This document shows, one piece after another, positions 1-64,000 of a stretch of 64,000 nucleotides of DNA. The notes beneath the pieces are model-generated. The model was not told the DNA's origin. It did no database searches and saw only the letters and a list, made by a program, of their open reading frames with translations. The translations under genes and the position numbers were made by a program. Within the stretch, counting starts at the first letter, position 1, and each line of letters begins with the position of its first letter. This DNA is from Candidatus Binatia bacterium (GTDB lineage: Bacteria > Desulfobacterota > Binatia > Bin18): positions 2,074,947 through 2,138,946 of the forward strand of contig OZ246888.1 of NCBI GenBank assembly GCA_965231775.1. Direction: 5' to 3'.

Positions 1-717
1 ACGCGCAAACGGCTTGCCATAGGCGCCGTCATAATAGAGCGTTTCAAAGGGCAAGCGGGGTCGTTGGCCGCCCCCATCCGGGGATTCCGCGGGATAGCCA
101 ACCAACTGACACCAGACCGGGACCCAGCCCTCAGGAGCCTTCAGGACAGCGTGGAGGTCTGGAGTTTTCTCGGCCGAGGCCGCCATGTGCAGGCAGGTGC
201 CCAGTCCCTCGTTGACGGCAGCCAGGACGGCGACCGCGCACGCTCCGACCGTCTCCTGCCGGGCAACCGCTTCTGCCGCCTCACGCGGGAGGCCGTGAAT
301 CAGCGAGTGAATGGCCGGCATGCCTTCGGGTGCGGTCTCGCCTTTGACAATGGCCGAATCAATCGTCTCATGCGTCCAGCCGTAGAAGGTCGGCAGCGCA
401 CCCAGGTCTACCAGGTCATGAACCCGAGTCCGAAAGGTGTCTGCGGTAGAACCCTCCACATCGGCAAACCAGTAGATCCAGACGGGCGCGTTGACGTGCG
501 CCCCCTGATAGTTGTCACACGCCAGCAGGGTTTCCCGGTCTTCTTTTGACAGCTTGTCGCGTTCAACAACAATAGCGCGCCAGGGCTGGAGGTTGCCCGG
601 ACAGGTGGTCAAACGGACCACTTCGAGAATCCGCTGTATCTTCTCCTTTTCGACCTGCTCCCAGGGCTTGAAAATTCGAATGCTGCGTCGTGAACCAACC
701 ACTTCGAGAAAATCCAT
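1..717 (-). CDS. Nitroreductase family protein, C-terminus beyond the window start. Start ATG at 715-717 preceded by AAGGAGGAG.
   Basis: Reverse-strand translation begins MDFLEVVGSRRSIRIFKPW...LQPWRAIVVERDKLSKED. The RRSIR-F and LQPWR-IVV motifs are typical of the nitroreductase fold. A strong RBS lies 6-8 nt upstream. Not in the ORF track because no stop falls inside the window. Confidence 0.8.
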   Translation of the reverse strand, partial: MDFLEVVGSRRSIRIFKPWEQVEKEKIQRILEVVRLTTCPGNLQPWRAIVVERDKLSKEDRETLLACDNYQGAHVNAPVWIYWFADVEGSTADTFRTRVHDLVDLGALPTFYGWTHETIDSAIVKGETAPEGMPAIHSLIHGLPREAAEAVARQETVGACAVAVLAAVNEGLGTCLHMAASAEKTPDLHAVLKAPEGWVPVWCQLVGYPAESPDGGGQRPRLPFETLYYDGAYGKPFAR

Positions 718-744
718 CGTCTCCTCCTTATTCCGTGGGCCAGC

Positions 745-1089
745 TTATGACAGTGGACTCGTTTGTAACAGGACGCCGTTATGGATCAAAAAGCTGCGGA
801 TATAATTCCCCATTTGCCGCTTTTCGCCCGCGCCCCCGCCGATGCGAGATTCAAACTCGGTGATCCGGTCCGCGTAAAAACGCCGACCCTTGGCCCGAAT
901 TTTTTTCCCGCCCTCAACCTCGCGCAAGCACTCAGCAATGATCTGATCCGGCTCTTTGTCTACCAGGGCGCAGAAATCTTGTAAGACCGCCACGCGCTGC
1001 AATCCCTCGTCGCGGGATACACCGGACTGGTCTTCCAGGCCCTTCAGCCAGGCCTGAACCGTTTTGGCGTTCTCTATATCTGTCGTCAT
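745..1089 (-). CDS. Hypothetical small protein (114 aa) lying between two nitroreductase genes in the same operon.
   Basis: ORF MTTDIENAKTVQAWLKGLEDQSGVSRDEGLQRV... has non-repetitive composition. It is tightly spaced with the flanking genes (1089 vs 1129; 745 vs 717). No recognisable family. Confidence 0.5.
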   Translation of the reverse strand: MTTDIENAKTVQAWLKGLEDQSGVSRDEGLQRVAVLQDFCALVDKEPDQIIAECLREVEGGKKIRAKGRRFYADRITEFESRIGGGAGEKRQMGNYIRSFLIHNGVLLQTSPLS

Positions 1090-1128
1090 CGTGTGCGTGT
1101 CCTTCTCTTCTGCTGGCTATTCTTCCGG

Positions 1129-1917
1129 CTATTCTTCCGGCAAGCCCAGCATCCGGCTCACTGCCCGGACTTCCTCTTTCCGCCACGAGAAGGGCGCCGG
1201 GTCCTGAATCATTTTTTCGGCTCGGAGCCGGGCCGCGCCTTCCTCGGTGCCCCGGAACGGCTGGCCATATTTCCCCTCATGGAACAGCTCGCCCAGCGGG
1301 GGACGGGGACGTTGGCCGCCGGCTTCCCAGCTCTCTGCCGGGTAGCCAACAAATTGGACCCACAGCGAGGTCCAGGAGTCCGGCACCCCAAGCACCTGGC
1401 GGGCGGGTTCTTCGGGATAGGTACACAGCATGGTCCCCAGCCCTTCATCGACCGCGGCAAGGAGTGCCTGCGAGATGGCCAGACCCGACTCACAGCCCGT
1501 CACCTTGGCGCATAATACCTCGTCGGAACTGAAGGCCTGGACGACTTGGGGGTAGGCGACTTCGTTGATGAAGGTGTGCGTCCAGCCATGACTGATATTG
1601 AGGACGCCTATATCGACCTGCTCCGCCGCTCGGGAGGGCATATCGCGGGCAAAGGCTTTGAGGTCGCCCCACCAGTAGATATGGATGGGCGCCATTTCGA
1701 TCATGCCTGCGTTCACCGGCAGCGTCAGCGACGCAAGGTCGGCCTTCGACAGGGCATCCCGCTCGACCACGATGGCCCGCGCAAAGTCGGCATTCCCGGC
1801 TCGGCTCGCCAAGCGCGCCGCCTCAAGAATCGTCTGCACTTTGTCCCGTTCCACCGGCCGCCACGGCAGGAAATACCGAATTGAGCGTCTGCGACCAACA
1901 ACCTCTTTGAATTCCAC
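1129..1917 (-). CDS. Nitroreductase family protein, paralog of the gene at 1..717.
   Basis: Contains VEFKEVVGRRRSIRYFLPWRPVERDKVQTILEAARLASRAGN. The likely start is GTG at 1915-1917 with GGAGG 8 nt upstream. The track ORF extends to 2085, probably an N-terminal over-extension. Confidence 0.85.
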   Translation of the reverse strand: MEFKEVVGRRRSIRYFLPWRPVERDKVQTILEAARLASRAGNADFARAIVVERDALSKADLASLTLPVNAGMIEMAPIHIYWWGDLKAFARDMPSRAAEQVDIGVLNISHGWTHTFINEVAYPQVVQAFSSDEVLCAKVTGCESGLAISQALLAAVDEGLGTMLCTYPEEPARQVLGVPDSWTSLWVQFVGYPAESWEAGGQRPRPPLGELFHEGKYGQPFRGTEEGAARLRAEKMIQDPAPFSWRKEEVRAVSRMLGLPEE

Positions 1918-2090
1918 TGATCTATCCTCCGTCAAGCTAGGCTGCGCTGTGAGCGGCGTGTGACCGGCAGGAGTGTATCGATTTTTCTGACCTGCCGGAA
2001 GGGTAGGCGGAGGGGCTCTTCCAGTCGATCTCCCCCCGACGCTATGGTAGGATGCCCGCCATCCGGACCAGACTGCAAGGAGCAAGTTCC

Positions 2091-2870
2091 ATGAAGATGA
2101 CCGTCCGTCCCACTGCCCTGATTGCGGCTGCCCTCTCGTTTTGTATCGTCAGTTGTGCCGCCCCAAAGACGCCGCCTCGGGTGGTGCGGGAAAAGCCCAA
2201 GCTGACGGCAAACTCCTGTGAAGAGGCGAATCGGCTGGTCTACAAAGCAATCCAGGCTATGGGCTATACTATTGCTGAATACTCACTGGCAAGACCAGGG
2301 CAGGCTGGCCGCATCTCTGCCACGAAGGAGAATGCGACCAATGGTATTGTCACTATCTCATGCACAGAGAGTAGTGCCAGCATTGATGCCCGGAATTCTG
2401 TACAGGTCCCGTCGCTGCTGGGCGCGGCCGAGCGTCCGCACCATTTCGTGAACAGCTTTCCCATGTCGTATCAGATGGTCCAACGGCGCGCAGCCTATGT
2501 GGCGGACAACCCCGAAACGGGGACTCTCCAACTCACGATTGTACCGCTCAATAATTTTGAAGCTCAAAACGCCCTTGGAACTGATACGCAGGCCAGTGGA
2601 ATTCTTCCCGTGCGAGTGACGATTCAGAACAATACGCCACGCCCCTACGCTATTGAGGCCAGCAAGATTTTTCTGGTACCTGACAGTGGCGGGCGGGTTG
2701 CCCCGGTATCCTCACCGGGTGGGGGGAGTTCTCTCCAGGATATGACGATCGAGCCCGGCCAGAGTGCGTCCGGCTTTCTCTACTATCCGGCCGGCAACTA
2801 TTCTTCCGCCCGCACTTCCGTAATTGACAAAGAGAATGACGAACGTGAGGGGTTTTCGGTCCAGTTTTGA
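2091..2870 (+). CDS. Putative lipoprotein.
   Basis: MKMTVRPTALIAAALSFCIVSCAAPK is a signal peptide with a lipobox (IVSC). AAGGAG sits 9 nt upstream of the ATG at 2091. Confidence 0.7.
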   Translation: MKMTVRPTALIAAALSFCIVSCAAPKTPPRVVREKPKLTANSCEEANRLVYKAIQAMGYTIAEYSLARPGQAGRISATKENATNGIVTISCTESSASIDARNSVQVPSLLGAAERPHHFVNSFPMSYQMVQRRAAYVADNPETGTLQLTIVPLNNFEAQNALGTDTQASGILPVRVTIQNNTPRPYAIEASKIFLVPDSGGRVAPVSSPGGGSSLQDMTIEPGQSASGFLYYPAGNYSSARTSVIDKENDEREGFSVQF

Positions 2871-2890
2871 GAAAAAGGTAAGGAGTAGGC

Positions 2891-3127
2891 ATGCCTCGAT
2901 TGACTATTACGCTATCCCATGAGCGGCATGTGGCGCTCAGAGAAGCGGCAGCCCAGCGGGGGAAGACTATCCGCGAACTCATAGAAGAAAGTCTGGATTT
3001 CTACGGTATCAAAACGAGGGCAAACGCAGCCACGCTTGTTGCCCGTGCTCGGAAGCATTCTTCCCTCAATGAGAAAGAAGCTATGGCCCTCGCTGTCAAG
3101 GAGACGAAGGCCGAGAGGCGGGGATGA
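2891..3127 (+). CDS. Ribbon-helix-helix (CopG/VapB-like) antitoxin.
   Basis: 78 aa: MPRLTITLSHERHVALREAAAQRGKTIRELIEE... is a typical RHH N-terminus. Its stop overlaps the start of the downstream PIN gene (ATGA at 3124). Confidence 0.75.
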   Translation: MPRLTITLSHERHVALREAAAQRGKTIRELIEESLDFYGIKTRANAATLVARARKHSSLNEKEAMALAVKETKAERRG

Positions 3128-3552
3128 AGCCACCCCTCGCCATTATCGACACAAACGTCATTGCAAGCGGCTTGATTACGAACACTCCTGAATCACCCAC
3201 ACGTCATATTTTGGACGGTATGTTGAGTGGCGATTTCCCCTTCCTGCTATCCATGGAGTTGATAGTCGAATACCGAGCGGTTCTCCTCCGGCCTCGATTA
3301 CGAGAGAAGCATGGTTTGGATGAGAGGGGGGTCAATGTCATCTTGGAACAGATTGTCATGAATGGCCTGCTCCGCGAACCTCCTGTATTCACTGGCACCG
3401 TCCCGGATAAAGGAGACCGTCATCTCTGGACGCTCCTTGTTGCTGAGACTTCAGCGGTGCTTGTAACCGGGGGTCAAGCGCTTATCCAGAATCCTCCTAT
3501 TAAATCCCAAGTGATTTCCCCACGTATTTTTGCTGCACTGCTGACGTCATAA
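3124..3552 (+). CDS. vapC: PIN-domain toxin (VapC family).
   Basis: LAIIDTNVIASGL... with conserved acidic residues typical of a PIN domain. Translationally coupled to the upstream RHH gene. Confidence 0.8.
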   Translation: MKPPLAIIDTNVIASGLITNTPESPTRHILDGMLSGDFPFLLSMELIVEYRAVLLRPRLREKHGLDERGVNVILEQIVMNGLLREPPVFTGTVPDKGDRHLWTLLVAETSAVLVTGGQALIQNPPIKSQVISPRIFAALLTS

Positions 3553-3621
3553 ATGTCATTCGACCAAAGATATGGAAGGCGACCCGGAGTTAACGAAGCG
3601 GAGTCCAAGGGTGGATTCTCT

Positions 3622-3861
3622 TCACAGATTATCTGGAACGCCAGGTACGGGAAGGTCTTCGTGGGCAGAAGCGGCGGCAAAAGCGATTGCCGCGCGAATG
3701 TCTTCTTCTGTGAGTGAGGGAAAATCGGCCAGGATTTCTGCGATGCTTGCTCCCTCAGCTAAGCTCGATAACACCGTCCGCAGCGTTACTCGTGTCTCTT
3801 TGATGACAGGCTCGCCGCCACAGACTCGTGGGTCCCGGATAATCCGACCCTGATAATTCAT
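3622..3861 (-). CDS. DUF433 domain protein (antitoxin-like), apparently orphan.
   Basis: RVCGGEPVIKETRVTL is the hallmark DUF433 motif. 79 aa. No DUF5615-like partner ORF is detectable downstream. Confidence 0.8.
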   Translation of the reverse strand: MNYQGRIIRDPRVCGGEPVIKETRVTLRTVLSSLAEGASIAEILADFPSLTEEDIRAAIAFAAASAHEDLPVPGVPDNL

Positions 3862-3957
3862 AGCGTTCTCTTATCCTTTTATGCTGTGTATTAGACGAAG
3901 ATGTCGCGGCTAAGCGGATTATAGTGTCATTTCGTTGCGACAATCAAAACCATATCA

Positions 3958-4812
3958 GTGACGGAAGTTAGGTGTGAGAAAGGCATTGTTATGACTTCTA
4001 TGCGAAACCTTCGTTGTTTTGTCTTGCTATTGAGCCTTTATCCCGCCGTTGCGTTTCTTATGCTTCTATTAGTTCCACCGCCTCAGGCAAACGCCTTTTG
4101 GGGCTCTCTCTTTAAAAGATCACCCAGTATAATTGAAAAACTGTCCAAAAGCTCAAAGGCATTACCTGATGATGAAATAATCAAGCTCTCCAAACTCTCC
4201 GATGAAGCTAATGGCACAGGTAAACTTGGAAAGGAGCTTGGGAAATTAAATTTACCCAATGATGTGCTTGAAGATACATTTATGCGTATCGCTATTCATC
4301 AAGGAAAAGTTACCAGAAAAGAAGCAGGAGGAATGTTTACCAGATTAGGAAATACGCCTGGATTTCGCTCTACTCTAAGAAAAATAATTGGAAATAATGC
4401 TGCGGTTACAAACGGGCACTTGAATGAGTTAAGAATTGCCGACTCGGCGTCCATGAACAGATTCAAAGTGCTAGAGATAGGGGAAAAGTTTAATGACGGA
4501 CGAAAGAAAGCGCCAACCGATATAGATGTAGTTCTCGAAAGAGGGGGCAAACGCTTCGCTATAGAAGCCAAGGACTATGCACCAACAAAACAAATCCCAC
4601 TGGTTCAATACAGGGCAGATTTGGACACCTTGGTTGAGTACAAAAAAGCACACTCGCAGCAGGTTATTCCCATATTTACCATGACAAATAAACCCGACGG
4701 GCGGCATCTAAAAATCTTAGAGAGTGAAGCTAACAAAAGAGGTGTTGAACTGATTTTTGGAAGGCCCCAAGTATTGGTAGAACAAATGAAGATTCTAGCA
4801 GAAATCCCGTGA
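3958..4812 (+). CDS. Secreted hypothetical protein with a possible PD-(D/E)xK-like motif, in a lower-GC cassette.
   Basis: N-terminal signal peptide (LLLSLYPAVAFLMLLLVPPPQANA-FW). The segment PTDIDVVLERGGKRFAIEAKDY resembles a D...ExK nuclease core. Local GC is clearly below the window average. The true start may be the internal Met at 3991. Confidence 0.6.
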   Translation: MTEVRCEKGIVMTSMRNLRCFVLLLSLYPAVAFLMLLLVPPPQANAFWGSLFKRSPSIIEKLSKSSKALPDDEIIKLSKLSDEANGTGKLGKELGKLNLPNDVLEDTFMRIAIHQGKVTRKEAGGMFTRLGNTPGFRSTLRKIIGNNAAVTNGHLNELRIADSASMNRFKVLEIGEKFNDGRKKAPTDIDVVLERGGKRFAIEAKDYAPTKQIPLVQYRADLDTLVEYKKAHSQQVIPIFTMTNKPDGRHLKILESEANKRGVELIFGRPQVLVEQMKILAEIP

Positions 4813-6272
4813 AACCTTACCTGTTATTACTGCTGTTAATTTGCCTGTATCCAGATTTGACTTATGCAGCCGGGGCTACTTTTGAGTCTTTTTACAAAGA
4901 ACCTTGGCCTACCACTTGGATTCTTGCCGGCGCAGCTCTAACTGCGGCTATAGCTACAGCTCTAATAATTTCTACAGGAGGTGCAGCAGCGGCAGCAACT
5001 CCTGCTGTGAAGGCTATTGGCACATGGATTGGCGGTAAAATGGGGCTGTCAGGTGGTGCGGCGCTTAAGGCGGGTCTTGCTTTGCTTGGTGGGGGTGCAA
5101 AAGCCAGTGGCGGTCTTGGCATGGCAGGTGGGACAACACTACTCTTTGCTTCACTAAATTTCGGAACTGATATGGGAATTGGTTATACGCTTGAAAGGGC
5201 GATGAGCGAGTACAGCTACAACAATCTTGCAGAACAAAGTAAGGGGCTACCGACCCTCCCGCTGCCGGTGAATGGCTCTGGACCTGATACTTATGAAGCT
5301 GCCATAGAAATATTAGATGATGTCAATAAAGAGTTGCCTCTGTCTGCTAACAGCAACCAACAGCTAATAGGGCAGGCTATAAGCAGAATAGAAAAAGCAA
5401 ACAAGGAGTCTCGGTCCTGGAATGAGGATGAAAAAATAAAGAACCGGTCCTTATTGTCGTTACTCTATTTTATTTCAAACGATTATGACAAGGCAAAAGA
5501 TCATGCTGACATAGCAATGAGGTACGCGAGAACTTCAGAGATCAAAAAACCCCTTCCGGCATTTATCTACGCAACCAGTTCCTTATATGAGAGAGAATTT
5601 GATTTTTCCCATATCACTAATGACTATTTCAGCTACTCAGTATTAGCAGAACCCGATAACCCGCTCATTCCACTCCTGTTTTCAATATATTTAGACAGGA
5701 TGTTGCTACGCTTTAATGACGACTTTTTGAATGAGACGGCGCTATATCAAATATTTACAATCATGGAATCACCCGCGCTTAAAGAATTGCGGGTGCAGAA
5801 CTACACAATCTTACTTTCAAGATATTTTGTGCGTCTGAAACTAGAGCAACAAAAGATAATGGCTCTGGCGAGCACCTCAAGCAGTACGATCAAAAATAGC
5901 CCGAAAACTTTGCAAGTCGTCAATGATTCACTTGATAGCTATGAGGCACTCCTAAGTGACGCAGGGGATGTCACGATAAGTATGTTAACTCTGGATTTAA
6001 ACGATAATGAGAGCATACAAAGGGCTGAAATTCGCAATTTATTGCGGGACTATAGGAGGGATGCAAAAAGACTTGCTTCCCTCGTCGATGATTTTAGAAC
6101 ACGAGTGGTGAAGACTAGATCATCAGCGACGGAGACTGGAACATCAGCGACGGAGACTGGAACATCAGCGACGGAGACTAGATCATCAACGAGGGAGGGG
6201 GTTGCCGTGGGTGTCGGGCTGGCTATCTTGGCGCTCCTTGGGGTGTTTGCCTGGAGAATCATAAGGCCGTGA
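4809..6272 (+). CDS. Hypothetical membrane/secreted protein with a Gly/Ala-rich segment, a C-terminal TM anchor and a SATETGT x3 repeat.
   Basis: Start overlaps the upstream stop (ATGA). Contains a signal-like N-terminus, a Gly/Ala-rich stretch, the repeat TRSSATETGTSATETGTSATETRSS, and a C-terminal hydrophobic helix (VAVGVGLAILALLGVFAW). Low GC. Confidence 0.6.
   Translation: MKPYLLLLLLICLYPDLTYAAGATFESFYKEPWPTTWILAGAALTAAIATALIISTGGAAAAATPAVKAIGTWIGGKMGLSGGAALKAGLALLGGGAKASGGLGMAGGTTLLFASLNFGTDMGIGYTLERAMSEYSYNNLAEQSKGLPTLPLPVNGSGPDTYEAAIEILDDVNKELPLSANSNQQLIGQAISRIEKANKESRSWNEDEKIKNRSLLSLLYFISNDYDKAKDHADIAMRYARTSEIKKPLPAFIYATSSLYEREFDFSHITNDYFSYSVLAEPDNPLIPLLFSIYLDRMLLRFNDDFLNETALYQIFTIMESPALKELRVQNYTILLSRYFVRLKLEQQKIMALASTSSSTIKNSPKTLQVVNDSLDSYEALLSDAGDVTISMLTLDLNDNESIQRAEIRNLLRDYRRDAKRLASLVDDFRTRVVKTRSSATETGTSATETGTSATETRSSTREGVAVGVGLAILALLGVFAWRIIRP
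6119..6186 (+). repeat. Tandem 21-nt repeat (about 3 copies, catcagcgacggagactggaa) inside the CDS 4809..6272.
   Basis: Copies at 6121-6141, 6142-6162 and a degenerate copy at 6163-6183. They encode SATETGT x3. Confidence 0.8.
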
Positions 6273-6336
6273 AATCATTGCAGGGGGTGCGCATGGGGTC
6301 ATCATCGCTATCCCACAGCACAACAATCCCTCGACC

Positions 6337-6942
6337 CTAATGCCCCATCTGCTCGCGCGCTTTATCAACATAGCGCTGAATCAGCAGGCGCATGGTTTCT
6401 GCGGGCTGGATGCCGATAAGAGGAAACTCGCCGAGCATAAAGGTCGGATAGCCGACCACGCCAAACGTGGCGGCTTCCTGTTCGGTTGCCTGGACCCGTT
6501 GGGTCAATTCGCCGGACCGAAGGGCCTGCTCCAATTCGGCCACGGGTAAACCTACCTGTTCGGCCACGCCGAGCAAAACAGACCGGTCGCCAATATCCTG
6601 CTCTTCCTCAAACGCGGCCACAAAAACCGCTTCGTGATAGGCGGCAAACAGGTTATGGTCTTTGGCGAATTCGGCCGCTTCCAAGGCGTAGGCCGAGTCC
6701 AGCCATTTGGCCGGGATACGTAGCGGGATGCCGGTTTCGCGCGAGATACGCACAATTTTGCCTTTGGCGTCATCTCCGATCACTTCGCCGTTTTTCCAGC
6801 CCTTATGCCGGCGGGCGATGTGGACGCCTTTCCACACCAGCTCGATTGCGAGCTGACCGTCGAGCTGTTCCATGACGCACTTGGCGATATAGCTGAGGGA
6901 AGAGGCATAGTCGTAGTAGACCGGGATTTTGACGTTCGCCAT
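6337..6942 (-). CDS. DsbA/FrnE-like thiol-disulfide oxidoreductase family protein.
   Basis: 201 aa: [20 protein letters not shown]... with a DsbA-like fold signature. Divergent from the UGSC selenoprotein gene. Confidence 0.8.
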
Positions 6943-7038
6943 GAGGATGCACTCTCTTCATTCCTGGTGGTCAAAACTGTACCCGGCGTTCCATTGCACG
7001 GGCAAGAGGGTTGGACTATATAGCGAAGGGCAAGGGAG

Positions 7039-7644
7039 GTGCGTATGGGACAGATTGAAGTCCTGAGTCCGGTTGGAGAAGCGCAAGTCGGTGATCTGCC
7101 GCTTGCCCGACGAGAGGGTAGCCTGCGCGGGAAAACAATCGGCTTTCTGAATAATCGCAAGGCCAACGCCGGCCTGCTGCTCGAACAGGTGGAAGCGCTG
7201 CTGCACGAACGGTGTGGAGATTTTAGGGTTATCCAGGGGGAGAAGAATGCTTCACTCGGTGTACCCCAAGAGGTGAGGGCACGCCTGTCAAGCTGTGACG
7301 TGATTGTCGAAGCCATAGGCGATTGAGGCTCGTGCACGTCGTGGGGTCTCCACGACACCATTGAATTTGAAAAGCAGGGCATTCCGACCGCCATCATTTG
7401 CAGCGACGAGTTTGCACCGCTCGGCCGGGCCGAGTCCCGCACCCTGGGCATGGGCGGTGTGCCCATTGCCGTGATTCCCCATCCCCTGGCCGGCAATACG
7501 CCGCAGGTGGTGCAGGCCAAGGCCGCGGCCGTAGTGGATGAAATTCTGGCCATTTTAACCCAGCCAGCGGAGCAGTTGGCCGACGCGTATCGCGGGCGGT
7601 TTCTCAAGCCCATGGAGAAAAAGATCGAGCGAGTGTCGGCGTAA
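7039..7644 (+). CDS. UGSC-motif selenoprotein with an in-frame TGA (Sec) at 7324-7326.
   Basis: Track ORFs 7039..7326 and 7450..7644 share a frame and are separated only by a TGA. Read-through gives ...CDVIVEAIGD-U-GSCTSWGLHDTIEFEKQGIPTAIICSDEF... A 7-bp hairpin follows 11 nt downstream. RBS GGGAGGTG precedes the ATG at 7039. A fused paralog with the same U-GSCT context is at 44217. Confidence 0.75.
7338..7356 (+). promoter_or_regulatory. Candidate bacterial SECIS hairpin (gtcgtgg-GGTCT-ccacgac).
   Basis: Perfect 7-bp stem with a GGUCU loop, starting 11 nt after the UGA at 7324-7326. Confidence 0.55.
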
Positions 7645-7697
7645 TCAGCCCCCTCACCCCAGCCCTCTCCCCTGAGGGGAGAGGGAGCAAAAGTGTC

Positions 7698-8780
7698 ATG
7701 GATTTCCAATCAGACAAAATCTCCCTGGACGATTCTCTTGAATCCGTCAACGACTGGTTTTACGACCAGGGCTGGACGGATGGGCTGCCCATTATTCCAC
7801 CCACACCCGAGCGGGTAGAAAAGATGCTGGCCTGGACGGACCGTAGCCCCCAAGACGTACTGGGACCGATACCGCCCAAATACGGCATTGCCACCCTGGA
7901 AAAATTAGCCGTGAACGCGGTCATGGCGGGCTGTGTGCCCGAATACTTCCCGGTCATTATTGCCGCAGTCGAGGCACTGCTCGAAGGGCCGTTCAATCTG
8001 TACGGGGTGCAGAGCACAACCCATCCCTGCGCGCCGCTGCTGATTCTGAACGGCCCGATTGCGGCGGAGATCAGTGTCAACTCGCGCTACAACGCCTTTG
8101 GCCAGGGCTGGCGGCCAAACGCCACAATCGGCCGCGCGATTCGCCTAGTTCTGCTGAATGTCGGTGGGGGAACGCCGGGCATGCTGGACCGCTCAACCCA
8201 GGGCCAGCCCGCAAAGTACAGCTATTGCATAGCCGAGAACGAGGAAGAAAATCCCTGGGGTCCGCTACACGTCGAACGCGGCTTTGCGGCCGAGACCAGC
8301 ACGGTCACGGTCTGCGGAGCGGAAGGGCCGCATAATATCAACGACCATATCAGCAGTGCCGCGCCTGGGATTCTGACGACCATAGCCAGCACCATGGCCG
8401 GTATGGGCTCGAATAATGCCTACGCGTTTGGTGAACCGATTCTCGCCCTCGGACCCGAGCATGCCGATATCCTGGCCCGAGACGGCATCTCAAAGGACGA
8501 CATTCGGGCCTATGTCTTCGAGCACGCCCGTGTGCCACGCGAACAGTGGGAGGCGGGCGGCATGATCGGTATGGGGTTTACCCCGGATGACGCCTTTCCC
8601 GACGCTGCCGCCATCCCGCTGATTCGCAAACCGGAACGGCTCATGATTCTCGTCGTCGGCGGTCCGGGTCGCCACTCGTGCTGGATGCCTACGTTCGGGG
8701 CCATGACCCGTTCCGTGACCCGTCAGCTTGCCCTCAAGGACGGCCGGCCGGCGACGTCCATTCAAGAGTTTCGTCGCTAG
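7698..8780 (+). CDS. Conserved protein partnered with UGSC selenoproteins (family not named). A paralog of this domain is fused to the UGSC domain at 44217..45920.
   Basis: 360 aa. The segment WFYDQGWTDGLPIIPPTPERV aligns with ERFSVEGWSDGLPVIPPTQDRV in the fused ORF. The gene lies immediately downstream of the UGSC gene. Confidence 0.7.
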   Translation: MDFQSDKISLDDSLESVNDWFYDQGWTDGLPIIPPTPERVEKMLAWTDRSPQDVLGPIPPKYGIATLEKLAVNAVMAGCVPEYFPVIIAAVEALLEGPFNLYGVQSTTHPCAPLLILNGPIAAEISVNSRYNAFGQGWRPNATIGRAIRLVLLNVGGGTPGMLDRSTQGQPAKYSYCIAENEEENPWGPLHVERGFAAETSTVTVCGAEGPHNINDHISSAAPGILTTIASTMAGMGSNNAYAFGEPILALGPEHADILARDGISKDDIRAYVFEHARVPREQWEAGGMIGMGFTPDDAFPDAAAIPLIRKPERLMILVVGGPGRHSCWMPTFGAMTRSVTRQLALKDGRPATSIQEFRR

Positions 8781-8830
8781 CGCTGCCGGGCCGGATGATC
8801 GACTGTGCCCAACCTGCTAGACTCCGGCCT

Positions 8831-9877
8831 ATGAAAGTCGGCTTAGTTGGATTTGCTCGTTCGGGAAAAACCACTATCTTTAACGCTCTGACTGGTATGA
8901 GCGCCGAGGTCGGTAGCTTTGAAACCAAACGCGACGCCGCGATTGCGGTGGTCAAAGTTCCTGACCCCCGGGTCGATGCCCTGGCCGAGATCGTTCAGCC
9001 GGACCGGAAAAAATACGCGGAAGTGACGTTTCTTGACTTTCCGCCCTCGGCCGAACGCAAGGCCGCGCTTGATACGCGCTCGTTGGCTCAGATGCGCGAG
9101 GTCGAAGCCCTGACGCAAGTGGTGCGCGCCTTTGACGATCCCATGGCGACTGCTCCGGCCGATCCTCTCCGCGCCTTACGTGACTTTCAGTCAGAATTGA
9201 TCCTGGCTGATATGGGGGTGATTGAGAAACGCTTGGAACGGCTACGCAAGGAAAAGGGCAAGGAGCGCGAACGCGAGTTGCTGGAGAAATGCCAGGACGT
9301 ACTCGAAGCCGAGCGGCCGCTGCGGGACGAAGCGTTTCTGCCCGAAGAGGAGATGCTGCTGTCGGGCTTTGCCTTTCTGAGTCAAAAACCCCTGCTCATC
9401 GTCTATAACCGAGCAGAAGAAGAACTGCACGCCGCAGTGCCGCAGGAAGTCGCGTCCTATATTGCGGAACAGGGGCTCACCGCCGTGCCCATCTGTGGCA
9501 AGGTGGAGATGGAAATCGCCGAACTGGAAGAAGACGAACGGGGTCTTTTCCTGGCCGACCTCGGCGTGGAGGGGTCGGCCCGGGATCGGTTCATTCAGTA
9601 TGCCTATCGGATGCTGAACCTCATGAGCTTTTTCACCGCAGGACCGATGGAAGCCCGCGCCTGGACCATAGAGCGCGGCCTGCCGGCGCTCAAAGCCGCC
9701 AGCAAGATTCATTCGGATATTGAACGCGGCTTTATTCGCGCCGAAGTTATTGCCTATGAGGCGTATATCGAACACGGCGGGGAATCCGGCTGTCGGGACG
9801 CGGGAAAAATGCGGCTCGAAGGTAAGGAATACGTCATGCAGGACGGTGATGTGGTCCATTTCCGCTTTAAGGTGTAA
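8831..9877 (+). CDS. ychF: Redox-regulated ATPase YchF (Obg-family GTPase/ATPase).
   Basis: MKVGLVGFARSGKTTIFNALTG is the P-loop start. The C-terminal TGS-like tail reads GKEYVMQDGDVVHFRF. The track ORF begins earlier at 8678, overlapping the upstream gene. Confidence 0.9.
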   Translation: MKVGLVGFARSGKTTIFNALTGMSAEVGSFETKRDAAIAVVKVPDPRVDALAEIVQPDRKKYAEVTFLDFPPSAERKAALDTRSLAQMREVEALTQVVRAFDDPMATAPADPLRALRDFQSELILADMGVIEKRLERLRKEKGKERERELLEKCQDVLEAERPLRDEAFLPEEEMLLSGFAFLSQKPLLIVYNRAEEELHAAVPQEVASYIAEQGLTAVPICGKVEMEIAELEEDERGLFLADLGVEGSARDRFIQYAYRMLNLMSFFTAGPMEARAWTIERGLPALKAASKIHSDIERGFIRAEVIAYEAYIEHGGESGCRDAGKMRLEGKEYVMQDGDVVHFRFKV

Positions 9878-9919
9878 GACGGGGCTGGGCCGAAATGGGG
9901 CAGGCGGGAACACCGCGTC

Positions 9920-10348
9920 TCAGTCGGTGGAGAAAATATGGCCCCACTGACCCTGCGCCAGGTTGGTGACAAAGGCGATATTGCCCTCAAGAAAGTCGTA
10001 GTCGAGGAGCTGCGTCGGTTCCACCCAGGCGAAGGTCTCAAAAACATTATTGGCCAGAGCGCCGTGGTAGGCGGGAACATGGAAAAAGGTCAGCGCCACG
10101 CTCCGACCGTTCGGATAGGCATGACTGGTCCGGTGGAGTTCTTCTCCCAGGGTGGCCTGAATGCCGAGTTCTTCTTCCAGTTCACGCAGCAGGCAGGCTG
10201 CCTCGTCTTCGCCGGTTTTCACTTTGCCGCCGGGGAATTCCCATTTCAGGGCGTGCAGGCCATCTCTGCGCCGCTGACAGATAAGCAGCCGGCTGGAGCG
10301 GGTCACGAGACCGGCCGAGACGCGAATCGGCCGAATGGCATTGGCCAT
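9920..10348 (-). CDS. NUDIX hydrolase (MutT-like).
   Basis: GKVKTGEDEAACLLRELEEELG matches the Nudix box Gx5Ex7REUxEExGU. Confidence 0.85.
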   Translation of the reverse strand: MANAIRPIRVSAGLVTRSSRLLICQRRRDGLHALKWEFPGGKVKTGEDEAACLLRELEEELGIQATLGEELHRTSHAYPNGRSVALTFFHVPAYHGALANNVFETFAWVEPTQLLDYDFLEGNIAFVTNLAQGQWGHIFSTD

Positions 10349-10352
10349 TATC

Positions 10353-11186
10353 TCAGTTTAACTGGGCGACCGAGCGCTGGATAAGGGCGCGGATGTTTGC
10401 TGCATCTTCGGCCTTGGGTGCCAGTTGCAGGTATCTCTTGAAGTCGCGGACAGCGCCCTGCATGCGGCCCAAGCGTTGCTGAACGGCTCCGCGGTCGCGG
10501 ACCTCCATGGCAAAATCCGGCGCCAGCAAAAGAATCCGATCAATAATGCTCAGGGCACGTTCAAAATCGCCCTTTTGCAGATAGACGCCTTTTAAGTTGC
10601 GAAGCATACGGATGAGGATTTCTTTTTTCGTGGCCGGGCTGAGCAACTGCGGGATTTGGGCCATAAAAGGATTATTGTCCCCATACATGCTCTTGAGTTT
10701 TGCGGCGAGCTGCTCTTCGCTCACCGCCGCTCCACCAGCAAAGGGGTCAAGAACCTGCTCTTCATCCGGGCCGACATACTTGACCAGGAAATGTCCCGGA
10801 AATCCAACCCCAGCCAGGGGCAGGCCCAGGCGCCGGCCCACCTCCATATACAGAACGGACAAGGTGATGGGGATACCGGTCTTCCGTTCCAAGACTTCAT
10901 TCAGAAAGCTGTTACGCGGGTCATAATACTCGCCGGCATTGCCCCTCAGACCCTCCTCGAAAAAGAGATGGGTGTTGAGGGCCTGAATCCGGTCCTGGGG
11001 GGTAGGGGCCTCGGGCAGCTTGGCGCGCACCGCATCGGCGAGCTGGTCGAGACGCTTCAAGTAATGGGCAACATCGAGGTCTGGCTGTTCTTCCTGTGCA
11101 ATCAGGAGGGCGGCTTCGGCCAGGTCCAGTTCTGTTTCCGGTCCTGAGACCAGGGCGGTGAAACGTTCACGTGCCGGTGTAATCAT
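10353..11186 (-). CDS. SirB1/UPF0162-like transglutaminase-like protein with a TPR-like C-terminus.
   Basis: 277 aa with conserved GFPGHFLV... and a C-terminal TPR-like segment. Forms an operon with the NUDIX gene (5-nt gap). Confidence 0.7.
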   Translation of the reverse strand: MITPARERFTALVSGPETELDLAEAALLIAQEEQPDLDVAHYLKRLDQLADAVRAKLPEAPTPQDRIQALNTHLFFEEGLRGNAGEYYDPRNSFLNEVLERKTGIPITLSVLYMEVGRRLGLPLAGVGFPGHFLVKYVGPDEEQVLDPFAGGAAVSEEQLAAKLKSMYGDNNPFMAQIPQLLSPATKKEILIRMLRNLKGVYLQKGDFERALSIIDRILLLAPDFAMEVRDRGAVQQRLGRMQGAVRDFKRYLQLAPKAEDAANIRALIQRSVAQLN

Positions 11187-11329
11187 ATAAGCCTCTCCTC
11201 TAACCTTATACTGCTAGGAAAAGGGCAGGGGTGCAAGGGCGAGTCAGGGAAGGCCGGCCCATCATGTTTTGACAACTGGAGCCGGGTCTTCTATGTCTCA
11301 TGAGGCTGTGTGAGAAAGGAAGACCGACT

Positions 11330-12610
11330 ATGGCACTCGCCCGCATCCCGCGCTATTCGGCCCAGGGCCTCAGCCTGATTTCGTTTAAGACGCTCCCGTC
11401 ACCCACAAACGTTGAGGTTATTCCGTTTACCGCGGAAGACCGGGGTGAATCAAAAGGCGTGCTATACACCCGCGGCGGAGAGAAAACGGTGGTGTGCCTG
11501 ATGCACCCGCGGGCCGACATGAGTCGTCACTATGCCATTCCCTATCTGCTTGACGGCGGCTATGCCGCGTTTGGCCAGGAAGGCCAGTGGCCCGGCAACG
11601 ATATTGCCTGTATCCACGAAATGCTGCTGCTGGATGTCGCCGCCAGCCTGCGTTATCTCAGAGAAGAGCGGGGTTTTGAGCGGATCGTGCTGATCGGCAA
11701 TAGCGGCGGCGGTTCCTTATACTCCTTTTATCTGGCCCAAGCCGTGACCGCCCCGCCGGACCGGCTGACAACAACTCCGGCTGGCGACCCGTACGATCTG
11801 AATCGATTTCAACTGCCCGGCGCAGACGGGATGGTCTTTCTGGCGGCCCACCTTGGGGAAGGGAAATTTCTGGAAGGCGCAATCGATCCCTCTGTGACGG
11901 ACGAGGACGACCCGCTCTCCTGTGACCCCGGTCTGGATATGTATCAGCCGGCCAATGGATTCTATGAGCCGCCACAGTCCAGCTCGTATAGCGCCGAGTT
12001 CATCGCCCGCTACCGGGCCGCCCAGATACAGCGAGTGCAGCGGATTGACGCCATCGCCCGTCGCCATGTAGACGAGCAACGCTATTTTCAAGAGCAGATT
12101 CGACAGCCGGACTTTGACGACCAGTCGCTTGAGCGGAGAACGTTTGTCAGCCGGCGGGCTCTCGTCGGGCGCTATATGGAGATTCACCGTACCGAGGCGA
12201 ATCTGGCCTATACGGACCCGTCGATTCATCCCTCAGCGCGTGACTATGGCTCGCTCTGGTCGCCGCGGCCGGACCTGTTTAACTATCTTGAGGCCGGCTT
12301 TGCCAAATACCAGACGCCGCGCGCCTGGCTGAGCACCTGGTCGGGCCAGTCGTCGCGAGCGGCGGTGCTCGACAATATGGCCCACCTCAGCCTGCCGACC
12401 CTGGTCGTGAATCATACCGGAGATCATGCCATTTACCCCCAGGAGTCGGAGGCCGTCTATCAACACTCGCCGGCTGACGACAAACACCTGGCGCATGTGG
12501 ACGCCGATCACTTCGGGTTTCCGCTCGCGTCACAGCCCGACCGCGGCGGACGCGACGCGACGATGCAAGTGATTGTGGACTGGCTGCGCGCGCGCTTCCC
12601 CGGACGCTAG
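11330..12610 (+). CDS. Alpha/beta hydrolase family protein.
   Basis: GNSGGG nucleophile elbow (GxSxG). GAAAGGAAG precedes the ATG at 11330. The track ORF starts at 11300. Confidence 0.75.
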   Translation: MALARIPRYSAQGLSLISFKTLPSPTNVEVIPFTAEDRGESKGVLYTRGGEKTVVCLMHPRADMSRHYAIPYLLDGGYAAFGQEGQWPGNDIACIHEMLLLDVAASLRYLREERGFERIVLIGNSGGGSLYSFYLAQAVTAPPDRLTTTPAGDPYDLNRFQLPGADGMVFLAAHLGEGKFLEGAIDPSVTDEDDPLSCDPGLDMYQPANGFYEPPQSSSYSAEFIARYRAAQIQRVQRIDAIARRHVDEQRYFQEQIRQPDFDDQSLERRTFVSRRALVGRYMEIHRTEANLAYTDPSIHPSARDYGSLWSPRPDLFNYLEAGFAKYQTPRAWLSTWSGQSSRAAVLDNMAHLSLPTLVVNHTGDHAIYPQESEAVYQHSPADDKHLAHVDADHFGFPLASQPDRGGRDATMQVIVDWLRARFPGR

Positions 12611-12652
12611 GGAGACAGCCGACTGCGAATTCAAACGGCGCACGGCGGTTTC

Positions 12653-12682
12653 ATCTTGACACCCTTTTATCTCCCGGCGTAC
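12653..12682 (+). promoter_or_regulatory. Candidate sigma70-like promoter (TTGACA - 18 nt - TACAGT) upstream of the SnoaL-like gene.
   Basis: TTGACA at 12653-12658 and TACAGT at 12677-12682, about 38 nt upstream of the RBS AGGAGGA. Sequence only. Confidence 0.3.
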
Positions 12683-12719
12683 AGTTCTTCCGGTGAAGAA
12701 TATTTCACAGGAGGAAATC

Positions 12720-13118
12720 ATGAGTGCAGCGCAGAATAAGGAAATCATCAGCAATATGTTTGCCGAGCTCTCGAAAGGGAATGCGGAGGCCTTTTTGAGT
12801 ACCCTGGCGGATGATGTCAATTTCAGCCTGATCGGCTCGACCAAATTCTCGGGCGTGTTCAAGGGCAAAGCGGAGTTCGTTGAAAAAGTCCTGGCTCCCC
12901 TCGGGGCGCAGCTCGAAAACGGGCTGACCATGCACGTGGACAATCTGATTGCCGAAGGAAACAATGTCGTCATGCAGGGCCGCGGCGAGTCCATGACTAA
13001 GTCCGGTAAGGCGTATAACAACACCTATGCCCAGGTCTTCCGACTCGAAAACGGGAAGGTGCAGCAGGTCACGGAATACCTGGATACCGAACTGGTGAAC
13101 GCGGTCTTTGGAAAATGA
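12720..13118 (+). CDS. SnoaL-like / NTF2-fold (ketosteroid isomerase-like) protein.
   Basis: MSAAQNKEIISNMFAELSKGNAEAFLSTLADDVNFSL is a typical SnoaL-like N-terminus. RBS AGGAGGA lies at 12709-12715. Confidence 0.75.
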   Translation: MSAAQNKEIISNMFAELSKGNAEAFLSTLADDVNFSLIGSTKFSGVFKGKAEFVEKVLAPLGAQLENGLTMHVDNLIAEGNNVVMQGRGESMTKSGKAYNNTYAQVFRLENGKVQQVTEYLDTELVNAVFGK

Positions 13119-13180
13119 CGTACGGATGAGGGAAGCCCGTAGGTCGGATTAGCGTGGCGTAATCCGACACTCCCGTTGCT

Positions 13181-13639
13181 ATGACTCCTGACCGTACAAC
13201 GCTGATCGGCCGCGTCCTGTCTCCGGTTCGCTACACTATTCGTGAGGACGATATACACGACTATCTGCCGGTTGCGGGTGAGGAGCAGGCTGCCTTTCTG
13301 ACTGACGCGGCGGCCCAAACGGCGGGATATGCACGCCGGGTTATCCCCCCCTCGTTTGCCCCCTTTGTTGCGGTGCAGGCACTACTGCGCGCTTTCGATT
13401 GGGAGAGAGATTTTCTGTTCAACTACCGGACCGGAACCGCCATGTTCGGCGAGCAGGAACTGGAATATCTGCGGCCCCTGTATGTTGGGGAAACGCTGAC
13501 CGTTCGGTCCGAAGTTGCGGATGTGTACGAGAAGAAAGGGAAAAACAGGTTTGACGTGATCCAGGTCCATTTTACCGCGACGGACGACTCCGAGGTGGTC
13601 GCCTTTCAGGGAGCGCAGTCGTACATCCTGTTCAAATAG
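13181..13639 (+). CDS. MaoC-like dehydratase N-terminal hotdog subunit.
   Basis: 152 aa FAS1-like dehydratase hotdog fold. Sits immediately upstream of the MaoC gene, consistent with a heterodimeric hydratase. Confidence 0.7.
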   Translation: MTPDRTTLIGRVLSPVRYTIREDDIHDYLPVAGEEQAAFLTDAAAQTAGYARRVIPPSFAPFVAVQALLRAFDWERDFLFNYRTGTAMFGEQELEYLRPLYVGETLTVRSEVADVYEKKGKNRFDVIQVHFTATDDSEVVAFQGAQSYILFK

Positions 13640-13642
13640 CCA

Positions 13643-14083
13643 ATGGACACCCGACCGAAAATCTTTTTTGACGAGGCGTATGAGGGGATGACGCTCCCCC
13701 AGGCGACCTATGGTCCGATGGACCGTCTGTCCTATATCCCCGTAGCCATTATTCTGCGCGACACCAACCCGCTGCATCTTGACCGGGTCTACGCACAGGA
13801 ACGAGGGCTGCCCGACGTTGTACAGCAAGGCCCCCTCAACGAAACTTTTCTGTACCGCTTTCTGACCGATTGGCTGCATCATCCCTGGGACCTGCGCAAA
13901 ACCAGGCTGCGTTTTGCCGCTAATGTTTTTCCGGGTGATCTCGTGACCTGTGGTGGAGTGGTGAAGCGGGCATATCATGCCAATGACGAGCCCCGGGTCG
14001 ATTGTGAGATCTGGCAGCAGAATCAAAAAGGGGAGAAGATTCTGACTGGTGAGGCGACCTTTACCTTGCCGAAACGTGGGTAG
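13643..14083 (+). CDS. MaoC family (R)-specific enoyl-CoA hydratase/dehydratase.
   Basis: ILRDTNPLHLDRVYAQERGLP... with a hotdog fold. 3-nt spacing from the upstream gene. Confidence 0.8.
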   Translation: MDTRPKIFFDEAYEGMTLPQATYGPMDRLSYIPVAIILRDTNPLHLDRVYAQERGLPDVVQQGPLNETFLYRFLTDWLHHPWDLRKTRLRFAANVFPGDLVTCGGVVKRAYHANDEPRVDCEIWQQNQKGEKILTGEATFTLPKRG

Positions 14084-14137
14084 GGGAGTCTGTTGGGTCC
14101 ATTGGGTCTGTTGGGTTGATTGGGTCGGGGGGCGTTT

Positions 14138-14734
14138 ATGCTGGCTGAAAAACGACGGCTTCGCACGCTGTTCCGTCAGCAGCGACGGGCTCTTTCAACT
14201 CAGGACGTCAGAAAAAACAGTCAGCGGATTGTCGCCCGCTTGTGTGTGCAGGCGATGTTTCACCAGGCTCGGCAGGTTCTGCTGTACAGTCCCGATGAAA
14301 ATGAGGTGGACACCGAAGGGCTGTGGCAGGCAGCCCGGCGGCGAGGAATAGACGTCTACTATCCGAGAGTGACGGCAGATAAACAGGAGGTTGAGTTTGT
14401 CAGGCGTCACGATAACGATCATTTGATCCCGGGGGTGTTTAATATCCTGGTGCCACCTGGAGAAGACCTGCTCACGAGTGTCGCAACGACTGATCTGGTG
14501 CTGATCCCAGGCGTTGGTTTTGATCGGGCCGGACACCGACTTGGACGGGGCCGAGGCTATTATGACCGGGCGTTGAGAGACTTACTGGCCGGCGCGCTAC
14601 GGGTTGGTCTGGCCTATGACTACCAAATCGTCTCGCACATCCCTATTGATGAGCATGACGAGCGCGTCGACTATGTTGTCACGGAAAAACGGCTGATCGA
14701 ATGTGCCGAAACCGGAGTGGAAAAAGAGGCGTAG
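14138..14734 (+). CDS. 5-formyltetrahydrofolate cyclo-ligase.
   Basis: RLGRGRGYYDR motif. The likely start is the ATG at 14138; the track starts at 14120. Confidence 0.8.
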   Translation: MLAEKRRLRTLFRQQRRALSTQDVRKNSQRIVARLCVQAMFHQARQVLLYSPDENEVDTEGLWQAARRRGIDVYYPRVTADKQEVEFVRRHDNDHLIPGVFNILVPPGEDLLTSVATTDLVLIPGVGFDRAGHRLGRGRGYYDRALRDLLAGALRVGLAYDYQIVSHIPIDEHDERVDYVVTEKRLIECAETGVEKEA

Positions 14735-14850
14735 GCCGCACAGTGAAAGGCGGCAAAAACACAACGCGAGGAGGGTCGACGAATAGGGCCTGGTTGGATT
14801 TGCCCTTCTCGTGTCATTTCGGTTATAGTGGCCTGCGCTAGAGAACGCCA

Positions 14851-16470
14851 ATGCCAAAATATGATGTTCTTATTGTCGGTGGCGGGGTTGCGGGACTCCG
14901 GGCCGCCTTGGCGGCCAAGCAGGCTGGCGTACAGGTTGCCCTGCTCAGCAAGACTCATCCGCTACGCAGCCATTCTGCGACCTCGTCAGACGGATTGAAT
15001 GCAGCCTTTGGAAAAGACGATTCGTGGCAGCAGCACGCCCAGGATACGGTACGGGCCGGAGCGGGCCTGTGCGATCAAGCGGCGGTTGAGGAGATGTGCC
15101 GCGCCGCCTCGGACGACATTATTCAACTCGACCATATCGGGGTGCCGTTCAACCGGAACGCTGAGGGCAAACTCGACCGGTGGGGCCTCGGTGGGCATAC
15201 CCTCCCGCGCACGGCATTTTCTGCCGATATGACCGGTCATGCAGCACTCAACACGCTCCATGAGCAATGTATGCGGGAGGACATTCCCAGCTATGAAGAG
15301 TGGCTCGTGACCTCCCTCGTGGTTGAGGACGGTATCTGTCACGGGGTGCTCGCCCTCGAACTCGGAACGGCCACCCTCGCAGCGTTCAGTGCGTCCGCTG
15401 TCGTGCTGGCCACGGGGGGTGCCGGGCGTGTCTATACCCCGAGCACGGCCTCGCAGTCGTGCTGCGGTGACGGCATGAGTCTGGCCTATCGGGCCGGGCT
15501 GAGCCTCAGGGATATGGAAATGGTGCAATACCACCCCCTAGGCTTTTGCGACCGGGCTGCCTTTGCCTCGGAAGGTGCTCTGGGCGAGGGCGCTGTACTG
15601 TGCAACCTGGACGGACAGCCCATCCTTCAGACCGACGACCTGCCGCTCCGGGACGCGCTGTGTCGCTCGCTCGCTTCCGCTGAGGATGGCGCGGCACTCG
15701 ATTGTCGCTCGATTGGCAAAGAGCGTATTGGCGCCCGATTCCTCTATTTGGAGCGAGCGGCCAATGATATGGCTGGTATCAGTCTGGACAGCGCGCCGCT
15801 GCCTGTCATGCCGCGCATGCATCGTGTCCTGGGTGGCATCCAGACCGATATCAGCGGAGCAACGGCTGTTTCCGGTCTGTTTGCCGCCGGAGAGTGTGCC
15901 TCATCTGGAGTGCACGGGGCCAACGCCCTGGCCGGGAATGCGCTGACCGCCAGCGTTGTCTTTGGTCGGCAGGCCGGCAGCGCCGCTGCCGCCCATGTGT
16001 CGAACACCGCTCCCCAGACGATTGCCGACTCTACCCTGCAGGACGCCCGGCGAACGCTGGAGGCGATTTTTTCCCGGCCTGCGTCTGAGGATACGGTTGT
16101 CACGATTCAGCGCGCACTGGCGAGCGCTATGGCTGAGCACGTTGGACTCGTACGGGACGAGGCCGGGCTGCGGGAGGCCGCCCGCTGTGTCGCCGACTTA
16201 CAGACTCGCTACACTCAGGTTGGGCTCCGACATCACGGCAAGATGTATAACCATGAATTGCTCACTTTTTATGAGTTGGGCGCGCTGCTCGACGTTGCCG
16301 CAGCCATTGTGACTGCGGCCCAGGAACGACAGGAAAGCCGTGGCGTCCACCACCGGAGTGACTTTCCGGCAACAAACGATACGGAGTGGCAGCATCACTC
16401 GCTGGTGAGGCATGGACCCGATGGCCCACACCTGACCACCAGTCCGGTCAATGCCGGGCAGTCGGCGTGA
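14851..16470 (+). CDS. sdhA: Succinate dehydrogenase/fumarate reductase flavoprotein subunit.
   Basis: YDVLIVGGGVAGLRAAL FAD-binding N-terminus and RSHSATSSDGLNA. 539 aa. Confidence 0.9.
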   Translation: MPKYDVLIVGGGVAGLRAALAAKQAGVQVALLSKTHPLRSHSATSSDGLNAAFGKDDSWQQHAQDTVRAGAGLCDQAAVEEMCRAASDDIIQLDHIGVPFNRNAEGKLDRWGLGGHTLPRTAFSADMTGHAALNTLHEQCMREDIPSYEEWLVTSLVVEDGICHGVLALELGTATLAAFSASAVVLATGGAGRVYTPSTASQSCCGDGMSLAYRAGLSLRDMEMVQYHPLGFCDRAAFASEGALGEGAVLCNLDGQPILQTDDLPLRDALCRSLASAEDGAALDCRSIGKERIGARFLYLERAANDMAGISLDSAPLPVMPRMHRVLGGIQTDISGATAVSGLFAAGECASSGVHGANALAGNALTASVVFGRQAGSAAAAHVSNTAPQTIADSTLQDARRTLEAIFSRPASEDTVVTIQRALASAMAEHVGLVRDEAGLREAARCVADLQTRYTQVGLRHHGKMYNHELLTFYELGALLDVAAAIVTAAQERQESRGVHHRSDFPATNDTEWQHHSLVRHGPDGPHLTTSPVNAGQSA

Positions 16471-16524
16471 CGGGAGTCTCTTACTGAAGGTAGAGAATCT
16501 GAAGGCAGAGAATGGAGGGGACCT

Positions 16525-17493
16525 ATGGAAACAACATTTAAGGTCTACCGTTTTGACCCTGAGAATGGCGGCAAACCGGATTTTGCGACCTACCAGGTAG
16601 ACCTGCCGGATTCGGCGACCGTGATGGATGGACTCAGGCATATTCGGGACGAGCAGGACCCCAGCCTGGCGTTTCGGGCCTCGTGTGAGCGGGGGTCGTG
16701 TGGGGACTGCGCGCTCCGTATAAACAAAAAGGGCCGGCTGGGTTGTACCCTGAAAATCGCCAAAACGGTCAAGAATGGCGTAGTGACCGTCGAACCTATC
16801 CGTCATATCCCGGTGCTGAAAGACCTGGTGTATGACCTTGAGGACTTCCTGTGGAAGAAAATCAAGGCGGTCCAACCCTGGATTACGCCCCGCGAGCCGC
16901 AGCCCGAGGGCGAATACGTGGTCGCCGAGGAGCAACTGGCCGAAGTCCGCAAGGCGATGAGCTGTGTTATGTGCGGCCTGTGTGACGAGGGCTGTGCGGT
17001 GATTAAAATTGACAAGGACTTTGTCGGTCCGGCCGCCCTCACCAAGGCGTATCGCGCCGTTTTCGACCCGCGCGACGGGCAGCACGACGAGCGCTTAACG
17101 CTGGTCAGCGAGCCTGGTGGTGTCTGGGACTGTACGCACTGTTTTGAGGCCAATGGGCATTGCCCCCTGGGCCTGGAACCGACCGACCGACTCTTCGAGG
17201 TCCGCGACGAGGCGATTCGACAGGGCATTCGCTCCGGCACCAGGAATCCCAAGGTGCAGCGGCATTACGACAGCTTCCTGAATTCGGTCAAGCGCAGCGG
17301 CTGGCTGGATGAAGGCCGGCTGGCGATCGAGAGTGAGGGCCTGACCAATATTGCCGGCTTGGCGAAACTCCTGCCCACGGTGCTCCGGGCCATTCCCAAG
17401 GGCAAGGCGCCGCTGCCGTATTTCCATCACAAGCGGCCGGGCGCCGAGGCGATTCGACGCATCATAGACAAAGCCCAGAGGAGCGAAGTATGA
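16525..17493 (+). CDS. sdhB: Succinate dehydrogenase/fumarate reductase iron-sulfur subunit.
   Basis: CERGSCGDCA (2Fe-2S) and CVMCGLCDEGC / CTHCFEANGHCP (4Fe-4S/3Fe-4S) cysteine motifs. Confidence 0.85.
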   Translation: METTFKVYRFDPENGGKPDFATYQVDLPDSATVMDGLRHIRDEQDPSLAFRASCERGSCGDCALRINKKGRLGCTLKIAKTVKNGVVTVEPIRHIPVLKDLVYDLEDFLWKKIKAVQPWITPREPQPEGEYVVAEEQLAEVRKAMSCVMCGLCDEGCAVIKIDKDFVGPAALTKAYRAVFDPRDGQHDERLTLVSEPGGVWDCTHCFEANGHCPLGLEPTDRLFEVRDEAIRQGIRSGTRNPKVQRHYDSFLNSVKRSGWLDEGRLAIESEGLTNIAGLAKLLPTVLRAIPKGKAPLPYFHHKRPGAEAIRRIIDKAQRSEV

Positions 17494-18377
17494 AGTACGC
17501 ATTTTATCCAGGCTGTGTGTCGCGTGGGGCCTGTCCTGAACTCTATCCCGCTTCGGTCAAGGTGGCGGAAACACTCGGAATCGAAATCGAGGAAGTGACC
17601 GATGTCGGCTGTACCGGTGCCGGGGTGTTGAGCCGTGATCTGTCCGACCCCATCAACGCACGCACCCTGGCCAAGGTGGAAGCCATGGGGCTTTCCTCCC
17701 TCATGACGATCTGCAGTACCTGTCAGGGGGTCTTTACCCAGGCCAACCACCGCTTCAAAAACGAGCCTGAGTATCGTCAGAAGATCAATACCGAATACCT
17801 GGCCGAGGAGGGGCTGGAATACAAGGGCACGGTCGAAGTCAAGCACCTCTTATGGGTGCTGATGGAAGACTATGGGATAGAAAACCTCAAGCCGTATATC
17901 AAGCGGAAACTGACCGGGCTCAAGGTCGCGCCGTTCTACGGCTGCTACATCCGTCGTCCGACCTCCATCATTGCGCCCAAAGGCTTGTCGGGGCGGAAAA
18001 CCTATTTAGAGGACCTGATCGAGGTTCTGGGCGCCGAGTCCGTGGATTCGAGCGGGAAGTCGAAATGCTGCGGCTTTCCGATTCTGACGGTCAACGAAGA
18101 AAATTCAATGCGGATGGTGAGCGATCATACCGGTGACGCCAAGACGAAGGGGGCCGACTGCATGGTGACGCCCTGTCCCCTGTGTCATCTGAATCTTGAC
18201 GCCAACCAGCCGACGGCTGAGAAACAGGCGGGGACCCAGATTGGGATGCCGATTATCCACCTGCCTCAGCTCCTAGGCCTGGCCTTTGGCTTCGATGAGA
18301 AGGAAATGGAACTCCAGCGGCATATCGTTTCGACCGAAGCCGTTTCGCGTCAACTGGAGGTCAGCATCCGATCGTAG
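17490..18377 (+). CDS. HdrB-like CCG-domain subunit of a type E succinate dehydrogenase/fumarate reductase (SdhC of SdhABC type E).
   Basis: Two CCG-type cysteine motifs (CSTCQG..., CCGFPIL, TPCPLCHLN). Start overlaps the sdhB stop (ATGA). Confidence 0.8.
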   Translation: MKYAFYPGCVSRGACPELYPASVKVAETLGIEIEEVTDVGCTGAGVLSRDLSDPINARTLAKVEAMGLSSLMTICSTCQGVFTQANHRFKNEPEYRQKINTEYLAEEGLEYKGTVEVKHLLWVLMEDYGIENLKPYIKRKLTGLKVAPFYGCYIRRPTSIIAPKGLSGRKTYLEDLIEVLGAESVDSSGKSKCCGFPILTVNEENSMRMVSDHTGDAKTKGADCMVTPCPLCHLNLDANQPTAEKQAGTQIGMPIIHLPQLLGLAFGFDEKEMELQRHIVSTEAVSRQLEVSIRS

Positions 18378-18480
18378 TGCGCGCCCGTCTGGCTTGGTCG
18401 TGAGGGGCCGGCAGTGCTGCCCTCTTTCACCGGGACTCTGGGGCGTCGATCACCCTTAGATTTTTTTACCAGTTGCGTTT

Positions 18481-19521
18481 ATGGCGACACAGCAGACGAG
18501 AAAGACGTTTCGCCAGCCCGACGAGATTTTTGCGCTCCTGACCAAAGAGCCACTCTACCCGCTCTACCTCTTTCATGGTGAGGAGGCATACTTCATTCAT
18601 CGCGCCATCGCCTTGGTGCGGGCGCGTCTGGGTGAAAACCCGGCAGTGCATACGTTTTATGCGGGAGAAGATCCTCTTGAGCAGCTACTTGAGGCTTGGG
18701 GTAGTGCCTCACTTTTTGCCGAACGTCAATTAATCGTACTCAAGGGCGCGGGCCAACTGTCTGCCGCCGATCGGGAAGATCTGGCGGCCGAGGCCGAATT
18801 CCGGGATGACAGTCAGCCCCTAGTGGTCTGCGTGCAGGGTAGGGCTAATCTCAGCCAGAAATTTTTTTCTATGTGTGCAAAGCGGGGGTTTGTTGGCGAA
18901 TTCCGCCCGCCTTTTATCAACCAGATCCCCGGCTGGGCGCAGCGTTTTGCCCGGGAACGGGGGGTCCGTCTCAGCGCAGAGGCGGCCTCGTATGTGGCCG
19001 ACCATATTGGAACCGATCTGCTCGCCCTGTCCACCGAGATTGACAAGCTGGTTGCTTTTGTTTTCCCGGCAACCGAAATAGACCAGGCTGTGGTCAGGCA
19101 ATGTACGGGGGATCTCCATCAGCACTCGGCCTTTGATCTGGCCGAAGCCCTGGGGCGACGTAACAGCAAACGGGCGGTTCGCCTGGTCCAGGAAGTATTG
19201 AGTGATGAGAGGCGAGCGCTGCCCGCCTTGCACGCGCTGGTCAGTCATTTCCGGCGTCTGTGGCGGGTCAAGGATTTGTCCGATGCTAATGCTCCGAGCA
19301 GTCAGATTGAACGGGCGGTCGGGTTGCGCGGCCAGCGGCTGCGCGCTGCCGTGGAGCAGAGTCGTGTCTTTTCAAATGCAGACCTGCGCCGTATCTTGCG
19401 ACATGCCTCACAATTAGACCTGGCCCTCAAATCGAGTCCGACTTCCCCACGTCTCTTGTTCGATGCCTTTGTGTTGGACGTCTGTGGGAGAGGCGCTGTT
19501 GAAGGTGGGCCCAGACTGTGA
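18481..19521 (+). CDS. holA: DNA polymerase III delta subunit.
   Basis: LYLFHGEEAYFIH... matches the HolA family N-terminus. 346 aa. Confidence 0.8.
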   Translation: MATQQTRKTFRQPDEIFALLTKEPLYPLYLFHGEEAYFIHRAIALVRARLGENPAVHTFYAGEDPLEQLLEAWGSASLFAERQLIVLKGAGQLSAADREDLAAEAEFRDDSQPLVVCVQGRANLSQKFFSMCAKRGFVGEFRPPFINQIPGWAQRFARERGVRLSAEAASYVADHIGTDLLALSTEIDKLVAFVFPATEIDQAVVRQCTGDLHQHSAFDLAEALGRRNSKRAVRLVQEVLSDERRALPALHALVSHFRRLWRVKDLSDANAPSSQIERAVGLRGQRLRAAVEQSRVFSNADLRRILRHASQLDLALKSSPTSPRLLFDAFVLDVCGRGAVEGGPRL

Positions 19522-19865
19522 CAGACAAAACGGATCACTCACACAATTCCGGTCAACTCGGCTTTGCGTTTTTTTCTACTGCCAGTGAGGCTGCAACTCC
19601 GCGTCAAGGAAACGGGAGCCGCGCTCAGGCATCGCTTGCCCCCCTGCTGCACCATTTCCAGACCACATTCCTTGAGACTCCTTTGGACGAGGTGGACCGG
19701 GAACTCGTGCCCTTACTTGATCTGTGTGAATCGGTACTGACGCGGGCCCTTGACGTTGCTCGGAAAAGAGGGGCTCAGGGCTGGTCCGAGGCTGAATACC
19801 GCAGCCTGCGCGGGATCGGTCAAGCGCAATGGTTGCTGATTGAGGCCCAGGCCAAGAAACGCTAA
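19518..19865 (+). CDS. Hypothetical protein.
   Basis: 115-aa ORF whose start overlaps the holA stop. No family recognised. Confidence 0.45.
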   Translation: MTDKTDHSHNSGQLGFAFFSTASEAATPRQGNGSRAQASLAPLLHHFQTTFLETPLDEVDRELVPLLDLCESVLTRALDVARKRGAQGWSEAEYRSLRGIGQAQWLLIEAQAKKR

Positions 19866-20398
19866 GGCTCCACCTGGAATTCCCGCCATAGGAAAGCTGA
19901 GTTCTCACAGTCATAACCTTCAAGAAGGTAGTAGTCCCCAGTTTGGCTTTGTTCAAACGCTTGAGATTCCTCCTGAAGCAAGTTAAATATCGCTTCTACT
20001 TCCGCTCCATTGGACGCCTGAAAAATCATTAAGCGAACACATGAGCGAGCCACGAGCAATTTCTCGAAATCGTCCAGGATGTCACCTCGATCACCCCATT
20101 CCGATTCGACGACAAGGCAAATACGATTCAATTGCCGTTGCGGCTCCCCATTCCATACCATCCAAACCAGATCGAAAAGCCATTCTCCAAAGTCAGGGCC
20201 GTCTGCGCATCCTTCTGTTGCCCTTCTTCTGTCGAGCGACGTGGCCACACGATAATCGAGATTGTGGCCTGCATGACAGAGCCCAGTCTTGATAGCTCTC
20301 GTCCACTCTGTATCGGATGCCCCTTGACCTCTCAGACAATCATTAACCTCGGTCAACACTTGATGGACTCTCTGGCTTATCTCATCTCTGTTACACAT
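19862..20398 (-). CDS. Hypothetical protein (178 aa).
   Basis: Non-repetitive ORF. AAGGA lies about 10 nt upstream of the ATG at 20396-20398. It is preceded by a structured leader carrying an intrinsic terminator. Confidence 0.55.
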   Translation of the reverse strand: MCNRDEISQRVHQVLTEVNDCLRGQGASDTEWTRAIKTGLCHAGHNLDYRVATSLDRRRATEGCADGPDFGEWLFDLVWMVWNGEPQRQLNRICLVVESEWGDRGDILDDFEKLLVARSCVRLMIFQASNGAEVEAIFNLLQEESQAFEQSQTGDYYLLEGYDCENSAFLWREFQVEP

Positions 20399-20421
20399 TT
20401 TTTACGATCCTTTTTATTACT

Positions 20422-20456
20422 GAATCCCAGAAAAAACCCCGACAGTGCTACGTCCG
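20422..20456 (-). terminator. Rho-independent terminator-like hairpin plus U-tract on the minus strand, about 25 nt upstream of the minus-strand gene start at 20398.
   Basis: Minus strand reads CCCCGCGGACGTAGCACTGTCGGGG followed by TTTTTT. Its position fits an attenuator or riboswitch expression platform, or the 3' end of an ncRNA. Confidence 0.5.
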
Positions 20457-20830
20457 CGGGGACGTCCCGTGGGTGATGAACACGGGCTGCCGGGGTTACG
20501 GTGGTGCCTGGTCCTCCCAAGCGACCACCCGATTTGGGATAGGTCGGCCTAAGAGGCCACCACCTCACTGATCACCGTCGTTGATAACTGCACTAGACCA
20601 CCTCCTTTCTCGGCGCACCCAGCGCGGGCCCAGAATCCGCTCTGCCAGGAACCGATCGCCGCTACCGGCCCGAGGCTCGGTCCGCTCTGTCCTACCGCAT
20701 TATAGGGACAGACACGAAACGGGCTGTGTCAGCCCGACCGAAAAACTGTTTTCAATCTACGCCCAAATGTCCCAAAGGTCCAGAGTCCACAGGGGTCTGT
20801 CCGGTCTGTCACTGCCCTTTTTCCGTTCTG
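20457..20830 (-). other. ORF-poor, highly structured region. It is a candidate 5' leader, riboswitch or ncRNA of unknown class.
   Basis: About 400 bp with no convincing protein ORF on either strand and multiple local hairpins. The minus strand carries a 14-codon mini-ORF with a strong SD (AAAGGAGGTG-5nt-GTG). The region ends in the terminator at 20422-20456. Confidence 0.25.
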
Positions 20831-20876
20831 ACGGCTCTTGCGGATATGCGCCGCGCTCTATACAGTCCTGTGGGAT

Positions 20877-21779
20877 ATGCCCAACTTTCACGCCTTAGCC
20901 GTTTTTGAAGCCTGTGGCTCTTCGACAGAAGAGATCCAAGAATCCGTTTCATCCCTCTTTGCGTCCTTCTCGCATCAACGTGTCCGTTACCATGAGCACG
21001 AACTGAGTGCCGGCCCCAGCGCTGAGTCAGCAGGGAAAAGCTTCTACTGCATGGTGTTTGTCGACTGCGATGTCGATGCATACACCGAAGAAAAGGCGCT
21101 GGACTTTGCGAATGATGCCTTTGAGTATATTTCGAAGGAGGCCTGCCAATATCTGGCCTTCGGACTCGTTCCCGGTCGTCAACGTGTGCAGCGCCGCCGG
21201 GAAGAATCGAGGGAGGCCGACGCAAACGAACGGGGCGGACGGCGGCGTGGAACGCCGGGCCGGGGTCGGAGGAGACGAGACGATCAGGAACGCGACAGAG
21301 GGGCGCGACAGGAAACGGATCAGACCCAGGTATCCCAAGGAGAAGTCCCGTCAACACCTGCTGCTGAGCCAGGCGAAACGCCTCCCGCCCCAGAGCGAGA
21401 GATACCGGCGGTAGAGCGAGAGATACCGGCGGTGGCAGTTGAGCCGGAAGAGGTTGAAGCGCCAACCGAGCTTGAGGTGGACGCTGAGGCCGGCGAGCCA
21501 CCCGCACCGCCGCCCCGCAGCTCTGCGGCAATGCTGGTGACCGTCACCGTCAAGCTCCGGGCTTCCGAGCTCAAAGACTCGCTGAATGGTGAGGCGCCGT
21601 CAGCGCAGCAAGACCTGATTCAGATGGCGATTGCCGAGGCGCGCAACCGACACCCGGAAGTACCCGCGGATGTTGCGCCCGAGTCAGAATCCACCCCGCT
21701 GCCCGGGGGCGACACGCTGCTGTCGCTGACCTGGAAATACCCGGCCCCGGTTCCTTCCTCGAAAGAATCTGCGTCGTAA
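20877..21779 (+). CDS. Hypothetical protein with an RG/E-rich disordered centre and a duplicated PEREIPAV segment.
   Basis: The track ORF starts at 20838; the Met at 20877 gives MPNFHALAVFEACGSS. The central region is low complexity. Confidence 0.5.
   Translation: MPNFHALAVFEACGSSTEEIQESVSSLFASFSHQRVRYHEHELSAGPSAESAGKSFYCMVFVDCDVDAYTEEKALDFANDAFEYISKEACQYLAFGLVPGRQRVQRRREESREADANERGGRRRGTPGRGRRRRDDQERDRGARQETDQTQVSQGEVPSTPAAEPGETPPAPEREIPAVEREIPAVAVEPEEVEAPTELEVDAEAGEPPAPPPRSSAAMLVTVTVKLRASELKDSLNGEAPSAQQDLIQMAIAEARNRHPEVPADVAPESESTPLPGGDTLLSLTWKYPAPVPSSKESAS
21392..21433 (+). repeat. Perfect tandem duplication of 2 x 21 nt (agagcgagagataccggcggt).
   Basis: Copies at 21392-21412 and 21413-21433. 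They encode EREIPAV-EREIPAV. Confidence 0.85.
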
Positions 21780-21918
21780 AGTATCCGGCCGTTTCTCACG
21801 CCTGTCAGACCTCTCGAACAGCACCGCTCCTCCTCTGAGTGCCTGAAAAAGACTCGCTTTTTCAGAGGACCCGTGTTACACAGCCGTCGTACCGGCACGG
21901 ATGAATCGGAGGTGCAGT

Positions 21919-23145
21919 ATGCAACAGACCACTGACCAGCAGTATATGCTTTCCGGCCTGACCGTCCTGGATTTTACCCAATACCTGGCCGGACCGACCG
22001 TGACCCGTCTCATGGCAGAGATGGGTGCCAATATCATTAAGGTCGAACAGGCGCCCATGGGTGATCCTTCGCGTTTGCTGCCGTTTATTCAGGATGAGCG
22101 TAGCGCGTACTTTGTCCAGCAGAATCGCGGTAAAAAAAGCCTCTGCCTCGATTTTGACAAGCCCGAATCCCTTGAAATTCTGCGTGCCTTGATTCCGACC
22201 GTGGATGTTGTGGTTGAGAATTTCGGGCCGGGTGTGATGGAAAAACGGAATCTTGACTATCCGTGGCTCAAGACCATCAATCCCCAGATTATTATGGTCT
22301 CGATTTCCGCCTTTGGACGAAAAGGTCCGCTGTCTCACAAGGTGGGCTACGATTTTATTGCGCAAGCCTTCTCCGGCATCATGCATATGACCGGCAGTCC
22401 GGACGGGCCGCCGCAGTTTGTCGGGCTCGGTATTGCCGATGTCAGCAGTGGCGTCCACGCCTTTGCGGCCCTGGGCTATGCCTTATACCACCGGGAACGG
22501 ACCTGCGTCGGCCAGTATATCGACCTGTCCATGATAGACGCCATGTTCCATATGCACGAGGTTAATGTGCAGGGCCATACCCTGAGCAAGGGCGAGTTCG
22601 TGCCGCTCCGAATGGGGTCTCACCATCCCCTGGTGTGCCCGTGTGGGGTGTTCAAAGGGCCCCAGGGCTGGATAGTGGTCCTCGTCCTGGACCGCCAGTG
22701 GGCCAATATGTGCAAGGCCATGGGCCGACCGGAACTGATTGAAGACGCCCGCTTTGCAACCAATGCCGTGCGCGGGGAGAATCAGGCCGAACTCATTCCG
22801 ATTATCGAGGAGTGGATGCAGGCGCAGCCGAGCGATGAAGCCATCCTCCAAGTCTTTGAGGAACATCGGGTTCCTTCCGCGCCCGTCATGTCCATCACCG
22901 ATATTCTGGCCCACCCGTATTTCAAGGCGCGCGAGATGGTCCGCACGGTGCCCGACCCCATCCTCGGAGAAGTCACCATCCCAGGTTTCCCGCTGAAGTA
23001 CTCCGAGTTTCCTCAGCTCCCGGACATTCAAGCTCCGCTTTTAGGCCAGCACAGTGCCGAGGTGCTGCGAGTGCAACTCGACTATAGCGACGCAACCATA
23101 GCTGCACTCCAGGAGAAAGGGGTGCTGTACGCGGAGGACCGGTAG
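21919..23145 (+). CDS. CoA transferase family III (CaiB/BaiF-like).
   Basis: LSGLTVLDFTQYLAGPTVTRLMAEMGANIIKVE is the typical family III N-terminus. GGAGGTG lies 5 nt upstream of the ATG at 21919. Confidence 0.85.
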   Translation: MQQTTDQQYMLSGLTVLDFTQYLAGPTVTRLMAEMGANIIKVEQAPMGDPSRLLPFIQDERSAYFVQQNRGKKSLCLDFDKPESLEILRALIPTVDVVVENFGPGVMEKRNLDYPWLKTINPQIIMVSISAFGRKGPLSHKVGYDFIAQAFSGIMHMTGSPDGPPQFVGLGIADVSSGVHAFAALGYALYHRERTCVGQYIDLSMIDAMFHMHEVNVQGHTLSKGEFVPLRMGSHHPLVCPCGVFKGPQGWIVVLVLDRQWANMCKAMGRPELIEDARFATNAVRGENQAELIPIIEEWMQAQPSDEAILQVFEEHRVPSAPVMSITDILAHPYFKAREMVRTVPDPILGEVTIPGFPLKYSEFPQLPDIQAPLLGQHSAEVLRVQLDYSDATIAALQEKGVLYAEDR

Positions 23146-23207
23146 CATGTCCCGGCCGGATAGAGCAGTCTCCGGTTGTCAGTCAAGACACAAGACAGGG
23201 AGAAGGT

Positions 23208-24116
23208 ATGACAGCGATGATTCCCGTTGAACAGGTGGAAATCTTTGGCTCCGGTGTGCTCAGAGCCGAGGGTGTGGTTATTGATAAAGAGGGCAATGCC
23301 TGGGGCGGCGGGCGGAATGGTATTGTCTATAAAGTCAGTCCGGACGGTGTCGTCCACGAGGTCGCCCAGTTGCCGGACCGGGCCATCCCCAACGGCGTCA
23401 CGCTGGACCGCGAGGGCAACTTCGTCTACTGCGATCTCAGACATAAAGCGGTCATGCGGCTTGCGCCCGACGGGAAAGTCTCTCTTGTCGCCGACCACGC
23501 CGGAGACTTCCCGATTTCGATTCCGAACTTCGCCAGCTATGATGCCGAGGGCAATCTCTACGTCTCGAACTCCAGCTCCCGGCCGGGCCGCGAGGTGTTT
23601 CAGGAATTTGAGAATCCCCAGCCCAACGGAGCGGTTGTGCGCATCCGTCCCGACGGCCGGGGCGAGGTCGTCGCCAGCGGAATTTATTTTGCCAATGGGA
23701 CGGCTATCGATCCCAACGAAGACGCGGTCTACGTCCTGGAGAGTTCGCGTAACGACTGCGTCCGTATTCAGATCAACAAAGACGGCACATTCGGTCCGCC
23801 CGAAATCTATGCTAAGGACTTTCCGGCCCTGCCGGACGGAATGGCTTTTGATGTGGACCGCAACCTGTATATCACCCTGCCCGGCGTACCCGAGAACGGT
23901 AAGTTGGAGCCCCGAAACAGGGTCATCAAGGTCGATCCGAACGGCAATTGGGAGACCTTTGTCCACGACCCGGACGGCACCACGCTGGCCTTCCCAACCA
24001 ACTGCGCGTTTGGCGGCCCCGATATGCAGGACCTCTTTATCGCCAATCTGGAAGGGGATCATATGAATAAGGTCCGCACCTCGGTCCCGGGACACCCCTT
24101 GTATCATCAGCGCTAA
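23208..24116 (+). CDS. SMP-30/gluconolactonase/LRE-family beta-propeller protein.
   Basis: 302 aa with repeated GN..V.D/A..G..Y motifs typical of this propeller family. Confidence 0.8.
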   Translation: MTAMIPVEQVEIFGSGVLRAEGVVIDKEGNAWGGGRNGIVYKVSPDGVVHEVAQLPDRAIPNGVTLDREGNFVYCDLRHKAVMRLAPDGKVSLVADHAGDFPISIPNFASYDAEGNLYVSNSSSRPGREVFQEFENPQPNGAVVRIRPDGRGEVVASGIYFANGTAIDPNEDAVYVLESSRNDCVRIQINKDGTFGPPEIYAKDFPALPDGMAFDVDRNLYITLPGVPENGKLEPRNRVIKVDPNGNWETFVHDPDGTTLAFPTNCAFGGPDMQDLFIANLEGDHMNKVRTSVPGHPLYHQR

Positions 24117-24136
24117 CCATACGGAGCCTTCTTGTC

Positions 24137-25306
24137 ATGCAAAAGAGCGACCAACGGATTCTCACCACCCACGTCGGCAGCCTGCCGCGCAATCCTGAGC
24201 TGACCGATCTGCTGATTGACCAAGAGCAGGGCCAGGCCATAGATGCCGCGGCCCTGGAGCGCCAATTCGAAATAGCCGTCCAACATGTGATTGACGAGCA
24301 GCTCAAAGCCGGGGTGGATATCATCAATGACGGCGAACAGCCGCGCATCGGTTTTCAGACCTATGTGCCGCAGCGCATGCGCGGCTTTGGCGGGGAGAGC
24401 CAGCGACCCACGCCGCAAGACATGGCCGAATTCCCGGACTTCATGGCTATGATGCAGCGGCGCAATATGATGCGGGCCAAGGTCTTCAACGCCCCGCAGG
24501 CCATTGCCGAGGTCGCCTACGATGACCTGTCCGGCGTGCAACACGAGTGTGGGTTGTTTCTGCGCTGTACGGAGCAGACGCCCGGCGCGTTCACCGAACG
24601 CTTCATGACCGCGGCTTCGCCCGGCATCATTGCCACCACCATGCTGAACGCCCATTACGATTCGCACGAGGCGTATGTGCTGGCGGTGGCCGAGCAGATG
24701 AAGAAAGAGTACGAATACATTCATGCCCAGGGCCTGCTGCTGCAACTCGACGCCCCCGACTTGGCTATGGAGCGGACCTTCCTCTTTCAGGAGCAGACCC
24801 TCGCCGAGTTTCAAAGGACCATCGAGGTCCATATCGAGGCCGTCAACCGCGCCACCGAGAATATCCCGGCCGAGCGTATCCGGTTGCATATCTGCTGGGG
24901 GAATTATGACGGTCCCCACAACCACGATGTGCCGCTGGCCGATATTCTGCCCGTTCTCTACCAGGCCCAGGTTGGAGCCCTGTCCATTGAGCTGGCGAAT
25001 CCCCGCCACCAACACGAATATAAAGCCTTCCGGCAGCATCCCTTACCCGACTCGATGCTGCTCATCCCCGGTGTGATCGATTCCACAAGCAACTATATCG
25101 AACACCCGGAAATCGTTGCCGACCGCCTGTGTCAGGTGGTCGACGCGGTCGGCGACCGGAGTCGGATCATTGCCGGTTCGGACTGCGGCTTTGGCACGTT
25201 TGCCGGCTGGGAGATGGTGTCTGAGAGCGTGGTGTGGGCCAAGCTGCGGGCGTGTGCCGAAGGTGCGCGTATGGCGTCGCAGCGCTTGTGGGGAGGGGCA
25301 GGGTGA
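24137..25306 (+). CDS. Cobalamin-independent methionine synthase II (MetE C-terminal domain-like) family protein.
   Basis: ILTTHVGSLPRNPEL is the family signature N-terminus. 389 aa. Confidence 0.8.
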   Translation: MQKSDQRILTTHVGSLPRNPELTDLLIDQEQGQAIDAAALERQFEIAVQHVIDEQLKAGVDIINDGEQPRIGFQTYVPQRMRGFGGESQRPTPQDMAEFPDFMAMMQRRNMMRAKVFNAPQAIAEVAYDDLSGVQHECGLFLRCTEQTPGAFTERFMTAASPGIIATTMLNAHYDSHEAYVLAVAEQMKKEYEYIHAQGLLLQLDAPDLAMERTFLFQEQTLAEFQRTIEVHIEAVNRATENIPAERIRLHICWGNYDGPHNHDVPLADILPVLYQAQVGALSIELANPRHQHEYKAFRQHPLPDSMLLIPGVIDSTSNYIEHPEIVADRLCQVVDAVGDRSRIIAGSDCGFGTFAGWEMVSESVVWAKLRACAEGARMASQRLWGGAG

Positions 25307-25357
25307 GCGATCCGTGCTGAACGCGCGGGAACTCACCCCAGGCGGTCCGGTGTCGTG

Positions 25358-25890
25358 TCAGGCTCCGGTTATATTTGCCGTCCAGCCTTTGTCTCTATCG
25401 ACCGTTGTGGCTGAGATATTCTTTGAGGCGTAAAAGCCGACCAGCCCCAGGGCATCTTTTATCTGCAGCCGCCCGATCGGTCCCGAGGTATAGGTCACAT
25501 TCAGGATAGTGCGTGCGGGATCGATGATAAACGCCGCCGGTTGGATGATATTGCGTTTCTCCTCGTACCAGCAGGTCAGGGTCGCGGCCGTGGCCGGGCC
25601 GTCCGCGCCGTAAATGACGGGAAACGTCAGCCCCGACTTATCGACCGTCTGCTGGGCTTTGTCGAGCGGGTCGGTTGAGATGGCGTATACCGAAATCCCG
25701 GTCGCCTGGGCCTGCTCAAGATTGGCCTGATAATCAGCCAACTGCTGATCGCAGAATGGTCACCAGTGAGCCCGGTAGGTCAGGACGATAGCGTACGGGG
25801 TCGAGATGTCGGCCGGCAGATTGACCGTCCCTCCTCCGACGCTCGGACCGCTGAGGGCGGGAAAAGGATCTCCGGGGTGGAGGCGTTCCA
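25358..25890 (-). CDS. Thioredoxin-fold (redoxin/peroxiredoxin-like) selenoprotein with an in-frame TGA at 25760-25762 and a W-U-P-F-C motif.
   Basis: Track ORFs 25760..25948 and 25358..25741 on the minus strand are joined in frame by a TGA. Read-through gives MERLHPGDPFPALSGPSVGGGTVNLPADISTPYAIVLTYRAHW-U-PFCDQQLADYQ...GISVYAISTDPLDKAQQ...FIIDPARTI. The WUPFC motif parallels the thioredoxin/TlpA WCxxC motif. AAAGGAG precedes the ATG near 25890. Confidence 0.7.
25733..25749 (-). promoter_or_regulatory. Candidate SECIS hairpin (minus strand atcagc-AGTTG-gctgat).
   Basis: 6-bp perfect stem with a GU-containing loop, starting 11 nt 3' of the UGA on the minus strand. Confidence 0.45.
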
Positions 25891-26127
25891 TAGCTGTACT
25901 CCTTTCTGGGATACGCGCCGTCAGGGCGGATAAGGCGCGGTGGGCCACCTATAGCCATGACCCGGCGGCACGTCAAGGCAAGAGCGCGCCGCGCCGGTCT
26001 TCTGTAACCGACCGGTTCTGTGCTGCCGGCTGAATGACCCGGCCATACGGGCGGCCGTCCCGTTTCCGCCCGACCCGGAGAAGGGTAGGGCTTCAGCCGC
26101 TCGGACAGCCTGTGGTATATTGCAGGC

Positions 26128-26715
26128 ATGGCCAAATCTCCTCGACCCTCTGCATCTCAGCAGGCCGCCAAGAAAACCCTGGCCCAGACCCTGCTGGGTG
26201 CCATTGGTGCCGGGCTGCGAAAAATACCGACCACCTTTGTCCTGGTGCTGATCGGACTTTTCATTTATTTTCGTTCGCCAGACGAGGCGCAGCCACCAGA
26301 GCAACCACCCGAAGACGCGATAAACCAGGAAGAGCCGCAGCCACCGGCTGACCTGCCTGCCAATATCAGCCCGGCCTTTTGGACCTGTGTCTACCGCACC
26401 GACACGCAGCTCTCCGAAAGCCGCTGGGCGGATGTGTACCACGGCATGGAAGCCAGCGACGCCGGGCGCTCGGTATCCGTTTCCATCTCTCCAGAATGGA
26501 CTAATCTGACACCCGACCAACGCTCCACCGTGGTCGAACTGGTGGCGACGACTTGGCAAAAGAACAGCCAGGACTTGGCGCTGTTTGAGCCGGGAGCCGG
26601 GCTGGAAACCGTGACGCTCAAAAGCGCGGGCGACGACACGATTGTGGCAGTCTGGACGCCTGACGATGGGGTCCAACTCGTCGAAGGGGAATCCGAATCG
26701 CCAAGCCACGGATAG
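26128..26715 (+). CDS. Hypothetical membrane-anchored protein.
   Basis: One predicted TM helix (IPTTFVLVLIGLFIYF) and sensible composition. The overlapping minus-strand ORF 25921..26709 is R/W-rich, typical of antisense reads. Confidence 0.5.
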   Translation: MAKSPRPSASQQAAKKTLAQTLLGAIGAGLRKIPTTFVLVLIGLFIYFRSPDEAQPPEQPPEDAINQEEPQPPADLPANISPAFWTCVYRTDTQLSESRWADVYHGMEASDAGRSVSVSISPEWTNLTPDQRSTVVELVATTWQKNSQDLALFEPGAGLETVTLKSAGDDTIVAVWTPDDGVQLVEGESESPSHG

Positions 26716-26760
26716 CCCAACCTCACGGGGAATAACGGAGATACGAGGCGAAAGGAAGGC

Positions 26761-27807
26761 ATGAAGTCAGCCGCGTTTTTTACCATAGACTGGCGGGACG
26801 GTGCGGTGGTGATGATAGACCAACGCGCCTTGCCCACCCGGGAAGTCTACCGCAGCTACACGGATTACCGCAGCGTTGCGCGCGCCATTACTGACATGGT
26901 GATTCGCGGCGCCCCCGCGATTGGGGTTGCCGCTGCCATGGGGATAGCGCTTGGCGTGCGACAGCTCAAGCGGAGTGCTGAGCCCGACGTGTTTACGCGC
27001 ATCTGCCAGGTCTTTGCCGCCACCCGACCGACCGCGGTCAACCTCTTTTGGGCCATTGACCGCATGCGACGCCGGTATGAGAAAGTGCGGGCCAAAGGCC
27101 GTGATGCCCTCATTGAAGCCCTGGAGCAGGAGGCCCTGAAAATCTATCGAGAAGACATAGCCGCCAATCGGCGCATAGGCCGCTATGGCGCAAAACTGAT
27201 TCCTCAGGGGGCGACCGTTTTGACGCACTGTAATGCCGGGGCGCTGGCAACGGCCGGGTATGGGACCGCCCTGGGCGTGATCCGGGCCGCCTGGGAGCAG
27301 GGCAAGAATATCTCCGTCTTCGTGCCGGAAACCCGGCCGTATTTACAGGGCGCACGTTTAACCGCCTGGGAACTCGTCCGCGAGGGGATTCCCGCCACCC
27401 TGATTACCGACAATATGATCGGTCATTTCATGCAAAAGGGCGCGATTGATTGCGTCGTGGTGGGCACCGACCGCACCGCGGCCAATGGGGATGTGGCCAA
27501 TAAGATCGGCACGTATACCTCTGCCGTGCTGGCCGGACGACACAAGCTGCCGTTCTATGTGGCCGCCCCAACCACCTCGATTGACCTGGACTGTCCCTCC
27601 GGCAAGAAGATTCCGATTGAAGAGCGGTCCGCCCAGGAAGTCACCCATGTGCTGCGCCAACAGATTGCCCCCAGCGAGATCGCGGTTGCTCATCCGGCCT
27701 TTGATGTCACCCCCCATCGCCTGGTCAGCGCCATCATCACCGAAAAGGGGGTCGCCCGCAGTCCCTATTCGCAGTCGTTGCCGAAGTTTGTCAAAAGAAA
27801 ACGGTGA
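26761..27807 (+). CDS. mtnA: S-methyl-5-thioribose-1-phosphate isomerase (eIF-2B-like family).
   Basis: 348 aa with family-typical segments [19 protein letters not shown] and [16 protein letters not shown]. Confidence 0.85.
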
Positions 27808-27974
27808 GCTGGAGAAAATTACGATTCTGTGTAGCCGTCTGTCATTCCTGCGGAAGCAGGAATCCAGGCCCCCCGCCGCCCGCTGGATGCCCGATCACGT
27901 CCGGCATGACGGAAACCCCCTGAACGGCTACAGTCTATCGTGAAACGCTCTAGCTGTGAGTCGGCTAAACGCCC

Positions 27975-29057
27975 TTATCCTGCCGCGTTTTGGATAATCC
28001 TCTCGACCAGGACGTGGTGTTCCGGTGCTCCGATTGTCGGCAACGGGAGAGAGGTCCGATCTGCAATGCGTTGCTTCAGCCACTCAACACGCCGCTGCGC
28101 TTCGATCACCCGCTCCTTAGTCAAAACGCCCTGTTGGAGCGCTCGCCGGCACGCATCCCGAGCGCTGAGCGCGCGCTCCAGGCTCTGGCAGACCAATAAG
28201 AGGTCGGCTCCGGCGCCGAGCGCCTGAACTGCGGCGGCTGCCACCGAGGAATGCCGAACAATAGCGCCCATCTCCAGGTCGTCCGAGACAATGACGCCCT
28301 GGAATCCTAACCGCTTCCGCAGCAGGTCGTTCATGATGATGGAGGAGAGCGAGGCGGGCTGCTGCGGGTCAAGGGCTGGATACACAACGTGGGCGGTCAT
28401 CAGGAGCTCGATCTCCTGGGCTATAGCGGCTTGAAACGGGATGAGGTCAAGCTCCTCCAGGGTCTGCCTGTTGCGCTCGTCGTAGGGCAGGTCGTCGTGC
28501 GAGTCGATGACGGTCGCCCCGTGCCCAGGAAAGTGTTTGCCGCACGGGAGCACGCCCGCAGCGCGCAGTCCGGCGGCAAGGGCACAGCCGAACTCCGCCA
28601 CACGCTGTGGATCGGAGCCAAACGCACGGTCGCCAATCACGGTGTTGTCAGGGTTGCTATACACGTCCAGTACGGGCGCAAAGTCAATATCTATGCCCAC
28701 GCTGCGCAGCTCCTGTCCAAGGGCGAGGCCGACCTCATGGGAGAGCTGCGGAGAGCCGGTCTGGCCTATCTGAAGAGCGGGCGGGAAATGGGTGAATGGC
28801 GGTGAGAGACGGTGGACCCGCCCGCCTTCATGGTCAAGAGCAATCAGGGGCGGATGCTCGGGAGTCAAGGTATGTATATCCGCACACAGGGCTTGGAGCG
28901 TGTCCGGGTCCGTATAATTCCGCCGAAAGAGGATGATGCCGCCGGGCTGCAAGTCGGCAAGCATCCGACGTGTCTCGGCATCAAGGCTTGGATGGGGAAT
29001 ACCAACCATCAGACATTGACCAATGGCGTCTTGAAAAGACTGGTTGCTCATAACCAT
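27975..29057 (-). CDS. nagZ: Beta-N-acetylhexosaminidase (GH3).
   Basis: GH3 signature including KHFPGHG and the catalytic region. 360 aa. Confidence 0.85.
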   Translation of the reverse strand: MVMSNQSFQDAIGQCLMVGIPHPSLDAETRRMLADLQPGGIILFRRNYTDPDTLQALCADIHTLTPEHPPLIALDHEGGRVHRLSPPFTHFPPALQIGQTGSPQLSHEVGLALGQELRSVGIDIDFAPVLDVYSNPDNTVIGDRAFGSDPQRVAEFGCALAAGLRAAGVLPCGKHFPGHGATVIDSHDDLPYDERNRQTLEELDLIPFQAAIAQEIELLMTAHVVYPALDPQQPASLSSIIMNDLLRKRLGFQGVIVSDDLEMGAIVRHSSVAAAAVQALGAGADLLLVCQSLERALSARDACRRALQQGVLTKERVIEAQRRVEWLKQRIADRTSLPLPTIGAPEHHVLVERIIQNAAG

Positions 29058-29421
29058 ACACTAGCAAGAAGGCTGGTATGAGAAAAGAAAAGTCGAGGAT
29101 GCCTGGACAATCCTCGGATAAGTATGCTATCAGCACGCCCATGCTATCGCCTTGCCCCGGACGGAAGGCTGGGGAAAGAGCCGCCGGGCGACAAATCCGT
29201 CGACCCAAATAGGCTCTGGGGGGCAAAAAGATAGTTGTGGTAGACCGCTTGGATCCAATTGTTGTACGGACCGAGACGGACGGCAGAAAAGCCATATGAC
29301 AGGGAAGGGCGACAGCGGGCGGCTTTGGCAGCAGCCCGCATGATCCTCAACCCATCTTCCCTGTCCCGACGCCCTCCGGCTGTGGTTCGTGGAGAAGATG
29401 CAGACTGTAAGGAGGGACGCC

Positions 29422-30240
29422 ATGCAAACCGCAAAGATTTCGGTTCCTGAGCTGCAACGGCTGAAAGCGTCGGGGCAAAAGATCACCGCCCTGACCGCCT
29501 ACGACTACCCGTTCGCCCGTATCCTGGACGAGTGTGGTATCGACTTTCTCCTGGTTGGCGATTCTTTGGGCACGACGGTGCAGGGGGCGGACACGACTCT
29601 GCCGGTCACGATGGACGATATGGTCTACCATATCAGGCTGGTCAATCGAGCCCGCCCGCGCGCCCTGGTTGTGGGGGACATGCCGTTTTTGTCCTACCAG
29701 GCCAGCATTTGTGACGCTATTGCCAATGCCGGACGCTTACTCAAGGAAGGCGGGGCCGAGGCCGTCAAACTGGAAGGTGGGGTCAATATCGCCCGGGTCA
29801 TCAAGGCCATCGTCAATGTGGATATTCCCGTGATGGGCCATATTGGTCTGACGCCGCAGTCGGTGCATCGCATGGGCGGCTATAAGGTCCAGGGCAAGAA
29901 ATCGGGCCGCCAACCCGGCGCTCGGGAACGGCTCATCGAAGACGCCGAAGCCGTTACGAATGCCGGCGCTTTTGCCGTGGTCTTGGAAGGGGTCCCGATG
30001 GACCTGGCTGCCGAGATAACGGATATGCTGCCCATTCCCACCATTGGTATTGGTGCCGGCCCGCACTGTGATGGCCAGATTCTGGTGATGCATGACCTGC
30101 TGGGCATGTCCGGTGATTTCACGCCCAAATTCGTCAAACGCTACGCCAACCTGGAGCGTGTCGTTGCCGACGCGGTGAGCGCCTATATCATCGAGGTGCG
30201 GGAGCAGGCCTTCCCTCAGGATGAGCACTCGTTCCATTAG
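29422..30240 (+). CDS. panB: 3-methyl-2-oxobutanoate hydroxymethyltransferase.
   Basis: [30 protein letters not shown] and a C-terminal EEHSFH. The start is chosen at MQTAK (29422), preceded by AAGGAGGG. The track starts at 29389. Confidence 0.9.
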
Positions 30241-30271
30241 AGCGTGCCACTTACTACCCGGAAACAGAGTC

Positions 30272-31114
30272 GTGCATATTATTCAGACCGTTCGAGAGAT
30301 GCAGCGTTGGTCGGAAGACCAACGCCTGGAGCGTAAGACCGTGGCCTTTGTCCCCACCATGGGATTTCTGCACGAGGGCCATCTTAGCCTGGTGCGCGAG
30401 GCGAAGAATCGAGGCGATGCCGTTGTGGTTTCCATTTTCGTCAATCCTATGCAATTCAATCAGTCGTCCGATTTCGATAAATACCCGCGCGACGAGGGCC
30501 AGGACGAACGTGCCCTGAAAAAACTAGGCACCGATGTATTGTTCATGCCCCCGCCGGCTGAAATCTACCCCGATGGCTACCAGACCGCGGTTGAGGTCGA
30601 GCAGGTCAGCCTACCCCTATGCGGCGCCTTTCGTCCCGGCCATTTTAGGGGGGTGACCACGGTGGTGGCCAAGCTGTTCAATATGGTCAAGCCGCATTGC
30701 GCCCTGTTTGGCGAGAAGGATTTCCAGCAGTGTGTTGTCATCAAGCGTATGGTCCGAGACCTGAACTTTGACATCGATATCGTTGCTCTGCCGACGGTGC
30801 GCGAAGACGACGGCCTGGCCATGAGTTCACGCAATGCCCGGCTGAGTGCGGCTGAGCGAGAGACGAGCCTGTGCGTGTCGCGGGCGCTCGCGGCCGCCCA
30901 GGAGTTGGTCTCCGGCGGGCAAACCTCCGCGGCCGTTATTCTTCAGACCGTGCAGCAGATATTAACCCAAAACGCCGCGGTGCGGGTCGAGTACGCCTCC
31001 CTGTGCCAGCCTGACACGCTTGAAGAAGTGGAGCAGCTATCAGGCCCCACCTTGTTGGCTATCTCCGTCTGGGTCGGCGAGGTCCGGCTGATTGATAACT
31101 GCGTGTTACATTAG
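30272..31114 (+). CDS. panC: Pantoate--beta-alanine ligase. The start is uncertain (GTG at 30272, or upstream at 30221 overlapping panB).
   Basis: VAFVPTMGFLHEGHLSLV is the HIGH-like motif, and MSSRN is also present. Confidence 0.85.
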   Translation: MHIIQTVREMQRWSEDQRLERKTVAFVPTMGFLHEGHLSLVREAKNRGDAVVVSIFVNPMQFNQSSDFDKYPRDEGQDERALKKLGTDVLFMPPPAEIYPDGYQTAVEVEQVSLPLCGAFRPGHFRGVTTVVAKLFNMVKPHCALFGEKDFQQCVVIKRMVRDLNFDIDIVALPTVREDDGLAMSSRNARLSAAERETSLCVSRALAAAQELVSGGQTSAAVILQTVQQILTQNAAVRVEYASLCQPDTLEEVEQLSGPTLLAISVWVGEVRLIDNCVLH

Positions 31115-31129
31115 TCACAGCGTGCACGT

Positions 31130-31600
31130 ATGGCCAAAGAGAAATCAGCCGAGAGAGCGATCTGCGTCAATCGTAAAGCGCGGCACGACTATATCATTAG
31201 CGAAACCCTCGAAGCCGGGATTGTGCTGAACGGCGGAGAAGTCAAATCGCTCCGGGACGGTCGGGCCAACCTCAAAGACAGCTATGGCCGGATCGACAGG
31301 GGCGAGGCGTTTTTATTGAACGTGCATATCAGCGACTACAAACCGGCCCATTATTTCAACGGTGACCCCAACCGCAAGCGTAAGCTCCTGCTGCACAAAA
31401 AAGAAATCATGCGGCTAATGGGTAAAACAAAGGAGCAGGGACTGACCCTGGTTCCGCTGCGGCTGTACTTTAAGCAAGGCCGGGTCAAGGTTGAGTTGGC
31501 TTTGGCTAAGGGCAAACGGACGTATGACAAGCGGGCTGCCATTCGCGAACGCGAGATGAAGCGCGATGTTGAGCGTGCCATGCATAGACGAACGGGCTAA
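31130..31600 (+). CDS. smpB: SsrA-binding protein.
   Basis: RKARHDYIISETLEAGIVLNGGEVKSLRDGRANLKDSY is strongly conserved SmpB sequence. Confidence 0.9.
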   Translation: MAKEKSAERAICVNRKARHDYIISETLEAGIVLNGGEVKSLRDGRANLKDSYGRIDRGEAFLLNVHISDYKPAHYFNGDPNRKRKLLLHKKEIMRLMGKTKEQGLTLVPLRLYFKQGRVKVELALAKGKRTYDKRAAIREREMKRDVERAMHRRTG

Positions 31601-31654
31601 GGGGGTATACTCTCCCCACTCTTCCCTTCTGCGGGGACGAAATAATTCTGCTAA

Positions 31655-32006
31655 GGGGGCGATCTGGTTTCGACGTGGGCTAGAAAGCCAGGGCTGCATG
31701 CCGGGGTTCTGTCCCGCCCGTAAAACGGACAGGCTGCAATTTAACTGCAGACGATTTTGATTACGCTCTTGCTGCCTAGAGCAGCTTGCGTCTTACTGAC
31801 CCGCGCCCGTAGGGTTGGCTAAGGCGACACAAATCGGGATAGGGCTCGCATCGTGCCGAAGGGTGCGCGCCCGAAACTTTACTTTGGCTGGTCTGAGGGC
31901 ATCCTGCTCGTAGGAGGCCCGAGGATGAGATCAAACTACGAGCTACGCATTGTAGATGCCTTGAGTGGACTACTCTCGGACGCGGGTTCGATTCCCGCCG
32001 CCTCCA
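31655..32006 (+). ncRNA. ssrA: Transfer-messenger RNA (tmRNA). Tag reading frame about 31747-31779, giving tag peptide ADDFDYALAA.
   Basis: 5' GGGGGCGATCTGGTTTCGACGTGGG matches the tmRNA 5' acceptor/TLD, with an internal GGCTGCATGCCGGGG. The tag ORF gca gac gat ttt gat tac gct ctt gct gcc tag ends in the typical YALAA. The 3' end is TCGGACGCGGGTTCGATTCCCGCCGCCTCCA (T-arm plus acceptor); CCA is not encoded. Lies immediately downstream of smpB. A possible -10 (ATAATT) is at 31642-31647. Confidence 0.85.
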
Positions 32007-32041
32007 TTTTCTTTCTCCCTAAGAACCCGCAGGGGGTTCGT

Positions 32042-33058
32042 ATGCTTGACTCAATCAAATTTCAGAATTTCAAGATATTACGAAAGGCAACACTTCCGCT
32101 TGCGCCTTTTACCTTAATCGTCGGACCTAACGGGAGTGGGAAGAGTACGGCCTTACAAGCCCTCCAGGCGGTAAACCACACTAGTCACGTAAAATTTCAA
32201 GAGTATGTTACCGCTGGTCTGGAAACCATAGACAATACGGTCGTAAAGATTACACTCCAATGGAGCGAGCTATATGAAAAAGTGGTAACTACCGCGCCTT
32301 GGGCCCGTACCGGCAGCTATCTTCTCCATCATGCTCGACCATCTACAGGTCAAGAGCTACCTCCAGCTTCTGGACATCTGTTAAATTCCCTACTGTCTGG
32401 AATCCGAGTTTATGCGTTAGATGCTTCGGCCATAATTCAGCCCGTCCATCTTGAACCTGCTGTTGAACTTTCCCCAAACGGCCATCGCCTTGCAGGTGTG
32501 ATGGATCGTCTCAGAGATAAAGAGCCCGAGCGATTTGAGGCGTTGAATGATGAGATCGGACGGTGGCTGCCGGAATTCGATCGTATCCTTTTTGAAACGC
32601 CCAAAACCGGACACCGAGCTTTCTTATTACGCACCCGGAAAGGCCATCATAAGATACCAGCTAGAGACCTGTCCCAGGGAACAGTGTTGGCCCTGGCTAT
32701 TCTCACCCTGGTGTACCTTCCTGATCCGCCTCCCCTAATCGGGATAGAGGAACCGGAACGAGGAGTTCATCCTCGCCTTTTACGGAACATCCAGACGGCG
32801 CTCTATCGGTTAAGCTACCCAGAGCAGTTCGGCGAAGAGCGTCAGCCAGTTCAGGTGATTGCAACGACGCATTCTCCGTATTTTCTGGACCTCTATAAAG
32901 ATCATCCTGAAGAAATTGTCATTGCTCAAAAGACTGACGATGGAGCTACATTCGAGCGGTTGTCTGACCAGCCTGACATTATGGAAGTGCTGGACGATGC
33001 TCCCTTGGGCGAGGTCTGGTATAGCGGCATTCTTGGTGGCGTGCCGGCCGAGCAATGA
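32042..33058 (+). CDS. ABC-type/AAA (AAA_21-like) ATPase, lower GC, the first gene of an island at the tmRNA 3' end.
   Basis: Walker A GPNGSGKST, a signature-like LSQGT, Walker B LIGIEEPE and H-loop ATTHSP. AGGGGGT lies 6 nt before the ATG at 32042. The track ORF starts at 31853 inside the tmRNA, which is an artifact. Confidence 0.75.
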   Translation: MLDSIKFQNFKILRKATLPLAPFTLIVGPNGSGKSTALQALQAVNHTSHVKFQEYVTAGLETIDNTVVKITLQWSELYEKVVTTAPWARTGSYLLHHARPSTGQELPPASGHLLNSLLSGIRVYALDASAIIQPVHLEPAVELSPNGHRLAGVMDRLRDKEPERFEALNDEIGRWLPEFDRILFETPKTGHRAFLLRTRKGHHKIPARDLSQGTVLALAILTLVYLPDPPPLIGIEEPERGVHPRLLRNIQTALYRLSYPEQFGEERQPVQVIATTHSPYFLDLYKDHPEEIVIAQKTDDGATFERLSDQPDIMEVLDDAPLGEVWYSGILGGVPAEQ

Positions 33059-33687
33059 AGGTAGCGGTCCTCAGCGAATCGCCAGCGGACGAAGCGGCAA
33101 TTCGTATTCTCATTGACGGCATTATCGGCAGGCAAACTCAACCGGTTGATATGCCTCTAATCCGAACACGCGGCGTCTCCGGCGTCTTCACAATTCTTCC
33201 AACTGTACTCAAGCATTTGCACTACCGAACAGATGCAGATGCTCTCGTTATAGTGGTGGATTCCGACCAGACACCGGTGCATAAGACAGAGCATGAGCAA
33301 GCTGGCGGTGTCGATGAGAGGTGCAGACTTTGCAAAATACGTCGGACCATTGATTCTGTTCTTGCCCGACTTCGACCTGCTCAGGGACGCCCTCAGATTA
33401 AGGTTGCAGTCGGTATAGCCGTTCCAGCGGTAGAAGCCTGGTATCGATGTGGTCTCGACCCGCACGTCACTGAAGCCGCTTGGATAGTAAGTCTGCCGTC
33501 AGGTCCTTTCCCCTATACCATGAGAAGCCTGAAAGAAGATGTGTACGAAACGTCGCGTCCTTCGCTGGACCTGGAAACCCGTCATGCAACAGAAGAAGCG
33601 CGACGGCTCACTCAGGATTTGCCGCTTCTCGAACAATGCTTTCCTACTGGATTCGGTGCCCTGGCTCGTGACGTAAGGAATTGGTAG
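33055..33687 (+). CDS. Small Toprim-like protein (E...DxD) coupled to the ATPase. Candidate OLD/PARIS-like nuclease partner.
   Basis: Start overlaps the ATPase stop (ATGA). N-terminal MKVAVLSESPADE and ALVIVVDSDQ fit a Toprim Glu plus DxD. 210 aa. Confidence 0.5.
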   Translation: MKVAVLSESPADEAAIRILIDGIIGRQTQPVDMPLIRTRGVSGVFTILPTVLKHLHYRTDADALVIVVDSDQTPVHKTEHEQAGGVDERCRLCKIRRTIDSVLARLRPAQGRPQIKVAVGIAVPAVEAWYRCGLDPHVTEAAWIVSLPSGPFPYTMRSLKEDVYETSRPSLDLETRHATEEARRLTQDLPLLEQCFPTGFGALARDVRNW

Positions 33688-33741
33688 CGGCTGAGAGGCT
33701 GCCGTCGCCCGGACAGGGCGCAGTCTGTCACACCGAGCGCC

Positions 33742-36700
33742 TCACCCCGCACCAGCCTGCTCATACGCAAGCCCGAACACCGTATCGGTCAGCCAGCGCT
33801 TGAAGCTCTGGTTGTCCATGAACTGCTTGAACAGCTCGGTGTCGTCCTTCATCACCGAGGTCATCACCCGGAGCAGCGCCTTGTCGTGTTCGATACGGGC
33901 GTTCTCCCGGTCCGAGTTCTGCTGAGCGTTCTTGAAGGCCGTGTCCTCGGCCACCCTGGCAGGAATGGTCTGGGTAATGAGCTGCCGCACACGGTCGGCA
34001 TCGTCCCAGTCGATATCGCCGAAGAGATCGTTGAAGGCCCGCAGGATATTCGACAGCCGGTCCAACTCCGGCTCGGGCAGGTGGCCGCCGCCTATGGTCG
34101 GCACAGGTTCGATCTCGGCATCCTCGTCGGGTAGCATGATTTTCTGTATGGCCTGCTTCTCGGCCCGATAGCTGTCCATGTCGATGGCGTCGAGAATGCC
34201 CTTGGACAGGTCCTCCTCTTGGGGGGAGGGTAGCTTGGAGACCAGGAAATTCAGGAATATCGAGCGTTTCTCCCAGTCCGCGTTGGTATAGGGCAGGACC
34301 GACGACAGGAAGCCGTAGGTCCGCACAAAGCCCTTGGCCTTGCCCTTGAAGTCCACCTGGCCGTCTTCGTCCAAATCGCCCAGATAGACTGCCACGCAGG
34401 CATCGAGGATGGGGTCGAGCTGGTCACGTTCGGCTCCGCTAAGATAACGTGACACAAAGGCGTCGATCTGCTCGGAAGAATAGACCTGAGCGCCGTCAAG
34501 ATCAGCCTGCAAATCGTGCAGCTTGTTGGGGTCGGTCTCATCGGCCAGAATCGTCGCCCGATAGAAGCCGGCAAAGGACTCACAGATAATTGCGGTCTTG
34601 TTCAGAAAATCCAGCACGAAGACATCGTGCTTCTTGGGATGCGCCCGGTTGAGGCGCGACAGGGTCTGCACCGCCTTAACGCCCGCGAGCGTCTTGTCCA
34701 CATACATCGTGTGCAGCAGGGGCTCGTCATAGCCGGTCTGGAACTTGTCCGCACAGATCAGGAAACGGTAGGGGTCCTCTTGTATCTTCTCGGCGATCTT
34801 GCCGGACGGAAAACCGTTGAGCGACGCCTCGCTGACCTTGACTCCGCCGAACTCGGGCTCACCGGAGAACGCCACTATGGCCTGGTAACGGCTCTTGCGT
34901 TCTTTCAGGTAGTCGCGGATGGCGTGAAAGTACTGGATAGCGCGCTCAATACCGTTGGTGACGACCATGGCCCGTGCCTGGCCGCCGATCTTGTTCTGGG
35001 CCAGCACCTGCTCGTGAAAATGATCGACCATGATCTCGGCCTTGAGACGAATGGCATGGTCATGGCCCTCGACAAAGCGCCGCAGCTTCTTCTGGGCTTT
35101 CTTCGTATCGAACTGCGGGTCGTCTTCTACCGTCTTGGCCAGCTTGTAATAGCTGCTCACCGGCGTGTAGTGGGCCAGCACGTCCAGGATAAAGCCCTCC
35201 TGGATGGCCTGCTTCATGGTGTAGGTGTGAAAGGCGTGATGCTTGACCGTGCCGTCGGCCTGCGGGTCCGGGTTGCCGAAGATTTCCAGGGTCTTGTTCT
35301 TGGGCGTGGCCGTAAAGGCGAAGTAGCTGGCGTTGGGGAGCAGCTTGCGCGACTCCATCAAACGGTTGATCTGGTCCTCATAGGTCTCCTCTTCGCCCTC
35401 CTCACCGGCCCGGGACAGCGCCTGCGCCATGGCCGCGCTGGTGCGGCCGCCCTGGCTGGAGTGGGCCTCGTCGATGATAATGGCGAAGCGCCGCCCGCGC
35501 TGCTCGTCGCCGATCTCGTCGAGGATGAAGGGAAACTTCTGCACGGTCGAGATGATGATCTTCTTGCCGGACTCGATGAAGCGGCGCAGGTCGCCCGAAC
35601 GCTCGGCATGCCCGAGTGTCGCGCCGACCTGGGCGTACTGTTTGATGGTATCGCGAATCTGCTTGTCGAGAATCCGCCGGTCGGTGACCACGATGATCGA
35701 GTCGAAGACCGGGCTATCGTCTTTTGCCAGCCCGATCAGTTGATGCGCCAGCCAGGCAATGGAGTTGCTCTTGCCGCTGCCCGCCGAGTGCTGGATTAAA
35801 TAGCGCCGGCCCACGCCACGCGTCCCGGCGTCGGCTAGCAGCCGGCGCACCACGTCGAGCTGGTGGTAGCGCGGCCAGACCTGGGTCTTTTTCTTCCTGC
35901 CCGTCTTCTCGTCCCTGGACTCTACCACTTGGGCATAATTCTCCAGAATGTTGGTCAGGCTCTGGCGGGTCAGCACCTCACGCCACAGGTAGTCGGTCTT
36001 GAGCCCGTTCGGGTTGGGTGGGTTGCCCGCGCCGTCGTTCCAGCCCCGGTTGAAGGGTAGAAACCACGAGGACTTGCCCTGGGGGTGGGTGCAGAAGCGC
36101 GCTGCGCTCTCGTCCACGGCGAAGTGGGCCACGCAGCGCCCGAGTGCAAACAGCTTCTCGCGCGGGTTGCGGTCTTTTTTGTACTGCCAGACCGCGTCGT
36201 CCACGGTCTGCTTGGTCAGGCTGTTCTTGAGTTCAAAGGTAAAGACCGGCAGGCCGTTGATGAACAGCCCGATATCCAGCGCCCGCTGGGTTTCGTCGCG
36301 GCTGTAGCGTAGCTGGCGGGTAACGGTGAAGCGGTTCTGCTCGAAGCGTTCCTTCGCCTTCTGGTTGCCGGCTGAAGGCGTGCCGTAGAACAGGGCCAGG
36401 TGGTGCGACCCGTGGTCGAGGCCGTGGCGCAGCACGTCGATGCTGCCGCGCTTGGCAATCTCGCCCTGGAGCCGGGCCAGGAATTTACGCCGTGTGGGGC
36501 CGTCCTCGGACAGCCCCAGCGATGCCGCGGCCTTGGGTTGGGTGGCACGCAGGAAGGCCGAGAGCTGGACCAGATCGACGCAGTATTCCCGGTCGTAGTC
36601 GTGGAAGTTGCCGCCGCTCCAGCCCACACCGCCGTAGCCGGCGGGTGGTTCGGCCACTGTGCCCGTGGCGGGCGGCTCGCAGGGATGGCCGGCCAGCGCG

Positions 36701-36747
36701 GTGCAGATGAGGCGTTCGAGACCGCGTTCGGAGGTGTCGGTGGGCAT
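33742..36747 (-). CDS. hsdR: Type I restriction enzyme R subunit.
   Basis: 1001 aa with SF2 helicase motifs (QHSAGSGKSNSIAW, IIIDEAHSSQG) and N-terminal nuclease-domain similarity. Confidence 0.9.
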   Translation of the reverse strand: MPTDTSERGLERLICTALAGHPCEPPATGTVAEPPAGYGGVGWSGGNFHDYDREYCVDLVQLSAFLRATQPKAAASLGLSEDGPTRRKFLARLQGEIAKRGSIDVLRHGLDHGSHHLALFYGTPSAGNQKAKERFEQNRFTVTRQLRYSRDETQRALDIGLFINGLPVFTFELKNSLTKQTVDDAVWQYKKDRNPREKLFALGRCVAHFAVDESAARFCTHPQGKSSWFLPFNRGWNDGAGNPPNPNGLKTDYLWREVLTRQSLTNILENYAQVVESRDEKTGRKKKTQVWPRYHQLDVVRRLLADAGTRGVGRRYLIQHSAGSGKSNSIAWLAHQLIGLAKDDSPVFDSIIVVTDRRILDKQIRDTIKQYAQVGATLGHAERSGDLRRFIESGKKIIISTVQKFPFILDEIGDEQRGRRFAIIIDEAHSSQGGRTSAAMAQALSRAGEEGEEETYEDQINRLMESRKLLPNASYFAFTATPKNKTLEIFGNPDPQADGTVKHHAFHTYTMKQAIQEGFILDVLAHYTPVSSYYKLAKTVEDDPQFDTKKAQKKLRRFVEGHDHAIRLKAEIMVDHFHEQVLAQNKIGGQARAMVVTNGIERAIQYFHAIRDYLKERKSRYQAIVAFSGEPEFGGVKVSEASLNGFPSGKIAEKIQEDPYRFLICADKFQTGYDEPLLHTMYVDKTLAGVKAVQTLSRLNRAHPKKHDVFVLDFLNKTAIICESFAGFYRATILADETDPNKLHDLQADLDGAQVYSSEQIDAFVSRYLSGAERDQLDPILDACVAVYLGDLDEDGQVDFKGKAKGFVRTYGFLSSVLPYTNADWEKRSIFLNFLVSKLPSPQEEDLSKGILDAIDMDSYRAEKQAIQKIMLPDEDAEIEPVPTIGGGHLPEPELDRLSNILRAFNDLFGDIDWDDADRVRQLITQTIPARVAEDTAFKNAQQNSDRENARIEHDKALLRVMTSVMKDDTELFKQFMDNQSFKRWLTDTVFGLAYEQAGAG

Positions 36748-36799
36748 GTCTGTTATTCTGATGTGACTATAAAGGAGGAGAGTATTTCACTCTTACGTG

Positions 36800-37321
36800 T
36801 CATCTCGGTGGGCTCCAATGCAACTGGACGCCAAGCCGGCGTAGCATTTCAAAAGGACTGATACATTCCACATCAAAGGCGCGGCAAACGTTGGGTAGTG
36901 GGACTCGTCTGCGCACGTTCGGGTCGAATTGCTCCAGGGTGACCACGACACACCCTGTCTGCTTGGCATAGGCCGCAAGCCAGCCGTCGGCGACGTCTTG
37001 AAATTCTGTCTTAGCGGTGTCCTGGAACTGGGGCTGAGCCATCACCCATATCAACATTTGCTGGTACTCCGACGTAATAGCCGCTGTCGAAGTATCTACA
37101 AACGCGTTGGCACCGAATCGCTGTTCTGCCCAGTCCCAAAGGTCATCTCCTCCGCGTTTCAGTTCCTCCTGAACTCTGTCGATACTGTAGAGCCTTCCTT
37201 CCCGGTTGTAGTAGATAAGCACATGCCAATAGCCTGGACAGAAATCGAAGTCATAGAATCGCCGCTTCGCTTGAATAAAGACGTTGGCATCCAGCACATA
37301 TCTCTCATCTGCCTCGCTCAT
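36800..37321 (-). CDS. DUF4411 (PIN-like) family protein.
   Basis: N-terminal YVLDANVFIQAKRRFYDFDFCPGYW. 173 aa. Lies directly downstream of an ImmA/IrrE gene. Confidence 0.7.
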   Translation of the reverse strand: MSEADERYVLDANVFIQAKRRFYDFDFCPGYWHVLIYYNREGRLYSIDRVQEELKRGGDDLWDWAEQRFGANAFVDTSTAAITSEYQQMLIWVMAQPQFQDTAKTEFQDVADGWLAAYAKQTGCVVVTLEQFDPNVRRRVPLPNVCRAFDVECISPFEMLRRLGVQLHWSPPR

Positions 37322-37326
37322 TACGG

Positions 37327-38469
37327 CTACAATCCGAGTGTCTGCGCAAATTGGTCGAAACTCCGGCCATGCAGACCCGTGAGGCGATACGCGTCACGGT
37401 ACAGTAGCCGGCCCTCCCGCGCTGCACGAATGACCGCGCTACCGAAGCGACGGCCGACACGTCCCCGTTGCGCGTTGTAGAAATTCCCCCCACTCGATTG
37501 CTGCGCAGATCTTCGCCGTTCGTCAGCCTTGTATCGATCCAGGAATCCGTAGAAATCGTCTCCCGCCATCAACTCTCGATCCAACACTCGCCGGGCCGCT
37601 ACGAGGGGGCTGACCTTGAAGCGCCTCGCCAGCGCTTGAAACGGTTCGGCCGACTCGGCCACGCTCGGCCAGCAGCCATCAAGCTCGTCTCCCGGAATCA
37701 GTACTTCCGCCGCAACCTCGTTACAAAATCTTTCAACATCATCGTCGTAGGGCTGGAGGTTCACCAAGTTGAACACACCGCCTGTCCCCAACCACAGGTG
37801 GGCCAGTTCGTGCGCCAGGGTAAACATCTGAGCAGACGTGAAGTCCGCTCCGTTGATGAAGATTAAAGGCGCGTAATCGTCGCAGAGCACAAATCCCCGA
37901 AATTCCTCCGGGTCCAGTTTCTGTCGCGTATTGTTCTCCACGACGCCGTTGACGACGACCAAAACACCTATCTCTTCCACCGCCTGCCGAAGCCCAACGA
38001 GCGCGGCGGACCATGTAGGGTGCGTGCTCGCCCAGCCATCATCGACACCGAGTGTCCTTCGGATATTGTTGGCCGCGTCCACGCGACTCGAAGCCAACGT
38101 GACAGTCCCGACGAAGGCAAGAGGTTCTTCGCCTACCTCGATAAGATATTCGCGCATCCACTCTTGCCGCCGCTGCATTTGCCGCACAGTGGTTATCAGT
38201 GCCGCGCTCGGCCGCGCCGGCTGCTGGCCTTTGAGGGTGCGAAAATCAGCAACCGGTAATTTCTCATCCGGCGGCTCCTCTAAAAGCAAGGCTCCGAAGG
38301 GTGTGAGCGTCGCCTTTGCAAACCGCTCCAATTGCTTAAACGTCGGCTGCGCCTCACCGCCTTCCCACTGTGGCAGCTTCGGGAAGCGCTTCGCCAAGTC
38401 AGACATGTCCTTTCCCGAGCGCTCGCGCGCCCAGCGAACCACTGCGGGGTTCACCGCGACCTTGTTCAT
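37327..38469 (-). CDS. HTH (XRE-like) + ImmA/IrrE family metallopeptidase (DUF955).
   Basis: HELAHLWLG is the HExxH zinc peptidase motif, and the N-terminus is HTH-like. The start is chosen at MNKVAVNP; the track begins at 38511. Confidence 0.75.
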   Translation of the reverse strand: MNKVAVNPAVVRWARERSGKDMSDLAKRFPKLPQWEGGEAQPTFKQLERFAKATLTPFGALLLEEPPDEKLPVADFRTLKGQQPARPSAALITTVRQMQRRQEWMREYLIEVGEEPLAFVGTVTLASSRVDAANNIRRTLGVDDGWASTHPTWSAALVGLRQAVEEIGVLVVVNGVVENNTRQKLDPEEFRGFVLCDDYAPLIFINGADFTSAQMFTLAHELAHLWLGTGGVFNLVNLQPYDDDVERFCNEVAAEVLIPGDELDGCWPSVAESAEPFQALARRFKVSPLVAARRVLDRELMAGDDFYGFLDRYKADERRRSAQQSSGGNFYNAQRGRVGRRFGSAVIRAAREGRLLYRDAYRLTGLHGRSFDQFAQTLGL

Positions 38470-38517
38470 ATTGATAACACAGCACCCTGACCGGCTACGG
38501 TCAATCTTCAAAGTCGT

Positions 38518-39903
38518 CTATCGCTCAGCATATGCCGCGTCAATCAGAGCTTTAGCCTTATCAAACTGCTTTGGTTCGGCTTCCCCATCCGGCAACCGTA
38601 CAGCTGCCTCGCGCACGTCGAGCTTGCCGGTGACGACATCGGCGATCAGGCGGGTGCGGTATTCGTGGAGGATAGCTTGCTCTTTGCGGCAATTACCTAT
38701 CGCTATGGCGATCTTGCTCTGTTCCTCATCCAGGACCGCAGCGATTCGGTCCTGTTCGGACACTGGTGGAACCGCGATCAAGAGGGCCTTGATGTCCGCG
38801 ACGTTAATTCGATTGAACGTTGAACCGACAAGGAGCAATGCAAGTTGATCTGACATGACCTTGCTGTGCAGGAAGTAGTTTAGCCATCGCTGGTTCTCGG
38901 AAGAGGACCTGATGAGACATACATCTTGTCCCATCGCGAAACGATCCTCTGTCGTGACAAGGGCAGCGGCCCCAACGCTTACGTTGCGGCAATAGATCAG
39001 GTCTCCAGGCCGAGGCTCCCTTCCTCCTTCGATCAGCTTCTCATACCATTCGGGAGTGGTACGGTTTGATGCTTTGAAGTTTAGCTCGAAGGACTGTGCT
39101 TCCCGTACGCTGGCCAAGGGAATACCACCATCGACGAAAGGCACTGTAAGGTGCTTGCAGTCGATAACCTGCCATTTCCTCCGGAGTGCAACCACCTCCC
39201 AATGCTCCGGCACCTCCCCCAGCCACTCCACGCCGGAGGGCTTGTAGACCGGGTAGGGCTGGCCGGTGCGGATGTCGATCTGGCCGGTGACGGCTTGGTG
39301 GATGAGGGCCTGCTTCTGCTCTTCCAGCAGCGCAATCAGCTTCTCCTTGGCGTGGATGTAGCACCGGATGCGCCGGTCGGCGTGGTCGAGGAAGCGGGCG
39401 ATGGCGGTTTGTTCGGAGAGGGGCGGGACACCCAGCTCTATATTCCTAACCTGCTTTGATGAGAGATGTTTGACGGTCGTAGAGTGTGCAAGGTCCCCAA
39501 TGATCTTTAATGGTAGTTCAACAGCGCGGACAATAAACCCTGCGCGGGAGGAATTTTTCGCTCGGAGACAACACATCCTCTGATTTAGCAAGGCGGCCGG
39601 TCCCCGCCATCGCGCAACGTTGAACAATCCGTCCATCCCCACGATGATATCACCCGTTTCAATCAGAGCCTCTTCAACGATGGCACCACCGTAATTCACC
39701 TCTGTCTTGATAGCGTGCAAATCGCGAATCCGAATAAGCGGTGTTCCTTCTCCCTTCACAAAGTACTGCGAGTCAAAGGGATAGCCGTTGACTACTGTGG
39801 CAATGCTGGACAAACGAGACACCTCCCAATGTGCCGGCACCTCTCCCAGCCACGGCACACCGGAATCCTTGTAGGCAGGGTAGGGTTTCAGTTCGGCGGC
39901 CAT
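38518..39903 (-). CDS. hsdS: Type I restriction-modification specificity subunit (two target-recognition domains).
   Basis: Duplicated architecture with a repeated WLGEVPxHWEV...L and the central and C-terminal conserved helices of HsdS. 461 aa. Confidence 0.85.
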   Translation of the reverse strand: MAAELKPYPAYKDSGVPWLGEVPAHWEVSRLSSIATVVNGYPFDSQYFVKGEGTPLIRIRDLHAIKTEVNYGGAIVEEALIETGDIIVGMDGLFNVARWRGPAALLNQRMCCLRAKNSSRAGFIVRAVELPLKIIGDLAHSTTVKHLSSKQVRNIELGVPPLSEQTAIARFLDHADRRIRCYIHAKEKLIALLEEQKQALIHQAVTGQIDIRTGQPYPVYKPSGVEWLGEVPEHWEVVALRRKWQVIDCKHLTVPFVDGGIPLASVREAQSFELNFKASNRTTPEWYEKLIEGGREPRPGDLIYCRNVSVGAAALVTTEDRFAMGQDVCLIRSSSENQRWLNYFLHSKVMSDQLALLLVGSTFNRINVADIKALLIAVPPVSEQDRIAAVLDEEQSKIAIAIGNCRKEQAILHEYRTRLIADVVTGKLDVREAAVRLPDGEAEPKQFDKAKALIDAAYAER

Positions 39904-39906
39904 TTG

Positions 39907-39960
39907 TCAGTCAAAAAGCGTTTTCGCGACCTCGTTGCCCGAGAGGTCACGGAGCAGCTT
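39907..39960 (-). pseudogene. Possible truncated hicA-like toxin remnant (17 codons, MKLLRDLSGNEVAKTLFD*) overlapping the hsdS start.
   Basis: Short ORF immediately 3' of the hicB-like gene. Its N-terminus resembles the HicA/YcfA start, but it ends in a stop just where hsdS begins. Confidence 0.2.
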
Positions 39961-40172
39961 CATACCGCGATGGCCTCTTCCTTGATGAGATGGAGCCTGA
40001 TGGCTCTTGGTGCGGTGTCTTCGTCGAAATGGCAGAGGACCGCGTCCTTCACCATGTCTTTCAGGTCGTCCCAATCATCGCCCTGGGTGAAAATACTGTA
40101 CCCAAGCGCTCGGGCGTCGTACCCGCCTTCAACTGCCTCCGTGACCTCGAAAATGATCTCGGTCGGTCTCAT
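39960..40172 (-). CDS. hicB: HicB-like (UPF0150) antitoxin.
   Basis: MRPTEIIFEVTEAVEGGYDARALGYSIFTQGDDWDDLKDMVKDAV fits the UPF0150/HicB N-terminal domain. The track ORF starts at 40193. Confidence 0.55.
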   Translation of the reverse strand: MRPTEIIFEVTEAVEGGYDARALGYSIFTQGDDWDDLKDMVKDAVLCHFDEDTAPRAIRLHLIKEEAIAV

Positions 40173-40235
40173 CGAATAATCCTCCGTGTGCATCTCTGCA
40201 CGCGTCGCCCCTCCGATTGGCGTCGGCGCGCATGT

Positions 40236-42221
40236 TCATGACTTGCTGTTACCCCCGATGATCTCGTCCAACAACCCCTCCGTCTCTTGCTCCAGTGACA
40301 GAATATCCGCCCGGATGTCCGCTAGCGTCCGCAGGGGCTGCGGCTTGTAGAAGTAGCGGGTGAAGCTGATCTCGTAGCCGACCTTCACGTTGTCGGGCTG
40401 ATACCAGGCGTCAGAGGCGTAGGGCAGGACCTCGCGCTGTAGGAAGGCTTCGATCCCGCCCGCCTCTTGCAATGGAATCTGCTCGGTGTCGCGCAGGTCG
40501 GTGTCGGGCTCGTACTCCACCACGGCGGGTTTGCCGTTGATGGTGGTGGCGAACAGGCCACGTAACGAGTCAGCTTCCGTGCCTTTCTTGTGAAATTTCT
40601 TGATGACGGGTGGCGCGTCCTCGCTGCGCTCGCCGTTTTCTTTGAGCTTCTTGATCTCGGCAGCCTTGTAGGCGCGATTGGGGTCAGTGCCTTGGATACG
40701 CAGCGGTCGCTCGACCGTGACCTTCCAATAGCCGAAGGCGGCGTTGTCGAATATTTTGCTCTGCTGGCTCTCCTTGAAGTCAAGAAAGGTGTCGCAGATA
40801 CGAGCGATGTCTTCCTCTGACAGCTCACAGTTCTTCTTGCCCAGGTTCTTGCGCAAAGGCCGGTACCAGGTAGTAGCGTCGATCAACTGCACCTTGCCCC
40901 GGCGATGCGCGGGCTTGCGGTTGGTCAGCACCCAGACGTAGGTGGCGATGCCGGTGTTGTAGAACATATTGAGGGGCAGAGCGACGATGGCCTCCAGCCA
41001 GTCGTTCTCGATAATCCAGCGGCGGATATTGCTCTCGCCCTGCCCGGCGTCGCCGGTGAACAGCGAGCTACCGTTGTGCACCTCGGCGATGCGGCTGCCG
41101 AGCGGGGTGTCCTGCTTCATCTTGGAGAGCTTGTTGGCGAGAAAAAGCATCTGACCGTCGCTCGAACGGGTGACCAGCGAATACTCGGGGTCGCCGGCAT
41201 GTTCGATCACGAAGCGCGGGTCGCGCATGTCCTGCTTGCCGCCCATGCGCTCCAGGTCGGTCTTCCAGCTCTTGCCGTAGGGCGGGTTGGACAGCATGAA
41301 ATCGAACTCGCGGGCCGGGAAGGCATCGTTGGCCAGGGTGGAGTGTTCCGGGCCGCCCACGATGTTGTCGGCGGCTTCTCCCTCACCCTTGAGCAAGAGG
41401 TCGGCGGTGCAGATGGCGTAGGTCTCGGCGTTGATCTCCTGGCCGTAGAGATGGGTGGATACGTCCTTGTCGTACTCGGCGGCGAGTTGCCGCAGGGTGT
41501 CTTCGGCCACGGTCAGCATGCCGCCGGTGCCGTAAGCGCCGTCATAGAGCAGATAGGTGCCGGATTTGATTGCGTCGGCAATGGGTAGGAAAACGAGCCT
41601 GGCCATGAGGGTTACGGCGTCGCGCGGGGTCCAGTGTTCGCCGGCCTCCTCGTTGTTCTCCTCGTTGAAGCGGCGCACCAGCTCCTCGAAGATCGAACCC
41701 ATGCCGTGGTTGTCGAGGCCGGGGTGTTTGACCGAGCCGTCGGTGTTGAGGACCGGGGCTGGGCTCAGGTTGATATCGGGCGAGGTGAGCTTCTCGATCA
41801 GCGTGCCCAGGGCGTCGGCTTTGGACAGGCGCGTAATCTGGTTGCGAAACTCGAAGTTGTCGAGGATGTCCTGCACGTTGGGCGAGAACCCATTGAGGTA
41901 GTCTTCAAAGTCTGCCGTCAACTGCTGGCGATTGGCGCGGGCTCTGAGGTCGCGCAGGGTGAACTTGGAGGTGTTGTAGAACGCCTGGCCCGCGGCCTGG
42001 CGCAGGGCCGGGTCCTGTTCGACCACGCCCGCCGTATCGAGGCTGGCCCGCATGTCCAGGACGGCCTGCTTGCTGTCTTCCAGGACCGCATCCAGCCGGC
42101 GCAGTACGGTCATGGGCAGGATCACGTCGCGATACTTGCCACGCACGTACAGGTCGCGCAGCACGTCGTCGGCAATGCCCCAGATGTAGTTGGCAATCCA
42201 GTTCAGGTCGGTGGTGCTCAT
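40236..42221 (-). CDS. hsdM: Type I restriction-modification DNA methyltransferase (N6-adenine).
   Basis: FMLSNPPYGKSWK is the NPPY catalytic motif, and the N-terminal HsdM domain begins MSTTDLNWIANYIWGIADDVLR. The start is chosen at 42221; the track extends to 42431. Confidence 0.9.
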   Translation of the reverse strand: MSTTDLNWIANYIWGIADDVLRDLYVRGKYRDVILPMTVLRRLDAVLEDSKQAVLDMRASLDTAGVVEQDPALRQAAGQAFYNTSKFTLRDLRARANRQQLTADFEDYLNGFSPNVQDILDNFEFRNQITRLSKADALGTLIEKLTSPDINLSPAPVLNTDGSVKHPGLDNHGMGSIFEELVRRFNEENNEEAGEHWTPRDAVTLMARLVFLPIADAIKSGTYLLYDGAYGTGGMLTVAEDTLRQLAAEYDKDVSTHLYGQEINAETYAICTADLLLKGEGEAADNIVGGPEHSTLANDAFPAREFDFMLSNPPYGKSWKTDLERMGGKQDMRDPRFVIEHAGDPEYSLVTRSSDGQMLFLANKLSKMKQDTPLGSRIAEVHNGSSLFTGDAGQGESNIRRWIIENDWLEAIVALPLNMFYNTGIATYVWVLTNRKPAHRRGKVQLIDATTWYRPLRKNLGKKNCELSEEDIARICDTFLDFKESQQSKIFDNAAFGYWKVTVERPLRIQGTDPNRAYKAAEIKKLKENGERSEDAPPVIKKFHKKGTEADSLRGLFATTINGKPAVVEYEPDTDLRDTEQIPLQEAGGIEAFLQREVLPYASDAWYQPDNVKVGYEISFTRYFYKPQPLRTLADIRADILSLEQETEGLLDEIIGGNSKS

Positions 42222-42374
42222 CTTTTTGCGTATCCCTGAGGGGCCTGTAGCGGATATCACACGGAACGCAGGACACAACACTCCGGGCGTGTACCGAAGG
42301 GCAGAGGCGAGGCAGGGGCCTACGGAACAGAGGAGAGCCTTACGGATCGCGGGGCAGGCGTCAATCCCTGCTCT

Positions 42375-42540
42375 TATGTGGGTGTCGGCGAACCCACTCA
42401 TGCCGATGCCATCCTCGACCGGTTGGTGCACAACGCCTATCGCATCGAGCTGAGGGGCGAATCGATGCGAAAAATCAACGCCGGGAGAGGTAGACGACTC
42501 AAGGCCAAGGTTTTACTGTACGAAGGCTATGAGGGAGAAT
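42375..42540 (+). mobile_element. IS21-family istB C-terminal remnant (pseudogene fragment).
   Basis: Frame translation ...[43 protein letters not shown]...* matches the conserved IstB C-terminus (AILDRL..H....I.L.GeSyR). No N-terminal ATPase part or istA is present. Confidence 0.55.
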
Positions 42541-42544
42541 CATA

Positions 42545-44083
42545 ATGAGTTCCGATAAAACCGGCGGCTCCGTAGGCGCGCCGACAGACAGCGAACTGCG
42601 CGCGGCCGCGCAGGCTTTATTTCTCGATCTGGATCGGGGCGACGTGGATTTCTTCGCAACCGCGATGGGCAAGTTCGTCGACGACTACAATGCCATCGAC
42701 GCCATGGACGCGCCGACCCTGCCGACGAAATATCCGCGCGGTGAGGGTTATCGCCCGACCGGCGATGAGAACCGTTACGGTGCCTGGCAGTGGAAGTGTT
42801 CGATCAAGGGCGCGGCGTCCGGCAAGCTCGTCGGCAAACGCGTCGCCATCAAGGACAACATCAGCGTTGCGGGCATGCCTATGCTGAACGGCTCGGCGCT
42901 GTATGAAGGCTTTATCGCCGACGAAGATGCGACCGTCGTGACCCGCGTGCTCGATGCCGGCGGCGAAGTGGTCGGCAAGGCCGTGTGCGAAAACTTCTGC
43001 TATTCCGGCGGCAGCCATACGTCGGCTTCGGGTCCGGTGAGGAACCCGCGCGACCCCGACTTCATGACCGGCGGCTCGTCGAGCGGCTGTGCCGCATTGA
43101 TTCTGACGGGTGAATGCGACATGGCGATCGGCAGCGACCAGGGCGGCTCCGTACGCATGCCGAGCTCGTGGTCTGGCTGCGTCGGGATCAAGCCGACTCA
43201 CGGCCTCGTGCCCTATACCGGCGCCGGACCCATCGAGCACACTATCGATCACCTCGGGCCGATGGCTGCCTCGAGCGTCGATTGCGCCCTGTTACTCGAG
43301 GTAATCGCGGGCTACGACGATGGCCTCGACCCGCGCCAGGTGGCGGCATTGCCGGCAAAACCCTATAGCGAACTCGTCGGCCGGGGGATTGAGGGGCTGC
43401 GGATCGGTATCGTTCGCGAAGGCTTCGGCGCGCCGGGCTCGGAAGCGGACGTGGATGAATCCGTGCTGGCCGCGGCCCGGCGGCTGCAGGAAGCCGGTGC
43501 CGTGGTCGCAGAAATCTCCATCCCCATGCACACCGAGGCATTGAAGATCATGTTCGCAGGTTCTGTCGACGGGACGCTGTCAACGTGGAGCGATCAGGGT
43601 CCGGCGGGCGGAAACGCAGATGGCCACCACCCACTCGGAGCGATCCGCTTCTTTCAGGAGGCGCGCAAAACCCGGGCGGCGGAACTGCCGGACATGGCCA
43701 AGACCGTGCTGTTGTTCGCGCAGGTCATGCGCGCACGGTACGGCAACTATTATTCCGCCAAGGCCCAAAACCTCGTCCGCACGCTCCGTGCCGCCTACGA
43801 TCTCGCGTTTGATAAATGCGACCTGCTGGTGATGCCGACGACCGTGATGAAAGCACACCGGATCCCACCACCGGACGCATCCCGTGAAGTCGTCATGGGG
43901 CTCACGCTCGACATGATCGGCAACACCGCGCCCTTCGATGCGACGAGCCATCCGTCGATGAGCGTGCCGACTGGTCTGTCGAACGGCCTGCCCGTCGGCA
44001 TGATGATCACAGGACGCTACGGTGAGGACGATGTCGTGCTGCGCGCCGGGCATGCGTTCGAGACGTTGCGTGGACCGTTTTGA
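42545..44083 (+). CDS. Amidase-signature family amidase.
   Basis: GGSSSGCAALI (GGSS[SG]G) and KDNISVAGMP. RBS GAGGGAG precedes the start. 512 aa. Confidence 0.85.
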   Translation: MSSDKTGGSVGAPTDSELRAAAQALFLDLDRGDVDFFATAMGKFVDDYNAIDAMDAPTLPTKYPRGEGYRPTGDENRYGAWQWKCSIKGAASGKLVGKRVAIKDNISVAGMPMLNGSALYEGFIADEDATVVTRVLDAGGEVVGKAVCENFCYSGGSHTSASGPVRNPRDPDFMTGGSSSGCAALILTGECDMAIGSDQGGSVRMPSSWSGCVGIKPTHGLVPYTGAGPIEHTIDHLGPMAASSVDCALLLEVIAGYDDGLDPRQVAALPAKPYSELVGRGIEGLRIGIVREGFGAPGSEADVDESVLAAARRLQEAGAVVAEISIPMHTEALKIMFAGSVDGTLSTWSDQGPAGGNADGHHPLGAIRFFQEARKTRAAELPDMAKTVLLFAQVMRARYGNYYSAKAQNLVRTLRAAYDLAFDKCDLLVMPTTVMKAHRIPPPDASREVVMGLTLDMIGNTAPFDATSHPSMSVPTGLSNGLPVGMMITGRYGEDDVVLRAGHAFETLRGPF

Positions 44084-44216
44084 GCGCTCGCGGAACGCTG
44101 CCGACGGATCAGCCTTGCCGCATCGGCGCCGGGCGGCCACCAGGAAGAGACCCGTTAATGACGGGTTTGCAGAACTCCGACATTCATAGTCGCAAGCCTA
44201 ATCATGGGAGAGTGCG

Positions 44217-45920
44217 ATGAGTTCACATAGCGAAATTCACTACGAGGTCGTCTGGCCGAAATCGCCGCTAGCGGTACAGACACGGCATCCCGCCGAGCGG
44301 CTCGATACGCTCGAGGGCAAACGAGTCGGGTTCCTGTGGGATTTCCTGTTTCGCGGTCACGAGCTTTTTCCGGTCATAGAAAAAGAGCTGCAGAACCGTT
44401 TCACCGGGATCGAAATCGTCGGGTACGACGAATTCGGCAACACGCACGGGGGCGATGAAGCCGCGGTGATTGCGGCCCTTCCTAACCGGTTGCGTGACCG
44501 CCGTATCGACGCCGTCGTCTCCGGGGTGGGATGTTGAGGGAGTTGTACGCCCGCCGTGATGCGGGCGTCGGTTGTCGCGGAAGCCGCCGGGGTGCCGTCG
44601 GTGTCGCTGGTCTGTGAAGGTTTCGAACGCCAGGCGTCGGCCACCGGTCGCGGCGCGGGATTCGACGGACTTCCCCTCGGCGTGCTGCGCGGGCACGTGG
44701 ACGCTCAGAGCCACGACGAGATGATCGGCTACCTGCGTGACTCGACACTTGACCAGATCATAGCCGGTCTCACCAGCGCACCGGTCGTCAGTGAGGGCGC
44801 TGCCGCCGAGCCCGCGCCACTGGATGTCGTTGCCACGGGAACGATTGACGATATCAACGAACGTTTCAGCGTTGAGGGGTGGAGCGACGGCCTGCCGGTC
44901 ATTCCGCCGACCCAGGACCGGGTCGCGGCGTTTCTCGCCGCGCTGAACGATAACCCCTGGAGAGTAATCGGCACCGCCCGGCCCTCGGGCCGCGATATCT
45001 CGGTCTGGTCGGTTGCCGTCAATGCCGTCATGACCGGTTGTCAGCCTCGGCACCTGCCCGTGCTCTTGGCGCTCGCCGAAATCATTGCCGATCCCGGTTA
45101 CGGCGTCGAGCACTCGGGCAACACCACCGGGGCCGACGCCCTCGTCATCGTGAATGGGCCGTCGATGGCCGAACTCGGCTTCAACGCCCGGCAGGGGGTA
45201 CTTCGGGAGGGCGCCCACGCGAATACCAGCGTCGCCCGATGGCTCCGGCTGTACCTGCGCAATGTCTGTGGATTCACCGCCGATGAACACGACAAGGCCA
45301 CGTTCGGTAACAGCACCCGGGTGGTATTGGCCGAAGATGAGCAGACGCTGACCGACATCGGCTGGCAACCACTGAGTGCGGAGTTCGGGTTCGGGCGGGG
45401 CGACGACGTGGTCACCATGGCCCGCATGAACAGTGGCCTCATCCTTGGCAGCGTCTTCGGATCGACAGGCGATGCGATTGTGCCGTATCTGGCCGACGGC
45501 CTCGTTCGAGTCAGTGGCTGGGACCTCGCGCACATCTACGGGTTCGGACAGGGCCATTATCGACCGCTGCTGATCCTTTCCCCGATACTGGCGCGCACAT
45601 TCGCCCGATCCGGCTGGAGTAAGGATGACGTCAAGCAGGCGCTGTTCATGAAGGCACGGCTGCCGGCGGCCAGGTTCGAGCAGCTCATCGGCGAGTGGAG
45701 CAACATCGATGCGGGGCGCCGACCCCTGTTCGAACTGGCGACCGAAGGTCTGGTCCCGCCGGTCTTCGGCGAGTCCAACGATCCGCAACGCCTCGTGCCG
45801 ATCGTGACCGAGGCCTCGAAGTTTCTGATCGCCGTTGCAGGCGACCCGAACCGGAACAATGCCTACGTAATGAGTAACGATGGCCCGCACGGTGACTGGA
45901 CGGCCAAGGCCGTACCATGA
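44217..45920 (+). CDS. Fused UGSC-motif selenoprotein domain plus partner domain, with an in-frame TGA (Sec) at 44535-44537.
   Basis: Track ORFs 44217..44537 and 44556..45920 share a frame and are separated by a TGA. Read-through gives ...AVVSGVGC-U-GSCTPAVMRASVVAEAAG...ERFSVEGWSDGLPVIPPTQDRV... An 8-bp hairpin follows 9 nt downstream. The stop overlaps the transporter start. Confidence 0.7.
44547..44568 (+). promoter_or_regulatory. Candidate SECIS hairpin (acgcccgc-CGTGAT-gcgggcgt).
   Basis: Perfect 8-bp stem with a GU-containing loop, 9 nt after the UGA. Confidence 0.5.
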
Positions 45921-47686
45921 ACCCCTACGCCTTCGGCATCATCACGAGCATCGTGATCTACCTGTTGATCGGAAATTACGCCGGCCGGCGGGTAAAAGAT
46001 GTCGATGATTATTTCGTTGCGGGGCGTGACAGCTCGACCTTGCTGATAGCCGGCACCCTGGTCGCGAGCTACCTGAGCACCGCCGCGTTCCTGGGTGAAA
46101 CCGGGTTTACGTATCAAGGGCACGGCGCGATCCTCATGATCCTGGTCGGGGTCAATATCGTCGGCTACGTACTGGGCGCGGCGTTCTTCGGCCGCTATGT
46201 CAGACGCAGCCAGGCGATAACAGTTGCCGAGTTCTTCGGCAAGCGTTTTAACAGTCGGCGCGTTCAGGCCGCCGCGGGCGTGACGGTTATCGGGGGTGTC
46301 ACCGCCTATTTGCTGGCGGTGACCCAGGGGGCATCACTTGCGATATCGGAAGTGATGCATATTCCCTATGACGTGACTTTGCTGATCGTCTGGATCGGTT
46401 ACACCTCGTTCACCATATATTCCGGCTCGAAAGGCGTGGTGTTGACGGATACCGTCATGTACCTGCTGTTCACCTTCGTCGGTGTCCTCTCTCTCTACTA
46501 CATCCTTGGTGAGACCGGGGGATGGTTCGCCACCATCGAGTCCTTGGCGGTATACGAAGCCAAGCCGGACATCATCTCTTGGCACGGTGTCGTCGGATCC
46601 GATTCGCGCTGGCAAACCTCGTTCGATTCAGTTGGCTGGGGTCTCGTGCTCGGGATCGCGTGGGCATTCACGATTGCGGTGAGCCCGTGGCAATCGAGCC
46701 GCTACCTCATGGCGAAAAACGAGCACACCGTGATTCGATCGGCCTGCTTCGCGAGCGCGTCGGTCGTGGTGCTGTATTGGGCGTTGGTGGTGTCCGCCGC
46801 CGCCGTCAATCTCCTCAACCCGGATATCGAGCCCAACGAAAGGGCAATGATCTGGGCGGCTTTCAGCGCCATGCCGACCTATGCGGGCGTGTTGTTCATG
46901 ACCGGCGTGGTGGCTGCCGCCCTGTCCTCGGCGTCGACATTTCTCTCCTTGATTGGATTCAGCGCGACGAACGATCTGGTCGAGATTCGTGAGGGCGATG
47001 AACGTCGCAAGCTCCGGTTGAGCCGCTACACCATGCTGGCGACCGGGATCGTCATCTTGATCGTGGCGTATTTCCAACCGCCCGCGATCATGATGATCAG
47101 CTATTTTGCGGCGACGCTGTTTTCATCGTCGTGGGGACCGGTGGCCTTCATGAGCGTGTGGAGTAAACGCATCACGGCAGACGGGGCTTTTTGGGGGATC
47201 GTCGTCGGCTTCGTTGGGAACCTGATACCGAAGATCCTCTCGGTATTCGAGGTGATATACTTGCCGGTTTATCTCGATCCATTCGTGATTGGCATCGTAT
47301 TGAGCCTCATCACGATAATTCTTGTATCGCGAAATAGCCGGGTCACCGAGGAGGAATATCTTTATCGTATGCAGGTCCATCAAACGCCGCCCACCGAATA
47401 TGATCCCTCACTGACTGCCAAAACCTTGTGGTTCGCGAAAGGTTTAATGGTCTGCGGCGCGGCCCTGACGATACTCATGATCGTGTTTTACGTGTTGCCG
47501 TACGAGCATGCGGTCGGGCACAAGGCCGGACTACCTGTGTCTGGCCCGGTGGTTCTTGTCATGAGCGGCGAGCTGATTCTCTCGATAGGGTACGGCGGTA
47601 TCCTCTTCCTGTGCGGTGCGTTCGCCTACTGGTGGACTAAGCGCTCCTACGGCGAACGTCACGAGGGGCCGGATCAACATTCGTAG
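45917..47686 (+). CDS. Sodium:solute symporter family transporter.
   Basis: 589 aa, multi-TM, with the SSF-typical N-terminus (DYFVAGR...). ATGA overlap with the upstream gene. Confidence 0.85.
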   Translation: MNPYAFGIITSIVIYLLIGNYAGRRVKDVDDYFVAGRDSSTLLIAGTLVASYLSTAAFLGETGFTYQGHGAILMILVGVNIVGYVLGAAFFGRYVRRSQAITVAEFFGKRFNSRRVQAAAGVTVIGGVTAYLLAVTQGASLAISEVMHIPYDVTLLIVWIGYTSFTIYSGSKGVVLTDTVMYLLFTFVGVLSLYYILGETGGWFATIESLAVYEAKPDIISWHGVVGSDSRWQTSFDSVGWGLVLGIAWAFTIAVSPWQSSRYLMAKNEHTVIRSACFASASVVVLYWALVVSAAAVNLLNPDIEPNERAMIWAAFSAMPTYAGVLFMTGVVAAALSSASTFLSLIGFSATNDLVEIREGDERRKLRLSRYTMLATGIVILIVAYFQPPAIMMISYFAATLFSSSWGPVAFMSVWSKRITADGAFWGIVVGFVGNLIPKILSVFEVIYLPVYLDPFVIGIVLSLITIILVSRNSRVTEEEYLYRMQVHQTPPTEYDPSLTAKTLWFAKGLMVCGAALTILMIVFYVLPYEHAVGHKAGLPVSGPVVLVMSGELILSIGYGGILFLCGAFAYWWTKRSYGERHEGPDQHS

Positions 47687-47716
47687 CCCGCGAGAAACCC
47701 CGGCCAGATACACGCT

Positions 47717-47983
47717 ATGAAAAAGCTGACCGCCTCCGAGGCGAGGAAAAATTGGTTTCGAGTGCTTGATGAAGTCGCTGCCGGGGAAGTCGTTGTCCTG
47801 GAGCGGAAGGGGCAGAGGCCCGTTTTACGCAGGGAAGACAAAAAAGTCATAAAATCGAAGCAACAATTTCCTGACTATACACGTCTCCTGCGTGTTCCTG
47901 ATGCCGATCAAGCTGACCGGTGGAGTTGGGACTGGCAAGGGGAAAGCCAAGACCTCATGTCGATCTCTCGGAAAAAACAGTGA
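47717..47983 (+). CDS. Phd/YefM-like antitoxin-fold protein with a C-terminal extension.
   Basis: MKKLTASEARKNWFRVLDEVAAGEVVVLERKGQRPVL has the Phd/YefM N-terminal pattern. Confidence 0.5.
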   Translation: MKKLTASEARKNWFRVLDEVAAGEVVVLERKGQRPVLRREDKKVIKSKQQFPDYTRLLRVPDADQADRWSWDWQGESQDLMSISRKKQ

Positions 47984-48044
47984 CTATTCTGCTGGATATT
48001 CATTCGATGACTTCATGTTGTCATTCCAATGATGGTATGCCATC

Positions 48045-48311
48045 ATGCCAAATATGATTCGGACTCAGGTACAGCTTAAAGAACAGCAGTTGCGCCGATT
48101 GCGGGCACTTGCTGCGGAGCGAGGATTATCGATTTCCGAGTTGGTGCGTAACGGAGTGGATCATATCCTCAGTCACGCCGAGCGAGGGGAGCACGGAGAC
48201 CGGGCGCAGCGTGCAATCGCCGCCGCGGGACGCTTCCATTCCGGACGCGCCGACGTGGCCCGTCGCCATGACGCCTATCTTGCCGCCGCTTATGAAACAC
48301 CCGAGGGGTGA
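48045..48311 (+). CDS. Ribbon-helix-helix antitoxin.
   Basis: MIRTQVQLKEQQLRRLRALAAERGLSISELVRNGV is an RHH. Overlaps the downstream PIN gene start. Confidence 0.65.
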   Translation: MPNMIRTQVQLKEQQLRRLRALAAERGLSISELVRNGVDHILSHAERGEHGDRAQRAIAAAGRFHSGRADVARRHDAYLAAAYETPEG

Positions 48312-48708
48312 AGAAGTATTTATCGACACGTCCGCTTTCTATGCTGTGCTGGACGCGGCCGATGAGGTGCATGCTCGGGCACGTGTGGGGTGGATGGGAC
48401 TGATCCGCGACGGCAACCCATTGGTGACCTCGAACTACGTATGTGTGGAGACCTGCGCTCTTGTTCAAGCGAGGCTCGGTATGGATGCCGTGCGTATTTT
48501 GTTCGACGATATGCTGCCGATGGTGACCGTGGTCATGCTCGATGAGACACTCCACACGAACGCTATCGCAACCTTGCTCGGAGCCAATAGGCGGAACCTG
48601 AGCTTAGTGGACTGCACGAGCTTTGCGATGATGCGCCACCGCGGCACGAGCACGGTATTTGCCTTTGACCAGCACTTTGCCGAACAAGGTTTCCAACTCG
48701 TGTCGTAG
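48289..48708 (+). CDS. vapC: PIN-domain toxin (VapC family).
   Basis: VFIDTSAFYAVLDAADEVH...SNYVCVETCAL...SLVDCTSFAMM has the PIN acidic residues. The start is at MKHPRGEE (48289), inside track ORF 48109..48708. Confidence 0.75.
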   Translation, partial: LMKHPRGEEVFIDTSAFYAVLDAADEVHARARVGWMGLIRDGNPLVTSNYVCVETCALVQARLGMDAVRILFDDMLPMVTVVMLDETLHTNAIATLLGANRRNLSLVDCTSFAMMRHRGTSTVFAFDQHFAEQGFQLVS

Positions 48709-48730
48709 GCTCTGTGATCCCAGCCTAAAC

Positions 48731-48762
48731 AAAAAAGGGCGCACCGCGGTGCGCCCTTTTTT
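48731..48762. terminator. Bidirectional rho-independent terminator between convergent genes.
   Basis: AAAAAA-GGGCGCACCGCGGTGCGCCC-TTTTTT: a perfect GC-rich palindromic stem flanked by A6 and T6. Confidence 0.75.
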
Positions 48763-48786
48763 GTTCCGATGAATGCAGAATGTCTG

Positions 48787-50028
48787 CTACTCCAACACCT
48801 CGGCAATCACTAACTCGGTGATCTTCTCCTCGTTATAGCCCAGAATATTCTCCAACACGTTCTGATTCTCACGTCCCAGCGTCGGGGCAGAGCGGTTAAT
48901 CTCCGCCGGGGTGCGGGAGAATTTGAAACGGCTGCCTTCGACGGTAGTCTTGCCGAAGTCGGGATGCTCCAGGTCTACAAAGTGCTCACGGTGCTGAAGC
49001 TGCTTGTCCTCGTACAATTCGTTTATGGTTTCGACTGCGCTGGCCGGAACGTTTTTGGCCTGGAGCTTTTCTTCGGCTTCATATGGGTTGAACTGGTTGC
49101 TCCAGGCGTTGATGGCTTTATCGATCTCGTCCTGATTGGCCAGCCGGCCTTTGACGGTGGCAAGACGCTCGTCACTGCCGAGGTCCGGGCGGTTCATGGT
49201 CTCGCACAGCGAGCGCCACTGGTCGTCGGTTTCCACGCCGATCGCTACCCAGCGATCCTCTCCTGCGGACGGATACACCCCGTGCGGGGCGAAGTTCATA
49301 TCCCGGTTGCCCATACGGGTCTGGGTCCGTCCGTTGACGGTTTGATCTAAAAGAAACGGCGCCAGAAAATGGAGGGCGGCTTCGGCCTGCGCCAGGTCAA
49401 TATGCTGGCCTTTGCCAGTCTGGTGCTTGTGTTCCAATGCCGCTAGCACGGCCGCGGCGTTATACCAGGGTGCAATATAGTCGGTGTAGGCACCGAATGG
49501 TCCAGCCGGCTCGCGGTCGGGCCAGCCGGTGGGATCGAAAAATCCTGAGACGGCGGCCGCCAGATTCCCAAACCCGGCGAAGTGAGAATGCGGCCCGGTC
49601 TGGCCCATCAGACAGGTGCTGAGCATGATGATGTCAGGCTTGATTTTTGTGAGCGACTCGTAGTCAAAGCCCCACTCCCGCATGGCTTTGGGAGAAAAGG
49701 ACTCGGTCACCACGTCGGCCCAGCGCACCAGGTCCAAAATGATGTCGCGCGACTCCGGTTTGGACAGATTCAGGGTCATCGGCAGTTTGCCCGTGTTCAT
49801 ATTATTGTACAAACCGGAGTTGTTCGGGCCGGGTTGCTTGTTTTGAAAAGGCCCGACCATGCGCACCGCGTCAAAACGGGTGGTGGATTCAACCCGCACG
49901 ACGGTCGCCCCGTAGTCGGCCAAAATACGCGTCGAGCCAGGGCCGGCCATGGCCCACATGAAATCGAGTACTTTGACCCCAGCCAGGGCTTGATTACTTT
50001 TACTGCCAGTCTGTTGTCCCTCTGCCAT
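48787..50028 (-). CDS. CoA transferase family III (CaiB/BaiF-like).
   Basis: LAGVKVLDFMWAMAGPGSTRILADYGATVVRVE N-terminus. 413 aa. Confidence 0.85.
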   Translation of the reverse strand: MAEGQQTGSKSNQALAGVKVLDFMWAMAGPGSTRILADYGATVVRVESTTRFDAVRMVGPFQNKQPGPNNSGLYNNMNTGKLPMTLNLSKPESRDIILDLVRWADVVTESFSPKAMREWGFDYESLTKIKPDIIMLSTCLMGQTGPHSHFAGFGNLAAAVSGFFDPTGWPDREPAGPFGAYTDYIAPWYNAAAVLAALEHKHQTGKGQHIDLAQAEAALHFLAPFLLDQTVNGRTQTRMGNRDMNFAPHGVYPSAGEDRWVAIGVETDDQWRSLCETMNRPDLGSDERLATVKGRLANQDEIDKAINAWSNQFNPYEAEEKLQAKNVPASAVETINELYEDKQLQHREHFVDLEHPDFGKTTVEGSRFKFSRTPAEINRSAPTLGRENQNVLENILGYNEEKITELVIAEVLE

Positions 50029-50054
50029 GGTTACTCCTCCTGAGTGAGTCTCGG

Positions 50055-51296
50055 TCAGATTATCCCTTTGTTTTGCAACTCTGCTAAGGCTTGGGCGTCA
50101 AGGCCGAGTTCGCCATAGACCTCGACATTGTGCTCACCAATCCTCGGCGGACGCCGCTTATAGTCAATCGGCTGCTCGCTGAACTTGGCAAACGGACCGG
50201 GATAAGCAAAGGCTTTGCCCATCTCCTCATGGTCAACCGCAGTCCAGTATTGACGCGACTCCAACTGCTCGCTTTCGACGACCTCGTCAATCGTGGTGAC
50301 CGGGGCGACAAGCAGGCCACGGTCCAGGGCGTTCCGGAACAGCTCTTCTTTGGTTTTGGTCTTGGTGAAATCTTCAACGATCAGTTTGAGGCGTTCATAG
50401 TCTTCAAGCGTTTTCGGGTCGCCACCAAACAGGCCGCCGCCCATATTAACCCAGTCCATCTGTTGGACTTCTTTGTCACAAAACCCCTCTTCATAGATCC
50501 AGTCCATCAGACGCTTGGTGAAATGGGCAAACGCCGAGCCAAACAGATAGGCAATCGAAACATGCCCGTCTTTCGCCGGCCAGAGCAGGCGGATTTCCAA
50601 CGGCCCCATTTTTGCTCCACCGGCCATCCGGCGGGTTTCCGCATCGTTGAGCGGAGCCGAGAGTATGGTTGACTGGGTTGCCTGGGCCGCCGCCTGCTGG
50701 GCGGAAATATCAATATGCTGACCGTGGTTTGAGCGGTGGGATTCGTACAGGGCAATCAGCGCGGCCGGCGCCGCCGCGGCGCTGGCGTGCAGATAGCCCT
50801 GGGGCAGGCTCAGGCGGACCGGCGGGCGGTCTTCGTCGCCGGTAATGACGAGCGGCCCGCTGCTGGCCAGAATAATCAGATCGCTGTCCGCATAGCTGGC
50901 TTTCGGGCCGTCTTGTCCAAAGGGGGTAATCGAGACATAAATCAGCCCCGGATTGTCCGCCGCTAACTCGTCATAGCTCAAGCCGTATTGGGCCAGGCTG
51001 CCGGGATTGTCCGATTCGATCAGAAATTTTGCGTCTCGTGCCAGACGCCGAAGAAGGCCCTGTCCTTCGGATTGCGTGATATCGAGCGTGACCCCCCGTT
51101 TATTGCGGTTATAGGCCCACCAGTAGAGCGAGTTCTCCGCATCTTCTTGATCCTGATAGAAGGGCCCCAGCTTGCGAGCCGAGGAGCCGCCGGGGGGCTC
51201 GATTTTAATCACGTCAGCGCCAAGATCGGCCAGGATTTGGCCACACAGCAGTCCGCGTTCTGTTGTCAGATCAAGAACTCGATAAGGGTTGAGCAT
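50055..51296 (-). CDS. CoA transferase family III (CaiB/BaiF-like), tandem paralog.
   Basis: YRVLDLTTERGLLCGQILADLGADVIKIE N-terminus. 413 aa. Confidence 0.85.
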   Translation of the reverse strand: MLNPYRVLDLTTERGLLCGQILADLGADVIKIEPPGGSSARKLGPFYQDQEDAENSLYWWAYNRNKRGVTLDITQSEGQGLLRRLARDAKFLIESDNPGSLAQYGLSYDELAADNPGLIYVSITPFGQDGPKASYADSDLIILASSGPLVITGDEDRPPVRLSLPQGYLHASAAAAPAALIALYESHRSNHGQHIDISAQQAAAQATQSTILSAPLNDAETRRMAGGAKMGPLEIRLLWPAKDGHVSIAYLFGSAFAHFTKRLMDWIYEEGFCDKEVQQMDWVNMGGGLFGGDPKTLEDYERLKLIVEDFTKTKTKEELFRNALDRGLLVAPVTTIDEVVESEQLESRQYWTAVDHEEMGKAFAYPGPFAKFSEQPIDYKRRPPRIGEHNVEVYGELGLDAQALAELQNKGII

Positions 51297-51478
51297 TCGG
51301 CGACTCCTACACTAGCGATGACGGTGATTTTTCAGCATCGGTATGAGCTTTCCCCCATAGCTCCCTTGGCGAGAACAGGCAAGCCCCGATTTGATGCCCG
51401 CCGGATACTTCGTGTGGGCTCTGCTCAGGCGATATGGTATTGACGGCCTAGCGCCTGCGCGCGAACGTGGAGTACCTC

Positions 51479-51622
51479 ATGATCTGTCCGCGCTGCCGAA
51501 CAAAAATGAAAGTAGAGGCGCACCGGCCTCATAAACGCGAAAAATGGCGCTGCCCTCAGTGTGGCAAAATCCGTATGAAACCCGCGTCCTACCGTCGGCA
51601 TAAACGGCGGGAGCGAGTTGAG
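51479..51622 (+). CDS. Candidate small zinc-ribbon protein (47 aa).
   Basis: MICPRCRTKMKVEAHRPHKREKWRCPQCGKIRMKPASYRRHKRRERVE* with two CxxC pairs. Below the ORF-track length cutoff. No strong RBS was seen. Confidence 0.35.
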
Positions 51623-51661
51623 TAGAGAAGCAACTGAGGTATGGAGCCGGGATGCTAATCC

Positions 51662-52122
51662 TCAGGGGGCAGGAAGCTCCTCGACCGGCTCCTTACGGCT
51701 GTCAACATAGGCCTTCATGAGTCCTGGCAGGTCAATAGGCGACTCTGTCTCTCTGAGCTCGCCGCCGGGCGGGATAATTGTATCCGACCCGCCAAGCGAG
51801 ATCAGGACATAGGGGCCGCCGAGCAAACCCTTGGTGTGAACGGACGCGATCGCGTCTTCCTGAAGCTCAATATCACTGTCTATGGTCAGGCGGACTCTCG
51901 CCCGCGTGCCCGTGAGCTGGACGCTATCAACCCGGCCGACGCGGACACCGGCGATCTCGACAGGGGTGCCCGGCCCCAGGCCGGTGGCACTTTCAAAGTC
52001 GGCATAGATGGTATACCCCCAGGCGTTATACAGCACGGTTTCTCCGAGTGAAGAGAACAGATAGAAGGCGCTTGCGGTTCCAAGAATCAGGAAACCCACG
52101 ACGCTGAGGACGATCCGTTGCA
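51662..52122 (-). CDS. mlaD: MlaD/MCE-family protein.
   Basis: An N-terminal TM helix followed by GLGPGTPVEIAGVRVGRVDSVQL, the MCE-domain signature. The start is at MQRIVL; the track starts at 52180. Confidence 0.7.
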
Positions 52123-52208
52123 TGGCCTGGCAGCCTAGCAGACCACCCCTTATCTCCCAAGACCCTCCACCCATTCTCATGGCAGGTCACACGGCTCTAC
52201 AAGAGGAT

Positions 52209-53114
52209 ATGAAAAACGCGGGCGAGGAGAGCGCTTTGCGACTTTTTTGTCTTTTTGTTCTCTGTAGCCTTTTATTCGGCCATCTCCAAAAGGCCTGGGC
52301 CGATAATACCGCTTTGGTCGCCCAGGGACAGTATGTCTTTGCCTTAGCCGGCGGGTGTGGCTGCCATACGGCGGACAAGGGGCCCACCAACGCAGGCGGG
52401 CGGCCGATTGAAACCCCTTATGGACGGTTTTACGGGACGAATATTACGCCCGACCCGGTCCACGGTATTGGGACCTGGACGGACCGGGAAATCATCGACG
52501 CCATCCGGCTGGGGGTGAAACCCGATGGGACGGTCATGAGTCCGGTCATGCCATACCCGGCCCTGAGCGGCATGACGGATGAAGATGTCACGGCGTTGGT
52601 GGCTTTCCTGCGCAGCCGTGAGTCCGTCGCGCAGGAAAATCTTCCCCACGAGGTCTCTATTCCGTTTTCCGGGCTTGCCATGCGTGTCTGGCGCTGGCTG
52701 TTCTTTGAACCGGTTGAAACTCAGGCAACAGCCTGGGCGGAGCCCATTGCCCGAGGCCGCTACATCAGCGAACATCTCGCCCATTGCCAAGAGTGCCATA
52801 CGCCGCGCACGGTGTTTGGCACTCTCGACCGGACGCGTGATCTCGCCGGGAATCCGGCCGGCATTGACGGTGAGGTCGCGCCCAATATTACCCCGGATGA
52901 CGAGACGGGTATCGGACAGTGGAGTGAGGGAGATATCGTTTCCCTGCTACGTACCGGCTTTCTCCCGAATTTTGATAATGTCCAGGGGCTGATGGCGGTA
53001 GTGATTGATGGGGTGCCCGGAGGCGGGTACAAAGACATGACGGATGAAGACGCCCATGCTGTTGCCGCATATCTGAAATCGGTTGTTCCAAGGAGGCAGG
53101 CAGAATCGGAATAG
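52209..53114 (+). CDS. Diheme c-type cytochrome.
   Basis: Signal peptide and two CxxCH motifs (GGCGCH, CQECH). AAGAGGA precedes the ATG at 52209. The track starts at 52122. Confidence 0.75.
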   Translation: MKNAGEESALRLFCLFVLCSLLFGHLQKAWADNTALVAQGQYVFALAGGCGCHTADKGPTNAGGRPIETPYGRFYGTNITPDPVHGIGTWTDREIIDAIRLGVKPDGTVMSPVMPYPALSGMTDEDVTALVAFLRSRESVAQENLPHEVSIPFSGLAMRVWRWLFFEPVETQATAWAEPIARGRYISEHLAHCQECHTPRTVFGTLDRTRDLAGNPAGIDGEVAPNITPDDETGIGQWSEGDIVSLLRTGFLPNFDNVQGLMAVVIDGVPGGGYKDMTDEDAHAVAAYLKSVVPRRQAESE

Positions 53115-53145
53115 CGTGGAGCTTTCGTAAAGAGGAGGTAGTGCA

Positions 53146-53643
53146 ATGAAAGGGATGGTTATCCGTGTGGTTCGTGGGGTTTTGATCAGCGTTAGTGTGA
53201 TGGCAGGGGGGCTGCATACTATGGGTGGGCTGAGTTTTGGGCATGAAAACCACCCCACCCAGATGCCGGACCCGCAGCAGACGGTGGCGTTTCGCACCTA
53301 TCTGATGGAGAATATCGGAGCCAATGCCAAGGAGATGAAAGGCAAGATTGATGCCGGTAAGCTCTCAGAGGCAAAAATGAATGCGGCCGCCATAGCCCTT
53401 CATTCCACCCGCATCGCGGCACTCTTTCCTGAGGGCAGCACGTCGGACGCCTCTCGGGCGAAAGAGGAAATTTGGCAAACCTGGGACGCTTTTCTTGCCT
53501 CAGCCACAGAGTTGAGTACGGAAGCGAACGCGCTGACTATGGCTGCGGGAGAAGATAATGCCGCCTCAGTCAAAGAACATATGCAAAAGATGTTCGGGAC
53601 GTGCAAAGGCTGTCACGACCAGTTTCGCAAGCCGGAAGAATAA
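53146..53643 (+). CDS. Cytochrome c'-like (class II cytochrome c) protein.
   Basis: Signal peptide, a four-helix-bundle-like length (165 aa), and a single C-terminal CKGCH heme motif. Confidence 0.7.
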   Translation: MKGMVIRVVRGVLISVSVMAGGLHTMGGLSFGHENHPTQMPDPQQTVAFRTYLMENIGANAKEMKGKIDAGKLSEAKMNAAAIALHSTRIAALFPEGSTSDASRAKEEIWQTWDAFLASATELSTEANALTMAAGEDNAASVKEHMQKMFGTCKGCHDQFRKPEE

Positions 53644-53726
53644 GCCCGTGGGGGAGTTATATTGCTCCTTGGCAAAAAACGTGAGATAAAAAAATTCAGT
53701 AATTCTCTTGGCAAAAGGAGTCTCTC

Positions 53727-55016
53727 GTGTCCGGTGCTGTTGGGTTCCAAGCGCTGACAAGCCGTAATGCCGTGCTGAGCAGCGCAGAAAATTTCATCCT
53801 GTACCTGCTCATGGAGACCAAGCCGCAGGGTGGGGGCGTGCGCCTGCCGCTCAATCTTGGCATTGTCCTTGACCGTAGCGGTTCCATGTATGACGAACAG
53901 CGGCTTGATCACGTCATCGAGGCCATCAAATATCTGATCGATAATCTTGGTCCGGATGACAAGGCGGCGGTGATCGCGTTTGCCGATCGGGCAGAAGTTG
54001 CGGCAACGGCAGACCGGGTCGCGACTGATGCCGCCGGGGTGAAACGGGCCATTGACGATCTCGATCTCCTGGAGATTGGGGGCGGGACACAAATGGCGCT
54101 GGGCATGGAAGCGGCGCTTACCGAGGTGGAGAAGCATTATTCGCCGAACCGCCTGAACCGGCTGCTGCTCCTGACCGACGGCCAGACGTATGAGGAGCGC
54201 AAATGTCTGGAACTCGCCCGTCAACACCGGGAGCGCATTTCGTGCAGTACGCTTGGGGTGGGGATTGAGTTCAATGAAAAATTACTGATGGAAATGGCCG
54301 AGGAGAGTGGCGCCAATTATCACTTTATCGATACCCCGACCTCCATTCCGAATATTTTTTCCAGTGAACTTCAGGGACTGCGGAACGTCGTCCTGACCAA
54401 CGCGCGTATTGAGATGCAACTCAGCGCCGGGGTGCAGGTGAAAGAAGCCTTTCGCGCCAGTCCTCAGATTTACCCCATAAAAGAGATTACGCCCGACGCT
54501 AACCGGACGCTTTCCCTGTCGTTGGGAGATATTGAAGCCGGAACGCCAAGCTCAGCATTAGCCGTACTCGTCTTGCCGCCCCGCCGACCCGGCCGGGTGC
54601 GGCTGGCGCGAGCCGAGCTATATTACGATACGCCCGAGGCTAAGAACCAGCACGAAAGCGTGGACGTGGTGGTGAATTATACGCTTGAGCGCTCGGAGCT
54701 TGGCCAGGCAAACGGCTATGTGATGAATCTGGTCGATCAAGTCAGTGTCGCCAAGATTCAGATGCAGGCTGAGGCAGCTATGGCTGCCGGCAACACGGAT
54801 AAGGCCACGCGATTATTGGGTAATGCCATAGCCGGCACGCAACGCCTGGGGAATACGAAAGCAACCCAAGCGCTGGAGGGGCTCCAGAGTGAGTTGAAGA
54901 AGACCCAGAGTCTTGCGACCGGGGCTGCCAAGACCCAGTTGCTGAGCGCTCAGGCAACCCTCCGAAAAACGCAGCAGCTTGATCCTGAAAGCGTCAAGGA
55001 TGCGCTCCGGGATTAA
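53727..55016 (+). CDS. VWA domain protein (TerY-like).
   Basis: LDRSGSM MIDAS motif, LLTDGQ, and a coiled C-terminal half. Confidence 0.8.
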   Translation: MSGAVGFQALTSRNAVLSSAENFILYLLMETKPQGGGVRLPLNLGIVLDRSGSMYDEQRLDHVIEAIKYLIDNLGPDDKAAVIAFADRAEVAATADRVATDAAGVKRAIDDLDLLEIGGGTQMALGMEAALTEVEKHYSPNRLNRLLLLTDGQTYEERKCLELARQHRERISCSTLGVGIEFNEKLLMEMAEESGANYHFIDTPTSIPNIFSSELQGLRNVVLTNARIEMQLSAGVQVKEAFRASPQIYPIKEITPDANRTLSLSLGDIEAGTPSSALAVLVLPPRRPGRVRLARAELYYDTPEAKNQHESVDVVVNYTLERSELGQANGYVMNLVDQVSVAKIQMQAEAAMAAGNTDKATRLLGNAIAGTQRLGNTKATQALEGLQSELKKTQSLATGAAKTQLLSAQATLRKTQQLDPESVKDALRD

Positions 55017-55054
55017 GCTCCACCACAGATGCAGCCCATGAAGGAGATGAGAGC

Positions 55055-55708
55055 ATGATTCGCTGTGCGGAATGCAATGAAGAAAATGTGGATGGCCTGG
55101 AGTACTGTGATAGCTGCGGAGCGAAACTCGAAGTGATAGCGACGGAAGCCGCGGCCGCCGATGCTCCCGACAGCCCAGCCGCAGAGGAGGCTCCCGCCGA
55201 AATTGAGGCAAGTACGGAGACCGCGGCAGAAGAAGCCACGTCTGAGCCTGCTGAGACTGAGACCGCTGAAGCTAAAGGCGAGGAGAGTGCGGAGGTGGCT
55301 GGGGATGAGCCCACGGAGACGGCGGTAGAAGAAGCCGTGCCTGAAGCCGCTGCTCTCAGCGAGGAACAGGCGGCGGTCGGTAGCGCTGCGCTCACCATCA
55401 CCCGTGGTGGCACGGTGGGAAAAGTCTTTGAGCTCCAAGCCGGAGACAATCTGGTTGGTCGGTGGGACCCGGATTCCGGTTCTTTTCCTGAAGTCGATAT
55501 GGAAAACGATGATCCGGAAGCGCGCATCTCCCGCAAACACGCGCTGATAAAGTTCGGGACCGAGTTGACGATTGAAGATATCGGGAGTCTGAACGGGACG
55601 TTTGTCAACCGGGGACAACGTCTTGAGCCAGGCTCGCCCGCCCCCCTCAAGGATGGAGACGAGATCATCATAGGCAAAACCTTCTTTAAGGTGTCGCGCG
55701 TGCAATGA
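55055..55708 (+). CDS. Zinc-ribbon + acidic linker + FHA domain protein.
   Basis: N-terminal CAECN...CDSCG. The C-terminal FHA reads GRWDPD...ISRKHALIKF...SLNGTFVN. Confidence 0.8.
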   Translation: MIRCAECNEENVDGLEYCDSCGAKLEVIATEAAAADAPDSPAAEEAPAEIEASTETAAEEATSEPAETETAEAKGEESAEVAGDEPTETAVEEAVPEAAALSEEQAAVGSAALTITRGGTVGKVFELQAGDNLVGRWDPDSGSFPEVDMENDDPEARISRKHALIKFGTELTIEDIGSLNGTFVNRGQRLEPGSPAPLKDGDEIIIGKTFFKVSRVQ

Positions 55709-55767
55709 GGCTGCGCTGGCCGTTCTGGAAGTGGCGAAACTGAGCACCCTGAGTGGACTGGTGATGC

Positions 55768-57474
55768 ATGGCTTCTGCACCGCTGATGACCGAACAGAGA
55801 GACCTTGAGGAGAGCTGTGTTTGTGTCGAGTGCGGACAGGCCAATATCGTCGGCGAAACTTTTTGTACCGCCTGTGGCGTAGCGCTTGAAGAAGCAGGTG
55901 AGAGGGAGTCGGTCCCCCCTCTCGAACCGCTGCCAATCGGCACCGTTCTGGCTGATAGCTATCGTCTGACCACCCTCCTCTCGACTGGACAGGAAAATCG
56001 TTACCGGGCGGTTTGTCAGACTGACGAAGACCGGCCCTACCTCGTAGCGGAACGGTCAAACGACCAGACCGATACCCATCCGAGTGGCGCGTTTCGGTTG
56101 TCCGAACAGCTTGCCGAGATTCATCATCCGGCCCTGATTCTCCCCCAAGAACGTTTTGAACGTGGCGGCCGGGTCTATCTCATGACGCCGAGTCAGTCCG
56201 GTCTCCCGCTGAGTCAGCGCATTGGCCGGACATCGGAGCGGGAGGCGGCCGGCTGGGGAGTCCAGTTATGCCAGGCCGTGGATGTTTTGCACCGGCATGG
56301 ACTCTTATGTGTCGAACTGCCTCCGGAAAATATCCTGCTCGACAAGACGGGCCGGTTGCACCTCACCCAATTCGATGCGATCCGTCTCAGAGACACGGTT
56401 GAGGAGCATCCCGTGTTGACAGACGGCTATGCTGCGCCCGAGGCATACAAGGCCCAGGTATTAAATGAAGCCGCCGATGTGTTTGCACTCGGCGCCTGCC
56501 TGTATGCCGTGCTGGTGGGGCGGCGCTTGCCCGTTGAGGGCTGGGCGGTTCAGCCTGAGCCACCCGTCTTCTATCCTGAGAAAGTTCTGACTCCTGAGTG
56601 TGAGCGCATTTTAAGCAGAGCGTTGGCCCTTGAGCCTACGGAGCGCTATGCGGACTTGGAAGCGCTGAAACATGATCTGCTTGCGCTGAGCCAATCCATG
56701 CATATCCGTTCGGCCTGGCGGACCGATGTCGGACAGGTGCGCGACCATAACGAGGATGCCGTTCTGGTCAAAGAGGTCGGGCAGGGCAGTATAGCCGGCG
56801 ATGATTTTCGGGGGCTGTATATTGTGTCAGACGGGATGGGTGGGGCCGAAGCCGGTGAGGTCGCGAGCCAGATTGCCATCCAGACAGTAGCGCGCCAAGT
56901 CGAAGCAGCCTGGGCCGAGAGTGAGGCGGAAGAGGAAGTGGACGCTGCCGCCTGGGAGAGCTGTTTGCGTGAGGCGGTTGCGGCGGCCAATGCCCGGATA
57001 GTCCAATACGGAAAAGATCACCCCGAGTCGGCCGGCCTAGGGGCCACGATCGTGGCCGCGTTGATCCAGGCGGGACAACTGGCGCTGGCCTGGGTCGGGG
57101 ACAGTCGGGTCTATCTGCTGGAAAACGGAGTGTTGCACCAGCTCTCGCACGATCATTCCCTGGTCGCCCGGCTGGTCGAAATCGGCCAACTGACGGAAGA
57201 AGAGGCATTGACTCACGAGCACCGCAACGTCCTGATTCGGTCCTTGGGCAGCAAGGAAAACGTAAAGGTTGATACGCTCTCGCGACTGCTGAAGCGCGGC
57301 GTCCGCCTCCTCCTGTGCAGCGATGGGCTGACCAGCCATGTGCTTGATCCGGCGATCGCCGATATTATGAGTCGCCACCGGACTCCGCACGAGGCCGCCT
57401 TGGAACTGACTGTCGCGGCCAATACCGCGGGCGGCAGCGATAATACCTCGGTGGTTGTTGTCTTCCACGAGTAG
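55768..57474 (+). CDS. Zinc-ribbon + kinase-like (predicted pseudokinase) + PP2C Ser/Thr phosphatase fusion.
   Basis: CVECGQ...CTACG ribbon. The kinase-like domain has the HRDLKPEN catalytic loop replaced by LLCVELPPEN and the DFG motif replaced by TQFD. The C-terminal PP2C motifs are VSDGMGG, GATIVAA and CSDGL. Confidence 0.8.
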   Translation: MASAPLMTEQRDLEESCVCVECGQANIVGETFCTACGVALEEAGERESVPPLEPLPIGTVLADSYRLTTLLSTGQENRYRAVCQTDEDRPYLVAERSNDQTDTHPSGAFRLSEQLAEIHHPALILPQERFERGGRVYLMTPSQSGLPLSQRIGRTSEREAAGWGVQLCQAVDVLHRHGLLCVELPPENILLDKTGRLHLTQFDAIRLRDTVEEHPVLTDGYAAPEAYKAQVLNEAADVFALGACLYAVLVGRRLPVEGWAVQPEPPVFYPEKVLTPECERILSRALALEPTERYADLEALKHDLLALSQSMHIRSAWRTDVGQVRDHNEDAVLVKEVGQGSIAGDDFRGLYIVSDGMGGAEAGEVASQIAIQTVARQVEAAWAESEAEEEVDAAAWESCLREAVAAANARIVQYGKDHPESAGLGATIVAALIQAGQLALAWVGDSRVYLLENGVLHQLSHDHSLVARLVEIGQLTEEEALTHEHRNVLIRSLGSKENVKVDTLSRLLKRGVRLLLCSDGLTSHVLDPAIADIMSRHRTPHEAALELTVAANTAGGSDNTSVVVVFHE

Positions 57475-57487
57475 CGAGGCATTGTCG

Positions 57488-59863
57488 ATGTCACGGAATG
57501 AAAGCGGTCAGCTCGAACCCGGAACGGTCCTGGCTGGCCGGTATCAGATTGAGCGTTTTCTGGCGGGCGGCGGGATGGGCGTCGTCTATGTTGCCCAGGA
57601 TCAGCGGCTGGCTGAGCGACAGGTCGCCATCAAAGAAATTTTTGACCGGTTTACGAATCCCGAAGAACGCGCCCAGGCCATCGAGTATTTTCATCGCGAG
57701 GCCGACACGCTGGCCCAACTCACCCATCCGGCCATTCCCGCCATTTTTGATCGTTTCGGTGAGGGCAATTGCCATTATCTGGTGATGGATTTTGTCGAAG
57801 GGGTCAATCTGGAACAGGAAATCGCCGGCCTGGGCGGTCGGCTCCCCGAGAGCCGGGTCATCGAGATTGGCCGGGAACTGTGCGACGTGTTGACCTATCT
57901 GCATGGCTTTTCTCCGCCCATCATCTATCGGGACATGAAACCGGGCAATGTGATCCTCCGGCCGGACGGGCGCATCACGCTGATTGACTTCGGCATTGCC
58001 AGAATTTTCTCTCCCCAGGGTAAAGCCACCCTGATTGGCACGCCTGGATTTGCCCCGCCCGAGCAATACTCGGGACAGGTCGATGAACGGTCCGATCTTT
58101 ATGGCCTGGCGGCAACCCTGCACTATATCCTGACCGGTCGTGACCCGGAGAAGCACCCGCCGTTCTCGTGTCCGCCGGTGCTTTCGGAGAAGCCTGACGC
58201 GGCGCCTTTCCTGGCCCAGGCGGTTGACCAAGCCCTGGCGTATAAAGCGGAAGAGCGGCCTCAGAGCGCGGAAGCGTTCAAGGATATGTTTCTGTACGGG
58301 CGTGGACTGGGTGCGGCTCCCCAGCCCGGCTCGTCCCAAGCCGCGACCCAAATCCTGGAGCCTTTGGCGGCGCCGCTTGAGGAGTCCCTCACGGCCGAGC
58401 CGCCGCACAAGAAACGGCGCTGGGGGCGGATGCTGGCCAGCCTTGTTTTTTTGCTGCTGCTGACTGGCGGGGCATATGGACTGTTCACCTCTCCCGAGCT
58501 GCTGCAGGGCAATCCGGTCGCGCGTGTGGGAGAAAAGATTCCGTGGCAGCAGATTGAAACCTGGCTGCCGGAATCTCGGCGGGCCGGGTTTCGGGCGTTT
58601 GTTGCGGAGTTACCCTGGGAGCGGGAGAAACGCCTGCGCGCCCTGCGGGCTGAGCCGCTCGAATTGGTTTCTCTCAACCTGCTGAATACCTCGCGCGACG
58701 GCACGCCACTGTCGGAGGTCAAGGACAGCTATACGCTGGGTGAGGTGCAATATCTGACCTGGGAAGTGGTGCTGAAAAACAAGCTGTTTGAGGTCGAGGG
58801 CGGGCAGCATCGGCTGGAAGGCCGCTTTTTCGACCCTGAGGGCGGCCTGGCCGGGAAAAGCGAAGCCGGCCGGTTTGTCCGGCCCGAAGAGGAACAGCTT
58901 GAGCTGCGGGGCGTGACCCTGCTTGAGGGGCTCAAGGAGCGGGCGACGGGTGATTATCAGCTTGAGCTCTACCTGGGAGATGCCAAGCTGGCCAGTCAGA
59001 CGGTCCGGATAGAGGCCGACCCGGTCCAGGTCGCAAAAGCCGAGGTGGTAGAAGAAAAGGAAGGCGGTGTCGCTGGTAGGGCCGATGTCCCGGCAGTTAT
59101 TGGACCGACACCGGAGGAAGAGCGCGCCCGGCGTGTGACAGAGGAAAAACGGCTGACCCTCATCCAGGAACGGAGCAAGGAACCGCTTTCTCTGGTCTCC
59201 GTCCGCTTTTTCAATACGGCAAAAAATGGTGACCCTTTATCCAAGCCGGCGACCTCGTTTGGTGCATCACAACTCCGCTACCTGGCCTGGGAGGCAGATT
59301 TTCAGAACCAACTCCACGAGCTGTTGCCCTCTCACCACCGGGTCACCGCAACCTATTTTGCCCCGAATGGTCAGATTCTTGGGACGGTCGAAGACGGAAA
59401 AGAAGTTTCGGATAAAACAGAGAAGGTGACGTTTACCGCCAGAATCGGCAATGCCAGTGGGGGCGCCTTTCTCCCAGGCGACTATCGGGTTGACTTTTAT
59501 GTCAACGGCTACCCGCTCTCGTCCAGAAAATTCAGCGTCAGGGATGATCGGGACTTGGCCTATATCCTCACCTCGCACCAGGGGAGTATCCTCGGGCTCG
59601 GTCCTGAGCGTGAGGTTCCCTTTGAGGTGCATTTTCAACCGCATAGTAATGGGATGTTGCGCGGTAGTCTGGTGATTCACGCGCGCGGATTCGGTCCAGC
59701 CTCCCTAGAAGGAAGCCTACAGGATAATCACATTGCCTTTCAAAGTCAGATTGGCAATCGCGTTTATCATTTCCAGGGCTGGCGTGAAGAGAATCGGCTC
59801 AGCGGAACCTATCGTGTCGGGTCGTCCGAGGATGTGAGCGGAAATTGGTCACTGCAACTCTAG
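57488..59863 (+). CDS. Hanks-type Ser/Thr protein kinase with a TM segment and a large extracytoplasmic beta-rich domain.
   Basis: GGGMGVVYVA...VAIKE (VAIK), IYRDMKPGNVIL, DFGIA and GTPGFAPPE, followed by a TM helix (MLASLVFLLLLTGGAYGLF). The track starts at 57455. Confidence 0.8.
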   Translation: MSRNESGQLEPGTVLAGRYQIERFLAGGGMGVVYVAQDQRLAERQVAIKEIFDRFTNPEERAQAIEYFHREADTLAQLTHPAIPAIFDRFGEGNCHYLVMDFVEGVNLEQEIAGLGGRLPESRVIEIGRELCDVLTYLHGFSPPIIYRDMKPGNVILRPDGRITLIDFGIARIFSPQGKATLIGTPGFAPPEQYSGQVDERSDLYGLAATLHYILTGRDPEKHPPFSCPPVLSEKPDAAPFLAQAVDQALAYKAEERPQSAEAFKDMFLYGRGLGAAPQPGSSQAATQILEPLAAPLEESLTAEPPHKKRRWGRMLASLVFLLLLTGGAYGLFTSPELLQGNPVARVGEKIPWQQIETWLPESRRAGFRAFVAELPWEREKRLRALRAEPLELVSLNLLNTSRDGTPLSEVKDSYTLGEVQYLTWEVVLKNKLFEVEGGQHRLEGRFFDPEGGLAGKSEAGRFVRPEEEQLELRGVTLLEGLKERATGDYQLELYLGDAKLASQTVRIEADPVQVAKAEVVEEKEGGVAGRADVPAVIGPTPEEERARRVTEEKRLTLIQERSKEPLSLVSVRFFNTAKNGDPLSKPATSFGASQLRYLAWEADFQNQLHELLPSHHRVTATYFAPNGQILGTVEDGKEVSDKTEKVTFTARIGNASGGAFLPGDYRVDFYVNGYPLSSRKFSVRDDRDLAYILTSHQGSILGLGPEREVPFEVHFQPHSNGMLRGSLVIHARGFGPASLEGSLQDNHIAFQSQIGNRVYHFQGWREENRLSGTYRVGSSEDVSGNWSLQL

Positions 59864-59928
59864 GCCGGGCTATGATGGCGGCTGTTGGTATAAACATAGG
59901 GCATTGAGCAGACTTTAAGCGGAGCAGT

Positions 59929-60786
59929 ATGGAACTTTCACGCGAACGACTTGTCCTGTATAGCGGGGCCGGGCTTCTGGGCGGTCTTGCCGGCTGGGCC
60001 GCAGCCGACCCTCTGGCCGCAGTGGGGAATGTCTATCTCCGAGCTATGGGCCTGGGAGGAGTGACTGGTATTTGTGTTGGTGCGTTTATAGGGGCCATTG
60101 AAGGGCTCAGTGCCGGGCATAAGAACAAGACTTGGCAGGGCGTGAAGCTGGGCGGACTTGCCGGTCTGGTGGGCGGGACGATTGGCCTCCTTATGGGAGA
60201 GTTGGTGTACGGTCAGGTAGGTGGTCTTGGTGGGCGCGTTATCGGCTGGGGAATGTTTGGGCTTGCCGTCGGGCTCGGAGCCGGCGGGGTCGGCCAATCG
60301 TTAGTCCGTTTACGCAACGGCGCGATTGGCGGTTGCATCGGCGGGGCCATCGGGGGCGCGCTCTTTCAGTTGGCCACCTCCCTCTTTTCGCAGACGGCTG
60401 GCCGTGGGGTTGCCCTGGCCATCTTGGGAGCGATGATTGGTCTCTGGATCGGTCTGGTCAGTGAGATATTGAAGCGCGGCTGGTTTATGGTGATTCGCTC
60501 GCAAAGCCGCAATGCCCGCGAGGGCCGTGAATATCATCTGACCAAGCCTAAAACTACAATCGGTCGAGCCGAAGAAAGTGATGTCGGCCTGTTTGGCGAC
60601 CGCTCCATTGCCAACTTGCACGCGGTGATCGAAAAACACAAAAACACCTTCGTGCTTGCCAAAAACGAAGGACAGGTCAGCGTCAACCGGACTCCGGTCA
60701 CTCAGCCCGTCCAACTGAAAAATGGCGACCGGGTGGAGGTCGGCGGAACCTTACTCCTCTTTCGAGAGCGTGCCGGGAAAGAATAG
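59929..60786 (+). CDS. Glycine-zipper membrane protein with a C-terminal FHA domain.
   Basis: Multiple GxxxG-rich hydrophobic segments. The C-terminal FHA reads TTIGRAEESDV...NLHAVI...VNRTPV. Confidence 0.75.
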   Translation: MELSRERLVLYSGAGLLGGLAGWAAADPLAAVGNVYLRAMGLGGVTGICVGAFIGAIEGLSAGHKNKTWQGVKLGGLAGLVGGTIGLLMGELVYGQVGGLGGRVIGWGMFGLAVGLGAGGVGQSLVRLRNGAIGGCIGGAIGGALFQLATSLFSQTAGRGVALAILGAMIGLWIGLVSEILKRGWFMVIRSQSRNAREGREYHLTKPKTTIGRAEESDVGLFGDRSIANLHAVIEKHKNTFVLAKNEGQVSVNRTPVTQPVQLKNGDRVEVGGTLLLFRERAGKE

Positions 60787-60808
60787 GCAGGCCGGAGAGT
60801 GAGGTCAG

Positions 60809-62374
60809 GTGGAGAGTAGTATGAGATTGAAAGCCCGTTCCTCTCGGCAGAGCGTGACCCAAGCTGTGCGTGCGTTCCTCTATTGCCTGGCCTTCTGCTC
60901 GTTTCTGGCATCTCATGTCGTTGCGGCAGATTCAGTAGTTGTCTCTGTCACCAACCCCCAACTGGAGAATTTTACCAATGGCGGCGCGGTTGGCCTGTAT
61001 TTTAGTGCGACCGATTTACGCGGGCAGCCGATCGGACAACTCACGCCGGAGCATGTGACTGTGCAGGAGGACGGGCAGGACACCCAGATCATTGATTTCC
61101 GAGGCGAAGAACAGGGCCGGCCGGTTGATATCGTGGTGGTCTTCGATGTCACGGAAAGCATGGGGCCGTTCATTGACGGTATGAAAGAAGCGGCCATTGA
61201 TTTTGCCGACCGTCTGGCCAAGGCCAATCGGGATTATCGTTTGGGCTTGGTTACTTTTGAGGATTACGTGATTCGGGACGAGCGGGAATTCACCCGGAGC
61301 GCCCGCGAGTTCAAAAGCTGGATTGGTGCCCTGCGCCCGGCAGGCGGGGGGGATATTCCGGAGAACTCGCTCGATGCCATGTTGCTGGCCAGCCGCTTTC
61401 CGTTTCGGCCCGATGCCCAAGCTGTTCTCATCCTGATTACCGATGCTCCCAATCATACGCGCGGGGACGGCTCGGAAAAAACGAATCCCTACGGTCGAGA
61501 GGTCACCCAACTGTCGGGCGCGGAAGTATTGGCGGAAATCAAAAAGGCAAATCTGAACGTCTATGCGATCTCTCCCCCGCCCTTTATGGCTCCCGACTTG
61601 CAGCGGATCGCAAAGGAGAGCGCCGGGCGACATTACAATATTGTCAGTGAGGGAGAACGTTTTCCTGAGCTGATCGGCGAGATCGGCCGCTCGCTGGCGT
61701 CGCAATACTTCCTGACCTATACCAGTCCCCGCCCGGTCGAGGACGGGGCGGAACGGGCAGTCGTGCTGACCCTTCAGCATCCGAACGGAGAAGGGGAGGC
61801 GCGCGTATCCTATCAGGTGCGTGGGATTGGCGGTGCGCGAGTCGTCTCAAGCAGCTCAGGGTCGGGCACCACCCACCCGCAAACCCTTATTGCCTATGGG
61901 GTGTGGAATATGCTGGTTCCGCTCTTAGCCGCCGGAGGGCTGCTGCTGCTGGCGCGCGTCCGGCTTAACGAAATCCCAGCCGAAGTGCTGAGTCTGGTGA
62001 CGACGGCAACCCGTAAACCCGCTTCCACAGGCCCAAACTCAGCCCCAAACCCTGTTGTGCCGAAGAATTCTGCGCCGTACGCCCGACTTGTGCGCCAAAG
62101 CCCGTTTGAAGACGCGCCGCGCGAAATTGCTTTTTCCCGCGATGAAATGACGATTGGTCGTGGAGAGGAATGTGAGGCGATTATTCTCCACTCCTCCATA
62201 TCGCGCGAACATGCACGCATAAAAAAAGTCAAGCAGGGCTATGTGCTGCTCGATTTGCAGAGCCGAAACGGCATCCACATCAATGGTAAAAAGGTTGCCG
62301 AAAATCTTCTCAGAGATGGCATGCAGGTCCGTATCGGCGACGTGGAGTTTATCTTCTGCGCCGCCAATACGTGA
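60809..62374 (+). CDS. Secreted VWA domain + TM + C-terminal FHA protein.
   Basis: Signal peptide, the VWA segment VVVFDVTESM...LITDAPNH, a TM helix (MLVPLLAAGGLLLLA), and an FHA (MTIGRGEECEAIILHSSISREHARI). Confidence 0.8.
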   Translation: MESSMRLKARSSRQSVTQAVRAFLYCLAFCSFLASHVVAADSVVVSVTNPQLENFTNGGAVGLYFSATDLRGQPIGQLTPEHVTVQEDGQDTQIIDFRGEEQGRPVDIVVVFDVTESMGPFIDGMKEAAIDFADRLAKANRDYRLGLVTFEDYVIRDEREFTRSAREFKSWIGALRPAGGGDIPENSLDAMLLASRFPFRPDAQAVLILITDAPNHTRGDGSEKTNPYGREVTQLSGAEVLAEIKKANLNVYAISPPPFMAPDLQRIAKESAGRHYNIVSEGERFPELIGEIGRSLASQYFLTYTSPRPVEDGAERAVVLTLQHPNGEGEARVSYQVRGIGGARVVSSSSGSGTTHPQTLIAYGVWNMLVPLLAAGGLLLLARVRLNEIPAEVLSLVTTATRKPASTGPNSAPNPVVPKNSAPYARLVRQSPFEDAPREIAFSRDEMTIGRGEECEAIILHSSISREHARIKKVKQGYVLLDLQSRNGIHINGKKVAENLLRDGMQVRIGDVEFIFCAANT

Positions 62375-62409
62375 AATCGAAACGAGCGGAAGACTTCGAC
62401 GCCTGCATC

Positions 62410-63993
62410 CTAGCGGTACAACTCCTCGCGCTTGAGGGTGTGATCCGGCAGACGAATACGCGGGTAGAGTGAGGGCAGGCCGTCGCGGCCGAGCAGGAGA
62501 AAGTCAACCGGCACGAGCGGCATGGGGACTTCCAAGCCGACGTAGCTGCTGAACTGATCTCTGCCAAATGCCAGTCGGGTACCGAGGATGTCTCTGGGCA
62601 GCGTCCCCCGGACATCGAACCCTTCTCCCAGGCTCCCGGTGAGATAGGGAAGAATACGCCAGCCGTCTGCGTCGTTTTTTTCAAACTGACTCTTGAGGGT
62701 GATATCTGCCGGCTCCGCCCCTTGAACCAGTTTGGCAATTTCCCGGTCCCCACGATAACGGGCGTCTTCATAGCCCTTTTCGCGGAACTTGCGCCAAAAC
62801 TGCTGCCACGACGCGGTTGGTACCCCGTACACTTTGGGGCGAGGGCCGGTGTCGCTCTCCAACAGCAGAGTAATATCGCCATGTGGGGAGAGGATGATGC
62901 CGTCGTCCGTGAGCTCAACATTTCGCCAGTTGCCATCGTACAGTTCTCTTTTGAGTCCCAGCCCATGGGCGCCAAACAGGTCCGGGTTGTCGCGCAGGAA
63001 CATTTTGCTGAGCTGCAAGCCCTGGTTTTCAGGCCGACTGACCTGCTCGAACTCTTTGGCCGCTTCTTTTACCGCCTCAGTCTTGGGATAGTTCTCTAGC
63101 AGGCGACGCAGGTAGGCCTGCTTGTCCGTTTGATGCGGACTGGCTTTGGCCTGTTCGAGTAGGGCTGCTGCCGCGTTTTCCTGGAGCTTGGGAATCTCTT
63201 CTTCCATGCCGGCCAGGGCGTAATACTCAATGGCCTTCTCGGTCCGGCCTTCCTTGGCATAGGCTTTGGCCAGGATGGGGTAGATCTCCGGGGAGCGTTC
63301 CTCCAGCGGGGTCTGCTGCACGTATTTTTCGCCCTCGGTAATAATGCCTTGTTGGGAGACGGCTCGTCCGGTCATGACCTGCCAGAGTTTCCCCAAGGTT
63401 TGGATCATGGTCAGCCCACCAAAGGTGGCCGCGCCGACCAACCCCTCGGTGCCGAGTTGGAGGCCCGCCACAACAATATTGTCTTTGACAAAACCACCCC
63501 CTGGCAGCATATAGGTCAAGGTTTCTTTGCTGTGCTCCCACTCTGCCTGTTTCACGCCGGCCAGCGGGTCCTGGGGGGCCTCCGAGTCGTACTGGGTGAG
63601 GGCGTCATAGTGTTGCAGGCGGGACTCGACCTGCTGGACCCCGGCCTTGGCCTTTTCAGCGTTTTCGTCAACCAGCAGGGCGAGTTGATAATGGAAATTG
63701 GCCTGCCAATAGTCTTCTTCAGCGAATGCCTGCTTCGCCCGGGCTAACTCCGCCTTGACAAGGGCTTCCTTTCGTTTCGTATCCAGGGCTTCCATCCTGG
63801 CCCGGACTTCCGGAGCACGCGGGTCATGCGGGGCTTGTTCGAGGAAACGTTGATACAGGGCCAGGGCTTTTCGTTCTCGGGGACCTGGCCCTGAGTGCTG
63901 GCCAACCGAAGAGACGACGCCTTGCGCGGCGTATGGGCTAGGACTGGCAGGGGCACCAAGGAACAGCCGGGCCACGTCAAAGGTCGAGAGCAC
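62410..63993 (-). CDS. Hypothetical protein with TPR-like helical repeats. The start may lie beyond the window end.
   Basis: 527-aa ORF that is helical-repeat-rich in its N-terminal half and reaches within 7 nt of the window end. Confidence 0.55.
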   Translation of the reverse strand: MLSTFDVARLFLGAPASPSPYAAQGVVSSVGQHSGPGPRERKALALYQRFLEQAPHDPRAPEVRARMEALDTKRKEALVKAELARAKQAFAEEDYWQANFHYQLALLVDENAEKAKAGVQQVESRLQHYDALTQYDSEAPQDPLAGVKQAEWEHSKETLTYMLPGGGFVKDNIVVAGLQLGTEGLVGAATFGGLTMIQTLGKLWQVMTGRAVSQQGIITEGEKYVQQTPLEERSPEIYPILAKAYAKEGRTEKAIEYYALAGMEEEIPKLQENAAAALLEQAKASPHQTDKQAYLRRLLENYPKTEAVKEAAKEFEQVSRPENQGLQLSKMFLRDNPDLFGAHGLGLKRELYDGNWRNVELTDDGIILSPHGDITLLLESDTGPRPKVYGVPTASWQQFWRKFREKGYEDARYRGDREIAKLVQGAEPADITLKSQFEKNDADGWRILPYLTGSLGEGFDVRGTLPRDILGTRLAFGRDQFSSYVGLEVPMPLVPVDFLLLGRDGLPSLYPRIRLPDHTLKREELYR

Positions 63994-64000
63994 CCAATTG

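Follow-up and report, generated by a model that had tools for sequence, protein, structure and literature searches.

A variable region of defence and metabolic genes behind the tmRNA gene of a Candidatus Binatia chromosome, probably the cargo of an ssrA integration hotspot

The window, a 64,000-nt stretch of a Candidatus Binatia chromosome, was searched with domain and RNA profiles and compared with about 25 related Binatia species. The conserved left flank of the locus is smpB (31130..31600, + strand), with 93–99% protein identity to 19 Binatia species, and the panB-panC-smpB synteny is kept among the relatives. After a gap of 54 nt it is followed by the tmRNA gene (ssrA; 31655..32006, + strand), which was detected by ARAGORN (tag ADDFDYALAA) and matched Rfam RF00023 over the full length with 176 bits. 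The gene has no encoded CCA. The final tmRNA base marks the left-hand limit of the variable region; the sequence reads ...CGCCTCCA up to this border and TTTTC beyond it, and in blastn comparisons with 25 relatives the homology stopped at 32006–32008 in all of them. Between the tmRNA end and the next gene lies a 35-nt spacer (32007..32041, + strand), in which no terminator-like or promoter-like site was found. The spacer matched, over 15 nt (TTCTCCCTAAGAACC), the leader upstream of an integrase gene in the relative L010, with a score reached by 2 of 2000 shuffles (p about 0.001). Judged from this match, the spacer is probably what remains, in shortened form, of the attL-side leader of an element that carried an integrase.

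The ABC-type ATPase gene (32042..33058, + strand) starts 35 nt past the tmRNA gene. Its product contained AAA_21 (4.9e-27) and AAA_15 (5.5e-20) domains, with the Walker A motif GPNGSGKST, the signature LSQGT and the motif IEEPE in the translation. In PADLOC it was matched best by HEC-01A (PDLC04182, 1.6e-45, and nine more HEC-01A models) and more weakly by AriA (4.8e-28), Old (7.2e-19), and GajA (7.5e-12). The second gene (33055..33687, + strand) begins within the ATPase gene, with an overlap of 4 nt at the ATPase stop. It encodes a Toprim-like protein of 210 aa with an E...DxD pattern, a fold nearest to OLD nucleases, and an invariant H-H-C-C set. This partner matched the HEC-01B model at 1.9e-4 only, over the first 130 residues, and no AriB or DUF4435 match was obtained with PADLOC and domain profiles. 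The pair resembles HEC-01, a PADLOC candidate system of an ABC ATPase and a TOPRIM protein, in its two overlapping genes and in the HEC-01A match; it differs in lying outside any Hma system and in the partner, which is only weakly similar to HEC-01B and carries the H-H-C-C set. When the HEC-01 prototype was assayed in E. coli, it did not protect against phages (bioRxiv 10.1101/2024.01.29.577857). PARIS (AriA/AriB), Gabija, and OLD likewise couple an ABC ATPase to a Toprim-type nuclease and likewise adjoin sites used by P4-type integrases. However, the ATPase found here is closest to HEC-01A rather than to AriA and its partner lacks AriB/DUF4435 similarity, while OLD and GajA are fused proteins and the Toprim-like partner is a separate small one. 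If the pair works like OLD, Gabija, and PARIS, the ATPase would be the sensor and would control its partner as a nuclease effector.

A type I restriction-modification (R-M) operon follows on the opposite strand. It comprises hsdM (40236..42221, − strand; HsdM_N and N6_Mtase domains, MTase_I 1e-239, NPPY motif), hsdS (38518..39903, − strand; two Methylase_S target-recognition domains, Specificity_I 2.4e-92, an internal 66-nt repeat), and hsdR (33742..36747, − strand; HSDR_N, SWI2_SNF2/ResIII and T1R_D3-like domains, REase_I 4.4e-42, DEAH motif). All three subunits with the expected domains (Pfam, PADLOC) were thus present in one locus, and the operon is apparently intact. It would methylate self DNA and cut unmodified invading DNA. 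Since hsdS aligned to that of the relative L017 by the conserved spacers only, the recognition domains of the two systems differ.

Two further genes are embedded between hsdS and hsdR. The first encodes an ImmA/IrrE-type M78 metallopeptidase/regulator (37327..38469, − strand; Peptidase_M78, PF06114, 2.6e-15) with a HELAH motif; it lies 5 nt upstream of, and co-directional with, the gene of a DUF4411 PIN-like predicted toxin (36800..37321, − strand; PF14367, 1.2e-49). The M78 protein matched PHROG 2439 ("transcriptional regulator") over its full length (9e-48). Its PADLOC matches to capP and RmrA were weak (RmrA only 8e-11 to 5e-4), and neither RmrT, the toxin that accompanies the RmrA antitoxin in RosmerTA, nor any other PADLOC model matched the DUF4411 protein. 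DUF4411 has been placed in the VapC group of PIN-like proteins, as a potential toxin that accompanies HTH-DUF955 proteases (PMC5499597). The predicted three-component toxin-antitoxin (TA) system of HTH-DUF955 (ImmA/IrrE) and DUF4411 (Matelska et al. 2017, PMC5499597) has the same families, order and strand; here it is placed within a type I R-M operon. Defence genes inside type I R-M operons are known (bioRxiv 10.1101/2024.01.29.577857), and the present cassette is nested in the same manner but, unlike those, the HTH-M78 and DUF4411 cassette corresponds to no PADLOC system. The pair may serve as a toxin-antitoxin or abortive-infection backup, which would also stabilise the R-M operon.

Between hsdM and hsdS we found an ORF of 77 (or 70) aa (39960..40193, − strand), identical to the NCBI entry MCY4387063.1 ("hypothetical protein"), and an 18-codon ORF (39907..39963, − strand) read from the sequence as MKLLRDLSGNEVAKTLFD followed by a stop. 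Judged by eye, the latter may be what is left of a hicA-type toxin gene. A first, sequence-only reading of the locus had named the longer ORF HicB. The ORF exists as described, but the family assignment was matched neither in the databases (Pfam with E up to 5, NCBIfam, PADLOC, PHROGs, and PDB) nor by fold, the single-sequence structure model being poor and of low confidence. The HicB reading rests on a sequence resemblance seen by eye and on the possible hicA stump.

Upstream of hsdM lies a 31-residue C-terminal remnant of an IS21 istB gene (42384..42476, + strand; IstB_IS21 3.2e-6, 27.3 bits, profile positions 203–233 of 238), and the same remnant occurs in L001, L003, and L006. Apart from these last ~31 IstB residues, neither IstA nor a full IstB was found. 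With this remnant, the remaining gene content proposed from the sequence alone, i.e., a complete tmRNA directly after smpB, an ATPase and Toprim-like pair, a full R-M system with embedded DUF4411/ImmA-IrrE genes, and an istB fragment, was recovered by ARAGORN, Rfam, and protein profiles.

The variable region continues farther to the right. An operon for an amidase, two UGSC proteins and a sodium-solute symporter (42545..47686, + strand; Pfam, NCBIfam) is missing in L007, L013, L016, L019, L022, L023, and L025. It is followed by genes of an orphan Phd/YefM-like antitoxin (47717–47983, + strand) and of an RHH antitoxin (48045–48311, + strand) with its partner PIN toxin (within 48109–48708, + strand), all assigned by Pfam. 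The presence and order of these TA genes (47717..48708) vary among the relatives. Homology of the relatives picks up again at 48722–48728, where a repeat search detected a perfect 19+19 palindrome (48728..48765), the bidirectional terminator of a CoA-transferase gene. This terminator, at 48728, is the right border of the variable region, which extends to about 48727.

The composition of the region was not uniform, as had been anticipated. GC3 was 0.47–0.50 in the ATPase pair (0.495 in the ATPase gene), 0.833 in hsdR, and 0.832 in hsdM, compared with about 0.61–0.76 in host genes; three compositional classes were distinguished, all off the host norm. The expected lower GC therefore applies to the ATPase pair only, while hsdR and hsdM lie above the host in GC3. 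The ATPase pair occurs without the R-M operon in L006 and L007, and the R-M operon without the pair in L017; the pair is also present at a second locus that has no mobility genes. Since the two separate in relatives and differ in composition, they do not form one island. The single island that had been drawn from 31655 to 42540 is an accessory region, but it contains several modules and its variability reaches about 6 kb beyond the proposed end, at which just one layer stops. We regard the region as a composite of separately acquired modules, with the amidase operon and the TA genes as further cargo of the same ssrA hotspot.

[quoted passage not shown] Profile search gave no integrase domain in any ORF of the window, and tblastn with the L010 integrase gave no integrase fragment. 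[quoted passage not shown] The integrase route for these modules consequently rests on the relatives and on the 15-nt leader match.

The genes after ssrA differed in almost every relative and included other defence systems (Hhe/PDC-S37, DRT UG19, a BrxL fragment), metabolic genes and IS elements, which upheld the earlier view of the region as accessory. In L008 the ssrA end plus 21 bp is joined to window position 42513. L010 carries, 88 bp past the tmRNA gene, an intact P4-type tyrosine integrase gene (Arm-DNA-bind_3, Phage_int_M, and Phage_integrase domains), followed by a VapE-like and a JukA-like gene. Integrase pseudogene fragments adjoin the tmRNA gene in five relatives (L001, L011, L015, L017, and L018); the one in L001 covers aa 4–200 and contains 2 stop codons. 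L017 has an exact 20-nt ssrA repeat at its positions 12409–12428. The displaced native 3' flank of ssrA (CCA and hairpin) was found in L001, L002, and L011, and the attR-like feature is degraded in L002 and L011. A homologous leader lies 3' of the tmRNA gene in L010, L011, L013, L017, L001, and L038. The integrase genes and displaced flanks bear out the proposal that the ssrA 3' end is an integration site, here for this lineage. With this evidence at the same site, the suspicion of a degraded island also proved well founded.

Taken together, the segment from 32007 to 42512 (in the wider sense, to about 48727) is probably accessory cargo in an ssrA 3'-end integration hotspot of a Binatia chromosome. 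From the anatomy, variability and composition of the region, and from the integrase and att evidence in the relatives, we infer that the modules of the window arrived by the ssrA-integrase route. P4-type tyrosine-integrase elements would target the terminal ~20 nt of the tmRNA gene (TTCGATTCCCGCCGCCTCCA) for insertion, and each time the tmRNA gene would be rebuilt from the element's own copy. The encoded CCA and the native terminator would be swapped for a pyrimidine-rich leader and the old flank pushed downstream. Repeated insertion and decay, with integrase loss, IS21 insertion, deletions and module exchange among species, would then produce a mosaic, of which this genome would keep the 35-nt leader stump, the ATPase pair, the R-M operon with the embedded pair, and the istB stump.

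An unlikely, though still appreciable, alternative is a hotspot that works independently of integrases, by homologous recombination between conserved flanks after DNA uptake together with illegitimate recombination. The flanks would be ssrA on the left and the amidase operon or the CoA-transferase gene on the right, and the tmRNA end would be merely the last strongly conserved base. It agrees with the lack of an integrase, attR, and native flank in the window and with the separate segregation of the modules. A second locus of the ATPase pair lies between ordinary metabolic genes, with no mobility gene or tRNA, and in L007 a duplicated CoA-transferase terminator region flanks TA genes. Moreover, the amidase operon (94–97% DNA identity across species; core flank 84–94%) and the R-M genes (92–97% identical to L017, hsdR 92% at the DNA level; core only 87–88%) are more alike from one species to the next than is the core flank, which recombinational exchange would predict. 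On the other hand, relatives carry, at exactly the ssrA site, integrase genes or fragments, an att repeat of 20 nt and displaced native flanks. In the window the encoded CCA and native terminator are lost and a leader-like stump is left in place, a pattern that marks an att crossover and not a replacement guided by the flanks. The routes do not exclude each other, and recombination between flanks probably accounts for later exchange, not for the origin.

It is very unlikely that the region is no island at all and consists of ancestral genes of the clade deleted in many relatives, although part of the evidence points that way. R-M remnants persist in L002 (5' end of hsdM), L012 and L003 (3' end of hsdR), and L005, and the L006 junction is a deletion, since the shared istB stump has lost a part there. 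Absence is therefore often a secondary loss, the patchy distribution is partly due to repeated deletion in relatives, and the R-M operon may be old in the clade. The ATPase pair is located at ssrA in six Binatia species with an identity of only 74–88%, which fits long residence as well as repeated acquisition. Nevertheless, none of the three compositional classes is at the host norm, the distant relatives L022, L023, and L025 go from ssrA directly to the CoA-transferase gene, in the comparison with L017 the R-M operon is better conserved than the core, and the ssrA site demonstrably receives foreign elements. A still-mobile element able to excise (prophage, satellite, or integrative mobilisable element), as suggested by the position at ssrA and by the integrase and VapE-like primase of L010, is effectively refuted by a window without recombinase, replication, transfer or structural genes and without att repeats, where defence, TA or metabolic functions explain all ORFs.

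An accessory region at ssrA is a familiar kind of genomic island, close to tRNA- and tmRNA-gene islands at large, and no new kind of system was revealed. The tandem ssrA-GIs of Dehalococcoides (PMC3146451) are likewise inserted at the 3' end of a single-copy tmRNA gene, with tandem accretion, an integrase by attL, and variable cargo downstream of ssrA. They differ in using a CcrB-like serine recombinase instead of the P4-type tyrosine integrase of the Binatia relatives, in their mobility signatures, all of which are gone from the window, and in carrying dehalogenases in place of defence genes and an amidase/transporter operon. As in defence islands and integrase-poor hotspots (bioRxiv 10.1101/2024.01.29.577857), several unrelated defence systems are clustered and vary between genomes at one fixed chromosomal site. 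Binatia are an uncultured phylum in which mobile elements and defence systems are hardly annotated, and the comparison documents an integration hotspot at ssrA there. Across species it covers the full life cycle, from the intact integrase element through truncated integrases and att scars to cargo that has no integrase. In annotation work, relatives can reveal an island that has neither integrase nor repeats. The HEC-01-like candidate and the R-M-embedded M78-peptidase/DUF4411 pair are natural examples for experiments.

The ATPase/Toprim-like pair may be expressed by read-through from the strong ssrA promoter and freed by tmRNA 3' processing, because the insertion would have removed the native ssrA terminator and the spacer contains none. 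More divergent versions of the pair in L085 and L086 are followed by a gene with an AlaX-like tRNA(Ala)-editing domain. The read-through idea and this neighbour led us to consider, as a highly doubtful reading, a defence nuclease that acts on, or is wired to, RNAs that accept alanine (such as tRNA-Ala or tmRNA). Against it, the pair lies away from ssrA in L081 and L086–L088, and in L084 a TA module separates the pair from ssrA.

The full-length tmRNA gene (ssrA; 31655-32006, plus strand) lies 54 nt after smpB (31130-31600) and was identified by ARAGORN (tag ADDFDYALAA) and Rfam (176 bits). It is followed by an ABC-type ATPase gene (32042-33058; AAA_21, 4.9e-27; AAA_15, 5.5e-20; PADLOC HEC-01A, 1.6e-45), overlapped by the gene of a 210-aa Toprim-like partner (33055-33687). 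The minus strand then carries hsdR (33742-36747), a DUF4411 gene (36800-37321; 1.2e-49), an M78/ImmA-IrrE peptidase gene (37327-38469), hsdS (38518-39903), a 77-aa ORF (orf77, 39960-40193), and hsdM (40236-42221; MTase_I, 1e-239). An IS21 istB remnant (42384-42476) lies in the space that separates hsdM from the following gene, in the frame that begins at 42222. It matches IstB_IS21 over the final 31 profile positions (E 3.2e-6), with a score of 27.3 bits, above the Pfam cut-off. ARAGORN, Rfam and the profile matches bear out the inventory of the sequence-only reading: tmRNA after smpB, ATPase pair, type I restriction-modification (R-M) system, DUF4411/ImmA-IrrE genes, istB fragment, and neither integrase nor repeat. 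The defence island that it proposed at the ssrA 3' end is confirmed as an observation and supported as an interpretation, with three refinements: the origin is composite, the right border lies further out, and relatives have often lost genes.

SmpB shared 90-99% identity with its counterparts in 19 Candidatus Binatia species and 57-85% with those of more distant genomes, and the order nagZ-panB-panC-smpB-ssrA was kept in all genomes compared through SmpB. For every one of about 25 relatives, DNA homology ended at window positions 32006-32008, the last base of the tmRNA. It returned in all of them at 48722-48728, a perfect 19+19 palindrome. The locus is therefore a hypervariable region bounded by the tmRNA 3' end and the CoA-transferase terminator, and the end at 42540 set by the sequence-only reading marks only one of its layers. 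Content 3' of ssrA varied almost from genome to genome (L numbers denote compared loci). The amidase gene comes almost directly after ssrA in L008, the ATPase pair alone in L006 and L007, and a differently arranged R-M operon in L017. A Hhe/PDC-S37-type DUF4011 helicase-nuclease, split into two ORFs, occupies L016 (10907-15818) and L019 (10905-15841); a DRT UG19 reverse transcriptase with a BrxL C-terminal fragment was found in L018 (12634-15785), LuxR/VWA/FGE-sulfatase genes in L004, and an IS4/5 element in L012. In the more distant L022, L023, and L025, ssrA leads directly into the CoA-transferase gene (window 48787-50028).

Several relatives also carry a luciferase-like monooxygenase gene, 93-99% identical between species and present at three different positions within the locus (L009, 10991-12148; L011, 14360-15517; L012, 10993-12063; L001, 17358-18443; L005, 14693-15763; L006, 16351-17421). 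In L005 and L006, it sits exactly between the UGSC and symporter genes. L007 has two copies of the CoA-transferase terminator region (window 48722-48857), at 12623-12756 and 14029-14306, one on either side of its toxin-antitoxin genes; recombination may also take place at the right border of the hotspot.

Evidence for an attachment site in ssrA came from the relatives. Comparison of window 32004-32012 with loci L001-L019 at about 10870-10885 revealed two types of flank. The native type, an encoded CCA followed by a terminator hairpin, was found in L002, L003, L008, L009, L012, and L014, and a pyrimidine-rich leader with no CCA in the window and twelve others; the genomes with leader-type loci, including that of the window, thus depend on CCA addition for their tmRNA. 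Locus L010 contains an intact P4-type tyrosine integrase gene (Arm-DNA-bind_3, Phage_int_M, Phage_integrase) 88 bp after the tmRNA, and its leader is clearly homologous to those of L011, L013, L017, L001, and L038. The 35-nt spacer of the window and the L010 leader have TTCTCCCTAAGAACC in common; 2 of 2000 shuffles reached the score of this match. Integrase pseudogene fragments adjoin the tmRNA in L001 (residues 4-200, two stop codons), L011, L015, L017, and L018. An exact 20-nt ssrA repeat in L017 (12409-12428) is followed by a second leader and by a truncated helicase gene resembling the one in L016/L019, which indicates tandem accretion. The native flank also recurs in displaced form, with 6-13 nt of tmRNA-like sequence before it, 1.9 kb (L002), 3.4 kb (L011), and 6.4 kb (L001) downstream. 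Together, the integrases, repeat, and flanks of the relatives are the classical pattern of integration at the 3' end of a t(m)RNA gene. Dehalococcoides offers a close parallel in its tandem ssrA islands, which have 20-bp ssrA repeats at their boundaries (PMC3146451), but the recombinase in Binatia is a tyrosine integrase. The L010 element (8293-15595) also carries a VapE-like primase/helicase gene and, after it, a JukA-like defence gene, so live elements at ssrA do bring defence genes.

No recombinase domain was detected in any ORF of the window, nor any integrase remnant by tblastn. With 13-45 nt of the tmRNA end as query, neither exact nor fuzzy matching turned up a copy of the ssrA 3' end (attR) in the 64 kb, and an nhmmer profile of the native ssrA flank found no displaced copy in the window. 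Direct or inverted flanking repeats between 31600 and 49000 were limited to hsdS-internal repeats and the terminator palindrome. The case for such integration in the window is therefore built on position, the loss of both CCA and terminator, and the remaining stump of the leader. A scan of viral contigs for the tmRNA 3' end plus leader gave a single, uninformative match, to an unrelated tmRNA gene (1361-1707, tag ATPMAMAA) on the 50-kb contig L082 (IMGVR_UViG_3300033977_000034); its last 20 nt and 4 nt of flank are the same as in the Binatia gene, and tRNA-Asn and tRNA-Thr follow.

The region from 32007 onward is composite, not one island. The lower GC noted in the sequence-only reading holds for the ATPase pair (GC3 0.47-0.50), but hsdR and hsdM are higher (0.83) than the host genes in the window (0.61-0.76). 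Values for hsdS, the peptidase, and DUF4411 genes were 0.60-0.68; by this split the R-M operon (33742-42221) is itself a mosaic. The pair occurs without R-M in L006, L007, and L083-L085, and R-M without the pair in L017. An obligatory tie of the pair to ssrA was rejected, since the pair is also present at non-tRNA loci: in L081 and L088, it is flanked by ordinary metabolic genes, away from any tRNA or mobility gene, and L086 and L087 provide other contexts. The ATPase gene is 78-84% identical to those of L006/L007, where the core flank is 87-93% identical. The hsdR, DUF4411, and peptidase genes are 92-97% identical to those of L017 (core 87-88%), and the amidase/UGSC/symporter operon has 94-97% DNA identity in species with 84-94% in the core. 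The R-M and amidase operons, being more similar than the core, were therefore exchanged between species after the chromosomes had diverged. The recognition domains of hsdS differ between the window and L017; an exact sequence look-up of the window HsdS returned no record. About one relative in three lacks the amidase/UGSC/UGSC/symporter operon (42545-47686), which seems to be metabolic cargo of the ssrA hotspot, exchanged laterally.

Loss matters as much as gain at this locus. In L002, 79 bp of the hsdM 5' end are joined to the amidase leader, in L012 142 bp of the hsdR 3' end, and other R-M fragments survive in L003 and L005. The stretch 33710-42408 is absent from L006. As some of the shared istB stump is gone with it, the L006 arrangement is a deletion. 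The ATPase gene is broken in L006, L081, L083, and L085. L008 was considered as a pristine empty site and rejected: its CCA and 16 nt of native flank are fused to the amidase leader, which makes it a deletion product. Islands linked to tmRNA, defence hotspots, cassettes embedded in R-M operons, and HEC-01-type pairs are already known kinds; what is new is the phylum, together with an unusually full comparative view of the decay.

Judged by its motifs (NPPY in HsdM, DEAH in HsdR, two recognition domains in HsdS), the type I R-M operon is apparently intact, and from the named families it would methylate host DNA and cleave unmodified DNA. In the ATPase, the Walker A, signature, and Walker B-like motifs are intact, and the stop of its gene overlaps the Toprim-like start. 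By analogy with the ABC-ATPase/Toprim systems OLD, Gabija, and PARIS, the ATPase may sense infection and license the nuclease; in assays, the HEC-01 prototype was not protective. Sequence-profile comparison of the Toprim-like partner with the PDB gave only noise (E >= 0.32). The 35-nt gap between the tmRNA and ATPase genes contains no terminator or promoter-like site, so that transcription of the pair probably comes from ssrA or a point inside it. In the more divergent pairs of L085 and L086, one at ssrA and one elsewhere, the product of the next gene (4674-5387 and 4725-5159, respectively), absent from the window, has an AlaX-like tRNA(Ala)-editing domain (tRNA-synt_2c/tRNA_SAD) and may be a third component.

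The peptidase gene (HELAH motif) lies 5 nt upstream of the PIN-like DUF4411 gene. Matelska et al. (PMC5499597) predicted such a combination to be a three-component toxin-antitoxin, and type I R-M operons commonly contain embedded cassettes (bioRxiv 10.1101/2024.01.29.577857); here the two genes could act as a backup or addiction module for the R-M operon. As to orf77, the ORF called HicB in the sequence-only reading exists, but its HicB identity found no library, PDB or fold match: Pfam, NCBIfam, PADLOC, PHROGs, and PDB sequence searches were uninformative, as was Foldseek with a single-sequence AF2 model (pLDDT 65). An identical protein is named "hypothetical protein" at NCBI (cluster look-up). 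Support for the label comes only from a HicB resemblance by eye and from an 18-codon ORF after orf77 that resembles the beginning of a hicA gene.

Elsewhere in the window, two overlapping ORFs (284 and 487 aa; 3958-6272, plus strand) have a GC content of 0.42-0.455 vs. about 0.59 for the host and no match in Pfam, PADLOC, or PHROG; they are probably a separate foreign insert. A 178-aa ORF with no Pfam match (19862-20398, minus strand) lies among host-like genes, with GC 0.49 and GC3 0.49.

Follow-up and report, generated by a model that had tools for sequence, protein, structure and literature searches.

A horizontally mobile two-gene cassette of an SMC-like ABC ATPase and a predicted Toprim nuclease next to ssrA

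We analysed a window of 64,000 nt (the whole stretch of DNA considered here) in contig OZ246888.1 of a Candidatus Binatia bacterium. Directly downstream of the tmRNA gene (ssrA) it encodes an ABC ATPase and a small partner protein, followed on the opposite strand by a type I restriction-modification (R-M) cluster (Table 1). The order downstream of the pair is HsdR, DUF4411, M78, HsdS and HsdM, then metabolic genes. The first-pass annotation of this DNA had described the first two genes after ssrA as translationally coupled, and the gene boundaries bear this out. The leader carries an AGGGGG Shine-Dalgarno sequence around 7 nt 5' of the ATPase ATG, and its scan revealed no promoter-like or terminator-like site. 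The ATG start of the ATPase is supported by a Met common to all 50 aligned homologues. A longer reading frame starting at GTG 31853 is an artefact: it runs into the tmRNA gene and its extension occurs in no homologue. One database gene call (P0391, 377 aa) has a start error of this type.

Table 1. Features of the ssrA locus, in coordinates of the window.
Feature	Position	Strand	Evidence or remark
tmRNA gene (ssrA)	31655..32006	+	ARAGORN; tag peptide ADDFDYALAA; context, insertion hotspot directly upstream of the cassette
Leader, 35 nt	32007..32041	+	Between mature tmRNA 3' end and ATPase ATG; sequence and promoter/terminator scan
Limits of the mobile two-gene unit	32013..33706	+	blastn of the window against L001-L005 and L023; border alignments
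ABC ATPase gene, 338 aa	32042..33058	+	ATG start; SMC/Rad50/OLD type (AAA_21/AAA_15)
Walker A / P-loop, G28-P-N-G-S-G-K34-S	32123..32146	+	Invariant in 50 homologues
ABC signature-like motif, L210-S-Q-G-T214	32669..32683	+	S211 and G213 invariant in 50 homologues
Walker B and catalytic Glu, L-I-G-I-E236-E237-P-E	32735..32758	+	Followed by G-V-H243-P
H-loop, T-T-H277-S	32864..32875	+	T276, H277, S278 and P279 invariant in 50 homologues
ATGA start/stop overlap (translational coupling)	33055..33058	+	Partner ATG over ATPase TGA; sequence
Partner gene, 210 aa	33055..33687	+	Toprim-like, distant DUF4276 relative
Toprim E8 and D12/E13 (E-x3-D-E)	33076..33093	+	Putative equivalent of Burkholderia OLD E400/E404, by alignment
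Toprim DxD motif, D69-S-D71	33259..33267	+	End of strand 63-69; aligns with DUF4276 D70-x-D72
H/H/C/C insertion (H76, H80, C90, C93)	33280..33333	+	Family-specific; gapped against DUF4276
E127 in P-A-V-E-A-W helix	33433..33435	+	After last core strand; candidate ligand for the second metal
8.7-kb insertion relative to L003, type I R-M	33710..42408	-	Context, not part of the module; Pfam and PADLOC
hsdR	33742-36747	-	Type I R-M gene beside the pair
DUF4411 gene	36800-37321	-	Embedded in the R-M cluster
M78/ImmA-like peptidase gene	37327-38511	-	Embedded in the R-M cluster
hsdS	38518-39903	-	Type I R-M gene beside the pair
hsdM	40236-42431	-	Type I R-M gene beside the pair

The ATPase carries all of the ABC motifs. 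Walker A, Walker B, the signature-like motif and the H-loop had been recognised at first reading, and all are invariant in 50 homologues, as are E236, E237, P238, G241, H243 and P244. The C-terminal tail is also conserved (GEVWYSGILGGVP). The fold groups with the heads of SMC, Rad50, OLD, AriA and GajA, not with transporter subunits, and the model has neither a coiled-coil insert nor a long helical insert. OLD of Thermus is the top sequence match in the PDB. In PADLOC the top match is HEC-01A (E = 1.6e-45, 153.8 bits), which is partial and made of two stretches, and the matches to AriA stem from generic AAA_21/AAA_15-like profiles.

The partner protein consists of a Toprim-like core (residues 1-133) and a family-specific helical C-terminal region (residues 134-210). 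Its sequence matched no profile of Pfam, NCBIfam or PHROGs, and in Pfam there was no match even at E ≤ 1, including DUF4276 (PF14103), DUF4435, RloB and TOPRIM_OLD. The first-pass annotation had proposed a search with such profiles: Pfam returned neither DUF4276 nor DUF4435, and a distant relation to DUF4276 emerged from the comparison of profiles. The hhalign comparison of the partner-family profile with that of DUF4276 (90.3%, E = 1.4e-6, 118 columns) spans residues 1-133 only and matches E8, D69xD71 and E127. It is the only convincing one among our hhalign comparisons with DUF4276; the partner sequence by itself aligned weakly to the DUF4276 protein of Meiothermus (28%), and the comparison with the Acinetobacter protein failed. 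PF14103 was found in none of the 120 members listed of the partner family and in all 120 of the homologues listed of the Meiothermus protein. The structure model of the partner is confident (pLDDT 92) and has a four-stranded parallel sheet between helices that resembles known Toprim domains, with Thermus OLD as the second-best structural match. A Foldseek search of this model against the PDB gave nothing at E ≤ 0.001. Against all PDB sequences, the best E-value of the partner-family profile was 0.7, and the DUF4276 profile likewise had no match. Because of the confident model and of the DUF4276 profile match aligning the three motifs, we class the partner as a predicted Toprim nuclease, in agreement with the first reading.

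The candidate catalytic residues are conserved in the 141 representatives of the family. E8, which follows strand 2-6 of the model, is present in 139 of them and D12 in 137. D69 is invariant (141/141), whereas position 71 is Asp in 106 representatives and Asn in 35. The N-terminal Glu and the hydrophobic strand with a DSD motif that had first drawn attention to this protein are thus present (E8 and V-V-D69-S-D71) and conserved. G40, which follows a short strand (28-29) and precedes a helix (40-58), is Gly in 129/141. E127 (137/141), accompanied by W129 (141/141), aligns with E114 of DUF4276 in 'LEAWYF' and may be compared with E508 of the OLD protein of Burkholderia, whose active site has been described (PMC6755086). 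All four residues of the H/H/C/C insertion are found in 97/141 representatives and none of them in 14/141 (independent losses would give 0.1), and many of the cases with three of the four hold a replacement Cys. This pattern suggests that the insertion is probably a structural zinc site.

We found the partner family in 429 of 185,579 species genomes, from several phyla, and clustering at 50% identity divides it into about 685 clusters. The two genes are almost always paired: the ATPase is encoded directly upstream of the partner in 77 of the 80 loci, and of the other three, two have no upstream DNA (77/78 testable loci). In 59 of these 77 loci the genes overlap by 4 nt as they do here, and three more have a 1-nt overlap. 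ATPase and partner co-diverge (Mantel r = 0.595, with none of the 999 permutations as high). The co-occurrence check suggested by the first-pass annotation therefore came out in favour of a true pair, which resembles the PADLOC candidate HEC-01. One locus (L056) has an orphan partner, and in another (L001) an ATPase gene with in-frame stops lies beside an intact partner. There was no fused ATPase-Toprim form among the 150 best representatives.

The low GC content noticed at first was confirmed: it is 51.6% in the pair vs 58.3% in the window and 59-62% in the flanking genes (about 58-62% in the surroundings as a whole). GC3 is 46.9% in each of the two genes vs 67-78% in panC, smpB and the amidase gene, and just 4.9% of the equal-sized segments are equally AT-rich. 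The DNA of the unit is 84-89% identical in six other genomes (L001-L005 and L023), in three different contexts, and homology extends from around 30 nt 5' of the ATG to around 22 nt 3' of the stop codon. The pair is a horizontally acquired 1.7-kb cassette that moves as a unit between contexts. The same tmRNA precedes it in L003 and L023. We rejected an integrative element at ssrA: the annotated genes of the island include no integrase, a second copy of the tmRNA 3' end was not found with up to 3 mismatches, and there is no promoter or terminator from ssrA to the ATPase gene. No relatives of the partner were found in IMG/VR viral contigs, nor in the phage and plasmid collections.

The adjoining type I R-M cluster was inserted separately. 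Collinearity with L003 breaks there, the order is permuted in L001, and the pair occurs without the cluster in L003 and L023. An obligate link between the pair and type I R-M was rejected, as an HsdM-like gene was found within 10 kb in only 2 of the 80 loci, plus the window. In around 75 species-level loci, housekeeping genes (acyltransferase/MFS, MoaA, ABC transporter, SmpB, EF-G, NAPRTase) make up most of the immediate neighbours, and only around one in ten of the neighbours looks related to defence. A conserved third gene was also rejected, since there is none among the nearest neighbours in these loci. Neither the window nor the common neighbours of the 75 loci include a UvrD/GajB-type helicase gene. 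In the Opitutaceae loci, the 1150-aa ORF downstream is an Aas-like acyltransferase/acyl-CoA ligase, which reflects synteny, not function. Four neighbours match 'pVip'; these matches, probable cross-hits, coincide with four neighbours of the Radical_SAM/Mob_synth_C (MoaA) type. On a Meiothermus plasmid, distant cousins of the DUF4276 type lie inside type I R-M.

That the two genes encode an ATPase-controlled Toprim nuclease pair is, in our view, very probable. Our preferred explanation goes further: the two genes would form a self-contained and horizontally mobile system akin to OLD, PARIS and HEC-01, with a role in defence. We hold it to be moderately likely, the defence role itself being plausible. 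In the mechanism that we infer, the SMC/Rad50-like ABC ATPase would be an ATP-driven sensor and regulator. Translational coupling would supply it in fixed proportion with the small Toprim nuclease, and the two probably form a complex. The trigger would most likely be a cue from a phage or another invading element, and ATP binding or hydrolysis may then license the Toprim site to cut nucleic acid. The putative active site (E8/D12, D69xD71 and E127) would use two-metal catalysis as in OLD and RNase M5, the substrate being perhaps DNA, which OLD and GajA cut, or tRNA, the target of AriB, and cutting would halt either the invader or the cell that it infects. The H/H/C/C insertion is probably a zinc-binding element that would stabilise or position a loop that binds the substrate or the other protein.

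The genomic context of the pair, i.e., an ssrA hotspot beside a type I R-M cluster with embedded DUF4411 and M78 genes, is one of defence. Counted against a defence role were the Asn at position 71 in 25% of the representatives, the negative assay of HEC-01, the mostly housekeeping neighbours, the lack of relatives in the viral, phage and plasmid collections, and the lack of a detected promoter for the cassette. We know of no defence phenotype for this family. A more specific version seems improbable to us: a distinct, unnamed two-gene immune family of uncultured soil and sediment phyla, missed by the present models of Pfam, NCBIfam, PHROG and, in effect, PADLOC, with a zinc-stabilised mini-Toprim under a minimal SMC-like ATPase. 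In this version the 1.7-kb cassette, which has no promoter of its own, would land precisely at the ssrA 3' end and be expressed by tmRNA read-through. If true, read-through from ssrA would tie the expression of the cassette to the ribosome-rescue RNA.

The pair might instead guard the neighbouring restriction system, by monitoring the type I R-M enzyme and freeing the nuclease once that enzyme is disabled by an inhibitor from a phage. Such guarding would be one form of the defence reading and does not exclude it. There are analogies: PARIS, a related ATPase and Toprim system, senses the anti-restriction protein Ocr, and in EcoprrI PrrC senses Stp. Both the window and L001 have the pair directly beside the same type I R-M cluster, and the DUF4276-type cousins are embedded in type I R-M, Hma and MADS systems. 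Yet the separate insertion of the cluster, its absence from L003 and L023, the rarity of HsdM-like genes within 10 kb (2/80 loci) and the mostly housekeeping neighbours make such guarding unlikely.

We also doubt that the cassette is a selfish addiction module akin to toxin-antitoxin (TA) systems, where the ATPase would restrain a Toprim toxin, loss would kill the cell, and phage defence would not be a primary role. Such a module could well be a compact, promoter-less, mobile and tightly coupled two-gene unit, scattered among housekeeping genes rather than defence islands, and HEC-01 gave no protection in its assay. The orphan partner in L056 and the stop-bearing ATPase beside an intact partner in L001 were counted on both sides: a nuclease lacking an intact ATPase argues against a strongly toxic free partner. 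Moreover, the order of the genes (ATPase, then nuclease) and the strongly constrained ATP-hydrolysis motifs fit a regulated enzyme better than an antidote, and we know of no related ATPase and Toprim system that is a classical TA pair. An accessory DNA repair or recombination pair, which would serve the host by processing DNA ends or gaps, is very unlikely; it is conceived by analogy with RecF (an SMC-like ABC ATPase) and RecR (a Toprim protein with a zinc finger), and with SbcC/SbcD. Finally, an ordinary ABC-transporter ATP-binding subunit beside an unrelated small gene, named in the first-pass annotation as the competing reading, is effectively refuted: no permease or binding-protein genes adjoin, and the fold is not closest to transporters. 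In its favour were weak matches to ABC_tran and to transporter NCBIfam models, confined to the P-loop.

[quoted passage not shown] To our knowledge, the DUF4276-type branch (HEC-01, Mad3/Mad4) has no known mechanism, and HEC-01 has no demonstrated activity. Judging by sequence profiles, our cassette is a distant, so far unnamed relative of such candidate anti-phage modules. The family adds a compact, well-conserved branch with a very small ATPase and a 210-aa predicted nuclease that remains 'hypothetical' in present annotation tools. Small size and confident models make it tractable for the study of how an SMC-like head controls a Toprim nuclease, and the putative zinc insertion offers an obvious target for mutagenesis. 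A profile made from the family would let defence-annotation tools recognise its members. The importance is limited by an architecture that was already known and a function that we infer only.

The kinship with OLD, PARIS and Gabija proposed at first reading holds for the ATPase and Toprim architecture, but the nearest relatives are of the DUF4276 type (HEC-01, Mad3/Mad4) rather than PARIS (DUF4435) or Gabija. OLD proteins (Classes 1-4, including GajA of Gabija) share both domains with our pair, and also the predicted two-metal chemistry of the Toprim site, but carry the domains fused in one polypeptide, whereas here they are encoded by separate genes. Class 2 OLD and Gabija need a UvrD-type helicase gene; there is none here, nor a TOPRIM_OLD match in Pfam. 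In PARIS, AriA (around 53-55 kDa) has insertion sequences and a coiled-coil bundle, AriB is around 35 kDa, and the system senses Ocr. The proteins here have 338 and 210 aa, the ATPase lacks AriA-type insertions, and the partner has no DUF4435/AriB match in Pfam or PADLOC. We know of no Ocr-type trigger or tRNA target for the family. The AbiL/RloB-type pairs share the two-gene arrangement (AAA_21 ATPase and RloB Toprim-like protein), and the ATPase weakly matches AbiLi (7.1e-16), but no RloB profile of Pfam or PADLOC matches the partner.

On the evidence of profiles, the closest known kind is HEC-01 / Mad3-Mad4 (ABC ATPase and DUF4276 protein), and the match is distant. The methylation-associated defence system (MADS) includes the AAA-type ATPase Mad3 and the DUF4276 Toprim protein Mad4 (PMC12065111), and deletion of mad3 or mad4 lowers phage protection. 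Our ATPase matches MAD3 models, and 6 of the 47 partner-family members touch the mad4 model. However, the MAD3 score (124.6 bits) is far under the NCBIfam cutoff of 420 bits, and the pair stands alone, with the mandatory mad6, mad7 and mad8 absent nearby. HEC-01 is a PADLOC candidate made of the ABC ATPase HEC-01A and the DUF4276-type TOPRIM HEC-01B (Payne et al., bioRxiv 10.1101/2024.01.29.577857), and protected against none of the phages tested in the published assay. It resembles our pair in its adjacent coupled genes, an AAA_21/AAA_15 ABC ATPase then a Toprim protein of around 210 aa with E, DxD and E-A-W, sometimes embedded in or beside R-M-type systems. Our ATPase is shorter than the canonical HEC-01A ATPases (338 aa vs 364-430 aa), the stretch from its Walker A to the helical region lacking around 80 residues. 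The partner differs from HEC-01B/DUF4276 by the 15-residue H/H/C/C insertion, an unrelated C-terminal third and the lack of recognition by the Pfam DUF4276 profile. HEC-01B is its top match in PADLOC (E = 1.9e-4, 19.6 bits), over the N-terminal 130 residues only; in the partner family the best match has E = 2.3e-5, and 25 of the 47 members match at E ≤ 0.01. Three true DUF4276 pairs score between 1e-145 and 4e-199 for HEC-01A and between 1e-79 and 3e-97 for HEC-01B. The pair of the window thus lies far outside the modelled diversity (1.9e-4 vs 1e-79 or better in true members for HEC-01B). The initial guess of a distinct variant holds.

The two genes that follow the tmRNA gene (ssrA) very probably encode a Toprim nuclease controlled by an ATPase. 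ARAGORN and the ORF positions reproduced the coordinates of the first-pass annotation, which had also described the genes as translationally coupled and poor in GC. Both points held: the partner ATG overlaps the ATPase TGA (ATGA, at 33055), and the GC content of the pair is 51.6%, against 58.3% in the window and 59-62% in the adjacent genes. The contrast is larger at third codon positions, where each of the two genes has 46.9% GC and panC, smpB and the amidase gene have 67-78%; only 4.9% of equal-size windows are as AT-rich. A longer ATPase ORF in the mechanical ORF list (GTG at 31853, within the tmRNA gene) was rejected in favour of the 338-aa form, because all of the 50 aligned homologues begin at the methionine of 32042. 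One public gene call (P0391, 377 aa) is over-extended into the tmRNA gene (31853-32041) because the open frame crosses ssrA.

Features of the window discussed in the text
Feature	Position	Strand	Size	Remarks
PIN_3 gene	3124-3552			in AT-rich stretch
Two ORFs	3958-4812, 4809-6272			4-nt overlap; no Pfam match
tmRNA gene (ssrA)	31655-32006	+		ARAGORN, one gene found
ATPase ORF	32042 (ATG)-33058		338 aa	AGGGGG ahead of start; 35 bases past tmRNA gene
Partner ORF	33055-33687		210 aa	
DUF4411 (PIN-like) gene	36800-37321			between hsdR and hsdS
M78/ImmA-IrrE-type peptidase gene	37327-38511			between hsdR and hsdS; weak PADLOC matches capP, RmrA
PIN-domain ORF	48109-48708		199 aa	amid metabolic genes

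The ATPase matched AAA_21 (4.9e-27) and AAA_15 (5.5e-20) in Pfam. Its top PADLOC model was HEC-01A (1.6e-45), followed by generic AriA/AAA_21-like profiles, mad3 and Old, and its top NCBIfam model was MAD3. A search of solved structures with a family profile gave, as best sequence match, the Class 1 OLD nuclease from Thermus scotoductus (1.6e-17). The motifs noticed in the first-pass annotation are all present and invariant in an alignment of 50 homologues, i.e., Walker A (GPNGSGKS), the signature-like LSQGT, Walker B with the catalytic glutamate (IEEPERGVHP) and the H-loop (TTHSPY); the C-terminal tail (GEVWYSGILGGVP) is conserved in the same alignment. Its alignment with a canonical HEC-01A ATPase (421 aa) is confined to the P-loop and the part from residue 114 on; around 80 residues in between are missing from the window protein.

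The partner matched nothing in NCBIfam, in PHROGs or, up to E ≤ 1, in Pfam, and had a single weak PADLOC match (HEC-01B, 1.9e-4, residues 1-130). Clustered at 90% identity, its family gives 1169 clusters, and those among the matches listed have neither a name nor a Pfam domain. At 50% identity there are 685 clusters (1.84 billion representatives searched), the best 150 of which are nearly all free-standing proteins 200-220 aa long. The family occurs in 429 of 185,579 species genomes, all metagenome-assembled, from Binatia, Acidobacteriota, Planctomycetota, Verrucomicrobiota, Gemmatimonadota and others. The decisive lead came from distant plasmid-borne relatives of the ATPase, whose downstream, translationally coupled partners are annotated as DUF4276. 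A DUF4276 profile (36 sequences) and the profile of the partner family matched at a probability of 90.3% (E 1.4e-6, 118 columns); in this alignment E8 lies opposite the VEE motif, D69xD71 opposite DRD, and E127 opposite the glutamate of LEAWYF. A recent study placed DUF4276 (Mad4) and RloB in the Toprim superfamily (PMC12065111).

The structural model of the partner, built from a 47-sequence alignment, is confident (pLDDT 92.4, pTM 0.89) and shows the following order of elements: strand 2-6, a helix, short strand 28-29, helix 40-58, strands 63-69 and 116-122, and helix 126-130. Conserved residues occupy Toprim positions: E8, G40 and D69-S-D71 follow strands 1, 2 and 3, respectively, and the helix behind strand 4 bears E127. 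Judging from the alignment and the predicted secondary structure, E8/D12/D69/D71/E127 would parallel E400/E404/D455/D457/E508 of the Burkholderia OLD protein, which bind two metals (PMC6755086). E8, D12, D69 and E127 are retained in 97-100% of 141 representatives with just 36-57% identity to the window partner; position 71 is the exception, being Asn in a quarter of them. Hence, the earlier reading of an ATPase with a Toprim protein, based on an N-terminal glutamate and a DSD motif, is supported by both the DUF4276 match and the model. Of the checks suggested with it, structure prediction agreed, and the profile search was silent in Pfam but positive between profiles.

A 15-residue insertion, specific to this family and directly after the DxD strand of the partner, corresponds to a gap in the DUF4276 alignment. 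With the next helix it carries H76, H80, C90 and C93, all retained in 97 of the 141 representatives and all absent from 14, against 0.1 expected if losses were independent. Where H80 is lacking, most partners show an additional Cys within the next few residues (H...C...CxxC). Because such all-or-none retention and ligand swapping resemble a structural zinc site, we infer that the insertion probably binds zinc.

The two genes form one unit. The ATPase gene lies directly upstream of the partner, on the same strand, in 77 of 80 species-level loci; two of the exceptions lack the upstream DNA and the third is a true orphan partner. Of these 77 loci, 59 share the 4-nt overlap of the window at the junction, and three others overlap by 1 nt. 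The pairwise distances of one protein track those of the other, with a Mantel r of 0.595 that none of 999 permutations reached. The orphan (L056, 4196-4849) is the sole locus with upstream DNA but no ATPase, and is preceded by a 914-aa opposite-strand ORF. No conserved third gene was found among the nearest neighbours of the species-level loci; these neighbours vary and are for the most part housekeeping genes, a minority being of defence type (MADS-like, GmrSD-like, R-M, PD-T4-6). A 1150-aa gene 3' of the pair in Opitutaceae was rejected as third component: it encodes an Aas-like enzyme and reflects synteny.

The pair resembles a cassette without a promoter of its own; its borders are sharp, around 30 nt 5' of the ATPase ATG and 22 nt 3' of the partner stop. 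DNA comparison with the closest genomes showed copies of 32013-33706, 84-89% identical, in three settings. The unit follows ssrA in the window and in loci L003 and L023, adjoins a nicotinate phosphoribosyltransferase gene in L002, L004 and L005, and adjoins a type I R-M cluster in L001. In three genomes the left border falls at the mature tmRNA 3' end. Neither an integrase near the pair nor a repeat of the tmRNA 3' end or other flanking repeat was found, and no promoter-like site or terminator was found in the flanks (32007-32041 and 33688-33706); transcription by read-through from ssrA is therefore possible.

In the closest genome (L003) an amidase gene lies 35 nt past the pair. Relative to it, the window carries an 8.7-kb insertion (33710-42408) with the type I R-M genes hsdR, hsdS and hsdM, a DUF4411 gene and an M78/ImmA-like peptidase gene. 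In L001, a Binatia genome, the same R-M cluster is upstream of the pair instead of downstream; there, in-frame stops or frameshifts interrupt the first third of the ATPase copy (9013-10004) and the partner gene is intact, reflecting either gene decay or a long-read assembly error. The Meiothermus taiwanensis plasmid pMtWR-220 (L081, 717-6630) encodes a canonical ATPase and DUF4276 pair inside a type I R-M operon (hsdS, DUF4433, macro, ATPase, DUF4276, hsdR). Elsewhere in the window, a second, even more AT-rich stretch (around 2500-6300, GC 0.43-0.52) includes two overlapping ORFs that may be another acquired two-gene module. The 199-aa PIN-domain ORF, near CoA-transferase family III paralogues (48787-51296), may be a toxin-antitoxin remnant.

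The pair is most likely a regulated nuclease system acting against invading DNA or phage, in which the ATPase would be sensor and switch, and the Toprim partner the effector. Defence as such is somewhat favoured, given the family resemblance, the foreign composition and mobility of the pair, its place at an ssrA hotspot beside an R-M system, and the requirement of mad3 and mad4 for protection by MADS. One rival reading, a guard of the R-M system, would be a sub-case of this role. Against defence stand the published assay of HEC-01, which blocked none of the tested phages, the housekeeping genes that are most neighbours in other genomes, and the family itself, which we did not find in phage, plasmid and viral-contig collections. 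The rivals outside defence are a selfish addiction cassette and an accessory RecF/RecR-like repair pair.

The partner types of AAA_15/21 ATPases include TOPRIM_OLD, DUF4435, RloB and DUF4276 (PMC11464382). The pair has the architecture of OLD-like ABC ATPase and Toprim nuclease systems, and its partner is a distant DUF4276 relative among these types. The likeness to OLD, PARIS and Gabija noted in the first-pass annotation holds for the architecture, but the nearest relatives are DUF4276-type systems. The pair is not PARIS (no DUF4435, no AriA-type insertions), nor an OLD or Gabija protein (unfused, no helicase), nor MADS (MAD3 at 124.6 bits for a cutoff of 420, mad6-8 missing). Of the systems that have a name, the PADLOC candidate HEC-01 and the Mad3/Mad4 pair of MADS come nearest. 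Three true ATPase and DUF4276 pairs, used as controls, scored 1e-145 to 4e-199 with HEC-01A and 1e-79 to 3e-97 with HEC-01B, far from the 1.6e-45 and 1.9e-4 of the window pair; HEC-01B matched 25 of 47 partner-family members at E ≤ 0.01 (top score 2.3e-5). The architecture is already known, but annotation is lacking for this branch, which combines a minimal ATPase with a Toprim partner that is invisible to Pfam and carries a probable zinc insertion.

Follow-up and report, generated by a model that had tools for sequence, protein, structure and literature searches.

The window, i.e., the whole stretch of 64,000 nucleotides that was analyzed, includes at positions 33742–42221 an intact type I restriction-modification (R-M) operon with a two-gene toxin–antitoxin (TA) module located between hsdS and hsdR (Table 1). 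The genes follow each other on the minus strand in the order hsdM, hsdS, HTH-ImmA/IrrE gene, DUF4411 gene, hsdR. A first-pass annotation had named these five genes, assigned the three hsd genes to the minus strand and recognized the other two as an insertion between hsdR and hsdS; the identities were confirmed by matches to Pfam and PADLOC models, and strand and placement by the coordinates of the open reading frames (ORFs). All five genes are full length, with lengths that agree with those of their homologues, catalytic motifs that are kept and no frameshifts. Inspection of the HsdR and HsdM motifs, which are intact, also bore out the remark that hsdM and hsdR carry no inactivating frameshifts. 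The intergenic gaps from hsdS to hsdR measure 48, 5 and 52 bp. The operon structure is read from this spacing, because no promoter or terminator signals over background were found in it, and the cassette is presumably co-transcribed with the R-M genes.

Table 1. Features of the type I R-M operon and its surroundings in the window.
Feature	Coordinates	Strand	Evidence
tmRNA (ssrA), edge of the defense-gene cluster	31655..32009	+	ARAGORN; Rfam RF00023, 176 bits
Two-gene candidate defense module: ABC-type ATPase (32043-33058) and 210-aa partner (33055-33687)	32043..33687	+	AAA_21/AAA_15; PADLOC HEC-01A 2.2e-45
hsdR, restriction/translocase subunit, 1001 aa	33742..36747	-	Pfam HSDR_N, SWI2_SNF2/ResIII, T1R_D3; PADLOC REase_I 4e-42
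DUF4411 PIN-like nuclease, predicted toxin (VapC52-like), 173 aa	36800..37321	-	PF14367 1.2e-49, 158/159 profile positions covered
HTH - ImmA/IrrE (M78) Zn-peptidase - C-terminal helical domain protein, predicted antitoxin/sensor (VapB52-like), 380 aa	37327..38469	-	Pfam Peptidase_M78 2.6e-15
hsdS, specificity subunit, two target-recognition domains, 461 aa	38518..39903	-	Two Pfam Methylase_S stretches; PADLOC Specificity_I 2.4e-92
HicA-like toxin gene remnant, 18 codons, MKLLRDLSGNEVAKTLFD*, internal deletion	39907..39963	-	Read from sequence
HicB-like small antitoxin gene, 70 aa from MRPTEIIF	39960..40172	-	Homologues; ORF may extend to 40193
hsdM, type I N6-adenine DNA methyltransferase subunit, 661 aa	40236..42221	-	Pfam HsdM_N + N6_Mtase; PADLOC MTase_I 6.8e-240

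HsdM starts at position 42221 (MSTTDLNW...) within an ORF that spans 40236–42431, and it includes the AdoMet motif GTGG at residue 231 and NPPY at residue 312. The two halves of hsdS are marked by a 66-nt repeat (39193–39258 and 39820–39885). In HsdR, the nuclease residues D158 and E172-x-K174, the GSGKS (323–327) and DEAH (426–429) motifs and the motif VI arginines are invariant across 18 homologues, and the closest solved structure is that of the type IC EcoR124I HsdR (1.3e-12). Comparison with the syntenic locus L001 showed 91% nucleotide identity and a dN/dS of 0.08 for hsdM, and a dN/dS of 0.09 for hsdR; in hsdS the conserved regions match, while both target-recognition domains are unrelated. 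The same comparison gave a dN/dS of 0.41 for the ImmA/IrrE gene and 0.59 for the DUF4411 gene, against ~0.09 for hsdM and hsdR; few substitutions are behind either value, and the increase could reflect relaxed constraint.

The operon is part of a cluster of defense genes. The candidate module formed by the ATPase and its partner, the latter with a weak match to PADLOC HEC-01B (1.9e-4), is convergent with hsdR and has a GC content of ~0.50 against ~0.59 in its surroundings. At L001 this gene pair is located upstream of hsdM instead, and the synteny of L001 with the window ends exactly at the 3′ end of the tmRNA gene. Both the defense-island setting beside the tmRNA gene and a decayed hicBA module had been overlooked by the first-pass annotation. 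The latter, a second TA module of the operon, lies in the 333-bp spacer between hsdM and hsdS, which contains an intact HicB-like gene and what is left of a HicA-like gene. No match for the HicB-like gene was found in Pfam, PADLOC or NCBIfam; it has 963 homologues, typically of 70 aa and 80–97% identical, some of them mislabeled as "2-oxoisovalerate dehydrogenase". At locus L083 an intact HicA-like gene of 82 aa (2720–2968) comes after the HicB-like gene; the remnant in the window corresponds to this HicA-like gene in its N-terminus and last residues. The HicB-like gene is absent from L001 and present at L173, where a longer, frameshifted HicA remnant is kept at the equivalent place.

The function of the ImmA–DUF4411 pair had been described as still unclear. 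This is outdated, since the homologous VapBC52 of M. tuberculosis (Rv2514c/Rv2515c; PDB 9vzy and 9vzz), solved and characterized in 2026, consists of a DUF4411 toxin that cuts tRNA and a large antitoxin that restrains it and undergoes self-cleavage in response to ssDNA (PMC13273310). The DUF4411 protein from the window, for which there were no model matches in PADLOC (v2.0.0) or NCBIfam, matches VapC52 (9vzy_D) in a profile comparison (1.1e-9); the two proteins are ~25% identical, with a single-sequence E value of 3e-4. Residues D11, E53, D112 and E130 are invariant and correspond in the alignment to the acidic residues of VapC52, and the best fold matches of the AF2 model (pLDDT 88.7) are all VapC toxins. 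The HTH-ImmA/IrrE protein, which most likely starts at the ATG at position 38469 (MNKVAV...) inside an ORF spanning 37327–38511, in agreement with the homologue consensus, produced a full-length match to VapB52 (9vzy_A; E 5e-21, residues 6–351). Pfam did not detect its HTH. The predicted domain is supported by the full-length alignment, by an AF2 model with the HTH at residues 1–62, a disordered linker at residues 70–83 that includes F76-R77, the peptidase core and the C-terminal helical domain, and by fold matches in which the HTH resembles the controller protein C.Csp231I and ImmR, the same folds to which the VapB52 HTH was likened (PMC13273310). H220-E-x-x-H224, E246 and R77 are invariant; 71 of 78 homologues have F76.

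Both the window pair and VapBC52 have a large HTH-IrrE/ImmA peptidase antitoxin encoded upstream of a DUF4411 PIN toxin, four acidic toxin residues, HEXXH plus Glu, an FR motif at the junction of the N-terminal and peptidase domains, and a C-terminal helical domain. However, the sequences are distant and the contexts differ: VapBC52 stands by itself in an actinobacterial chromosome, and the window pair is located inside a type I R-M operon. Furthermore, the position equivalent to the Cys switch of VapB52 and CapP (C229) is a Phe in the window protein, and it is Phe or Ser, never Cys, in all 77 sequences of the clade (window included). Therefore, activation by ssDNA is not simply transferable from VapB52.

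The fold matches of the ImmA protein are CapP, IrrE, PprI (PprI-ssDNA) and PrpR; CapP, from the CBASS regulator CapP/CapH, and IrrE/PprI are the top matches of the peptidase core. These HEXXH proteases are activated by ssDNA or damage and cut an HTH protein. While CapP/CapH and IrrE/PprI-DdrO cleave a separate repressor to turn transcription on, VapB52 and the window protein carry the HTH substrate and the protease on one polypeptide, and in the window cleavage would lead to the release of a toxin. PADLOC matches included capP (5e-12) and, weakly, RmrA (best, 7e-11), with some RmrA models spanning most of the length. RosmerTA (RmrT/RmrA) also pairs an HTH and M78/ImmA zinc peptidase antitoxin with a swappable toxin; its ImmA-type antitoxins were validated in phage defense, and PIN-like partners of the ImmA node were noted (PMC10440598). 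Unlike in the window, the characterized RmrT toxins include membrane-depolarizing proteins, and no RmrT model matches DUF4411.

Taken with a probability of about 0.6, our preferred reading is that of a functional type I R-M operon that carries a self-contained VapBC52-type TA/abortive-infection cassette at the hsdS–hsdR junction. The HTH-ImmA/IrrE protein would bind a dimer of the DUF4411 PIN-like RNase and hold it inactive. A signal derived from phage or from damage, probably ssDNA by analogy with VapB52, CapP and IrrE/PprI, would switch on the zinc peptidase, which would then cleave itself at the conserved Phe76-Arg77 linker and remove its own N-terminal domain. The released RNase would cut tRNAs, leading to translation arrest. 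Because the cassette is presumably co-transcribed with the R-M genes, it may constitute a second defense layer behind restriction and travel with them.

The earlier description of the pair as a recurrent passenger of R-M genes was well founded. Type I R-M genes are linked to 31 of the 61 informative DUF4411 loci, usually in the order hsdM–hsdS–ImmA–DUF4411–hsdR and in 16 cases strictly as hsdS–ImmA–DUF4411–hsdR, and these loci span HsdR families that are mutually only 19–24% identical. At 11 of 20 embedded loci, with at least two HsdR families represented, the stop codon of DUF4411 and the start of hsdR overlap. Guilt-by-embedding studies have dealt with genes located inside type I R-M, BREX and DISARM loci (Payne et al. 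2024 preprint; Makarova et al. 2013; Matelska et al. 2017), and the coupling of PIN-like toxins to subunits of type I R-M had been described before. The operon is a clean instance of this known arrangement and not a new type of system, with a cassette that has no model in PADLOC v2.0.0; the figures for its linkage to type I operons (~50%) and for the frequent overlap with hsdR come from the present analysis and not from those papers. The ImmA gene is directly upstream of the DUF4411 gene in 78 of 80 genomes and the divergence of both is correlated (Spearman 0.77); the pair behaves as one unit.

The pair occupies exactly the slot of prrC in the type IC system EcoprrI (hsdM-hsdS-prrC-hsdR; PMC3014915), where the gene for a latent translation-disabling nuclease is found, and the predicted effector would likewise be a tRNA-loop nuclease. 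It could be proposed that the pair is a guardian coupled in function to the type I enzyme, with HsdR as a possible contact, that fires its tRNase upon failure or inhibition of restriction (e.g., by Ocr/ArdA-like proteins) or in response to the DNA products of restriction. The stop–start overlap fits this proposal, and restriction followed by exonuclease processing would yield ssDNA, the trigger of VapB52. We nonetheless consider it improbable. PrrC is a single ABC-ATPase/HEPN protein that the R-M complex itself keeps silent and that the T4 Stp peptide activates, whereas the window nuclease is PIN-like, has its own protease-type antitoxin and belongs to a pair that in 30 of the 61 informative loci has no R-M neighbor. 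The window itself has a 52-nt spacer between DUF4411 and hsdR and not an overlap, embedded and free copies are intermixed across the tree, comparison of embedded with free copies revealed no embedded-specific sequence feature, and the divergence of HsdR and that of the TA pair are only loosely correlated.

The contents of the slot in related operons also bear on this point. Only 1 of 70 relatives of the window HsdR with hsdS upstream carries the ImmA–DUF4411 pair; 27 of the 70 have other cargo, including DarTG, Schlafen-like/AlbA_2, Fic/RhuM, zeta toxin and TIR, and the orthologous operon L173 (87% nucleotide identity) has a canonical VapBC (RHH+PIN) in the equivalent slot. The hsdS–hsdR slot serves type I operons in general as a site for cargo, in which interchangeable toxic modules are swapped, and so many unrelated cargos fit a permissive insertion site. 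Alternatively, the pair could be a selfish TA cassette that locks in the R-M operon or the defense island mainly by post-segregational killing, with no direct antiviral role. Plasmid copies of the pair are free-standing among other addiction modules (GNAT/DUF1778 and HipBA), no defense gene is linked to half of the informative chromosomal copies, some of which have housekeeping genes such as metH and gcpE on their flanks, and the decayed hicBA adds another TA module to the operon. In addition, only over-expressed VapC52 toxin protected from phage, while the co-expressed VapBC52 pair gave no protection (PMC13273310), a result that also speaks against our preferred reading. This explanation seems rather unlikely, as the share of informative loci inside type I R-M operons is far above chance, the overlap with hsdR argues for selection for co-expression with restriction, the cargo of the slot elsewhere includes experimentally validated defense toxins such as DarTG, and ImmA-type antitoxins of RosmerTA do confer phage defense. 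Addiction and the defense role that we favor are not mutually exclusive.

A role of the ImmA HTH as a C protein or damage-responsive repressor that tunes hsdR, e.g., to alleviate restriction when a new host is entered or DNA has been damaged, with DUF4411 as a secondary component, is very unlikely. The likeness of the HTH to C.Csp231I and ImmR would be compatible with such regulation, as would the kinship with the regulatory proteases IrrE and ImmA and the position of the gene, which we counted as directly upstream of hsdR. However, no operator-like element or promoter was identified in the operon, the pair is equally conserved at loci without hsdR, and the active site of the toxin is strictly conserved, for which a purely regulatory role would give no reason.

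The first-pass annotation of the window had described a type I restriction-modification (R-M) operon in which two genes, one for an HTH-ImmA/IrrE metallopeptidase and one for a DUF4411 protein, are embedded between hsdS and hsdR. Comparisons with Pfam and PADLOC, together with the ORF coordinates, confirmed this observation. The two genes, ImmA and DUF4411 in what follows, code for a predicted antitoxin with HTH and M78/IrrE peptidase domains and for a predicted PIN-like nuclease toxin, respectively. The region is filled by five ORFs, all co-oriented on the minus strand, with spacers of 48 bp between hsdS and ImmA, 5 bp between ImmA and DUF4411, and 52 bp between DUF4411 and hsdR. The hsdM start codon was placed at 42221 (MSTTDLNW), and the most likely start of ImmA is the ATG at 38469 (MNKVAV), which agrees with the homologue consensus. 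HsdM has the N6-adenine methyltransferase fold and keeps NPPY312 and the AdoMet motif GTGG231, and HsdS has two target-recognition domains with conserved repeats and a 66-nt internal repeat. Comparison of HsdR with 18 homologues showed that D158 and E172-L-K174 of the PD-(D/E)xK nuclease, as well as Walker A (GSGKS), DEAH and motif VI of the SF2 translocase, are invariant. The lengths of the operon genes are those of their homologues, and the inactivating frameshifts that had been named as evidence against an intact system were not found in the R-M genes. With motifs invariant and lengths intact, the R-M system of the window looks functional from its sequence. Consensus scans of 33400-42700 were uninformative, yielding one promoter-like site (2.2 expected) and 12 terminator-like sites (7.2±3.1 expected).

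Features of the operon, its surroundings and the compared loci (window positions unless a locus is named; L001, a Candidatus Binatia MAG, is the nearest relative of the window)
Feature	Position	Strand	Length	Assignment or remark
tmRNA gene	31655-32009			1.7 kb from operon
ABC-ATPase gene	32043-33058			directly after tmRNA; lower GC; PADLOC HEC-01A, 2.2e-45
Partner of ABC ATPase	ends 33687		210 aa	without Pfam domain; HEC-01B at 1.9e-4, weak
Five-gene operon	33742-42221	minus	8.5 kb	hsdM-hsdS-ImmA-DUF4411-hsdR
HsdR		minus	1001 aa	Pfam HSDR_N, SWI2_SNF2/ResIII, T1R_D3; PADLOC REase_I, 4e-42
DUF4411 protein	36800-37321	minus	173 aa	Pfam, 1.2e-49, 158/159 profile positions
ImmA protein	37327-38469	minus	380/394 aa	Pfam Peptidase_M78
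HsdS		minus	461 aa	two Methylase_S stretches (Pfam); PADLOC Specificity_I, 2e-92
HsdS target-recognition domains	38672-39194, 39426-39824	minus		unrelated to those of L001
HicB-like antitoxin, intact	within 39907-40193	minus	70 aa	neighborhood comparison
HsdM (last ORF)	start 42221	minus		Pfam HsdM_N and N6_Mtase; PADLOC MTase_I, 7e-240
GTG-initiated extension of hsdM ORF	42222-42431	minus		resembles the end of an unrelated coding sequence that may be degraded (42380-42500, upstream of hsdM); L001 similarity ends at 42376
Single copy of L001 flanking repeat	47716-48004
ORF with canonical PIN domain	48109-48708	plus		PF01850, 1.9e-10, residues 70-193
TA segment compared with L001	36900-38553			L001 8650-10500
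L001 flanking repeat	L001 3075-3362, 13589-13804		216-288 bp	two copies
L128 ImmA-DUF4411	L128 895-2618			between hsdM and hsdS
L126 slot protein	L126 1071-2492		473 aa	ImmA profile matches 1449-2423
L173 slot cargo	L173 4919-5673			RHH-like gene and PF01850 PIN gene
L044 hen1-ImmA-DUF4411-pnkp	L044 7054-13236			Phycisphaeraceae MAG

Earlier work predicted that DUF4411 proteins are PIN-like toxins belonging to three-component systems in which HTH and COG2856/DUF955 protease domains also occur (Makarova 2009; Matelska 2017), and ImmA-type antitoxins have been validated in the RosmerTA defense systems. The structure of the toxin-antitoxin (TA) pair VapBC52 of M. tuberculosis (Rv2514c/Rv2515c) was solved in 2026 (PMC13273310). 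VapC52 is a DUF4411 tRNase, and VapB52 is a 46-kDa antitoxin in which an IrrE-type peptidase lies between an HTH N-domain and a C-domain, with the toxin bound 2:1 (PMC13273310). Once activated by ssDNA, the VapB52 peptidase cleaves off the antitoxin's own N-domain at an 'FR' motif that is conserved, and its zinc site is gated by a cysteine-switch loop (PMC13273310). Toxicity, neutralization in a 1:2 complex, ssDNA-triggered self-cleavage and tRNA cleavage are known solely for VapBC52, for which the phage-defense evidence in print consists of toxin over-expression only (PMC13273310).

Residues 6-351 of the window antitoxin aligned with VapB52 (9vzy_A) at an E-value of 5e-21, and the toxin matched VapC52 (9vzy_D) at 3e-4 with phmmer and at 1.1e-9 with a 22-sequence profile. 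Toxin residues D11, E53, D112 and E130 are invariant and align with acidic active-site residues of VapC52. Across the 78 antitoxin sequences compared, R77, E246 and the motif H220-E221-x-x-H224 never vary, and 71 sequences keep F76; D75-F76-R77-T78 of the window aligns with the DFRR of VapB52 that holds the self-cleavage motif. The toxin model (pLDDT 88.7) had VapC-type PIN toxins exclusively as its top fold matches. The antitoxin model consists of a five-helix HTH (residues 1-62), a peptidase core and a C-terminal helical domain, and a linker modeled as disordered (residues 70-83, pLDDT <50) carries F76-R77 and connects the N-terminal domain to the peptidase. The best fold matches of the antitoxin model, CapP, IrrE, PprI-ssDNA and PrpR, coincide with those reported for VapB52. 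The VapBC52 entries were not among the matches of the Foldseek search of the PDB (entries to April 2026), and therefore the direct link comes from the sequence searches. The HTH, which Pfam did not detect even at high E-value, is similar in fold to the controller protein C.Csp231I and to ImmR; that the pair is a controller of hsdR expression we consider highly improbable.

The window pair has in common with VapBC52 the gene order (adjacent and co-oriented, with the large antitoxin upstream of DUF4411), the PIN-like fold with four acidic residues, the HTH, the HEXXH+Glu core and the C-terminal helical domain. However, the cysteine switch of VapB52 is absent from the window antitoxin. The position of C229 in VapB52 is occupied by F233, and among the 78 sequences it is F in 39, S in 38 and C in VapB52 alone, with an F/S split that tracks clades and not embedding. 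Taken together, the sequence and structure-prediction matches indicate that the pair fits the VapBC52 type in architecture, catalytic residues and cleavage motif, and fails on the cysteine switch. Since this switch is missing, ssDNA can be proposed as the trigger of the window antitoxin by analogy and is not a property to be transferred from VapB52. Searches with RosmerTA antitoxin (RmrA) models matched ImmA at 7e-11 to 8e-4, and DUF4411 matched no defense or TA model in NCBIfam or PADLOC. The explanation that we favor, at a probability of about 0.6, is that the pair is a VapBC52-type TA or abortive-infection cassette that would serve as a second line of defense behind a working type I R-M system, co-expressed with it and mobilized by it.

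The pair had also been called a recurrent passenger of R-M loci, and a census of 80 genome loci with DUF4411, 61 of them with enough flanking DNA, bore this out. An ImmA homologue lies directly upstream of DUF4411 in 78 of the 80. The strict order hsdS-ImmA-DUF4411-hsdR was found in 16 of the 61 informative loci, a further 15 are linked to type I genes and 30 are without any; spot checks of the neighbors at the unlinked loci found no R-M genes. Embedded and free copies are intermixed across the entire ImmA+DUF4411 tree, the divergence of HsdR correlates loosely with that of the TA genes (Spearman 0.47), and the same slot is also occupied beside HsdR proteins just 19-24% identical to that of the window. 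These patterns show that the pair has become associated with type I operons on repeated occasions, and vertical inheritance of the five-gene unit was rejected because of the loose correlation and the distant HsdR partners. No embedded-specific sequence signature was found in ImmA. On plasmids the pair stands free amid other TA modules, and carriage by phages is rare (6 matches in 2.9 million viral contigs). A pure addiction module, with no part in defense, is an unlikely identity for the pair. At one locus, in a Phycisphaeraceae MAG (L044), ImmA-DUF4411 lies between the bacterial RNA-repair genes hen1 and pnkp, so that a putative tRNase toxin adjoins enzymes mending cleaved tRNA. A general link of the pair to RNA repair was rejected, as this arrangement occurs in one of the 80 loci.

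A reverse census covered 80 metagenome loci whose HsdR is 48-85% identical to that of the window. Seventy have hsdS upstream of hsdR, and in 27 of these the two genes are separated by cargo longer than 600 bp. Only one of the 70, L128, has ImmA-DUF4411, located between hsdM and hsdS, while a different two-gene cargo occupies its hsdS-hsdR slot. The slot cargo includes Schlafen/AlbA_2+HATPase_c_4 (seven loci), DarT/Macro (three to four), RhuM/Fic, zeta toxin, YhcG nuclease, AAA_21+DUF4276, TIR/SEFIR and M78 peptidase. Locus L126, where the ImmA profile matches part of the region of the slot protein, has no DUF4411. Locus L173 (ENA contig ctg332943_5x_l) has the same hicB insertion as the window and shares with it 87.6% nucleotide identity over hsdM+hicB and 86.6% over hsdR. 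Instead of ImmA-DUF4411, its slot holds an RHH-like 107-aa gene and a PIN gene whose stop codon overlaps the hsdR start, which is a clean cassette swap of a canonical VapBC for the pair. Therefore, the hsdS-hsdR junction is a permissive, frequently swapped site for toxic or abortive-infection modules, a pattern already described (Makarova 2013; Matelska 2017; 'guilt-by-embedding' preprint).

Of 20 embedded loci, 11 have an overlap between the DUF4411 stop codon and the start of hsdR, as ATGA (L003, L004, L016, L023, L035, L064, L070) or as TGATG or TAATG (L057, L075, L076, L078), which indicates that toxin and restriction subunit are translationally coupled there. Such overlaps were found among HsdR families whose mutual identity is only about 20-45%; in the window and in L001, the two genes are separated by a 52-nt spacer. 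The hsdS-hsdR slot is also the position of prrC in EcoprrI (hsdM-hsdS-prrC-hsdR). Although the common slot and the overlaps would suit a PrrC-like guardian wired to the R-M enzyme, the pair has many free-standing copies and its own antitoxin, and the slot readily takes unrelated cargo, so that this role is very unlikely. PrrC combines an ABC ATPase with a HEPN anticodon nuclease, which the R-M complex keeps silent and anti-restriction triggers; the proteins embedded in the window are an M78 peptidase and a DUF4411/PIN protein. It is also decidedly doubtful that the pair is wired into type I restriction as a functional fail-safe, an independently evolved protease-gated analogue of PrrC. There, the toxin would be co-translated with HsdR, the protease would read ssDNA from ongoing or overrun restriction and switch the response from DNA to tRNA cleavage, and Phe or Ser in place of Cys would mark another activation signal.

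If the VapBC52-type cassette is the correct explanation, the operon would be a compact natural construct with DNA-level and RNA-level defense under one promoter, the latter being a VapBC52-like tRNase suicide or dormancy switch gated by a self-cleaving protease. The first-pass interpretation was right in essence. The system belongs to a kind described before, with regard to the TA family as well as the embedding pattern, and the window locus is a new, intact and compact example from an uncultured lineage, otherwise ordinary. As a test bed, it could address whether VapBC52-type pairs in their native form protect against phage, whether R-M-embedded toxins just ride along or back up restriction, which signal activates the clade without the cysteine switch, and whether embedded pairs are also coupled to restriction in function. 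Embedded pairs (about half of those sampled), stop-start overlaps and the VapBC swap in an 87%-identical operon offer comparative variants for such tests.

The flanks of L001 share about 90% nucleotide identity with the window. The TA segments are 95-100% identical as compared to 87-95% for hsdM and hsdR, with dS values of 0.05-0.06 and 0.32-0.37, respectively; the TA genes have dN/dS values of 0.4-0.6. The higher identity and lower dS of the TA genes point to recent recombination across the operon middle. The conserved HsdS regions match and both target-recognition domains are unrelated, so these near-identical R-M systems should recognize different sequences. The ABC-ATPase pair, located downstream of hsdR in the window and upstream of hsdM in L001, resembles the candidate system HEC-01, defined by an ABC ATPase (HEC-01A) and a TOPRIM-like partner (HEC-01B). 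Synteny with L001 is broken exactly at the tmRNA 3' end. An integrase- or att-defined mobile island was considered at this position and rejected: the genes beside ssrA are the ABC-ATPase pair, and no integrase, recombinase, att repeat or direct repeat of the tmRNA 3' end was found at the tmRNA. In L001, a repeat that is single-copy in the window flanks the block in which the R-M operon lies together with the ABC-ATPase pair, and it may be a recombination or insertion boundary. The plus-strand PIN-domain ORF of the window, in a region unlike L001, probably encodes a separate VapC that is shorter than the ORF, starting further inside it.

The 333-bp gap between hsdM and hsdS, overlooked in the first-pass annotation, is not empty and holds an intact HicB-like gene. 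In L083, the same gene is followed by an 82-aa HicA-like gene. An intact HicA-like toxin is absent from the window, where an internal deletion left 18 codons, with the N-terminus joined directly to a few final residues. At this spot L173 carries another, different partial deletion, and L001, the closest genome, is missing the whole insert. The 77-aa ORF matched no defense or TA model in Pfam, NCBIfam or PADLOC, and therefore its HicB identity had to come from the neighborhood comparison. The insert represents a hicBA-type module that has decayed and left its antitoxin an orphan. The HicB-like family comprises 963 homologues, typically 80-97% identical and spread over many phyla, some of which carry the wrong label '2-oxoisovalerate dehydrogenase'.
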